Shown: piece by piece, positions 1-38,084 of the stretch | Layout of the letters: each line of letters opens with the position of its first letter | How positions within the stretch are numbered: the stretch's first letter is position 1 | Source: a virus | Virus record (IMG/VR): IMGVR_UViG_3300031965_000002 | Location: 66,082-104,165 of that record | Direction: 5' to 3' (one strand) | DNA length: 38,084 nt | The notes under the pieces: generated by a model | Told to the model about the DNA's origin: nothing | The model's database searches: none | Seen by the model: only the letters and a program-made list of their open reading frames with translations | Position numbers and translations under genes: made by a program

Positions 1-2
1 CA

Positions 3-1136
3 GGCAAAGAGTGGTCTTTAGGACAAATGTGGGATTATGGTAAAATAGACAATATCATGTCATGGACCTTCGACGAAAGAGTTGAAGACATGAAAGTAAT
101 TCCTAATTGTAATTTAATATATCAAGGTAAAAGAGAGGTATATAGGGTTGTAACAAAAAGTGGCCACGAAATAGAAGCGACAGCTAATCATCCATTTATG
201 ACCCAAAGAGGATGGGTCAATCTCGAAGAGCTAGATAAAGACAAAGATAAAATTGCAGTAGTGGAGTCTGTTCCATTCTTTGGGACATCAGATGCAATAT
301 CTGAAGATGAAGCTGCTATTCTTGGCTACATGACCGGAGACGGAAACTGCTCCCAGTCGGCAACATTTTTTACATGCGCAAATGAAGAAGTATTGGAAGA
401 TTTTACAAAAAGAATAAGTCGTATAAGCGACAATCTTGTTGTCTTTAATGACCCATGGACAGGCACTAAATCTAAACAATATCAATATAAGATAACATCT
501 AAAGAACGTAAACAGGAAAAATACTATAACGATAAAACCCAAAAGGTGATGAGTCGATTTGCAAAGACAGACTTACAAAAGCTTCTCATTAAGCATGGTC
601 TTATGGGCAAAACATGCCACTACAAAGAGGCTCCAGGGGCACTGTTTGAGTGTCCTAAAAACGTTATAGCAGCATATCTTAAGGCTCTATATAGTTGCGA
701 TGGTGGTATAAGTATTCGAGACAAATCTACAGAAATATCTTTTTATACAGTCAATAAAAAACAAGCGCAAAAAATTCAATCTCTTTTATCAAGGTTTGGA
801 ATATTTTCAACACTAAGACCCAAGGTATCTAAAACAAAGATAAAAATAGAAAACAAATCATATGATAGTATTTCTTACAGAGTGTGTTTTAGTAAATCTT
901 TATATGTTTATAAGTTTCTTAGCGATATCGGTTTTATTGGAAAAGATAAGTCAAAAATTGATTTAGCCCTAAAAGCATCAGATTTAAAACTTAATGCTAG
1001 GAAATCAAAAAATGGATTATGCTTTCAAAAAATAACTAGTATAAATAGTTTTGGTTTAAAAAGAACTTTTGATATACAAGTAAGTAATAATATTTTTGAA
1101 CAAAACTTTACTAGTAATAACTTCCTGGTACATAAC
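3..1136 (+). mobile_element. Intein with LAGLIDADG homing endonuclease in the terminase Walker A motif (N-terminus outside window)
   Basis: Block B EATANHPF; LAGLIDADG-like ILGYMTGDG and LKALYSCDG; block F RTFDIQV; C-terminus FLVHN/S (Asn codon 1134-1136); visibly more AT-rich than the extein. Confidence 0.93.
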
Positions 1137-2687
1137 AGTGGGAAAGATTTTATTGTTTCTATTATGGCTCTTTATGAGGCTATGAGGCTACTTGAGACGC
1201 CTGGCGGGAACCCGTATGCCACATACAATCTTGGTCAAGCTGCTCCGATTACAATTCTTACAATTGCTAACGCTATGCAGCAGGCCAAGATTCTTTTTCG
1301 TGAGATGAAAGAGAAGATTCAGATGAGCCCCTACTTTGAAGACAAAGTAGGAAAGATTACCGATGATAGAATCTATCTTCTTACTCCACATGATAAGGAA
1401 GGTAACAAGAAACAGGCCGAAAGAGGGCTGCCCATGCATCATGGTTCGATTCAGATCGTGGCAGGTCACTCAAACTCCAACTCGCTAGTCGGTCTTTCAT
1501 GTTTCGCTATTCTGTTTGACGAGATTGGTACATATAAAAATACCGCAGGTTCTTCAGGCGGAGATCAGCTTTATCACAACCTCGTTCCTGCAACAAAGAC
1601 ATATGTTCGCAGAGAGCCGGTCCTCGATGAGGGCGGCAATGAAAAGAAGAATGCCAAGGGCGAGATTGAGATGAAGTCGGTTATCGATGGTCGTGTTATC
1701 TGTATCTCGACACCTCGTGGTAAGGAAGGTATCTTTTACGAACTATACAAGAACGCAGATAACGTAGACCATCGTTTTATGATGAGGGCACCGACATGGG
1801 TTGTCAATCCAAACCTACCAAAACATCTTTTGTTGTCTGAATCACCTGACATGACTGATATGAAGTTTGCAATGGAGTACGGTGGTGAGTTCTTTGGTAC
1901 GGCTGGTGAATCATTTTTCAGTCCTGATGATGTAGACAGAGTCTTCCGTAATCACCATTTACCATTCGTGAATCATGGCGTGCCAGGCGTCACTTATTTC
2001 GCCCACTTAGACCCTGCAACATCAAGCCACAACTACGCTCTTGTAATCACGCATCAAGAGGAGAGGCTTGATAGAGAAATAAATAAGCGAGACTATGTTG
2101 TTGTCGTAGATCATATTATGTACTGGTCCCCAACTCCTGACAAGATGATTGTTGTGGACGAAGTTGATGAATATGTAATTGAACTCAATAAACGGTTCCA
2201 CTTCGGCGAGGTTACGTATGACCACTGGAATAGTAAGGCGAGTATACAAAAACTCAGAAAGCATGGTATTCCTGCACGCATGACTCCCTACACAAGGCAA
2301 TATAAGCAGGAGATATATGATAACTTATTTCAGCTAACTATCTCAAAGAGACTTTTATGCCCGAGACACAAGCTTTTAGAGACAGAAATGAAAAACTTGC
2401 AGAGAAAATGGCAGGGCAACAGTTTTAAGGTTATGCCGAAGCCAGACGGCGATTGCACGACGGATGATATTGTCGATGCTCTTGCTGGCGCGTGTTTTAA
2501 TGTTCGTGGTAAGGCTACGCAGGGTTTGCCACAAGGAAAGTTGGTCTCAATGCCAGTATTACCACAAGGGAATAATATTGCATGGCGGTCAATGCAGGGT
2601 ACGCCTTATGGCGTTGGCTCAGGGCAACAAGTCATGAATGATCTAGGTAAAAAAACAAGGGTTCATCCCTTGTGGCATAGGAAATAA
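3..2687 (+). CDS. terL: Terminase large subunit, intein-containing (5'-truncated by window edge)
   Basis: Frame is open from nt 3. After the intein: SGKD (end of Walker A), FAILFDEIG (Walker B), ISTPRGKEG (motif III), and RNase H-like nuclease motifs AHLDPA, YDHWNS and DDIVDALA. Confidence 0.93.
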   Translation, partial: GKEWSLGQMWDYGKIDNIMSWTFDERVEDMKVIPNCNLIYQGKREVYRVVTKSGHEIEATANHPFMTQRGWVNLEELDKDKDKIAVVESVPFFGTSDAISEDEAAILGYMTGDGNCSQSATFFTCANEEVLEDFTKRISRISDNLVVFNDPWTGTKSKQYQYKITSKERKQEKYYNDKTQKVMSRFAKTDLQKLLIKHGLMGKTCHYKEAPGALFECPKNVIAAYLKALYSCDGGISIRDKSTEISFYTVNKKQAQKIQSLLSRFGIFSTLRPKVSKTKIKIENKSYDSISYRVCFSKSLYVYKFLSDIGFIGKDKSKIDLALKASDLKLNARKSKNGLCFQKITSINSFGLKRTFDIQVSNNIFEQNFTSNNFLVHNSGKDFIVSIMALYEAMRLLETPGGNPYATYNLGQAAPITILTIANAMQQAKILFREMKEKIQMSPYFEDKVGKITDDRIYLLTPHDKEGNKKQAERGLPMHHGSIQIVAGHSNSNSLVGLSCFAILFDEIGTYKNTAGSSGGDQLYHNLVPATKTYVRREPVLDEGGNEKKNAKGEIEMKSVIDGRVICISTPRGKEGIFYELYKNADNVDHRFMMRAPTWVVNPNLPKHLLLSESPDMTDMKFAMEYGGEFFGTAGESFFSPDDVDRVFRNHHLPFVNHGVPGVTYFAHLDPATSSHNYALVITHQEERLDREINKRDYVVVVDHIMYWSPTPDKMIVVDEVDEYVIELNKRFHFGEVTYDHWNSKASIQKLRKHGIPARMTPYTRQYKQEIYDNLFQLTISKRLLCPRHKLLETEMKNLQRKWQGNSFKVMPKPDGDCTTDDIVDALAGACFNVRGKATQGLPQGKLVSMPVLPQGNNIAWRSMQGTPYGVGSGQQVMNDLGKKTRVHPLWHRK

Positions 2688-2696
2688 GGAGCAATT

Positions 2697-3458
2697 ATGT
2701 CTTTCAACCTGAAAAATAACAAGAAAGTCGCTCAGAACAAGCCTTACCCAAAGAGACTTGTTGACGACCAAAAAGAATTGGGCGAATCCATTAGTTCGGA
2801 TACCGATTCATACCAGGGACGACTCGAAAGTGTGCGAGGCGAAGGACAGGGAGAAAACCTTGATATTGCGATGGAAAGCCAAATGACTTCTGATGCCTTG
2901 GGTTCTCATGCTAATGATGACTCTTCGCAAGTTAGAACAACCGAGGGCCAAATGGGTGATGCTAGAGGCGGTTATATCTCACACAGAGACCCAAATATAG
3001 ATGACCATGTTATGAAACCAATGGATGCATTGGCCGAGGCCCATCACCAAAAGCATCGTCAAGCTTATCTCGCTGTGGAAGATGATGGCGAAACTGAGTT
3101 TTGGGACAAACATCTTGGTGTTCAGCAGCATCGTGACTATCCCAAGAAGATAACGGTTAATCCTGCTTCTGCAAGTCAGCTTGCAAATCAACCTGAAAGA
3201 TTTGAGAGTCTAGCTTCTCAGCCTACAGAGGTTGACGCAGAAGCAAACGCCGCGAACGCGGACAAGAAGGATAAGGTGAAAAAGCTACAGGCTGCATCTA
3301 TTAAGGATATTGATAAGGCTTTGTTTGATATTTTCTATAAGGCCGCATCAGAAGAGAGAGAACTTACAGATGATGAAGCGGATGATATCGTTGAAATGTC
3401 GTATATTAAGGCATCAATGCTATCTGAGATTCAGAAGATAGCAAAAAAGAAAGAATGA
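2697..3458 (+). CDS. Hypothetical protein, candidate head-internal protein
   Basis: 253-aa ORF with AAGGAG RBS; starts MSFNLKNNKKVAQ; acidic. Confidence 0.8.
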   Translation: MSFNLKNNKKVAQNKPYPKRLVDDQKELGESISSDTDSYQGRLESVRGEGQGENLDIAMESQMTSDALGSHANDDSSQVRTTEGQMGDARGGYISHRDPNIDDHVMKPMDALAEAHHQKHRQAYLAVEDDGETEFWDKHLGVQQHRDYPKKITVNPASASQLANQPERFESLASQPTEVDAEANAANADKKDKVKKLQAASIKDIDKALFDIFYKAASEERELTDDEADDIVEMSYIKASMLSEIQKIAKKKE

Positions 3459-4048
3459 ATTTCAATCTAAGTCATTACAAGGAAGCACGAAGAGGTTCTG
3501 AGCCTCCGCAGGTTTTTACTCGCCCCTATTTTCGTCAAGAGAGAGATGTCTATGATACGACTCGTTCTCCAAATGACGGTAAGGGCGACAAGTTGACCAC
3601 CCCCGGCAGTGAGGGCCTTCCTGGTCAGCCAGGAGATATGTCTGCTCCTGCTTTTGGAACGAGAGGTCGCGATGGTTCTCCTGAGCCAGACGATTTCTCT
3701 GAGTTTGGCTCACGTGACGATAGGAATATCCGAGACCCGAATAAGAAGCTTCCCAAAGACACAGACCCTCCCAATCCGTTTGCCTCTGATTTTCTTAGTA
3801 ATCAAGACACACAGTATGGAACTGGCCAAGACACTAATTATGGGCAGGCTCAACATGATGGGACGAATCGAGAGAGGTCAGATTCGGCATTAAGTATGGA
3901 AAACACTGTTCAGAGACAACTCAGCGAAAGTGGAGAACTTGACCGCAAGCCCGAAATTACGAACATGCCATCGAACGGAAGTTACAATTCATTAATTAAT
4001 AATGACGATACACCATTAGGACGTATTCGAAAAGTCCAGAGGAGATAA
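3455..4048 (+). CDS. Hypothetical disordered protein, candidate head-internal protein
   Basis: 197 aa; ATGA overlap with upstream stop; starts MNFNLSHYKEAR; rich in P/D/G/S. Confidence 0.75.
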   Translation: MNFNLSHYKEARRGSEPPQVFTRPYFRQERDVYDTTRSPNDGKGDKLTTPGSEGLPGQPGDMSAPAFGTRGRDGSPEPDDFSEFGSRDDRNIRDPNKKLPKDTDPPNPFASDFLSNQDTQYGTGQDTNYGQAQHDGTNRERSDSALSMENTVQRQLSESGELDRKPEITNMPSNGSYNSLINNDDTPLGRIRKVQRR

Positions 4049-4050
4049 AT

Positions 4051-4890
4051 ATGAAGCTGAAAGTTACGAAAAAAGCAGGTGGAGAATTGTTTATTCGCGC
4101 AGTTGGTAGAACATATAAGGTTGGTTCTACTATTAAGATGACTTCTGAGCAGTATCTTGATTCCACGACTCAGGCGGCAATACGTAATGGTTTTCTGGAG
4201 CTACTCGAAGGCCAAACAGAGAAGAAGCCAGATGGCGTATTCTATGCAAATATTCATCGTAACGAGCTATCTTTTCAGTCTCTTGGAATAACAGTCCCAA
4301 AAGGGGCCCGTTTCTTTGTTCCTACGGAACACGTAGAAGATATGGAAATTGTCATTGCTTATGGTAATGGTCACATTGAGTTGGCTGAAGAAATTGATGC
4401 CAAGATTGCTGTGGCAGAGAGGATAAAAGCTGAAGTAAAAACCGAGGCAAAAGAAGAGCCTAAGAAAACAAAGCGTGTTACGAAGAAAAAATCTACCAAG
4501 AAGACTAGTAAGAAGACTGATACAGAAAAGAAAGATGCTGTCAAGAAAACAAAAACGGTCAAGAGGATTAAGTCAGAAGAGTCTTTTTCTATTGATCCTA
4601 ATGAAGGGCAGCCTGAAACTCACCTGCCGGAGGCCAAGAAAGTAGACGCACCGCAAGGCATGTACGCTCACGACCCTACGGGTGAGGGTATGACAGTCCG
4701 AACTGCCGAGAAGCCAAAGCCGAGTCCTGAAACTAAAATAAAAGAAACGAAGGATAGTTTTGATGATCTATTTATAGATGACTCGCAAGATAATGTTGAA
4801 CCTATTATTTTTGTAGATCAAGAACAAGACCGAGAAAGATTCGCACAGTTACGCGGCCAGGAGATGCCGAATAACGATGAGGTTATCTAA
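4051..4890 (+). CDS. Hypothetical protein with two ~50-aa N-terminal repeat modules and a K/T-rich linker
   Basis: 279 aa; GGAG RBS; modules end AAIRNGFLELLE and IAYGNGHIELAE; followed by KKTKRVTKKKSTKKTSKK. Confidence 0.8.
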   Translation: MKLKVTKKAGGELFIRAVGRTYKVGSTIKMTSEQYLDSTTQAAIRNGFLELLEGQTEKKPDGVFYANIHRNELSFQSLGITVPKGARFFVPTEHVEDMEIVIAYGNGHIELAEEIDAKIAVAERIKAEVKTEAKEEPKKTKRVTKKKSTKKTSKKTDTEKKDAVKKTKTVKRIKSEESFSIDPNEGQPETHLPEAKKVDAPQGMYAHDPTGEGMTVRTAEKPKPSPETKIKETKDSFDDLFIDDSQDNVEPIIFVDQEQDRERFAQLRGQEMPNNDEVI

Positions 4891-4892
4891 GA

Positions 4893-5621
4893 GTGTTAGA
4901 TACGATTTTGAAGGAACTTGCAGTGTTTGGCATATCCGTTCAAGACGGAACTTATACTATGCGCGGCAATTCTATGCAGGGCAAGGATTTTATCGAAACC
5001 CTTGAAAGCAAAATCAAGAGAAATAAAAAGCTTCTTTGGGCGATGTGGCACGAGGTATGTTCTGAGCTTCGCAACGAGACAGAGAACTCAATGCCAGCAG
5101 ATTCTCTCAAGAACCTATTTGTACCTGCAATGCAAAACCTATATGACATTTGTTGTTATTTTGATGAGCTTGATTCAAATGGCATAGCCAAGAAACTTAG
5201 AGAATCGCTGGATAGAGATGTTGATTCTTTTTCAGGCGCAACAATGTCTCGCATTATTGATTATTCTATTGGCATTCAGTGGTTAACGCACCTTGTTCGT
5301 AGAGATATGTATGTCTCGCATCTTGTCCTGAAGTTACAGGAACCGAAGAAGGCTGTTGCGATTGGGGTTTCAGGTCCATGGTCAAGAACAGATATTCCTA
5401 TGCGAGAACGAACTTTTAAGTGGGACGAGATTGCAGAGGAAACGGCTGGTCGAGCCAGCGATAGACGACATCAGCGGAGATATCGCATGGGTCTAGAACA
5501 ATATAAAGACCCGTGGCCTAATGAAGGGTTTTATTGGAGAGAGATTCGTAATGAACCATTTAGCTTTAGCGATAATTCTTCAAACCCATACCCGCACCGT
5601 AACGTACTTTGGAGGTCATAA
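4893..5621 (+). CDS. Hypothetical protein
   Basis: 242 aa; GTG start; tightly packed; W/R/Y-rich C-terminal segment after KKAVA. Confidence 0.75.
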   Translation: MLDTILKELAVFGISVQDGTYTMRGNSMQGKDFIETLESKIKRNKKLLWAMWHEVCSELRNETENSMPADSLKNLFVPAMQNLYDICCYFDELDSNGIAKKLRESLDRDVDSFSGATMSRIIDYSIGIQWLTHLVRRDMYVSHLVLKLQEPKKAVAIGVSGPWSRTDIPMRERTFKWDEIAEETAGRASDRRHQRRYRMGLEQYKDPWPNEGFYWREIRNEPFSFSDNSSNPYPHRNVLWRS

Positions 5622-6145
5622 TGACTAATCATATAACTAAAGAGGCTCAGCAATCCTTGTTTGATTTTCTTGTTGACCTTATGCCAGATTTGCAAATCAC
5701 GAGGGTTAAAAAAGGGCCTTCCGTTGAAGAGAAGAAGCTCTTTTCTATGTGGTCTGATACCACAAACAAGATTACTGGCAAGAAGTTTCACCGTCCACCT
5801 ACTATGAGCGAAGTTGAGGTCGCGAGACTGGAGGACGCCGGCCTTATCCAAGTTCAAGGTCGCAGTCTTCGCGTTACGGAAAAGGGGGCTAAGGCTATAC
5901 AGCAGATTATTCTCTCGGAAGAGAAGTCGATATTCGAAAAATCGGCCTCTGGTTCTAGGCGTGTTAAGACTGCATCATACCAAACAATGACCGATGAAGA
6001 ACGAGAAGAAAGAGAAAAGGAACTTGCTGATCATACGCCAAGCTTTGCTGAATATGTTAATTTTCAGCACAGCCAAAAAGGTAAGAAGCGTAAAGCGTGC
6101 AATTGGTATCAGCATTTAAAGAGTAATGAAGACGTATTTAATTGA
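5621..6145 (+). CDS. Hypothetical protein, possibly with a winged-helix-like segment
   Basis: Probable start is ATG 5621 (TAATG overlap, GGAGG RBS); contains LEDAGLIQVQGRSLRVTEKG, and KEAQ/KSAS/KTAS motifs. Confidence 0.7.
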   Translation: MTNHITKEAQQSLFDFLVDLMPDLQITRVKKGPSVEEKKLFSMWSDTTNKITGKKFHRPPTMSEVEVARLEDAGLIQVQGRSLRVTEKGAKAIQQIILSEEKSIFEKSASGSRRVKTASYQTMTDEEREEREKELADHTPSFAEYVNFQHSQKGKKRKACNWYQHLKSNEDVFN

Positions 6146-6536
6146 GTTTACCGAGACAACCAAACGAGTCAAAAACAGGGTTCTTAATAAGCTATACTGG
6201 TATGATTCGATTGGAAAGAAGATGTACACCATTCTCGGTGACCAGCTTCGTTTTGAATGGAAACCAGACATAGGCAGGTCGGTTCCTTCCGCCGAGTGGT
6301 CACCGGAACATCAATCATACGTGATGAAAGAAGAGGTTTTCGGAGTCGGCTATCAGCGTTCGAACAATCAGGATGACGTAAAGGAATGGGTTGAAAATGT
6401 TGGTAAGAGATTTGGCATAGAGATAGACCGAAATGAATCCGATAATAAGGGGCTTGCTATTGAGGTAGATGATTCAGTTTCGCAACAGGTTGAATACGCA
6501 ATGGATAGACAAAACTTTAGGTTTACAGAGCTATGA
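6126..6536 (+). CDS. Hypothetical protein
   Basis: 136-aa ORF overlapping both neighbours in the operon. Confidence 0.7.
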   Translation: MKTYLIEFTETTKRVKNRVLNKLYWYDSIGKKMYTILGDQLRFEWKPDIGRSVPSAEWSPEHQSYVMKEEVFGVGYQRSNNQDDVKEWVENVGKRFGIEIDRNESDNKGLAIEVDDSVSQQVEYAMDRQNFRFTEL

Positions 6537-6751
6537 AGATAATTAAGTCAAAGAGCTATGAAGATAAAATCAAGGGTGGTCTTGCAGATAAGAAGCGTCC
6601 TTCTGATTTTGATTCATCTCAGCTTGAGGCGGGTATTAAAGTCGAGATGGAACATACCGACAGTCGTTCTGTCGCCAAAGAAATCGCTATGGATCACTTG
6701 ATCGAAGACCCAAATTACTACGAGAAGCTTAAGAAGATAGAGAAGCACTAA
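6533..6751 (+). CDS. DUF5661-like small phage protein
   Basis: IKGGLAD...QLEAGIKVEMEHTD...AKEIAMDHLIEDPNYYEKL matches the recognisable GxxVExEH...IAxDHLxExPxYY pattern. Confidence 0.75.
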   Translation: MKIIKSKSYEDKIKGGLADKKRPSDFDSSQLEAGIKVEMEHTDSRSVAKEIAMDHLIEDPNYYEKLKKIEKH

Positions 6752-7692
6752 TGCTCAATGACCCTCCAAAACTTTTTGTAGATATTGCAGACACCCCCTA
6801 TAAACAAGCGCAGGGGTTGATGTTTGTTAATAAGCTACCTGATAACGAGGGTATGCTGTTTGACTTTGCGAGACAGAAGATTCTTTCTTTCTGGGGCGAA
6901 AACACCTATATTCCGTTAGATATCGCCTTTGCCGACACTGAGGGTACGATTCACGAAATAACTAACATCAAGCCATTAAACCGAAAGCCCGTTAGAAGTA
7001 TCGTTCCGTGTCGTTATGCGATCGAGGCTAACACAGGATATTTTAGAGATAATCGAATCGATATCGGCGACAAAATTAGCATAGAAGATGATCCTGTTAG
7101 AGGGAAATATGTATGTTTTGCTAAAAAAAGAAGGAATGAGAAGTCAGGAAAAGGAAAAACTAATCGGACGCAAGTTGCGCAGCTACTTAGCTCGGACCCG
7201 TCTGGACAAGTAGGAGATGCATACCAACCACAAATAGATGAACAACAGTCACGATATGAGTCGCTTCCAAAGCTCTCGCCGCAAGATATTGGAATGGCTC
7301 TTGAGGATAACCTCGAAGAGCCTTCTCTTGAAGTTCAGCAGCCATCAGAAGCTCCTCCGCCTGATATGTCAGTCGAGCTTCCGGAGATTCCGGACAGTCC
7401 GATAGATGAAGTTCCTGATTTTGAAAACGCCTTCGACGCGACCGAATGGTCAAAGCCAACGGCACAGAATCGGTTTTCTGGGCATTTGATGAGGATTAGT
7501 TACACAACAAAAAGTGGAAAGAACATTATTAGAGATATTGAGCCTCACGGCACTTTTCACGCAGAAACGACGGGTAACGAAATATTGGTAACGTTCGATA
7601 GAACTGTAGGAGACATTCGAGCTTTCATAATCAGCAACATTAGCGCATTCGCAGTTGCCGATGAAGAGTTTGAGCCGAAGTTTAGGGTATAA
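6751..7692 (+). CDS. DUF192 domain fused to a C-terminal WYL-like domain
   Basis: N-term IADT...GLMF...EGMLFDF...FWGENTYIPLDIAF...YAIEANTG (DUF192); C-term ISYTTKSG...RDIEPH...TFDRTVGDIRAFIISNI (WYL-like); acidic P-rich linker. Confidence 0.8.
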   Translation: MLNDPPKLFVDIADTPYKQAQGLMFVNKLPDNEGMLFDFARQKILSFWGENTYIPLDIAFADTEGTIHEITNIKPLNRKPVRSIVPCRYAIEANTGYFRDNRIDIGDKISIEDDPVRGKYVCFAKKRRNEKSGKGKTNRTQVAQLLSSDPSGQVGDAYQPQIDEQQSRYESLPKLSPQDIGMALEDNLEEPSLEVQQPSEAPPPDMSVELPEIPDSPIDEVPDFENAFDATEWSKPTAQNRFSGHLMRISYTTKSGKNIIRDIEPHGTFHAETTGNEILVTFDRTVGDIRAFIISNISAFAVADEEFEPKFRV

Positions 7693-7697
7693 AGTTT

Positions 7698-8918
7698 ATG
7701 GATAATCATGTCAATCAACTTGTAAAGATTGCTAGTAGCCTTGACAAGGCTGGCGGCGATAAGTTTGCTTCGCAGTTGGATGATATATCCGACAAGCTTC
7801 TTTGCGTGAAGGTCGCTCAATACGTTGGCCTGCAGGGTTATTGGATTCGCAATACACGTTGCTGGTCAAACTGTTACCGTCAAAAAAGAGCAGGTAATCC
7901 TGAGATGCCAGCCCAAGAGGTTTGGGGTAAGTGCCATGAAGAATATCTTGCTTCGATAAACAACGATGGCAGCAAATGGGACAAGTATGCCGAAAGCGAA
8001 GAAGGCCAAATCAAAGTGGCCTCCGCAAAGGCCGAATTAGACGCGAAGCTCGCCAAAGCAATCGAAAGAAACACAAAAGAAGGCGTGTCTCTAGGGAATG
8101 CTATTTTTGCAGGCATTGAAGAAATGCAGGGCGATAACTCTCAAGAGTTTATTCGTATTGCCACAGAGTTGTTTGAGTTGGCATCGGATGCTTTTGAGAA
8201 ATATCCATCCGAGTCTATAACTCTTGCCAGTGTTGCCGAAAAGCTAACTAAAGAAGCACAGAGCAGTATCGGTAACTTTTTTAGAGGCGTTAGTAATGTG
8301 GGGCGGGGCATCGGAAACGCGGTTGGTGATGCAGCTTCCGGTGTTAGACAGAATGTAACTATCAATACTCAGCTTGGTGCGATGGACCGGGCAGTGCAGC
8401 AAATTATGACCGAGGTTACTCGTCTTAACGAAGCAAAGAATGGGCTTGTTCAGTTCTTGAGCAACAACCCCGGTCGCACGCCAAATCAGGTTCAGAACTC
8501 GCAGCAAGTACTTGCGTCTCTTCAGCAGCTTATGCCTGGAGATGCGAGGCAAGTGGGCCAAAAATGGCAGAACATTAGACAGCAGATACAGCAGAATTTT
8601 CAAGGCCAACAGCAGTCCCCGCCAGTAGCTCCCGCAGCACAGCAGCAAGCAGCGGCTCCTGTAGCATCGCCAGCCGTTACAAGTGCTGACCAAGCTATGC
8701 AGGCTATGGGGAATCTTGATCCATCAACGGCTCTTGAGGTTGCTCGTAGGCTTGAGCAGGCAGCGAACGCGGCGGGCATGGGTGGACAGATGTCAGGAGC
8801 CCGCGTGGGCGATTACTTGGGCGGAGATCAGACCGCTCTTGCTAAATCAATAAAAACAGTTAGACTCGGAGGCTATAACCGAGCTAAGCAAAAGGTTCAA
8901 AATATTGGAGGAGCCTAA
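7698..8918 (+). CDS. Hypothetical protein, candidate head-internal/ejection protein
   Basis: 406 aa; small Cys/Trp domain (GYWIRNTRCWSNCYRQKR...WGKCHEEY); five KxA[Q/S] motifs; Q/A-rich C-terminal half. Confidence 0.8.
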   Translation: MDNHVNQLVKIASSLDKAGGDKFASQLDDISDKLLCVKVAQYVGLQGYWIRNTRCWSNCYRQKRAGNPEMPAQEVWGKCHEEYLASINNDGSKWDKYAESEEGQIKVASAKAELDAKLAKAIERNTKEGVSLGNAIFAGIEEMQGDNSQEFIRIATELFELASDAFEKYPSESITLASVAEKLTKEAQSSIGNFFRGVSNVGRGIGNAVGDAASGVRQNVTINTQLGAMDRAVQQIMTEVTRLNEAKNGLVQFLSNNPGRTPNQVQNSQQVLASLQQLMPGDARQVGQKWQNIRQQIQQNFQGQQQSPPVAPAAQQQAAAPVASPAVTSADQAMQAMGNLDPSTALEVARRLEQAANAAGMGGQMSGARVGDYLGGDQTALAKSIKTVRLGGYNRAKQKVQNIGGA

Positions 8919-8921
8919 GTT

Positions 8922-9662
8922 ATGAAGTTTTACACAAACAAAATCTCAACTAACAACAGTGGTAGTTTCTCGGAGCTAATTAAGACGGCTTTGGGCAACG
9001 AGCAGACCGTTAAGACTGCTTCCTCGGAGGAAGAGCTTAACAAGACTGCACAGGAAGCCGGCATTAACGATGAAGGCGAAGGCAAGCGCGAAGACAAGCA
9101 TTGGGTCGAAGGTTCGCCTTCTGATGACAATGGCGAGATTGACGCTGACCCCGCAGACAGCGTTGAACCCGCAGGTCTTGATTCCGGTAAAGAGACCATG
9201 AGCAAAGCTGAAGGCGAAACAAAGCTTGCTTCTGACGAGGGTGATTCCGGCCCCGCCAAGGGCGATGGTTCTGGCGATGGAGAAGACCTTGAAGGCAAGA
9301 ACGATGGTCGCTTCCCTGAGCCAGACCGTGAGTCAAGCGACTGCTACACGCAGGAAGCTGAAGACGAAGGCAAGGCTGACGTTAAAGCCTCTACTAAGAA
9401 GCGGACAAAAGAAGCTGGCGAATTGCCTGAAGCCCTTAAAGAGCATCAGTTTAAATCCAAGGATTCGAAAGATGACGAGGGTAACGACGATGCCGATGGT
9501 GAAGATGACGATGCTGAAAAAGAAGCATGCAGCGCTTCTTCTAAAGTTTCTAGCCTTGAGAAAATCGCGAACCTCACGCCAAAGGCTAAGGCTCGCTTGA
9601 AGTCTTACTGGAATATGGTCTATCCTGAAGCATATGCTGATGCGATGACTCAGGATAAGTAA
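8922..9662 (+). CDS. Highly acidic disordered protein, candidate head-internal/core protein
   Basis: 246 aa; GGAGGAG RBS; D/E-rich; many KxA motifs; C-term LKSYWNMVYPEAYADAM. Confidence 0.8.
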   Translation: MKFYTNKISTNNSGSFSELIKTALGNEQTVKTASSEEELNKTAQEAGINDEGEGKREDKHWVEGSPSDDNGEIDADPADSVEPAGLDSGKETMSKAEGETKLASDEGDSGPAKGDGSGDGEDLEGKNDGRFPEPDRESSDCYTQEAEDEGKADVKASTKKRTKEAGELPEALKEHQFKSKDSKDDEGNDDADGEDDDAEKEACSASSKVSSLEKIANLTPKAKARLKSYWNMVYPEAYADAMTQDK

Positions 9663-9692
9663 TCGGTTTGTCAAGGCTAAAAGGAGTCAACT

Positions 9693-10403
9693 ATGAGTTT
9701 AGTTCCATCAGGTCGTCGTAGAATTCAAGTTGCTCAAGGTCTTCCTGCTCAATCTACAGGATTGGGTGGCGATGATGTTGCGCAAGATTCGGTCTACGCA
9801 GACCCTCAGCAACAAGGGCAGCAAGCTCCAGCTTTCGATTTTAATGCTCTACAGCAAAATATGGAACAAGGCGATACTGCTCCACAGCCTTCGGCAGAAG
9901 ATATTGACAGCGCGGTAAACGGCGGGCAGGACGGAGATTCTGATCTTGCCGGAAACTTAGAAAGTTTTATTATTCAGAAGCTTGTTTCACTGGGCGTCCC
10001 CGACAGAATGTTCGGAGGCAAGGATGGTGTTGACCCATTCTTTCAGTGGGATGAGGATTTGGATAGCGAAACAAGTTCAGGTTTTTATCTGATTCCATCG
10101 TTTACAGCAACGCAAAAAATTGGCCGAGATACGGCTAAGCAGTTAGCAACTGAGATTGGTCAAAAGTTTAACCTTTCTCAGAAAATTACCAAAGAAGGTC
10201 GAAACTATAAAGTTAAGTTTCAGACCAAAATCGCAGAACCCGAGGCCGCTCAGTTCGGAACTTCATTGGATGACGTTATCAAGCCAGGCACCTTCCAACA
10301 GGGAGGAGCTAAAGCAGCTTCGAGTAAACATTCATATATTACAGGTTCTCAAAATAGTATATTGGCAAGCATTCAAAAACAACTCAATCAGGAGAGTAAG
10401 TAA
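9693..10403 (+). CDS. Hypothetical protein
   Basis: 236 aa; AAGGAG RBS; starts MSLVPSGRRRIQVAQ. Confidence 0.8.
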   Translation: MSLVPSGRRRIQVAQGLPAQSTGLGGDDVAQDSVYADPQQQGQQAPAFDFNALQQNMEQGDTAPQPSAEDIDSAVNGGQDGDSDLAGNLESFIIQKLVSLGVPDRMFGGKDGVDPFFQWDEDLDSETSSGFYLIPSFTATQKIGRDTAKQLATEIGQKFNLSQKITKEGRNYKVKFQTKIAEPEAAQFGTSLDDVIKPGTFQQGGAKAASSKHSYITGSQNSILASIQKQLNQESK

Positions 10404-11188
10404 TGGGCAGACTTCAGAAATCATCTGATCAAGCAAACTTGAGCATCTTTGACACGCTCGCTCAGGAACACATCAATATCGAGGATCGTGAGCCTGAGAT
10501 GAAGTCACGTACAGAGAAGCAGTCGGCTTTTGACCGTTCATTTGAAGAAATATCTGGTTCTCCTAAATTATCACATAATAGCATTGACGAGATTGATCTT
10601 GTTCGAGGTCGTCACAGTATTCGCTCGGCTGCGTGTGGTAATATTAGCGACGAAGGCTCCTCCAATAATGCCTACGGAGTCGCTGGTAAGAACAGTGTTT
10701 TTGATCCTAACTTGCTAGACCGAATGGGACAAGCTTCATCAAACCGTGAACGCACAGCGGCAGAGAAGGCATCTTCTCACGCTATTCGTGCTGCGAAACA
10801 GTCCGAGTATCGTAGTCAAATGTCACCACAGGTAGGCGAGTCTGATGAGTCTTATATCGGTCGCCAAGCGTCTTCAGTGGTTTCTAACTCACAGACAGCG
10901 CACCGTCATGGCTGGGTTCCTAATGGTTCTATTAGTATCTTTGACAATGAAGATTTTGAAAGAGTTAAGCCAACACAAGGCGAGTCTATGGAAAAGAAGG
11001 CAGTCACAGATGACAAATCATGGCAGCAGATCAAGAAGGCAAGCACAACCAGGGAAGCTGCCTCTGGTCTTTTTGATAAACTAGCAACGGAAGATGATTC
11101 TGCAAATCACAAGAACACGCAGAAAGAATCGACTGACCGTTTGTTTAATATTCTTCAGTCCCGCATAGGCACTGAGGGGGAACAATGA
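10403..11188 (+). CDS. Hypothetical disordered protein
   Basis: 261 aa; TAATG overlap; repeated SIFD/SVFD/GLFD motif. Confidence 0.8.
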   Translation: MGRLQKSSDQANLSIFDTLAQEHINIEDREPEMKSRTEKQSAFDRSFEEISGSPKLSHNSIDEIDLVRGRHSIRSAACGNISDEGSSNNAYGVAGKNSVFDPNLLDRMGQASSNRERTAAEKASSHAIRAAKQSEYRSQMSPQVGESDESYIGRQASSVVSNSQTAHRHGWVPNGSISIFDNEDFERVKPTQGESMEKKAVTDDKSWQQIKKASTTREAASGLFDKLATEDDSANHKNTQKESTDRLFNILQSRIGTEGEQ

Positions 11189-12418
11189 ATGGCCTTGCCT
11201 CCGATCGCAGTAGATGCGCTAAATACCAGTAAGATGGCGGTTGACGATTTAGTCAACAATAATCTCGGGCAAATACCCGACGGACTGTCGCCTGAAGAAA
11301 TAACGGAGTATATGGCAAGACAAAGAACAATGCTTGAACAAGCAATGCAGACTATCCAAGTTTTGAATACTACACAGGACCAAGTAGGAGAAATAGTAGA
11401 GGACGGGCAGGTTGCTCTTCCTGTTATTGCTTCATCCTATTTTAGATTGGAGAGAGCAGCTCAGGGTATGGGCATTGAAGCACCTATGACAGAGGAATCT
11501 CCAGTCATGGACACTTTGGAAGCTCCTGCGCAAAGTGAAAATACTGGACCGAACCAACCTCTCTCCTTTGGTTCGCATATCGATTTATTTAATTGGATGG
11601 AAGAACAGGTTCAGGCAGGGTCAGATTCTACAGCCCTTAGACAGCAACTTATTTCTGCTGCTGGCGACAATGACATCATAACCTCAGATGGTCTGCCTAT
11701 AGAACCGGCAGAGGTAATCGCTGATATTGTGCCGAAATATGTAGAAGCCTTTGGCCCCGAGCCCTCCAATACGGAAATGAGAGCACAGTTAGCAGAGAGG
11801 ATTTTTCAAGTTATGCCACAGCAAGATTCAGGTTCAAATGAAATTTCGGTTGTTGAGAGAACTGTGGCCGAAACCAATGCCACGATTCGTCGAGCAGCTA
11901 TGGAATACGCTGCTCATCAGAAGAGAGCGAAGGGGGAGTCCTTTAATCTCAAGAAGACAGCTCAACATAAATCGTTAGAAAATGTAATTGTTCATGGGCC
12001 AGGCGGTAATCGTATTGATCCATTCACGGGTTATTTGATTAGCGATTGGCACGTATATGAGCGTAATAAAGGGTGGGGCCTTCGTCCAGGTGATGCTCCT
12101 TTTGTTGATTATGAAGCTATTTGGCGCGATACTGTTATGGACAAATACAGTCGCCCGTTCCGCGACAAGGACGGCAACTGGGTTGGTGGTTATGTCCAGA
12201 AGCGATTTGAAGTCGATAAGTGGATTCCTGAAATTAATAATCTTCAATTGAAACCTGGTCAGCGTCGCAAGCCGTACCTTCCTGAATATCGCTCGTATGA
12301 AGCAAGGTTACAGGATCTTCGCTCCAAGGAAGATTCTCGTGGTCGTGAGTTCAACGACACAAGTAAGCCATTCAACTGGAAAGAAGCCCAAAGCGCTAAA
12401 AAAAAAGTAATGGGTTAG
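11189..12418 (+). CDS. Hypothetical protein with an aromatic-rich C-terminal domain; possibly extended by a -1 frameshift
   Basis: 409 aa; domain ISDWHVYERNKGWG...WVGGYVQKRFEVDKWIPE is bracketed by FNLKKTAQ and FNWKEAQ; ends on an A9 tract. Confidence 0.8.
   Translation: MALPPIAVDALNTSKMAVDDLVNNNLGQIPDGLSPEEITEYMARQRTMLEQAMQTIQVLNTTQDQVGEIVEDGQVALPVIASSYFRLERAAQGMGIEAPMTEESPVMDTLEAPAQSENTGPNQPLSFGSHIDLFNWMEEQVQAGSDSTALRQQLISAAGDNDIITSDGLPIEPAEVIADIVPKYVEAFGPEPSNTEMRAQLAERIFQVMPQQDSGSNEISVVERTVAETNATIRRAAMEYAAHQKRAKGESFNLKKTAQHKSLENVIVHGPGGNRIDPFTGYLISDWHVYERNKGWGLRPGDAPFVDYEAIWRDTVMDKYSRPFRDKDGNWVGGYVQKRFEVDKWIPEINNLQLKPGQRRKPYLPEYRSYEARLQDLRSKEDSRGREFNDTSKPFNWKEAQSAKKKVMG
12398..12407 (+). 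other. Candidate -1 ribosomal frameshift or transcriptional slippage site (AAAAAAAAAG)
   Basis: In-frame A AAA AAA heptamer 3 codons before the TAG; the -1 frame opens exactly here and runs to 13146. Confidence 0.55.
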
Positions 12419-13146
12419 TCAAGCAGTCTGACGATTTTCTAGGTTTTGGCGGTAAGAACAAAAGTAAAATACAGAATCAACCTCAAGGTCGAGTTGAAAT
12501 ATCAGCTCCTGACATGGGGCAGATTGGTCAGTTGCGCATTGATGAATACAACGGCCCGCAACCTAATCAAGACTTCTTTGAAGGCGATGAAGTAGAATTG
12601 CTCTCAAGGAGTGGCGCACCGACAGGCCTTCGTGGTACTATCCGCAGATTTGAAGGACTGAGGCAGGGTGTTCCTTATGCTTTTGTAGTTATTGATGAAG
12701 TTACAAGAGATATATTGCCGTTGAATATGCTTCGTAAGGTTCAGAAATTCGCGCAAGGGCGTCCCATGAGCGACCCTTTTGTTATGCCTGAAATCGGCGA
12801 AACACAAGGTGAAGCACAGAAACGAAATTCTCCTGCTTTACAGAAGACCTGTCCTGTATGTCAGTCAACCAACGCACCAGAGGCAACAAATTGTGCAAAC
12901 TGTGGCTCATCATTGGATACGCCATACATGGTTCCTAGACAGCAAAAGCAAAGATTAGCTCAGGTTGGCAGTTATATGGTAAATCCACCTGCTAACCGTA
13001 ATGTTATGCGCCCAACGACTGAGACATTTGAGAGACGAACTAAGAGGCCAACTTATCCAGATTTATCTGATGAACATGCCGATATAATTGACGAAGACCA
13101 TATAAACCAAGTTAGCGAATCTGCCAATGCTCTTGGTTTAGAATAA
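12400..13146 (+). CDS. Protein with SH3-like and zinc-ribbon segments (annotatable from ATG 12514, or a frameshift extension of the upstream gene)
   Basis: Frame open from 12400; contains FFEGDEVELL...GTIRRF and CPVCQSTNAPEATNCANCG; no obvious RBS before 12514. Confidence 0.7.
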   Translation, partial: KKSNGLVKQSDDFLGFGGKNKSKIQNQPQGRVEISAPDMGQIGQLRIDEYNGPQPNQDFFEGDEVELLSRSGAPTGLRGTIRRFEGLRQGVPYAFVVIDEVTRDILPLNMLRKVQKFAQGRPMSDPFVMPEIGETQGEAQKRNSPALQKTCPVCQSTNAPEATNCANCGSSLDTPYMVPRQQKQRLAQVGSYMVNPPANRNVMRPTTETFERRTKRPTYPDLSDEHADIIDEDHINQVSESANALGLE

Positions 13147-13160
13147 GGAGATGAAAAACT

Positions 13161-16100
13161 ATGGCCGGTAAAAAGCCTATCAAGATGCAACTTCCCGACA
13201 AAAACACAAAACGCATTGCTACTGCTGCACGAACTAAAACAGGCGTAACACCAACTCCCAAGGGGGTAGCTCCTTTCGCTGGCCTTGCAGCAAGCACGAC
13301 TGTTTCGATGCCGTTGACTCGTTCTGCTCAATCTATTGGCGGCTCGGGCGCGTTATTTACACAACCTATGTTCTTTTCGCCGCTTCATACTCCTCAGAAC
13401 TGGCAAATTGCGAGCAAAAGACAAGAAGTTTACCAATGGGCGAGGTTCTACTATGAAAATGAGCCCAAGGTAGCCGCAGGTATTGATTTTTATTCGCAGT
13501 TTCCTATCAATGGATTCAAACTTGAATGCAAGAGCAAGAAGATACAAGAATACTTTGATAGACTGTGTGACAAGTTGGACCTTCTACGCATGTTGCGGCT
13601 TATTTCTCATGAGCGGTTCCTTATCGGCGATGTGTTTGCCTTTCTTGAGTTTGATTCGCCAGATACTCGCGGAGAGACCGATATCCCGCCTGATAAATGG
13701 AATCATGCGGATGGAACGATATCCCGTATTATTGTTTTGAATCCCGATTGGGTTGAGGTCTATACAACTCCGCTTGCAGATGACCCAGAAATCGTCATGC
13801 TTCCTGATGATGAACTCAAGAAGATTGTTCAAATGAAGCAGCCTCGCTCCATCTATGACCGTCTTCCCGAGCAAGTTAAGGAACTTGTCGCAGCCGGTCG
13901 TCCTATCCGTTTATCAAATCGTGCTGTTAGTCATATCAAGCACGGCGGCGCTCCTTATGGTGTTTACGGCGAATCACTTCTTCGTCGTTTGTTTACCGTC
14001 TTGGCATACAAGACCAAGCTGATGACGGCTAACTGGATTGTTGCCGAGCGACTCGTTCTTCCCGTTCGTGTTGTTAAGATTGGCGATGAGAAGCGACCTG
14101 CTGGTGAAGATGATATCAATGATGTTCAGCAGCAGTTGGGTGCGGTTGCTAATGATCCGAACCTCACTCTCGTTACTCATCACGCCTTTGATTATGAGTG
14201 GTACGGGGCCTGTCATTCTGCTGACACAGAGATACTTACTCCTGATGGTTGGAAGTTCTTTTATGATCTTTTAGATGATGCTATTGTTGCAACCTATAAC
14301 AAAGAATGCGGACAGATGCAGTGGCAACAGATTGACAAATATCACGAGTATGATTTCAAGTCAACTGATACTTTGAAGATGTATAACTTCAACGCAAGGG
14401 GCGTTGATATCTCTGTCACGCCAAACCACCGCATGCTCGTTGAAAGAAACGGTCAGCTTTGCGAAATTTATTCGCAAGAAGTTAAGCACGGAGATAAGTT
14501 CCTGTCAACGGTTGACTGGGCTGGTCGAGTTCCAAAGAGTCTACCTTATAAGGATGGACCGCTTGCTCATATGGCTCTTGACGATTATCTTGAACTTGCT
14601 GGTTATTATCTGAGCGAAGGTGGCGTCAAGAAAGAGCGAAACAAGAATCTTGCGATTGAGAAGCAGATTCAAGCTTGTTCTGTCGGCCAAAACCGTTCGA
14701 GCCCGATCTATGATTCGATGCGAGAGGTTGTGAGCCTGGCGTATCCTAACTTCTCAGAAAAAGAAGATGACCGTTATAATGATGCATATTGCCATATGAC
14801 GATCAATAGTGTTGAGATTGCTCGTTATCTTGCGGAAGAGTTTGGAGATTGTTCCTCGACCAAGAAAATCCCTCGCTGGATTCGAGACCTTCCTAAGAAT
14901 AAGTTGCAGATTGTTTATGATGCAATGATGGCTGGCGACGGCGATGTTCGTTATGATACTACTCGACCAAGATATCGCTATAGCACTACTTCAAAGAGCT
15001 TGGCGGACCATTTTTCAGAGATAGCATTGAAGCTTGGATATTTCACTTCAACTTCTCGGAGTAAGGGAAGTAATGACAGATGTAAGGATGTCTACCGCAT
15101 TTTTTGGTCCGAGTGGAAAAAAGAAACTCCATTTGAGGTCCGTAAGCAGCATATTTTTCGCGAAGATTATGAGGGCAAAGTTTATTGCGTCAAGGTTCCT
15201 AATAAATGGATTATAACTAGGCGCAATGGTTGTATTACTATTCAGGGTAATTCAGGTAAAATTCATAACATTACGAATGAAGTTGAACTGGTTGGTAAGG
15301 AGCTTCTTGATGGCATGATGCTCAACCAGGCTTTGCTCAATGGTGAGATGGCTGCATATTGTCATTCAGAAGATACTCTGACATTAACTGATTCAGGATA
15401 TAAGAGATATGATGATATAACCGAGGAAGATAAAATTGCTTGCTATAATCCTGAGACAGGAAATATTGAATATCATCATTATTACGAAAAATTCGTATAT
15501 GATTATGATGGGGAAATGGTTAATTTTAACACGGATAAAATAGATATTTGTGTTACGCCTAATCATAGGATGTGGTCTGCTAAAAGAGATAATGATGAAT
15601 TTTCTTTTGTAGAAGCTAAAGACATAAAACGTCGAGCAAAGTTTTTAGGCGCAGTTAATGGATTCGTTGGAGAAGATTCAACTGGTATATCTGTTAATGG
15701 AGAGTATTATAGTATGTCAGATTATTGTGAACTTGCTGGTTTTTTTGTTTCAGAAGGTTCAATAGCCAGAGAAAACAGAGAAAATCGCACAAAACAGATT
15801 ACAACTCTTCATGTTCATCAGAATGCAGACGGTAAGGCTAGGGAGCAGATAGAGTCGTTATTTGATAGAATGTTTAAAACGGGTTATAACAATAACTCTT
15901 CAGTATCTATATATAATCCAAAACTGGCTCAGCATTTTTCTGAAGAGTTTGGACTTAGAGCAGAAAATAAAAGACTTCCAATTTGGTTAAAAAATCTAGA
16001 TCCAGTATTTTTAGAAATAGTTATTAATGCTATGGCGCAAGGCGATGGACATTATAGAAAAGAATCAGATAGGAAAAACGGTAGAATTGCATATTACACT

Positions 16101-17522
16101 TCCAGCGAGCAATTAGCAAATGATTTTGCAGAAATTGCATTTAAGTCTGGTTATGTTACAAAAATAGTCAAAAGAGGAAAACTGGGTTTGACAGGTTATA
16201 AGAATTTTGCTGGTCATCCTTATAAAACCAATCATCAACAATATGTAGTTTATGCATCTAAGGGTTTTAAGGGTCGTATACCTGTATTAGAATCTAAATC
16301 CAAAAAATACAAAAACAGAGAGATAACAAAGAAGTCTTATAAAGGCAAAGTCTATTGCTTTAGTGTCCCATTTGGTCTTTTTGTTACTATGCGCAATGGC
16401 CTGACAACGATTCAGGGTAATTCATCTGCTCAGGTCGGTGTAGAAATGCTTATTCGTCGTCTTGAGTCGTGGAGAAACGAGCTTGCGGACTGGGTAGAGA
16501 AGAACGTTTTCTTGACTGTTGCTAAGATGCAAGGCTTCATCGATGAAGAAGCAACAAAACAGAGTGGTGAGAAATGCTATATCTATCCTAAGATCAAATG
16601 GGATGACCTCAAGCTTCGAGACCCATCTAACCGAATACAACAGGCTATACAGTTAAATCAGAACGGCATTATTTCGAATCAAACTCTTCTTGAGATGTTT
16701 GACCTTGATTATGATCAGGAGATCCAGCGCTTGCGAGAAGAGCAAATTATGGCTGGACCCGCTGGCAATATCATGGGTGGTGGAATGGGCGGAGGAATGC
16801 CAGGCGGTGGAATGGGCGGAGGCATGCCAGGCGGCGACCCGATGGGTGGCGGCATGGGTGGTCCTATGGGCGACCCGATGGGCGGCGGTGGAATGGGTGG
16901 AGCGCCAGGCATGAGCGGAGCACCAATGGGCGGAGGTATAGCCGGTGGCGGCATGGGCGCGACCGCCGAGTCTTCGCCTCAAAAGGTCTATAAAAAAGGC
17001 AAAGCACCTAAAGCGAAAGAGCCTTCTCCTGAAGAACAGATGATGTATCAGCCAAAAACTTTGCAACTAACCAAACCTGAAGCAAAAACTTACAGGATAT
17101 TGAACGATATCAATCCTCCACATCAGTTGTTTGCCCAGTTCAAAGTTCAGGTTCCTGGCGAATCGCAACCTTTTGCTCTTGACTTTGCCTATCCCGATAT
17201 CGGTCTCAATATCGAGGCAGACGGAGAGAAATGGCATACAAGCGTCGAGGACAAGCAATCGGATAACCAGAGAGATGTAAAGCTTGCAAACATGGGTTGG
17301 ACTGTTATCCGGATTAGCGAATCTGCTTTGAATGAAAATGCGGATGAAGTCAAGAGATTGTTGTTCGACAGCATCAAAGAAGCTGCTGCCTTAAGGAGGA
17401 AACATGGCAAATCTTCAACAAATAAAAAAGGAAGATACGTCCAGGCTTCTTATGAAGAGCTTTCGAGTCCTGGAACAATCAGTATTAGCAAGACAGAGTT
17501 CTTGCCCGAGGAACAACCATGA
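13161..17522 (+). CDS. Portal protein with two inteins, a Gly/Met/Pro linker and a C-terminal Vsr/DUF559-like nuclease
   Basis: Portal-like extein (LNPDWVEV, HIKH...YGESLLRR, PKIKWDDL, GIISNQTLLE...DYDQEIQRLREE); located between terminase and protease; about 752 aa after splicing. Confidence 0.85.
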   Translation: MAGKKPIKMQLPDKNTKRIATAARTKTGVTPTPKGVAPFAGLAASTTVSMPLTRSAQSIGGSGALFTQPMFFSPLHTPQNWQIASKRQEVYQWARFYYENEPKVAAGIDFYSQFPINGFKLECKSKKIQEYFDRLCDKLDLLRMLRLISHERFLIGDVFAFLEFDSPDTRGETDIPPDKWNHADGTISRIIVLNPDWVEVYTTPLADDPEIVMLPDDELKKIVQMKQPRSIYDRLPEQVKELVAAGRPIRLSNRAVSHIKHGGAPYGVYGESLLRRLFTVLAYKTKLMTANWIVAERLVLPVRVVKIGDEKRPAGEDDINDVQQQLGAVANDPNLTLVTHHAFDYEWYGACHSADTEILTPDGWKFFYDLLDDAIVATYNKECGQMQWQQIDKYHEYDFKSTDTLKMYNFNARGVDISVTPNHRMLVERNGQLCEIYSQEVKHGDKFLSTVDWAGRVPKSLPYKDGPLAHMALDDYLELAGYYLSEGGVKKERNKNLAIEKQIQACSVGQNRSSPIYDSMREVVSLAYPNFSEKEDDRYNDAYCHMTINSVEIARYLAEEFGDCSSTKKIPRWIRDLPKNKLQIVYDAMMAGDGDVRYDTTRPRYRYSTTSKSLADHFSEIALKLGYFTSTSRSKGSNDRCKDVYRIFWSEWKKETPFEVRKQHIFREDYEGKVYCVKVPNKWIITRRNGCITIQGNSGKIHNITNEVELVGKELLDGMMLNQALLNGEMAAYCHSEDTLTLTDSGYKRYDDITEEDKIACYNPETGNIEYHHYYEKFVYDYDGEMVNFNTDKIDICVTPNHRMWSAKRDNDEFSFVEAKDIKRRAKFLGAVNGFVGEDSTGISVNGEYYSMSDYCELAGFFVSEGSIARENRENRTKQITTLHVHQNADGKAREQIESLFDRMFKTGYNNNSSVSIYNPKLAQHFSEEFGLRAENKRLPIWLKNLDPVFLEIVINAMAQGDGHYRKESDRKNGRIAYYTSSEQLANDFAEIAFKSGYVTKIVKRGKLGLTGYKNFAGHPYKTNHQQYVVYASKGFKGRIPVLESKSKKYKNREITKKSYKGKVYCFSVPFGLFVTMRNGLTTIQGNSSAQVGVEMLIRRLESWRNELADWVEKNVFLTVAKMQGFIDEEATKQSGEKCYIYPKIKWDDLKLRDPSNRIQQAIQLNQNGIISNQTLLEMFDLDYDQEIQRLREEQIMAGPAGNIMGGGMGGGMPGGGMGGGMPGGDPMGGGMGGPMGDPMGGGGMGGAPGMSGAPMGGGIAGGGMGATAESSPQKVYKKGKAPKAKEPSPEEQMMYQPKTLQLTKPEAKTYRILNDINPPHQLFAQFKVQVPGESQPFALDFAYPDIGLNIEADGEKWHTSVEDKQSDNQRDVKLANMGWTVIRISESALNENADEVKRLLFDSIKEAAALRRKHGKSSTNKKGRYVQASYEELSSPGTISISKTEFLPEEQP
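14211..15251 (+). mobile_element. Portal intein 1 (347 aa, LAGLIDADG)
   Basis: A/CHSADTEILTPDGW; VTPNHRM; LAGYYLSEG; AMMAGDG; KVYCVKVP; TIQGN/S. Confidence 0.92.
15360..16421 (+). mobile_element. Portal intein 2 (354 aa, LAGLIDADG)
   Basis: Y/CHSEDTLTLTDSGY; VTPNHRM; LAGFFVSEG; AMAQGDG; KVYCFSVP; TIQGN/S. Confidence 0.92.
16773..16958 (+). repeat. Low-complexity GGGMGGGMPG-type tandem repeat (portal linker)
   Basis: Imperfect repeats of ggtggaatgggcggagg encoding a G/M/P-rich stretch. Confidence 0.9.
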
Positions 17523-17959
17523 CTCTAATCTTTGAACTCATCAAGAAAGCCGAACATACTGGCGGTCGCAAGCCTATCAAGGAGAGGGGCATCAAGTGGG
17601 AAGAGTCATATCACGACAAATCTCTTTCTCTCAAGAAGAAGTTTGATAAACAACTTGGACCCGGTGGTTATTTCAGATGGGGCGGTCACGACTCAACTAC
17701 AAACTCGGATTACTATGTTGTTGTTGGACCTTCGATTCATAAAAAGCAGGGTAAGGTATTTTTCTCAGGCATTAAAAAGATGCCACCCCTTGCAGACCAG
17801 AAAACCAAGACATACTCGCCGTATGGAGAGTATTTTCGTACAATGAATGCTGCTCTCGCTTATGCTAATGATAAGTGGGGTGTTCCAACTCCAAAGGGAA
17901 TGCCAAACTATTCAAAAGAGCAACTTGCTGCTGTGGATATTCCTCAGCACGTTAACTAA
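17519..17959 (+). CDS. Hypothetical basic protein
   Basis: 146 aa; ATGA overlap with portal stop; starts MTLIFELIKKAE. Confidence 0.75.
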   Translation: MTLIFELIKKAEHTGGRKPIKERGIKWEESYHDKSLSLKKKFDKQLGPGGYFRWGGHDSTTNSDYYVVVGPSIHKKQGKVFFSGIKKMPPLADQKTKTYSPYGEYFRTMNAALAYANDKWGVPTPKGMPNYSKEQLAAVDIPQHVN

Positions 17960-17968
17960 GGGGTTATT

Positions 17969-19816
17969 ATGTCTCATAACGAGTTAAAAACACTAATCAA
18001 CAAACTCGTTCGTACTGCGGATTTTCCTATGTACGAGAATCAGGGCGCAGGCGCAGGAAATGAGGCAGAGCGAGCCCGTGTTTCTTGGAAGAGATTCAAC
18101 GCAGGCTCGCAGTCTAATCTAATACAAGGTGGACCTTTGCCTACTGAGGTTGCTAGCCGTCTTGAGAACAAAATGGAAGAGTTTCGTAAAGAGTTTGAGC
18201 AGTTCGCTCAGAATGAAAAAACGAACAAGGTTCTATCAAAATATTCTGGTTTGATTTTTGCTTACTATGCTGCCGACTTTACAGGTAATGATTATCCAAG
18301 TAAAATGAAGAGAATGCCTGAATATCTTCAGCAAACGCTTGAGTTTGTTCGTAGTAATAATATTCAGCTACCAACCCTCGGTCAGGGCGGTGATAAGGGC
18401 ATTGGTACAACCCATTTTATGAGTCATAACGGTCATGCATGGGCTGAATATTCCCAACAAAAACAGCTTGGCGGAATCAATCAAGGTCGCGGTTCGCAAA
18501 ACCGCGAAGTTATGATGGTTACGAATCCTGCTATCGCAGAGCGAAATGGCTGGTCTTATGGCTCGTTTGCTGTTAGCGATGGAGCAGCAGGCGCGGGCCT
18601 CTTTATAGATACGACAGGCACCACTGGTGAAGGCCTACAGCCTATTTTATCGCTTCAGACAGGTGCGGATGCTCGCAAGAAGTTTTTTCAACAAGGTTTA
18701 GACCCAAAAGGTAGTACGATTATTCTTCCTCAAGGTCCAAATAGCGAAACGGCTGAGCCTGCAAAGAAATCTCAAATCGGGCGCTATGTGGAGTTTGACG
18801 GTCGCGAAGTCGCGCAAGACGTGACAGGCAATCCTATGTGGAAACCAGGTCTGACTCCTTCTCAACAAGAAAAAGCGCAAGATGCCTGGGAAAGACATCA
18901 GCAAAATATGGAAGCAATTGAGAACGGAACTCTTTACCAGATGCGATTACAAGAAGACGGTAGTATCACAGTTCGAAATATACAGACTAATGATATGTAT
19001 CCAATGACCTCATCGCAACTTCAATCGTTGCTGAAGCCAGGATACTTGAGACCAGATGTAACGCTTGCTCTTAAGCCTGCGGAGAGCGCCGAAGGACAGA
19101 CAGAAGAAACAGGTAGATTTGGAACTTTTCGCACATCTGATGAGCTTATGGCTGACCTTTCATCAGAAGATGGTCAAGGCTACTTTCGTATGCAGAATGC
19201 TATAGGTCCAGGTCGTGGCACAAATCGTAATCCATATAGCTTTGAGTCGTTGCGAGAGCTTCAACATTATCTTGGCGGTGGTCGAGTGTCTTTGAATGCA
19301 TATCGCTTGGCTGTGATTGGTCCTCAGTTCTCGACTGCCACTAATCTTGGCGAGGGACAGGGCGTTGCAGCGAACCCGTTCATGATGAGTCCAGAACACG
19401 CAGTAGACCCTGCTGTTGATTCTCTTGCGGTCGAAAGAGGCGTGAAGTGGGGTGTTTATATGACAACTGCTGCGCCACAGAAAATAGATGCTCAAGGCTT
19501 AAGAGGCTCAACCCCTTGGCGCAAGATAGCTTTGACGGATACCATTGAGCAGGCTTTCAACACTTTGGCTAGCGAAGCATCCAAGGCCGACCCGGAGGCA
19601 GACTTGGCAGCGATTGGGCAGGACGCTAAACGTATCGCGCAACAGGCCCTTGGTAAGTCTCAAGAGATGCCTGCTGATGCTCAGTTACCTGCTCAGGCTC
19701 CCGTTCCGATGCAGCAGCCAGAGGTCAATACACAGAATTTCGATACAGGTATTGTTCAACCTGGAAATAATACAACGGCTTCGTTGCGTCGTTTGATGCG
19801 TAAACTTAGCAAATAA
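17969..19816 (+). CDS. Hypothetical protein, candidate head-internal protein
   Basis: 615 aa; AAGGGG RBS; G/Q-rich; N-term LINKLVRTAD and C-term TASLRRLMRKLSK. Confidence 0.8.
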   Translation: MSHNELKTLINKLVRTADFPMYENQGAGAGNEAERARVSWKRFNAGSQSNLIQGGPLPTEVASRLENKMEEFRKEFEQFAQNEKTNKVLSKYSGLIFAYYAADFTGNDYPSKMKRMPEYLQQTLEFVRSNNIQLPTLGQGGDKGIGTTHFMSHNGHAWAEYSQQKQLGGINQGRGSQNREVMMVTNPAIAERNGWSYGSFAVSDGAAGAGLFIDTTGTTGEGLQPILSLQTGADARKKFFQQGLDPKGSTIILPQGPNSETAEPAKKSQIGRYVEFDGREVAQDVTGNPMWKPGLTPSQQEKAQDAWERHQQNMEAIENGTLYQMRLQEDGSITVRNIQTNDMYPMTSSQLQSLLKPGYLRPDVTLALKPAESAEGQTEETGRFGTFRTSDELMADLSSEDGQGYFRMQNAIGPGRGTNRNPYSFESLRELQHYLGGGRVSLNAYRLAVIGPQFSTATNLGEGQGVAANPFMMSPEHAVDPAVDSLAVERGVKWGVYMTTAAPQKIDAQGLRGSTPWRKIALTDTIEQAFNTLASEASKADPEADLAAIGQDAKRIAQQALGKSQEMPADAQLPAQAPVPMQQPEVNTQNFDTGIVQPGNNTTASLRRLMRKLSK

Positions 19817-19818
19817 TA

Positions 19819-19850
19819 GAGGATTTTTCTAGCGAACATGCGTAGTTAGA
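19819..19850 (+). promoter_or_regulatory. Putative late-promoter-like motif (AGGATTTTT...TAGAAG)
   Basis: Intergenic, upstream of the protease gene; similar motif at 33387-33421 and a related one at 28867-28894. Confidence 0.35.
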
Positions 19851-19878
19851 AGAACCGCAAATAATAAGAGGAATACTT

Positions 19879-22800
19879 ATGGGTTTTACGAAACGAGCAT
19901 CAAGCACTGGTAGTCCTATTCATTTAGAGGCCCTTAATGTGCCACAAGGTAAAGAATGGGACTTGATTAATAAAGATTCTCTCATTAAAACAGCATCCTT
20001 ATCCAAAGGGAAGACTATTGATTTGAATGGTTTTAATCTTGAGGCCGCTGTTGAAGAAAGCCCGGACCATCTCTTTGTGAAGGTTTTCGCAATTAAGCAA
20101 GATGAGGTCAATGATAATGGCGATGCCTTCTCCGCTGGTGAACTTAAAAAGGCGACAAGCACGTTTATCGGATGTCCAGTATTCGTTAACCATCAGAATG
20201 ATGACGTTGAAAAAGCTCGTGGTATGGTTGTTCACGCATGGTTTGACGACGAGGCGGGCGGCATTTATTGCATTAACAAAGTTGATAAGACAGCTTATCC
20301 ACAGCTTGCTCGTGGTATCGAAGAAGGTTACATTATCGGATGTTTTCCACCGGATGCTCCTGTTTTAATGGCAGATGGCACTGAAAAGCCCATTGTTGAC
20401 GTTGAGGCTGGTGACGAGGTTTTGACACATCTTGGTAATATTAAAAAAGTTCTTGGCCGTCGCCAGCGAGGATATAAATATCCTTTGTTTAGAATTAAGT
20501 TAGAGGGTATTGAACAACCTCTTATTTGCACTTCTCATCATCATTTGATGGCTTATAAGCTTCCAGAAGATTGTCTTTGTGGATGCGGAGAAAGACTGCT
20601 CGAAACAAAAGACCCGAGAATGACTGCTAAATCATTTGGCAGAAAATTCAAGACTGGTCATAATATGAGAGGTCAATCTGTTCAACACGAAGCTATACAA
20701 AAGACTAAGGCTTGCGATCTGTCGATTGGAGACTTTTTGTTTGAGCCTCATTTTGTCGATGAGAGTGCCGATTCTGTAATTACAGAGGACGAAGCTTTTC
20801 TTATTGGTCTTTTCTTGGCGGAAGGTTCTTTTGAAAAGCGCAATAAAGTCCGCTATGCGGCCATCTTTAATTTTGGTTCCGACGAATTAGAAACACTAGC
20901 TTTTCGTTGTAGTGAGAAATTGGAGAAGGTTTTTAGTCAATATCATTTGCTTCCTAAGACAGATTATTATCCAGATGCATCACAGACTAGGGTATCTCTA
21001 TATGGAAAACCAATTGCTGAATGGTTTTACAAGTGGTGTGGCGAATATTCTGACGGAAAAGCTCTTCATCCAGATTTATTAAAACTTGGAACAGAGAAGA
21101 CCGCCGCCTTACTAGCAGGATACATCGAGGGAGACGGTTACAACGTTAAAAAGAAAACGTATGGAGCTGCAACTGTATCTCCACAATTGTCGAGCCAGCT
21201 AAGGCTATTGTTTAGAAAAATTGGTGTGCGGACGAGATATTCTAATCCAGATAACAAAAATAGATGGGGCTACAAAAAGGTTCATGAACTAACTTTTGGT
21301 CTTACGACTGCTGAATCTTTGCGCGAAAAACTTATTTATAAGCAAGCTGATATCTCTCAATATGAAGCGGCAGATTGGCATGACATAGAAGGCATGACGC
21401 TTCGTCGCATCGAAAGTATCGATGAAATTGATTATGATGGTGTGGTATATGATCTTGAAATTGAAGATGATCATACCTATTGCGTCAATCATATAGCAGT
21501 TAGCAATACATCGATGGGCGCTCAGGTCGGTCATTCTGTATGCTCAATCTGTCATAATAAAGCCCACACTGCCGACGAGTTTTGTACGCATATCAGGAAC
21601 CAGAAGACTCGCAAGTTTCAGATGAGGGCTCATGATTGTAAATATCACGAAAGCTCCGGTAGACCCATAGACGACTGTCCCGTGTGTGGTTGTCGCTCTG
21701 GTGAGAAGAGAGCAAACGCCACTGAGGGTCTCAGGGTCTTCGAGTGGAACTATGATATTAACTTCATCGAAGATAGTTTTGTCGTAAATCCTGCGTGTCA
21801 TGATTGTTTGGTTTGCGATATTCTAAATGTCCCTGCTATTGAGAGCCGTCTTGCATCGAAGGTTGCTGAGTTAGAAAAACTTGCATCTTCATACGAAAAC
21901 CGCATTTCTACGGGCAAGATGGAAAAAGTTGCAGGCAATATGGAAGTTCAGGCCTTGAATGACGCGATGAATCTTATTGAAAAGGTTACTCGTGCGATTA
22001 TGGCTCAGAAACAACAGATAGACATGGAATATGCAAGCGACCTTATCGAGGTTCTTGCAAATATTCAAAGTACGACTGATGAACTTATTGAAATGGGTTA
22101 CAGTCAATTACCCTCGCCCTCGGAGAGTGAAATTATGTTCGGTTCCAATACTGCGGCTTCGCCTGCTGAGGGCGGAGGAGCCGTTCAGGTTGATGACCCT
22201 AATATGCTTGGGGCTCAGCAGCCTGTTGCGCCACCTCAGCCAGGTGGAGTAGAAACTGGAAATTATGGAAATCAAATTGGTACAGTTACCCGCCCAACGT
22301 TTTCCTCCAATAATTTCAGTTCTAAGGAGGAATTTTTGAAAAGAGCAGAGAACATTAGAGATAATCTAGACAGATTGCGCTCTATCGTTGTCGATCAAGA
22401 GCAGTATGAAGTTGCGGGTATGAGTTCGAAAGAAAACAATAAGGAGTCAAGTTCTATGGCTAAGCCTAAAGATAATGAGACCAAGACTGCGGCGGGTCAG
22501 GGTGTTACGCCAGAACAGGCAGAGGTAATCACTCAGAAGCAGTTCGATTCTGCCAACCTTTCTTTGCATGGTCGCCAGGAGGCGCATTATGAGACAACTA
22601 CAGAAGGTGATGAACAAATTGGTGGTTCTGAGAGAGTAAACGACACTACAACCGCCTCGCCTCAAGTTCGTTTTGATAATCCCTACGAGTTTATTACTCA
22701 GGCTCAGTTGGCGGAGATTCAGGATGGATATATTGTTCGCTGGGAATCATATCCCGAGGTAGTTACTGAGAAACAGTGGGACGAGATTAGCCGAGAGGTT

Positions 22801-25800
22801 AGTGGTCGTCTTCCCGAAGACTATACAAATGAGATTACACAGGCTCAGCTAAGAAGCCTGCTTTCAACACATCGTTGGGAAGATCCGGCGACTATTACGC
22901 AAGAGCAGCTTGCTAACCAAGGTTCCACAATGCCGCACGGCGGAGACGCTTCGCGATGGAAGGCTGCTTACACGTTTGATCCCAAGGCTCTTGTTAAGTC
23001 TGCTACGAATGCTGTAGCTGACGCTATTGCCAATTATGGTCTATCCCCAAGCGATATTCAGAAGTCTATTGTTGCTATGACGATTACGCCACAGTCTCAT
23101 ATGAAGGCTGCTTACTTGACTCTTGTCAACGCATTGCCTCAGAAAATTGAAGACCGTGCTGCCGCTCGTGACCGTAGCGCATACTTCAACCGTGTTGCTG
23201 GTTCGAAGTCAAATGACAAGCCAATCAACGGATTCCTTGGCGCTCTTGCTGATAATATTGGTTACGCAAAGGCTGAAGACTTTATCGATGCTATCAAATT
23301 TGTTGTAAATGACAAAAACGTATTTGCTTCTGCTGAGCAGCTTGCTCACAAGAAGCTTGCTTCTGTGTCTGCGCCAGAAGAGATTCTTGATAAGAATGCT
23401 CGCTTTGCTGAGGCGTTCTCCGAGCTTTATGTGGGGGCAAATGATGGTATCTACAAACTTTGTGGAACTATTAGGGAAGACCTGGAAGGTGCTGATCCAC
23501 AAGATCAGCCTGTCTTTTTGGAAACTGTTGTAGCTTACTCTGAGAAAACAGTTGGTAAGCCAATCGTTCTTGCTTCGCTCGAACTTGATGAAGAAAATAA
23601 AACCTTTGAAGCTATTGTCAAGGAAGAGTCTGTTGCCTCTAATGAAGAGATAAAGGCATTCGCCTCGCTCAAGGAAAACAACTTTAAGTCTGCCGAGCAT
23701 CAGTTTGGTGGACCTGAAGAAGAAGATTGGGATGAGCAGTTCGCAGAAAACGCAGCCGATGAAGCTGCACGTAAGGCAGAAGAGAAAGAGAAGCAACAGC
23801 GCGCCGCTTCTCGTAACGAGAAACTAGAAAAGGCCGCTCAGATGATGGGCGGACAGATGCCAACAGGACTCGGTGATGGCATGGGCGGCGGTGCTTCGCT
23901 TCCAACTCCACCTGATGCTGCTGGCGCTCAGCCCGGCCTAGAGAGCATGGATAATGGTATGATGGGGGGCGAATCTGATTTTGCAGACGGCGACCTCGAT
24001 CCAGCCCCTCCCGGCTCAAAGTGCCCTGTCTGTGGTTCTGAGGACGTTGATATCATGGGCGGTCAGGGCAAGTGTAATAACTGTAGCTCTGAGTTCGTCT
24101 TCAAGGTTGACATTGAAGTTACCAAGTGGGCTGACCTTACCCCTGACGAAGAGGGTGGAAATGATATGGAAGGCGAAGGCTTCGCAGTTGATGACGAGGC
24201 TGGCTTCGAAGAAGATATTCCTGTTGCAGCCTTTACTCGCATTACCGACAATGCTCTTAAGAAAATTGCTCAAGCCGGAACAAAGCTTGGTTCGGTCAGC
24301 CCTTATAATGGCTCGACAAACACGGTTCAGGTTTCTGATAACGAATACCATTGTCTCAGCACTGGTCGTCGCTACTCTATCGCTCAGGCGATGAAGGGAG
24401 ACGATTGGTATATGCAGTGGACATGGACCCCGCCCGTCGTTGATAGTTGTCCAAGTTGCCGTCGCTTGAAGAAGACCTTCGCAAGCGCTCTTGAACAGTT
24501 CGGTATGAACGATAGCGAGTTCGAGGCTCTATCTCTTGAAGACCGTGGTAAGGTTATCATCTCGATGAGTAACAAGGGTCTTTTGAATCGTGTCAAGACC
24601 GCAAGCACCGAGTCGGTATTGGCTGATTTCAAGAAGACAGCTTCGCTCGGCGTTGGCGTTGATTTCCCTGTAGAGAACTGCCGTGAGCTTCTTGCTCGTC
24701 GCTTCGGTGAGAATGCAATCGCTCTTAGCGGTCCTGATGAGGGCTCTAACCTTGTTGACTCCGTATGTAAGCGTCTTGCTAAGGCAAGTATCTATAGCGA
24801 TAAGATTGCTGTTAAGATTGCAGAGATTTGGTCCGAGCCTGATGCATGTATCGAGTGTCTCGAAGACTTTATTCGCAGCGGCTTCTCTGCTAAACAGTCT
24901 TCGTTTGTCTGCGATCAACTCAAGACCAAGTATGCTCAAGTTGTTGAAATGCTTGCAGATGAGATTGAGTCTGACCCATTCGATCATGTAGCCCCTGAAG
25001 GCGGCTTCGGCGGATTGGATGAATTTGCTGAAGATGCAACTAGCGTGTTTGATGACGTTGATCCATTTGCTCCTGGCGCTGAGGATGCTGGTGTTATTCA
25101 GATAGAGATTCCTCTCGATGTTCTAGAGAACTTTGATGAAGCAATCGATAAGGCTCTTGGCGAAGACCCTGCTCTTGAAGATCATCATGGTGAGGGCGCA
25201 TTACCTGAAGGCGAGGCGGAAATTCCGCTTCCCGCCGATGCGGTAGACGCTATCGATGAAGTCGCTGACGATGCTCTCGATGCGGCAACCGTAGTAGAGG
25301 ATGCCGTCGAAGAAGGGCCTGTAACTGAGGAGCCAATCGGTGAAAACAGTGACGATGATGGCGACGATGATGGTCCTGATGGGGGCGGCGCTCCTACAAG
25401 CGAGATGGGCTACCCCGAAGGTAAGGAAGAAGATGACGGCACTCAAGTAGTTGAGGGCATGGACTCTAAACCAAAAGCACCTGGAATGGGAGCCTATGCT
25501 AAAAATTCTCAGGGGATTAAGAAGGAATCTTCACAGGAAGTCTTGTATCCCATACAAGAAGAAACCCAGGAGCAGGTCATGCGTAACTCGGAGGCTTTCA
25601 AGCCAGGCAAAATTAGCAAATCCCACAAGGTAAGCCTTGATTTGAGTGCTGTTCAGGCCTTGCTTGCTAAGCACGCTAGCGAAAGCACAGTTAAGCAAGT
25701 AAACGTGCAAGATAAGCCTGAGATCGAGCCCATTTCCAATGTAAGCAAGTCTCAGATGGGTCATGAAGAGAAGCTTTCTCTTGAAGACCCAACAGCTCCT

Positions 25801-26721
25801 TCAGTAGGAACTGGCGCAACAATGGGCAAGGAGCCCGATGATATCGTTCCTACCGATTCGCCAACCGTTCCACACGGAAACAGTGAGATGGGCCATGAAG
25901 CAGATCAGGGCTATACCGCTGAGGGTGGCAATGAAATGACTGGTGGCGATCAGGGTGCCGGCAACTCAAAGGCTGCTCATATTGCAGACCAAGTAGTTAA
26001 AACAAGCGGCATGGTCACTGACCTTGCAGACCGTATTATTAAGAGTGCTGATAAGGTAAATGAGGCAAAGCCAGTTTCGGATGATGAGAGCGTTGCTCCT
26101 ATCTCTAAGAACGAGGATCATCCTCACACGCCAGAAGGTAGCAAGATAAAACCATTTGAGTCGTCTGACCATGCTGAAACGGATAATATTCCAGAAGCAG
26201 GCTCCGGCGCTTACATGGGACATGAAGAAGAAAGTATTGGAGCTGTGCCCAAGGCACCTGAGCATCAGCCTGATATCCCATCTGGCGGTGGTTCCAATGC
26301 TAACTATGATAAAAATGACAAGTATTCTCCCGAAAAGCAGGAGAATATCAAAGGCACGGTCATCGCTGGTGGCGATGAGGAGTCTTTGGCAACCCGCAGA
26401 GCCGAAGCTATCAAGGTAGCGGCTCGTATGCTTCAAGCACAACTGATCAAGGCGGACGCAATGCCCGCTAAGGTAGCTGAGCTAGAACGATACGATGTTC
26501 CGCAAATCCATGACTTCGAAAGAGCTATGTTTGGGGTTGTCGAGAAGGGACTCGATACCGTGGCGCGGGGGACAGAGAAGCCCCTGGTTATCTCGGAAAG
26601 CAGCAATAGACGAGATGCCGGAATGGAGCTAAGCGCTCAAATCCAAAGCCTCTTTAGGCTTGACGGCGAGAACCGCCTTGCTGCTGAAGATGAGATTGCC
26701 CAAATGAGGCGTCTACGGTAA
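19879..26721 (+). CDS. Prohead maturation protease fused to a very long scaffold/core polyprotein, intein-containing
   Basis: N-terminal domain has NDNGDAF, PVFVNH (His), G|TSMG (Ser) and IEDSFVVNPA, typical of the HK97/assemblin-fold protease; followed by about 1600 aa of acidic, repeat- and Zn-ribbon-containing sequence; lies directly before the decoration and capsid genes. Confidence 0.8.
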   Translation: MGFTKRASSTGSPIHLEALNVPQGKEWDLINKDSLIKTASLSKGKTIDLNGFNLEAAVEESPDHLFVKVFAIKQDEVNDNGDAFSAGELKKATSTFIGCPVFVNHQNDDVEKARGMVVHAWFDDEAGGIYCINKVDKTAYPQLARGIEEGYIIGCFPPDAPVLMADGTEKPIVDVEAGDEVLTHLGNIKKVLGRRQRGYKYPLFRIKLEGIEQPLICTSHHHLMAYKLPEDCLCGCGERLLETKDPRMTAKSFGRKFKTGHNMRGQSVQHEAIQKTKACDLSIGDFLFEPHFVDESADSVITEDEAFLIGLFLAEGSFEKRNKVRYAAIFNFGSDELETLAFRCSEKLEKVFSQYHLLPKTDYYPDASQTRVSLYGKPIAEWFYKWCGEYSDGKALHPDLLKLGTEKTAALLAGYIEGDGYNVKKKTYGAATVSPQLSSQLRLLFRKIGVRTRYSNPDNKNRWGYKKVHELTFGLTTAESLREKLIYKQADISQYEAADWHDIEGMTLRRIESIDEIDYDGVVYDLEIEDDHTYCVNHIAVSNTSMGAQVGHSVCSICHNKAHTADEFCTHIRNQKTRKFQMRAHDCKYHESSGRPIDDCPVCGCRSGEKRANATEGLRVFEWNYDINFIEDSFVVNPACHDCLVCDILNVPAIESRLASKVAELEKLASSYENRISTGKMEKVAGNMEVQALNDAMNLIEKVTRAIMAQKQQIDMEYASDLIEVLANIQSTTDELIEMGYSQLPSPSESEIMFGSNTAASPAEGGGAVQVDDPNMLGAQQPVAPPQPGGVETGNYGNQIGTVTRPTFSSNNFSSKEEFLKRAENIRDNLDRLRSIVVDQEQYEVAGMSSKENNKESSSMAKPKDNETKTAAGQGVTPEQAEVITQKQFDSANLSLHGRQEAHYETTTEGDEQIGGSERVNDTTTASPQVRFDNPYEFITQAQLAEIQDGYIVRWESYPEVVTEKQWDEISREVSGRLPEDYTNEITQAQLRSLLSTHRWEDPATITQEQLANQGSTMPHGGDASRWKAAYTFDPKALVKSATNAVADAIANYGLSPSDIQKSIVAMTITPQSHMKAAYLTLVNALPQKIEDRAAARDRSAYFNRVAGSKSNDKPINGFLGALADNIGYAKAEDFIDAIKFVVNDKNVFASAEQLAHKKLASVSAPEEILDKNARFAEAFSELYVGANDGIYKLCGTIREDLEGADPQDQPVFLETVVAYSEKTVGKPIVLASLELDEENKTFEAIVKEESVASNEEIKAFASLKENNFKSAEHQFGGPEEEDWDEQFAENAADEAARKAEEKEKQQRAASRNEKLEKAAQMMGGQMPTGLGDGMGGGASLPTPPDAAGAQPGLESMDNGMMGGESDFADGDLDPAPPGSKCPVCGSEDVDIMGGQGKCNNCSSEFVFKVDIEVTKWADLTPDEEGGNDMEGEGFAVDDEAGFEEDIPVAAFTRITDNALKKIAQAGTKLGSVSPYNGSTNTVQVSDNEYHCLSTGRRYSIAQAMKGDDWYMQWTWTPPVVDSCPSCRRLKKTFASALEQFGMNDSEFEALSLEDRGKVIISMSNKGLLNRVKTASTESVLADFKKTASLGVGVDFPVENCRELLARRFGENAIALSGPDEGSNLVDSVCKRLAKASIYSDKIAVKIAEIWSEPDACIECLEDFIRSGFSAKQSSFVCDQLKTKYAQVVEMLADEIESDPFDHVAPEGGFGGLDEFAEDATSVFDDVDPFAPGAEDAGVIQIEIPLDVLENFDEAIDKALGEDPALEDHHGEGALPEGEAEIPLPADAVDAIDEVADDALDAATVVEDAVEEGPVTEEPIGENSDDDGDDDGPDGGGAPTSEMGYPEGKEEDDGTQVVEGMDSKPKAPGMGAYAKNSQGIKKESSQEVLYPIQEETQEQVMRNSEAFKPGKISKSHKVSLDLSAVQALLAKHASESTVKQVNVQDKPEIEPISNVSKSQMGHEEKLSLEDPTAPSVGTGATMGKEPDDIVPTDSPTVPHGNSEMGHEADQGYTAEGGNEMTGGDQGAGNSKAAHIADQVVKTSGMVTDLADRIIKSADKVNEAKPVSDDESVAPISKNEDHPHTPEGSKIKPFESSDHAETDNIPEAGSGAYMGHEEESIGAVPKAPEHQPDIPSGGGSNANYDKNDKYSPEKQENIKGTVIAGGDEESLATRRAEAIKVAARMLQAQLIKADAMPAKVAELERYDVPQIHDFERAMFGVVEKGLDTVARGTEKPLVISESSNRRDAGMELSAQIQSLFRLDGENRLAAEDEIAQMRRLR
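20341..21507 (+). mobile_element. Intein (389 aa, LAGLIDADG) inserted just before the protease TSMG motif
   Basis: G/CFPPDAPVLMADG; CTSHHHL; LIGLFLAEG; LAGYIEGDG; VYDLEIEDDHTY; IAVSN/T. Confidence 0.92.
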
Positions 26722-26750
26722 AGAACCCATAGCCTTAAGGAGAATTGCAA

Positions 26751-27302
26751 ATGGCTCTTATTGAAGTATTCCACGTTGTTGCGTCTAACTATGACGTTGA
26801 CCCAAACCATGATGCAGTGGGACACCCCATTGTTGAAGGTCAGTTTGTTGCCCTAAACAGTGACGCTTATGTCACACAGTCCAATGGTAACTCTGAAATC
26901 ACTCAACGCCCAATCGGTCTCGCTGGTGATACCATCGCTACCGACCAGGGCTACACGCCTTACGCTGCTGATATTGTAATCAGTGGTTCTGGTTCGACTC
27001 GCTCGACTTCTAACCGTGTCTCTGACTTCTTTGATGAGACTCGTGGTTCGAGTAAGATCACCGTTTACCACGGTGGCGGCGAGTTCTGGACTGACCAGTA
27101 CGCTACTGGTCAGAACTGGGAGAAGGGTGGCTCTTGCTACGTTGATTCGACTGGTCTTTTGACCATGACAAACCCTGGCTCCGGTCGTGAGGTTGGTCGT
27201 TGTATCACTGGCCCATCCGATTACCCAAGTGGTGTTCCTGGCGTTGATGTAGAGGGTTCTATCTCTCTTGGTCAGTTTGTTAGGTTCCAGTTGGTTCTCT
27301 AA
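26751..27302 (+). CDS. Putative head decoration/cement protein
   Basis: 183 aa from ATG 26751 (AAGGAG RBS); beta-rich/G-rich (PIGLAGD, SSKITVYHGGGEFWTDQY); immediately upstream of the MCP. Confidence 0.7.
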   Translation: MALIEVFHVVASNYDVDPNHDAVGHPIVEGQFVALNSDAYVTQSNGNSEITQRPIGLAGDTIATDQGYTPYAADIVISGSGSTRSTSNRVSDFFDETRGSSKITVYHGGGEFWTDQYATGQNWEKGGSCYVDSTGLLTMTNPGSGREVGRCITGPSDYPSGVPGVDVEGSISLGQFVRFQLVL

Positions 27303-27396
27303 TCTGTAGTTGGATTAGGAATCTGAGGCTAACTAGCCTAATAAATAATAAATAACTTGGTCTCTATAAGGGACTAATGTAAGGAGAAAGAATCAA

Positions 27397-28281
27397 ATGG
27401 CTTACACCAAAAATAACCTTTCTGATGAGCAGAAAGAAATGATCATTGCACAGGCTCTTGAGACTGAGGAAGGCCGTACGGCTCTTGCTCAGGCCATGGT
27501 CGAGCCCATCCGTCGTTCGCTTGAGTACCAGGCTGTTGGTCGCAAGCTTCTCATGGTTGACGAGTTGCCCCAGGGCGCTCTCGCTCGTTACGAGCGCGAC
27601 CTTGCTGCTATTGCTCACGTCGTTGCGCGTCGTGGCGCTGTTCCGGACCAGATTCAGGAAGGCGAGGAAATCCTCGTTCCCACTTGGGAAATCGCCGCTA
27701 ATCCAACGATTCGCCTTTCCGAGATCAAGGCTCGCCGTTTCTACATTGTAGACCGCGCGCAGATCAAGGCTAAGGAAGCAATCCAGAAGGAAGAGGATAC
27801 TCAGATTTTCGGCGCTCTCATTGCTGCTGCTGACAACCGTGCGGCTGCTGGCTCTGCTCAGATCGTTACCGATATGGGCTCGCTTTCGACTACTGCTCTT
27901 AACAGCGCATTCCGTTACATCGAGCAGCACGACCTCGTGGCAACCAAAATCGTTGTCCACGCTAACCGTTACGCAGATATCCGTACCTTTGGTAAGGATT
28001 TTTACGATGAAGCTACAGTTCGTGAAATTCTCACGACTGGTCTCTACGGCCACCTTTGGACCGCAGACATCCATGTTTCGTCGCGTATGCCAACGAACAC
28101 TGTTCTTGTAGTGGCTTCGCCCGACACTGTTGGCGCGTTCCCAATTCGCCAGGACATCACTGTTCTTCCTGCTGACGACCCTAAGAAGCTCCGCCTCGGC
28201 TGGGTCATCTACGAAGAAGTCGGCATCGCGGTCATCAACGACTACGCAATCTCGAAGATTGAGGTCTCTGAGGCCAGCTAA
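27397..28281 (+). CDS. Major capsid protein (HK97 fold)
   Basis: 294 aa; PIRRSLEYQAVGRKLLMVDELPQG, IQKEED, GHLWTADIHVS, LGWVIYEEVGIAVIN; strong codon bias; AAGGAG RBS; followed by a terminator. Confidence 0.88.
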   Translation: MAYTKNNLSDEQKEMIIAQALETEEGRTALAQAMVEPIRRSLEYQAVGRKLLMVDELPQGALARYERDLAAIAHVVARRGAVPDQIQEGEEILVPTWEIAANPTIRLSEIKARRFYIVDRAQIKAKEAIQKEEDTQIFGALIAAADNRAAAGSAQIVTDMGSLSTTALNSAFRYIEQHDLVATKIVVHANRYADIRTFGKDFYDEATVREILTTGLYGHLWTADIHVSSRMPTNTVLVVASPDTVGAFPIRQDITVLPADDPKKLRLGWVIYEEVGIAVINDYAISKIEVSEAS

Positions 28282-28321
28282 TCTTTTAGCTAAAACCTTC
28301 TAGCCTCTAAAGTTCCTAGAG

Positions 28322-28351
28322 GGGCGGGCTTATTCAGGCTCGCCCTTTTTT
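28322..28351 (+). terminator. Rho-independent terminator after MCP
   Basis: GGGCGGGC/GCTCGCCC stem followed by TTTTTT. Confidence 0.85.
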
Positions 28352-28437
28352 ATTTAACTGCCGATACAGTAGAGTGACAGAATACAGATTGAAACCGGCT
28401 TGGTCGATGAAGAAATTGTGAATGTCAAGGAGATATA

Positions 28438-28860
28438 ATGGAATTTGAGATTACTTATCGTGAGCTAGCTGAGATGTCTTCAAGCCTCAATCGGCTTGTT
28501 CAGGTGAACATGCCCGCGAAGTACGCGTTTCGTTTGCAGAAAACTATGAAGACTCTTCAGCAAGAGCTAAAAGACCTGAATGAGCATAAAGAGACGCTTA
28601 TCAAGAAATATGGCGAAGAAGTTAATAATGAGCAGGGCCGAAGCATCCAAGTTAAGACTGAGCATGCTGAAATATTCTGGAAAGAATGGAACGAGATTCT
28701 TGAAGATACTATAAGTATTTCTGCAAATCCGATTCCGTTGAGTCTTATCGAAGACTCTGAGGTCACAATCGCTGACATGGCGTTGTTAGAACGATTTATT
28801 GATGATGATTTGGCTGACGACCCTAAGCCCTTAGAAGAAGTTCCTCAAGCCGTAAGCTAA
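28438..28860 (+). CDS. Conserved phage protein (DUF1617-like)
   Basis: 140 aa; AAGGAG RBS; MPAKYAFRL...LIKKYGE...EWNEILE pattern; family name recalled from memory only. Confidence 0.6.
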   Translation: MEFEITYRELAEMSSSLNRLVQVNMPAKYAFRLQKTMKTLQQELKDLNEHKETLIKKYGEEVNNEQGRSIQVKTEHAEIFWKEWNEILEDTISISANPIPLSLIEDSEVTIADMALLERFIDDDLADDPKPLEEVPQAVS

Positions 28861-28927
28861 AGTCGAAAGGTATTTCGATTGGTCCTTTGAATATATAAGT
28901 GAGCCTTTTATTCAAGGGGGTCTTTCG

Positions 28928-29062
28928 ATGAGGTTATTCGAGAGCAAGTCCTACTACTTCTGTAAGGCTAATTCAAATAAAACAGAAGATACCCTAATCC
29001 TTGGGTCTGTCGTATGTGCGATGAAGACCGAGAGGGTAAGGCTAAGTTTGCGCGATGTATAA
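28928..29062 (+). CDS. Small ORF (44 aa) with SKSY leader; possibly frameshifted or degenerate
   Basis: AAGGGGG RBS; starts MRLFESKSY; the -1 frame from 28981 encodes PNPWVCRMC...ARCINPFC. Confidence 0.4.
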   Translation: MRLFESKSYYFCKANSNKTEDTLILGSVVCAMKTERVRLSLRDV

Positions 29063-29135
29063 ACCCTTTTTGCATTCGCGCCTGTTCCATAAGGAGGTTT
29101 TACACTATGTATAGACAAAAATATTACATTGCGGT

Positions 29136-29297
29136 CGGGTTTAGAGAGACTGAACGGCGATGGAGATTGCCAGATTCTCTAATCTGATTCGAACCCTGCC
29201 TGGGAACAGGCGCGCCGTCTTCGGGCGGCGAGGTACGCGGGGTCTCGGTGGCGAGGCCAACATGATTGGTAAGAGGGTTCGACTCCCTAGCCCGTGT
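29136..29297 (+). ncRNA. Structured RNA ending in a non-canonical tRNA-like cloverleaf
   Basis: GC-rich island with GGAA- and cUUCGg-capped hairpins, a GGTTCGACTCC T-loop, and a 7-bp acceptor-like stem 29235-29241/29291-29297. Confidence 0.6.
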
Positions 29298-29316
29298 CTT
29301 TTATCTGGAGAGTACT

Positions 29317-29541
29317 ATGCACAAAATCAAAAGCCCCTCGTTCAGTCGTTTACTTGATCAAAAAACGCTTGTGCGTACTATGAAGAGTAAGTCGTATATG
29401 AAGGTTGCAGAAGACCTTGGTGACGCTTGCTGGGAAGGCTATGAGGCTGTTGGGACTAAAAAGAAGAATGGTAAAGAGGTTCCCAACTGTGTCCCAAAGG
29501 GCAAAAAAAGAAAGCATCATTCTCGGTTCTTCCTGCTTTAG
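29317..29541 (+). CDS. Small phage protein with a CWxGY...GTKKKxGKxVPNCV module
   Basis: GGAG RBS before ATG 29317; ACWEGYEAVGTKKKNGKEVPNCVPK preceded by MKVAE. Confidence 0.7.
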   Translation: MHKIKSPSFSRLLDQKTLVRTMKSKSYMKVAEDLGDACWEGYEAVGTKKKNGKEVPNCVPKGKKRKHHSRFFLL

Positions 29542-29697
29542 ATGAACAACAAAGGCAGGGGGCTTGGAGGTCCATTCAAACAGTCAAGTGGTCATGTTCT
29601 TTATTACGACCCGAAAGAGGGGAAATATTATGATGCCTCAAGAGATGTGTATATTGAACCAGATGAATACGAGACAATACAGCAACCTCGTTCATAG
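29542..29697 (+). CDS. Small protein (51 aa) with a GLxGPF...VLYYDPKEGKYYD module (not in ORF track)
   Basis: ATG directly after the in-frame TAG of the previous ORF; MNNKGRGLGGPFKQSSGHVLYYDPKEGKYYDASRDVYI. Confidence 0.65.
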   Translation: MNNKGRGLGGPFKQSSGHVLYYDPKEGKYYDASRDVYIEPDEYETIQQPRS

Positions 29698-29720
29698 ATT
29701 ATTTGACATGAATTATTCGG

Positions 29721-29747
29721 CACGGTCTTTAGACCGTGTTATCTTTT
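29721..29747 (+). terminator. Probable intrinsic terminator
   Basis: CACGGTC-TTTA-GACCGTG hairpin followed by TTATCTTTT. Confidence 0.55.
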
Positions 29748-29764
29748 AAGCCGATATACTTTAT

Positions 29765-31165
29765 ATGAAGTTCCTAAACGCAACGCAAAACTCGGTATAC
29801 CTGGAAGATATTGATATGCATATTCCTTTTGAGGAAGGCAAGGTTATCGAAATCAATACCGATGATGTTAAGAAGAGTCGTGCTTTCCAGAACTTAATTG
29901 TTCTTGGAGCCTTTGAAATTATTGAAGCTAACGATGAGCGAATCGAACAAAACTTGCTTCGATTACAGCCAAAGAATAACGACTTAAAAGAAGAGGAAGA
30001 AGACCGTGAGACAAGTGGTGGCGCTCCAGAGGTCATTATCAAAGGTCATTTCTATGAAGCAGGCGGGTACGCAAAGACCAATAGAAATCTCGCGATCTGT
30101 CTTGCTGCAAAAGGCTGCAAGGTAGAGGCCGATGTGACCTCAACTCGTAGAAGCGACCTGAATGAGCTTGAAGCTAGAATGATGGCTTCGTTTAAGCAAA
30201 AAGTAGGCCGTCAAGCGATACGTATAGACAGCATAATTCCAAGTTTTTCCCAGATTAGCCCTAAGATGCCATATCGAATACTTTATACGACAATTGAGGC
30301 GTCTTCTATGCCTAAACAGACGATAGATATCTGTAACTCATATGATGAGGTCTGGGTTACGGCTGATTATTGTAAAGAGGTCATGCAGAAAGAGGGCGTA
30401 TCACGACCAATTTACGTTATGCCTAATGCGATACAAACCAAGATGTTTCACGAGCATTATGAACCTCATGAATTTCGTCCTTCATTAAATTCGTTCGTGT
30501 TTTGTAGTCTTTTCGGCTGGGCATACCGCAAGGGGTGGGATTCGCTTTTGAAGGCCTACTTTAGAGCTTTTGATGGCAATGATGATGTTTCGTTGCTTAT
30601 TGTAAGTAGGTATCAATATTCATCTGAGCGAAGCGGCATTATTAAACAAGACATCGACAAGTATCTTAAGCAGTATGGCGGCAACAACCCTCCGCATGTT
30701 TGTCGTTGCAGTAGGGTTATACCAGAGTTCGAGTTACCTCGTATATACAAGGCTTGCGATGTATTCGTTCTCCCTTCGCGCGGAGAAGGATTTGGGCTTC
30801 CATATGTCGAGGCCTCGCTTTGCGGTCTTCCTGTGATAGCAACCAATCACAGCGGTCATACGATGTTTTTGAATGAAGATAATTCAGAGCTTGTTGATAT
30901 AGATTCGTTAGAGCCCGTTCCTCGCGGGTCAAGCCATGTCCATTATTGGGACGGTCAGCTCATGGCAAACCTCAAGTCTGAAGATTTTATAGATAGGCTT
31001 GCCTCCTCTATGAGATACGTTTATGAGAATCATGAAGAAGCAAAGAAGAGGAATAAGCTGCTACAACAAGAAATAGCTAATAGTTATTCTTTCCAGAATG
31101 CTGCTGATAGATATTCGGAAAGAATTAGCGAGATATGGAAAAGGGTTAAGGAGACGCAGCAATGA
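29765..31165 (+). CDS. Glycosyltransferase family 4 (GT-B) with an extra N-terminal module
   Basis: GGYA...RN; DEVWV; YRKGWDSLLKAY; DVFVLPSRGEGFGLPYVEASLCGLPVIATNHSG (EX7E motif). Confidence 0.9.
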   Translation: MKFLNATQNSVYLEDIDMHIPFEEGKVIEINTDDVKKSRAFQNLIVLGAFEIIEANDERIEQNLLRLQPKNNDLKEEEEDRETSGGAPEVIIKGHFYEAGGYAKTNRNLAICLAAKGCKVEADVTSTRRSDLNELEARMMASFKQKVGRQAIRIDSIIPSFSQISPKMPYRILYTTIEASSMPKQTIDICNSYDEVWVTADYCKEVMQKEGVSRPIYVMPNAIQTKMFHEHYEPHEFRPSLNSFVFCSLFGWAYRKGWDSLLKAYFRAFDGNDDVSLLIVSRYQYSSERSGIIKQDIDKYLKQYGGNNPPHVCRCSRVIPEFELPRIYKACDVFVLPSRGEGFGLPYVEASLCGLPVIATNHSGHTMFLNEDNSELVDIDSLEPVPRGSSHVHYWDGQLMANLKSEDFIDRLASSMRYVYENHEEAKKRNKLLQQEIANSYSFQNAADRYSERISEIWKRVKETQQ

Positions 31166-31854
31166 TGATTGTATTCATAGACGCAGAAAATGCGACGGTT
31201 ACGATCGTAAACAGCGAACGAGAATTGGTAAAAACCTATCCTTGGAACGATTTGAAATCGATAATTCCTCGTTTAGGTTTGAGCGAAGTTTATTATGTTA
31301 CCGCAGCCGAGTTTGTTCCAGCGAAAAACGTTGCAGAGTTACTTGCTTCGTTGACAGGCGAAGTGATAACCGAAGAAATTAAGCCAACAGGACGAAAATT
31401 TATTCGGTCAACTGTTCCTGGCAAGCTCATTGTGCATGGTAATAGTGGCGAACCTCTTGAGTTTGATAGTCCTATTGACTTCAAGCCGCTTGATGTTTTA
31501 CCTCTAAATCGAGAAAGCGAATATCCAAGTCTTTCTATATATATGAATCAAGGCAAGATTGAGATTATTGATGAGTGCGATATTGGTGATATACGAAATA
31601 GCTATCAGTCGAAGATGGGTCGTTTTAGAAAGAATTTCGGAAGCAATAGAGATGAAGCTTTGGATAATATACTCGTCAAAGGGAGTGTTAATGATTTTCT
31701 AGATCACATGGATGAAGACGAAGATACATCCGATACGATAGAGATAGGACAAAACGATCTAAGAGGTAATGTAAGAGAGTCTCAAGAGTTCTTCAATACC
31801 ATTAGACAATCAGGCATAGAAGTTACTGAACAAGATATAAAAGCAGTTGAATAA
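31162..31854 (+). CDS. Hypothetical protein
   Basis: 230 aa; overlaps both neighbours; contains a module ending SLSIYMNQGKIEIIDE. Confidence 0.75.
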   Translation: MMIVFIDAENATVTIVNSERELVKTYPWNDLKSIIPRLGLSEVYYVTAAEFVPAKNVAELLASLTGEVITEEIKPTGRKFIRSTVPGKLIVHGNSGEPLEFDSPIDFKPLDVLPLNRESEYPSLSIYMNQGKIEIIDECDIGDIRNSYQSKMGRFRKNFGSNRDEALDNILVKGSVNDFLDHMDEDEDTSDTIEIGQNDLRGNVRESQEFFNTIRQSGIEVTEQDIKAVE

Positions 31855-32600
31855 TGACAAACCTAAAGCATCAAGTTCATTCGCCGTTCGCTAGGGCAAT
31901 TGTATTGCATTACGGCCCTAGTTGGGAAGCTCTTGCGGCAACATCTATTATCAAGAGGCTCGTACAGGAGCATGGAGGGAAGCTGCGTCTTGATTGGGCA
32001 ACAACAAACGAAAACTATTCGTTGTTTAAATACAATTCTAGGATAGAAAACTTGTTTATTGGCGAACCTACTTCAACTGATTCATATGATGTAATTTATG
32101 ACTTAAGCAGAAACGAACAATCGACAGAAGTTTGTAAGTCATTGCAAGGCAATGCATGCGCGGTCAAGGATTCGTATTGTTATTCGTATTTAGCAAGTGA
32201 GCGAGTTGATAGCCATGTTCTTCAGGTTTTGTTTAAGTTAGCTGGATTATCTTGGAGGGGTGAAGGATATGATTTAGCATATTATCCTAAGAACAAAGTT
32301 AAGAAAGGCAAGACAGGCGTTGCTATTTCTAGAGATGACCTGAGATCATATGTCAAAGATAATCTTCAGTTATCTCTTTCTGATTTATGGCATATTCCAT
32401 TACGAAAGAACCTACTTAAAAGAATAGATGAAATTAATCGATGTAAGCGTATTGTGACTGACGACCTATTTACGGCCCACGCCGCTATAGCGTTGAGAAA
32501 GCATGTGGAGTTTTTGGACAAAGACGACTTTCATGCAGAAATTGAGTTCTTTGGTAAGGGCAATCATTTGCGTTTAAACGATGATAGATGGAAGCTTTAA
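31854..32600 (+). CDS. Degenerate GT9 (heptosyltransferase)-like protein
   Basis: ALAATSIIKRL...LDWAT...LFKYNSRIE and IDEINRCKRIVTDDLFTAHAAIALRK resemble GT9 motifs. Confidence 0.6.
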   Translation: MTNLKHQVHSPFARAIVLHYGPSWEALAATSIIKRLVQEHGGKLRLDWATTNENYSLFKYNSRIENLFIGEPTSTDSYDVIYDLSRNEQSTEVCKSLQGNACAVKDSYCYSYLASERVDSHVLQVLFKLAGLSWRGEGYDLAYYPKNKVKKGKTGVAISRDDLRSYVKDNLQLSLSDLWHIPLRKNLLKRIDEINRCKRIVTDDLFTAHAAIALRKHVEFLDKDDFHAEIEFFGKGNHLRLNDDRWKL

Positions 32601-33381
32601 ATGTCCGAAACCTAACTCTCGATATGCTGTTGACAGAGTTAAAAAAACCGCCCAATACAGTCCTGATTATTTTGGAATCACCGGCCTCAAAGGAAGCGGG
32701 CTGGGTGTGTCTGTCTGCGTAATAGATACGGGTTATCCCAAGCACAAAGATATTCCATGTTCTATGGACCAGGTTATCGATTTTACAGGTTCGTCGCATG
32801 GAGCCCTAGATGTTCATGGTCATGCGACTGGAATTGCAGGCGTTCTTAAGGGCCATGGCGATATTGTGGGAATGACGCCATCCGCGAGTATTCATTATGC
32901 AAAAGCTATCAACGACCAAGGGCAAGGTAATCACGGAGCGGTTCAAGCTTCGATACTTTATGCTATTGTTCAGCAAGTTGATATTATTGTAATGGCATTT
33001 GGTTCAGATGTTCGCCATCCTTTACTCAAGGATGTCATTAAAAAAGCATATAATAGTGGTATTTGTCTTTTTGCGGCTTCTGGTAACGTTAGCTCAAAAA
33101 AACGAGATATGCTGTTTCCTGCGAAGTTTGAGCATGTTGTATCAGTCGGCTATTCTGGTTCAAAAAATATAGGTAAAATTAAAGAAGATGCTCCAGGCAT
33201 TGCTTTTCCCTTCAAGAGTTTGGACACTACTTTCAAAAATGACAGGTATATCAAGATGTCAGGCACGAGTATTGCTACTCCTGTTGCAGCGGGCATAGCC
33301 GCTCTGATTATACAAAATAACAAAAAAAGACCTGAGCCGAAAGAGGTTTACAGGCAGATAATGGCATATTGCAAATCTTGA
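32581..33381 (+). CDS. Subtilisin-like serine protease (S8)
   Basis: VCVIDTG (Asp), HGHATGIAG (His), AASGN (oxyanion), SGTSIATP (Ser); no signal peptide. Confidence 0.92.
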   Translation: MIDGSFKCPKPNSRYAVDRVKKTAQYSPDYFGITGLKGSGLGVSVCVIDTGYPKHKDIPCSMDQVIDFTGSSHGALDVHGHATGIAGVLKGHGDIVGMTPSASIHYAKAINDQGQGNHGAVQASILYAIVQQVDIIVMAFGSDVRHPLLKDVIKKAYNSGICLFAASGNVSSKKRDMLFPAKFEHVVSVGYSGSKNIGKIKEDAPGIAFPFKSLDTTFKNDRYIKMSGTSIATPVAAGIAALIIQNNKKRPEPKEVYRQIMAYCKS

Positions 33382-33448
33382 ATATCAAGGATTTTTAGCT
33401 TTTATCAAGAAATACTAGAAGGCAATTTACTTGATGGAGAATGTCTAA

Positions 33449-35209
33449 ATGCCGCATATTCCACGTAATAAATCCAGCGCAGGCGATGTCGATGCGGCTG
33501 ATGTGACCTATGCGCCGGCGGATAATTCGGATTTTGGTGGTTCTGATCCAGGGAATGTAGATGACGCTCTTGATTATATCGCCGATTGTTGCGCAGGAAA
33601 TGCAGATTTGCTTGATGAACTACTGCCAGCAGCGGCTCCCGACCTTAGCAGTATGTCTGCTTCGACTGGTGTGTCAGGCAACCTTTCCTTTGGTCCTTCG
33701 GCTGTTTCGAATCCCGCAGGATATACAAATCATCCGACTCTCGACATCGGCGGCACAATTGATACGACCTCACCGAACCGAGGGATTATATCTGTTACAG
33801 CAGACCCAACGGGAACCCTTGCAGACAACATAGCTGCTGAAGCGAATGACTCATACCCGGCAAACGCTTTTGGTCCAGGAGATTCAGGAACATTGAGTCT
33901 ATTGGTTAACGGCTCATCTGTGCATAATGTTGACTTGTCTTTATTTGGTTCAGGCGCAACTGTTAATGGCAACGGAAGTGGATTTACGTTATCAGCCGCG
34001 ACATCAGTACAATTTCCTAACGGCAATCCTTTTGCAAACCGCAAATACAGAACAGGCACTTGGGTTGTGGATAGTGCTGACTTACGAACAGGTTATAATA
34101 CGATTCAAGTTCAGCACGCTGAAACAACAACTAATACCACACAGACTTTTGTTTATATAGTAGATGATGATACAACAAGCACAACCATTACAGGGCAAGA
34201 GTTTATAAACCTAAGCGCTACCGGTAGTAAATATTTGTCAGGTATTGAATATCATACATCTGCTTCGGCAACATTCCAGTCAGACATAAGCAATGCGTAT
34301 CGTAACACGTATTCAAGTTCTTCATCTGCTGTATCATATCCGACTCCAGATAATTGTTCCATCAATAGTCAAACTTTGACGACTCCAACAGAATACACAA
34401 ACTCTCTTACTAATTTTGGACAGACTGCAACACTTAATTCAAGTCGTATCATTACAAATCTTACCACATATAATGGCTTTAGGGCCAGAACTCGTGTTCT
34501 TCGAACTATACAGGGCACTACAACTGCAAGTTATGTTGAGGGGTTCAGTTTATTGATTGACACCGTATCAGACGATGCGACAGACTTAAATGACAATATG
34601 CTCGGCGAAAGCTATCGTATACCAAGCAATGCAGATTTTGATACCGACTTATCATCGACTTGGGATGAAACCATTTCTCTTATATCTGCAACGTCTGGTT
34701 ATTCTGATGGCTTGCAAATCATCAACGCCACGCTTGATTATCCTGTCCTTGATTTCACGGCGGCGACTAATGGGCCTGCGGGCAACCCTAACTATTCGAC
34801 TGCTTCAGGTACTAGATATTGGTATCGCTATTTTACGAATGCTACAGGAGCAGGCAATTTTAGACTAATACTAGAAGGCAATGCCTCTATTATTGCCGAA
34901 TCAGCAAGTTTCACAGGTGGCGATCATAATGAGGTAAAGATATCGGTTAAGTTTCCTCAGGGTGCTGGCTCTGGAACTGGATGGCTTGATATCACGCAAA
35001 ACTTTGTTCCTGGCTCATGGAATGATGGCGATGGCTGTTATGCATCCTCATTTGGTAGCGATACAACTTTGCCAACTTCTACCTGGGGGATTTCAATCGG
35101 AACAAGAAACTCAGCCGATGCATACGATAAGATGTATGTAAGGGTTACGACTGACACCAATTTTATTGGCGATTTGACACAGTTTGGAGTAGAGTGGGCG
35201 GTAACGTAA
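33449..35209 (+). CDS. Putative virion structural protein (T/S/G/N-rich, beta-rich)
   Basis: 586 aa; composition and N-terminal NVDDALDYIA motif typical of fibre/appendage proteins. Confidence 0.7.
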   Translation: MPHIPRNKSSAGDVDAADVTYAPADNSDFGGSDPGNVDDALDYIADCCAGNADLLDELLPAAAPDLSSMSASTGVSGNLSFGPSAVSNPAGYTNHPTLDIGGTIDTTSPNRGIISVTADPTGTLADNIAAEANDSYPANAFGPGDSGTLSLLVNGSSVHNVDLSLFGSGATVNGNGSGFTLSAATSVQFPNGNPFANRKYRTGTWVVDSADLRTGYNTIQVQHAETTTNTTQTFVYIVDDDTTSTTITGQEFINLSATGSKYLSGIEYHTSASATFQSDISNAYRNTYSSSSSAVSYPTPDNCSINSQTLTTPTEYTNSLTNFGQTATLNSSRIITNLTTYNGFRARTRVLRTIQGTTTASYVEGFSLLIDTVSDDATDLNDNMLGESYRIPSNADFDTDLSSTWDETISLISATSGYSDGLQIINATLDYPVLDFTAATNGPAGNPNYSTASGTRYWYRYFTNATGAGNFRLILEGNASIIAESASFTGGDHNEVKISVKFPQGAGSGTGWLDITQNFVPGSWNDGDGCYASSFGSDTTLPTSTWGISIGTRNSADAYDKMYVRVTTDTNFIGDLTQFGVEWAVT

Positions 35210-35210
35210 A

Positions 35211-36164
35211 ATGGCCTTTGAAGCAGCAACAGAAAGAAATATAGCGCTCAAGAAACTGTTGGCAAAAGCTCATACAACCAACAATAAAGGCATCAACAAC
35301 GAAGCCATCGCTTCGCAAATTTCTATTGCTGCGAATCAAATAATTGGTGAAGTTATTCCTTCGGACCCCGCAACGGCATATCACCTAGGCCTTGTTGAAT
35401 ATATTGAGGCCGAGCTTGAACTAGATAATACTTCGAGTGGGAAGAGCTATCGTCTAAAGTTTCCTGACGATTATGGCGGAGACTTTGGTTCAGGTTCGCA
35501 GGGGCTCTATATTGGCGATGTAACATTTGCGGTCCCGTTCTTCTACAATGACAATCCTGTTCAAAGCGACGATAGTGGAGGCTATCAGCCTCGTCTTTTT
35601 GATAATGGGGTAGAAGTTCCTTTGCTCGATGCAAGCGACTGGTTTTTTGACTATTTTGCATGTCTGCTAACTTCAGAGGATGATCTGAGTCTGGGATCTA
35701 CAGGAACGATCCAATTGTATATTTATACAGGAACGACAGTTCAAGATCATATCGATGATACGGCGAACCCTCACAACGTTATTCCTTCGCAAGTTGGAGG
35801 TATAGCTTTATGGCAGCCATTTGCAGAATATTCGTCTGGTTCTTTTGTTTACTATGATTTGACAAGCTCTTTGGGTGATAGTGATTTTTCGAATGGGATT
35901 TATGTCGCGACGAGTTCTCATACATCGAGCGCTACTTTTTCCTCAGATCAAGCAAACTGGAAGGCATTAAACTCATCTTTTCAGTATGATCAAGGAGTGG
36001 GAGCCTCAACTTGGACAATAGATCATAATTTGAATAGATATCCCACTATTACGGTATTGAGTTCTTCTGGTTTTCAAATCGAGCCAGAGGTAGAATACGT
36101 TAATCTCAATAGAATAACGTTAAGGTTCTCTCCTGCCGCTAGTGGGACAGCATATATGAACTAG
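35211..36164 (+). CDS. Putative fibre-associated protein with a carbohydrate-binding-like module
   Basis: WQPFAEYSSGSFVYY...YVATSSHTS...NWK (CBM5/12-like); C-term QYDQ...TWTIDHNLNRYPTITV...LRFSPAASGTAYMN. Confidence 0.7.
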   Translation: MAFEAATERNIALKKLLAKAHTTNNKGINNEAIASQISIAANQIIGEVIPSDPATAYHLGLVEYIEAELELDNTSSGKSYRLKFPDDYGGDFGSGSQGLYIGDVTFAVPFFYNDNPVQSDDSGGYQPRLFDNGVEVPLLDASDWFFDYFACLLTSEDDLSLGSTGTIQLYIYTGTTVQDHIDDTANPHNVIPSQVGGIALWQPFAEYSSGSFVYYDLTSSLGDSDFSNGIYVATSSHTSSATFSSDQANWKALNSSFQYDQGVGASTWTIDHNLNRYPTITVLSSSGFQIEPEVEYVNLNRITLRFSPAASGTAYMN

Positions 36165-36171
36165 GTGATTT

Positions 36172-38084
36172 ATGGCTCGTGAATTTTTTACAGATATTGA
36201 CCTTAATCAAAACGAGATGCAGTTCTTGGTTATGCATCCACTCGCTTCCGCTCCAAGTAGCGGAAGCGAGGTTGAAGGTCAGATGTACTATGATACCGTT
36301 GCTCAGCAGCCGTTCTTTTGGAATGGTGCGGCATGGACATCGATGTCTTCGGGCGCAGCTTCTAGCGTTCCGTTTAGTGGTATTACAGGTGGCACAAATA
36401 TTTCGGCAACGATGCTCGTGGGTACGGGCGCTTCGCTTTCATTTGTGGGATTAGGAACTATTGATGCCAACTTGCTAGATGGTCGATTAGTTGACGCTCC
36501 TGCTGCGCAAGATGGCGAGTTTCTTATATTTACGGGCGGCTCTGTTAATGCATGGCAGGCTCGTAAAATTATTGCTTCTGATTTTCCTGAATTAGAGTTA
36601 GATGATCTTTCAAATGTAGATGTAGCTTCTGCCAATGATGGCGATATACTTGTATTTAGTGGTGGCTCAATAACTTCCTGGGAAAACAGGTCGTTTGCAT
36701 CTCTAAATGTTAGCGTATATGGGCACACTCATGATGGTTCTGATATTGTTTCAGGTACTATAATTGATGATAGACTATCAACAAATGTAGGTCTTCTAAA
36801 TAGAGGAGCCCAATGGACCTCCGGGCAGCAGTTTGATAATTTTTCTATAACAGGATCAGGCGGCAGGTCAAATATTAGCAGTTCCGCTACTGTTGCTAGA
36901 ATTCTTACGCTGGCTGATAGTGATGGCGAGTTGCCTATAGTTTCAGATGTTTCTCCAGCCGAAGGCGAAGTTCTTGTTAGAAACTCGTCTGATACATATG
37001 ATTCAAGGTTTCTTGAATTTAATGATTTATCAGATGTTGATTATAGCGGCAATGGACCTTCAGATGGTGATTTGCTTGTTTATCTCGGCGGGTCTGTTGG
37101 TGCATGGGTACACCGTAGTCCTGAATTTATTCTAACTGATCTTCCATATCTTGGCGGTGGAGGAGCGGTTAATCAAGTTGCTTACTGGGAAAGTGGCGAT
37201 TCTCTCATAGGGGAATCAGAGTTTACATATAACGGAACAGATTTGACGCTTTCTGCAACGGGTTCATCGTTACACTTAACAAGCTCAACATCTGGTATGA
37301 CAATCGGTTCAAGTTCTGTTGTCCATGCTTCTGATGAAGCTATATTGATTATCACTGAAAGCGGCAGCGATGATATAACTTTTAGAAATACTAACACCAG
37401 TAATGATGCTGGTTCCGCTGTAGAGTTTCAGAGATCAAGGGGCACTATCGATTCGCCCTCAGCGGTAAACAATAACGATATACACGGTGAAGTAAGATGG
37501 TTTGGTCATAATGGATCAACATACATTGAAACCGCAACTATTGTTGCTCAATCTACCGAAGCTGCTAGTGTTAGCGGTGCAGGGACTCGGCTTGTGTTTT
37601 CTACGCTCAATAACGCGACGCCAGGTTCGCCTTCAACCAAGCTTATTCTCGATAACGACGGCGTAAAATCACAAGACAATTTCTTTATTATTACGGCTAA
37701 TTCTGAAGTAACTACACAGACTCTTTTCCGAAATAGCGGGACAGGCGAAATCACGATTGGCGATTATTCGTTTGAAAATTTATCAGATATAAACTACAGC
37801 AATGGTGGTCCTTCAGATGGAGATTTGCTTGTTTATATAGCAGGTTCTATAGATGGTTGGGTTCATCAGAGTTCTGAATCTGTTCTATCAGAATATGTTC
37901 ATATAAATCCTTCAACATCTACAAGAAACGATATATCAGCACAAGGCTCGATAGTTGTTCCATTGAGAATCGTAGGAGCTTCTGGCCAAACAGCTAACTT
38001 GTTTGAAATTGAAGACAACTCAAATACCGATTTGTTTATTGTTGACTCAAGCGGTAACGTAAATATTGCGGGTGACCTGACTAT
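36172..38084 (+). CDS. Tail fibre-like protein (3'-truncated; missing from ORF track)
   Basis: Open from ATG 36172 (AGGTG RBS) to window end; MAREFFTDIDLNQNE...GQMYYDT...WNGAAW; HTH fibre motif; L-x-D-L-S-D-V...DGDLLVY...W repeats; FQRSRGT. Confidence 0.85.
   Translation, partial: MAREFFTDIDLNQNEMQFLVMHPLASAPSSGSEVEGQMYYDTVAQQPFFWNGAAWTSMSSGAASSVPFSGITGGTNISATMLVGTGASLSFVGLGTIDANLLDGRLVDAPAAQDGEFLIFTGGSVNAWQARKIIASDFPELELDDLSNVDVASANDGDILVFSGGSITSWENRSFASLNVSVYGHTHDGSDIVSGTIIDDRLSTNVGLLNRGAQWTSGQQFDNFSITGSGGRSNISSSATVARILTLADSDGELPIVSDVSPAEGEVLVRNSSDTYDSRFLEFNDLSDVDYSGNGPSDGDLLVYLGGSVGAWVHRSPEFILTDLPYLGGGGAVNQVAYWESGDSLIGESEFTYNGTDLTLSATGSSLHLTSSTSGMTIGSSSVVHASDEAILIITESGSDDITFRNTNTSNDAGSAVEFQRSRGTIDSPSAVNNNDIHGEVRWFGHNGSTYIETATIVAQSTEAASVSGAGTRLVFSTLNNATPGSPSTKLILDNDGVKSQDNFFIITANSEVTTQTLFRNSGTGEITIGDYSFENLSDINYSNGGPSDGDLLVYIAGSIDGWVHQSSESVLSEYVHINPSTSTRNDISAQGSIVVPLRIVGASGQTANLFEIEDNSNTDLFIVDSSGNVNIAGDLT

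Follow-up and report, generated by a model that had tools for sequence, protein, structure and literature searches.

The gene analysed here lies in a 38,084-nucleotide stretch of DNA (the window, by which we mean the whole stretch analysed) from an uncultured giant soil phage, a phage-G-like megaphage of ~0.5 Mb. It occupies positions 13161..17522, stop codon included, on the plus strand, as do all of the features described below, and it is a single unbroken ORF encoding a precursor of 1453 aa. The ORF matched phrog_16240, 'portal protein', with an E value of 1.6e-32, and further matches were obtained to phrog_2833 (E 2e-9) and phrog_533 (E 1.1e-3, aa 1141-1202). Its N-extein (aa 1-350, 13161..14210) runs collinear with the portals of relatives that have no intein, L004 among them, and in a tblastn comparison it aligned with the annotated portal of Bacillus phage G, gp14, at 33% identity over 85% of its length (E 5e-48). 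The gene order of the head module runs TerL ... portal ... prohead protease ... major head protein. From the PHROG match, the homology to phage G gp14 and this gene order, the ORF is identified as a portal gene.

Two inteins, each with a LAGLIDADG endonuclease and a +1 Ser, interrupt the portal core. The first (14211..15251; 347 aa, CHSADT...TIQGN) was recognised by PF14528 and PF14890, and the second (15360..16421; 354 aa, CHSEDT...TIQGN) was likewise recognised with Pfam; the edges of both were set by comparison with L004, a portal without inteins that is the nearest relative. The site of the second intein recurs among relatives, at about 389-392 in L004 coordinates. Loss of both inteins leaves a portal of 752 aa, and L004, at 757 aa and a pS of ~0.6 from the window, has the same architecture. 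The C-extein of the portal core (16422..16748), which carries the phrog_533 match and includes a block kept in all relatives, terminates in a conserved helix ...DLDYDQEIQRLREEQI that, from its position, we take as the portal crown.

Beyond this helix the portal frame continues into a low-complexity tether rich in Gly, Met and Pro (70 aa, aa 1197-1266, 16749..16958), and its DNA is in part made up of tandem repeats with units of 12, 15 and 27 bases. It is followed by a basic junction motif, VYKKGKAPKAK (16986..17018), by a DUF559/Vsr-fold endonuclease domain (aa 1301-1416, 17061..17408) and by a variable tail (aa 1417-1453, 17409..17519) that is poorly conserved in the alignment and modelled with low pLDDT. 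Read in the portal frame, positions 16773-17522 give MGGGMGGGMPGGG..., then TKPEAK...ALDFAYPDIGLNIEADGEKWH...DNQRDVKLANMGWTVIRISE, and then the stop codon. The original prediction had described a portal core leading in frame through a run of Gly, Met and Pro into a nuclease. The portal identity held up, as did the single frame, which is open to 17522 with a run of 70 aa; the core itself needed amending, since it also holds the two inteins, which had gone unnoticed. Continuity across the repeat, which had been named as a point to check, was borne out by a Logan contig (run X2) that spans 16524-17539 with 0 differences. This contig possibly comes from the same sample as the window, and independent support is therefore that of the related assemblies described below. 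Contigs on the window numbered 0 for run X1, perhaps owing to a filter, and 2 for X2, and no RNA data set containing the sequence was among those listed. When the 249-aa C-terminal piece was searched by tblastn against 50,697 GenBank phage records, 0 matches were obtained at E <= 1e-3, which leaves this tail without close relatives among the cultured or deposited phages of that collection.

We assigned the C-terminal domain from Pfam, PDB profile matches, an AF2 model searched with Foldseek, and residue conservation. The Pfam family PF04480 (DUF559) scored 31.4 bits against the 249-aa piece, 28.6 bits against the whole ORF and 33.3 bits in a six-frame search of the contig, all above the gathering cut-off of 20.6, while PF18741 (MTES_1575) scored 35.8 bits, slightly below its cut-off of 38.2. 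A profile built from 53 relatives matched 3hrl (E 1.5e-6) and 3r3p (E 4.5e-6) in the PDB. The AF2 model, made from 53 sequences, had a pLDDT of about 82-95 in the domain core, and Foldseek aligned it with PvuRts1I (4oq2, E 2.9e-4), with 3r3p (TM 0.76 of target), with 3hrl (TM 0.79 of target, rmsd 2.9) and with the Vsr structures 1cw0/1vsr (TM 0.52-0.54 of target). In its predicted structure, the domain thus has a Vsr-like PD-(D/E)xK fold.

The motif series of the domain reads LTxxE...DF...ExDG..H...RD..L...G..V.R, and the catalytic set in the window is E1307, D1341, E1352, D1354, H1359 and D1368. In the numbering of the domain alignment these are E28, D62, E73, D75, H80 and D89, which HMM alignments and PMC3239194 place opposite E25, D51, the F62 position, H64, H69 and D97 of Vsr. 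Across 178 distinct sequences, E28, D62 and H80 are conserved in all 178, E73 in 176, D75 in 172 and D89 in 175; D75 is substituted in 6/178 and E73 in 2/178. Aligned in this way, the Vsr-like/EDxHD catalytic set is complete in the portal domain, including an acidic residue at the F62 position. The intact Vsr/DUF559 PD-(D/E)xK motif set that had been read from the window therefore agrees with Pfam, with the catalytic residues and with the predicted fold, and the DUF559 HMM search that had been proposed as a check came out at 31.4 bits against the cut-off of 20.6. No Vsr family appeared in the Pfam listing up to E 1, Vsr chains were reached by profile only at E 0.24-0.89, and Vsr proper, the T:G mismatch nickase, was rejected as a family assignment. 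Pfam recognised no NUMOD or other DNA-binding or targeting family besides the nuclease core. An internal start yielding a free nuclease was also considered and rejected; the aligned relatives do not keep the Met-Met ahead of the domain.

The domain was likewise rejected as part of an intein. Hint, intein and LAGLIDADG matches in Pfam are confined to aa 351-1087 of the portal ORF, no Hint or intein match falls on the C-terminal nuclease domain, and no extein lies downstream of it, the domain being the C-terminal end; the earlier reading that the nuclease in the window has no intein around it thus stands. Across the clade, portal genes contain five recurrent intein sites, and the inteins are sporadic, with 0-4 per gene. 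One of the sites is within the nuclease active site: in four relatives an intein splits the catalytic motif precisely at E|xDG, and there the nuclease domain hosts an intein rather than being part of one. Conserved functional sites are favoured by inteins. Nucleases of the DUF559 type are found as the endonucleases of inteins in other viral contigs (L085-L087).

Whether homologous portals keep the fusion had been posed as a further check, and they do. The IMG/VR loci contained 148 portal ORFs, of which only 5, all cut at the contig 3' end, are without the domain, and 74 distinct complete fused portal ORFs were found in many metagenomes. Among the best 150 cluster representatives, 111 carry the domain and the other 39 are fragments or belong to a domain-less sister group. 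Three of the representative proteins (P0064, P0123 and P0127) stop within the linker or directly behind it, and the tails of two of these look frameshifted; among single loci, L066 is frameshifted, L046 is cut in the linker and L076 carries the domain. Complete genomes of relatives measure 460-548 kb, and DUF559 is present as a single copy in 5/5 complete in-clade genomes and in 0/5 complete sister genomes, phage G included. On a portal tree of 119 rows, the fusion needs one change, on a branch with a support of 100, and from this phylogeny the fusion is taken to mark a clade and to have been gained once.

Since inteins interrupt the portals of relatives, we compared the portal core as extracted blocks. 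Distances in the domain correlated with those in the portal N-block (Mantel r 0.81, p 0.001) about as those of two core blocks did with each other (0.76). The mean p-distance was 0.55 for the domain versus 0.39-0.41 for the core, so that the domain is the faster-evolving of the two, and for pairs with unsaturated dS, dN/dS was 0.004-0.16 in the domain and 0.007-0.06 in the core blocks. The same domain is found in 178 distinct sequences, with no domain swapping. At the level of sequence, these comparisons show vertical inheritance of the domain since its gain, under purifying selection as strong as that on the portal core.

In 178 distinct relatives the stretch from core to domain measures 50-188 aa (median 84) and is composed of G 28%, P 12%, A 10% and M 9%. 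Low-complexity tails are already found in domain-less sister portals, that of phage G included, and by this comparison the Gly/Met/Pro tail predates the nuclease. The basic motif, as [KR][KR]G[KRSGH], recurs in 105/177 distinct junctions, at a median of 23 aa ahead of LTxPE, and occurs elsewhere in the same proteins at 0.01 per 45 aa.

Immediately downstream lies an orphan gene of 146 aa, here called dn146 (17519..17959), whose ATG overlaps the portal stop codon (ATGA); from this overlap, it is predicted to be translationally coupled to the portal gene. It stands immediately 3' of the portal in 66/76 loci and was found in 5/5 in-clade and 0/5 sister complete genomes. In 80 sister loci it is confined to two, and these are the two with the nuclease domain; by these counts dn146 and the nuclease fusion have the same phyletic distribution. 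The protein is basic (pI 9.65) and its fold is predicted confidently (pLDDT 86.7). Foldseek gave no match of the model to the PDB at E <= 0.001, the best Z in VIA-align wide was 4.1, and the best ESM Atlas score was 0.79, to unnamed viral clusters. No Pfam or PHROGs family matched. A profile search collected 513 proteins, and the names among the 120 matches listed were all 'hypothetical' or uninformative.

Further downstream, a 2280-aa ORF (19879..26721) begins with an N-terminal head-maturation-protease domain (phrog_18299, E 2e-8; phrog_2774) that is split by an intein, with intein/LAGLIDADG matches at aa 153-540. This domain is encoded 2.4 kb 3' of the portal, and a homologue of the N-terminal part lies downstream of the portal in 63/76 loci; it is a candidate for the enzyme if the portal is cut to free the nuclease. 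We also considered that the portal nuclease might stand in for a terminase nuclease that had been lost, and found no sign of such a loss. After its intein, TerL is collinear over 88-90% of its length with annotated large terminases; its domains were not recognised by Pfam or PDB sequence search.

Among solved structures, the DUF559 protein 3HRL (NGO0050 of Neisseria gonorrhoeae) is like the portal domain in HMM family, fold and motif series. DUF559 proteins, however, are small stand-alone bacterial proteins or helicase tails, whereas here the domain is the C-terminus of a portal behind a 70-aa tether. I-Bth0305I of Bacillus phage 0305phi8-36 (3R3P) has a Vsr-like core with the E/D/H/D set and an acidic residue at the F62 position, as here (PMC3239194); it differs in being intron-encoded and mobile, with an N-terminal NUMOD and a long target, while the portal domain has no NUMOD and is inherited with the portal. 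The EDxHD homing endonuclease class was rejected for the portal domain, with neither mobility nor a NUMOD found. E. coli Vsr (1VSR, 1CW0), the very short patch repair nickase, shares the fold, and its catalytic Asp and His positions align; its Phe62 and His64 are replaced by Glu and Asp in the portal domain, and the sequence match is weak.

Portal fusions to PBECR RNase, 2H phosphoesterase and InPase domains have been described (PMC5512222), in a paper whose main text contains 0 occurrences of 'Vsr' and 'DUF559'. These polyvalent/MuF fusions, the only kind of portal-enzyme fusion that we found in the literature, resemble the present one in placing an enzymatic domain on a head-vertex protein of a terminase-portal phage (PMC5512222, PMC5576092). 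However, as those sources describe them, such systems vary between relatives, whereas the portal nuclease is invariant across a large clade; a portal of the phage G type and a Gly/Met/Pro tether also set the present fusion apart. For a mode of action, the model is T4 gp4, a 'head completion' nuclease. According to PMC7824862, which cites Benler et al. 2020, its homologue is a nuclease of the REase fold that is associated with the virion, and packaging depends on its DNase activity; gp4 thus provides a DNase of that fold in the head/vertex pathway, where packaging or morphogenesis requires it. As presented there, gp4 is a separate TnsA-like REase protein of T4-like phages, and the likeness that we draw is functional, with no homology claimed. 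The nearest cultured portal is gp14 of phage G (NC_023719), reported to be confirmed as a portal by proteomics and cryo-EM (10.1101/2024.12.16.628780). Like the portal of the window, it has a low-complexity Gly/Pro-rich C-terminal tail; in contrast, it is 648 aa long and lacks the nuclease domain, and phage G has no DUF559 or dn146 match anywhere. The literature searched yielded no description of a portal-DUF559/Vsr fusion, nor of a portal-borne enzyme that processes DNA inside the capsid.

Portals are dodecamers, and in solved portals their C-termini are on the capsid-interior side, so that the fusion would place up to twelve nuclease domains in the capsid lumen, hanging round the inner mouth of the DNA channel. 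The original prediction had offered DNA-end processing, packaging quality control or an injected effector as possible roles, all three of them conjectural. Retention throughout a lineage of half-megabase phages under strong selection makes it probable that the nuclease has a purpose within the virus head. We tentatively suggest, with somewhat less than even confidence and by analogy, that this purpose is a housekeeping role in cis. The nuclease on its tether would cut or nick DNA of the phage itself at the portal vertex, either at the close of packaging or before or at ejection, and the outcome would be end trimming or nicking, as a functional analogue of T4 gp4; the tether would confine the nuclease to DNA near the channel. 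The intact catalytic residues, the retention and vertical descent of the fusion and the purifying selection on the domain are consistent with such a role. Moreover, the presence of one domain in all members without swapping is a housekeeping rather than an arms-race pattern, although a conserved injected enzyme would also fit it. The intein in the E|xDG motif of four relatives points the same way, and the T4 gp4 homologue (PMC7824862) provides a precedent in function only, gp4 being a separate protein of another REase subfamily. Other observations weigh against an action in cis. DUF559 is absent from all 5 complete sister genomes, phage G among them, so that head assembly of the phage G type can do without such a nuclease. 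Inside the head the enzyme would be immersed in the packaged genome of its own phage and would have to be restrained, and the DNA end held in the channel is perhaps out of the domain's reach from the capsid side. Finally, D75 is changed in 6/178 sequences and E73 in 2/178, and the domain diverges faster than the core.

The main competitor is that the nuclease is a packaged effector, freed by the prohead protease in or after the tether and ejected with or before the genome, a possibility that we regard as doubtful. Its targets would be host, plasmid or competitor DNA, or it would process the entering phage DNA, which is an equally uncertain proposal. Enzymatic domains fused to portal or MuF proteins have been proposed to be injected (PMC5512222), and MuF-toxin fusions are described as adjoining portal genes (PMC5576092). 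The DNA 2.4 kb downstream of the portal encodes a head-maturation-protease domain, with homologues downstream of the portal in 63/76 loci, and the long tether together with the semi-conserved basic junction motif (105/177) could harbour a cleavage site, although no recognisable one is present. The intact catalytic residues suit an effector as well. The coupled and co-distributed dn146 occupies the place expected of an immunity or inhibitor gene; its product, however, is basic (pI 9.65) and without resemblance to known inhibitors. The portal-enzyme fusion is as in such effectors, and the co-distributed downstream gene might be an immunity gene, but variable C-terminal domains are absent: in contrast to polymorphic toxin systems, the domain is the same in all of the 178 distinct sequences. 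A virion would carry twelve copies at most, and no targeting or DNA-binding module is recognisable beyond the nuclease core. We favour the in-cis nuclease of the capsid lumen over an injected effector released by a protease.

A further and unlikely proposal is that the nuclease and dn146 are a co-acquired two-gene module that adds a new head-maturation step in a large clade of half-megabase phages. The portal-tethered Vsr-type nickase or endonuclease would act on the phage chromosome from the capsid interior, nicking the DNA as it is spooled in and so easing the torsional strain of a 0.5-Mb genome or, alternatively, preparing the DNA end that leaves first, and the small basic dn146 protein would control it.

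We consider it improbable that the domain is of homing type, whether domesticated or still selfish, a free-standing Vsr-like gene having landed behind the portal, lost its own start and come to be produced as the tail of the portal. Such a nuclease would act in the cytoplasm from unassembled portal, and, with as little likelihood, would cut co-infecting relatives and so help the head genes linked to it to be inherited. Among the closest solved relatives is I-Bth0305I, an EDxHD homing endonuclease; DUF559-type intein endonucleases exist (L085-L087), and the portal gene, with its five recurrent intein sites, is a hotspot for selfish elements. However, the domain's distribution is opposite to that of a mobile element: every complete member has it, in a single copy, the tree requires one change, and its divergence follows that of the portal, while the inteins of the same gene are sporadic by contrast. 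No NUMOD or other sequence-reading domain was found in it, and in dN/dS it is as low as the portal core.

Another reading is a non-catalytic grip on DNA, which would hold, for instance, the end packaged first or last close to the portal. Binding of distorted DNA is a property of the Vsr fold, an anchor would suit the inner mouth of the channel, and a basic patch lies ahead of the domain. This explanation appears very unlikely, since binding alone would not preserve E28, D62 and H80 in 178/178 sequences and E73, D75 and D89 in 172-176/178. Finally, there is the vanishingly improbable reading that the fusion arose as an artefact, through misassembly or wrong gene calling at the GC-rich repeat. 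It could appeal to the low-complexity DNA of the repeat, to P0064, P0123 and P0127 stopping in or just after the linker and to the frameshift in L066, but is refuted by recurrence in dozens of independent assemblies, with 74 distinct fused ORFs found complete across many metagenomes, the fusion present in five complete genomes and the same architecture kept by L004 at a pS of ~0.6 from the window.

Apart from its nuclease, the portal gene of this clade is a rich natural system for intein biology. The small domain is expressible and intein-free orthologues exist (for example the 757-aa L004), so that the question of its function is testable without a cultured host. Portals are viewed as passive or sensing rings, with the cutting done by the terminase outside the capsid. 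If the tethered nuclease acts inside, a widespread group of the largest known phages processes its DNA from within the head; alternatively, the nuclease is delivered along with the genome. The answer would supply the first function for a member of the large DUF559 family, and in either case it bears on how genomes of 0.5 Mb are packaged and launched.

The gene carrying the domain lies on the forward strand at 13161..17522 and is a single open reading frame (ORF) of 1453 amino acids. The window takes in bases 66082-104165 of a parent IMG/VR virus record of 104 kb that is approximately 21% complete (CheckV); the sequencing runs containing the stretch carry the label soil metagenome. Its identification as a portal gene, made in the original prediction, held up, since the N-terminal 350 residues (the N-extein) match PHROG portal families (phrog_16240, E 1.6e-32; phrog_2833, E 2e-9) and the annotated portal of Bacillus phage G, gp14 (33% identity, E 5e-48), and the gene sits in a head module. 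The latter comprises the large terminase (3..2687), the portal, a 2280-amino acid ORF (19879-26721) that begins with a head-maturation-protease domain, and the major head protein (27397..28281). Phage G gp14 has been reported in virions by proteomics and cryo-EM (preprint 10.1101/2024.12.16.628780). LAGLIDADG inteins interrupt three essential head genes within 27 kb: the large terminase, the portal and the protease ORF (within the region 19879-21500 in the last). Beyond its protease N-domain and intein, the remainder of the protease ORF is very long, acidic and of low complexity, with zinc-ribbon-like CxxC pairs; the gene probably fuses a protease to a scaffold. Immediately before the portal, a 210-amino acid ORF (12514-13146) shows a weak, below-cut-off match to the zinc ribbon PF12773 (E 4.6e-4), and 27 of 76 loci have a homologue upstream of the portal. 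The portal itself contains two LAGLIDADG inteins, at residues 351-697 (14211-15251, forward strand) and 734-1087 (15360-16421, forward strand). Without both, the protein has 752 residues, and intein-free relatives have 711-785. The gene is an intein hotspot with five recurrent sites (approximately 96-100, 113-118, 347-354, 389-392 and 657, in residues of the 757-amino acid portal of the nearest relative, L004). Inteins occur sporadically, zero to four per gene across the window and relatives L003-L159, and intein-bearing precursors reach 1869 residues in the loci and 3003 among cluster representatives.

The last conserved core helix of the portal, ending DLDYDQEIQRLREEQI, is directly followed by a Gly/Met/Pro-rich, low-complexity tether of 70 residues (16749-16958), the basic junction VYKKGKAPKAK, a nuclease domain of 116 residues (17061-17408) and a C-terminal tail of 37 residues, all on the forward strand. 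Core and domain are separated by 50-188 residues (median 84) in members of the clade. Low-complexity C-terminal tails rich in Gly, Pro, Met and acidic residues are already present in gp14 of phage G and in further sister portals without the domain (related portals outside the nuclease-bearing clade); the nuclease was therefore appended to a flexible tail that already existed, and the tether is older than the nuclease. With its (G-G-M)-like repeats, the tether is reminiscent of GroEL, whose cavity is lined by flexible Gly-Gly-Met C-terminal tails.

The domain had been described as a DUF559/Vsr-like nuclease with an intact motif set, and both parts of this description were confirmed. Pfam PF04480 (DUF559) matches at 31.4 and 28.6 bits against a curated cut-off of 20.6, and the match to REase_MTES_1575 falls slightly under its Pfam cut-off. 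An alignment of 53 distinct relatives served as the profile for structure searches and as input for AF2. This profile matched the solved structures 3HRL (DUF559, E 1.5e-6) and 3R3P (catalytic domain of I-Bth0305I, a homing endonuclease; E 4.5e-6), and matched Vsr weakly; assignment to Vsr proper was rejected on the latter result. The AF2 model, with a pLDDT of approximately 82-95 in the domain core that drops to approximately 50 in the tail and in the N-terminal lead-in, retrieved PvuRts1I (E 2.9e-4), AbaSI, 3R3P (TM 0.76 of target), 3HRL (TM 0.79, rmsd 2.9 A) and Vsr (TM 0.52-0.54) using Foldseek. The catalytic residues of the Vsr-like class are given for Vsr as E25, D51, H64, H69 and D97, and the homing lineage additionally conserves an acidic residue where Vsr has F62 (PMC3239194). 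In the portal domain all six positions are filled, by E1307, D1341, E1352, D1354, H1359 and D1368. Profile matches and predicted fold place the domain in DUF559, with a Vsr-like fold and a putative EDxHD-type active site. Automatic annotation already flags the domain: the fused proteins carry precomputed PF04480 matches, and one of them is named 'very-short-patch-repair endonuclease' by JGI. Inteins in other viral contigs (L085:4389-6416, L086 and L087:4408-6471) contain DUF559 as their internal endonuclease, where PF04480 scores 31-35 bits between Hint/intein blocks; being in-frame, they differ from the Vsr-like intein endonucleases reported earlier, for which 10.1101/2025.01.02.630785 describes split and antisense cases.

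IMG/VR was scanned with the portal N-extein (76 loci), the domain (10 loci) and the domain alignment (80 more), and ORFs in these loci were counted only if they had at least 300 residues. The N-extein is matched by 148 ORFs and the domain by 147; the five N-extein-only ORFs are all truncated by the contig 3' end and the four domain-only ORFs are all truncated at the 5' end. The N-extein was also run with HMMER against 1.84 billion cluster representatives, which yielded 1019 proteins at E <= 1e-3. Retention of the fusion in homologous portals, which the original prediction had left to be checked, was borne out, as all untruncated loci ORFs are fused and the domain is present in 111 of the best 150 representatives. 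Among the 39 without it, 28 stop inside the core, intein or linker, and 11 are complete portals, all with 33-43% identity to the query. Three of the 28, which stop in or just past the linker (P0064, P0123 and P0127), are either truncated or real variants. At one locus, L066 (IMGVR_UViG_3300045125_000158), the portal frame switches several times and the domain is still present in another frame, a pattern due either to errors in sequencing or to decay of this copy.

In a FastTree phylogeny of a 226-residue portal block (119 rows, 107 with and 12 without the domain, the latter including phage G as outgroup; five domain-bearing rows whose block match was split or short were omitted), one change suffices to explain the distribution of the domain, and the branch on which it falls has an SH-like support of 100. 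In each of the five complete in-clade genomes (460-548 kb, 98-100% complete), DUF559 is matched once, within the portal ORF, and it is absent from all five sister records (379-504 kb, phage G included). The L004 portal shares 97% protein identity with that of the window at a synonymous divergence of approximately 0.6 per site, and L004 is therefore an independent lineage rather than a re-assembly of the window. An assembly artefact was ruled out by L004, the five complete genomes and 74 distinct complete fused portal ORFs from the IMG/VR loci. Judged on this tree, the nuclease fusion is a clade character with a single origin.

Among 178 distinct domain sequences, E28, D62 and H80 (domain numbering) are kept in all 178, E73 in 176, D89 in 175 and D75 in 172. 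The dN/dS ratio was 0.004-0.16 for the domain (seven pairs with estimable dS) and 0.007-0.06 for two portal-core blocks (where dS was estimable). Pairwise distances in the domain correlate with those in the portal N-block (r 0.81, Mantel p 0.001), no less closely than the two core blocks correlate with each other (r 0.76). The domain evolves faster, with a mean p-distance of 0.55 versus 0.39-0.41 for the core. These comparisons indicate that the domain is inherited vertically with the portal core under strong purifying selection, its predicted catalytic set intact, and that its constraint matches that of the core. In this respect it differs from the sporadic portal inteins. In four relatives (L035, L043, L058 and L063), an intein of approximately 365-385 residues sits exactly inside the catalytic E|xDG motif of the nuclease (…hE | C…HN | CDG…), at one of the five recurrent intein sites and with Cys as the +1 residue, and here the nuclease domain is itself the host of a selfish element.

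The portal stop codon is overlapped, as ATGA, by the start of a forward-strand gene (dn146, 17519..17959) encoding 146 residues with a pI of 9.65, which is translationally coupled to the portal. In 66 of 76 loci a homologue directly follows the portal. Among 80 sister-portal loci, the fused domain occurs only in L196 and L202, and dn146 only in the same two; dn146 is single copy in all five in-clade complete genomes and found in none of the five sister genomes. By these counts the distribution of dn146 matches that of the fused domain, and since each has one origin on the tree, this represents one co-occurrence event rather than many independent ones. The dn146 protein is better conserved than the nuclease (mean column identity 46% versus 40%). 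Its fold is predicted with confidence, and the protein found no match in the libraries searched. A profile search gave 513 relatives, and the names among the 120 matches listed are all 'hypothetical' or uninformative. In two relatives the family forms the N-terminus of a longer downstream ORF (L057:11217-13016, 600 residues; L059:10073-14401, 1443 residues). At NCBI, another relative (P0213) is a 'hypothetical protein' from the MAG of a 'Candidatus Asgardarchaeia archaeon'. The longest contig has 547,943 bases and so matches IMG/VR virus record G004 in length; a megaphage genome may have been binned into this archaeal MAG.

Portals are dodecamers with their C-termini on the capsid-interior side. 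Up to twelve nuclease domains could ring the inner mouth of the channel on tethers of approximately 70-190 residues, where the nuclease would process the phage's own DNA in cis in a housekeeping role. We tentatively rank this reading first because the module shows no swapping of domains, a hallmark of portal- and MuF-borne effectors (PMC5512222, PMC5576092), because constraint on it equals that on the portal core, and because T4-like phages offer a precedent in gp4, a virion-associated restriction-fold nuclease with a DNase activity that packaging requires (PMC7824862, citing Benler et al. 2020). Release of the nuclease in the prohead and its injection as an effector is possible, with a somewhat lower likelihood: portal-enzyme fusions have already been described, a prohead protease is encoded downstream of the portal, the tether with its semi-conserved basic junction could contain a cleavage site, and dn146 occupies the position expected of an immunity gene. 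Housekeeping processing and an injected effector share two difficulties, namely that sister phages manage without any DUF559 and that neither explains the restraint of a nuclease beside the packaged genome. A homing endonuclease would fit the fold family, and DUF559 nucleases are found inside inteins elsewhere (L085-L087), but this improbable reading conflicts with the distribution of the domain, whose single origin and vertical inheritance led us to reject a mobile EDxHD homing endonuclease. A purely DNA-binding role is slightly less probable still, as it conflicts with the invariant catalytic residues.

Enzyme-portal fusions are of a known kind (PMC5512222). The main text of that paper contains no occurrence of 'Vsr' or 'DUF559', and PMC7824862 none of 'Vsr', and the supplements of both may list the architecture; literature searches, mostly at the level of abstracts, found no mention of a phage-G-type portal bearing a Vsr/DUF559 nuclease. 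The present fusion differs from the known portal-enzyme fusions in residing on a phage-G-type portal, in being invariant over a large clade and in having an orphan-gene partner. Since it is testable and bears on the handling of DNA by the largest phages, we consider the portal-nuclease fusion to be of good interest.
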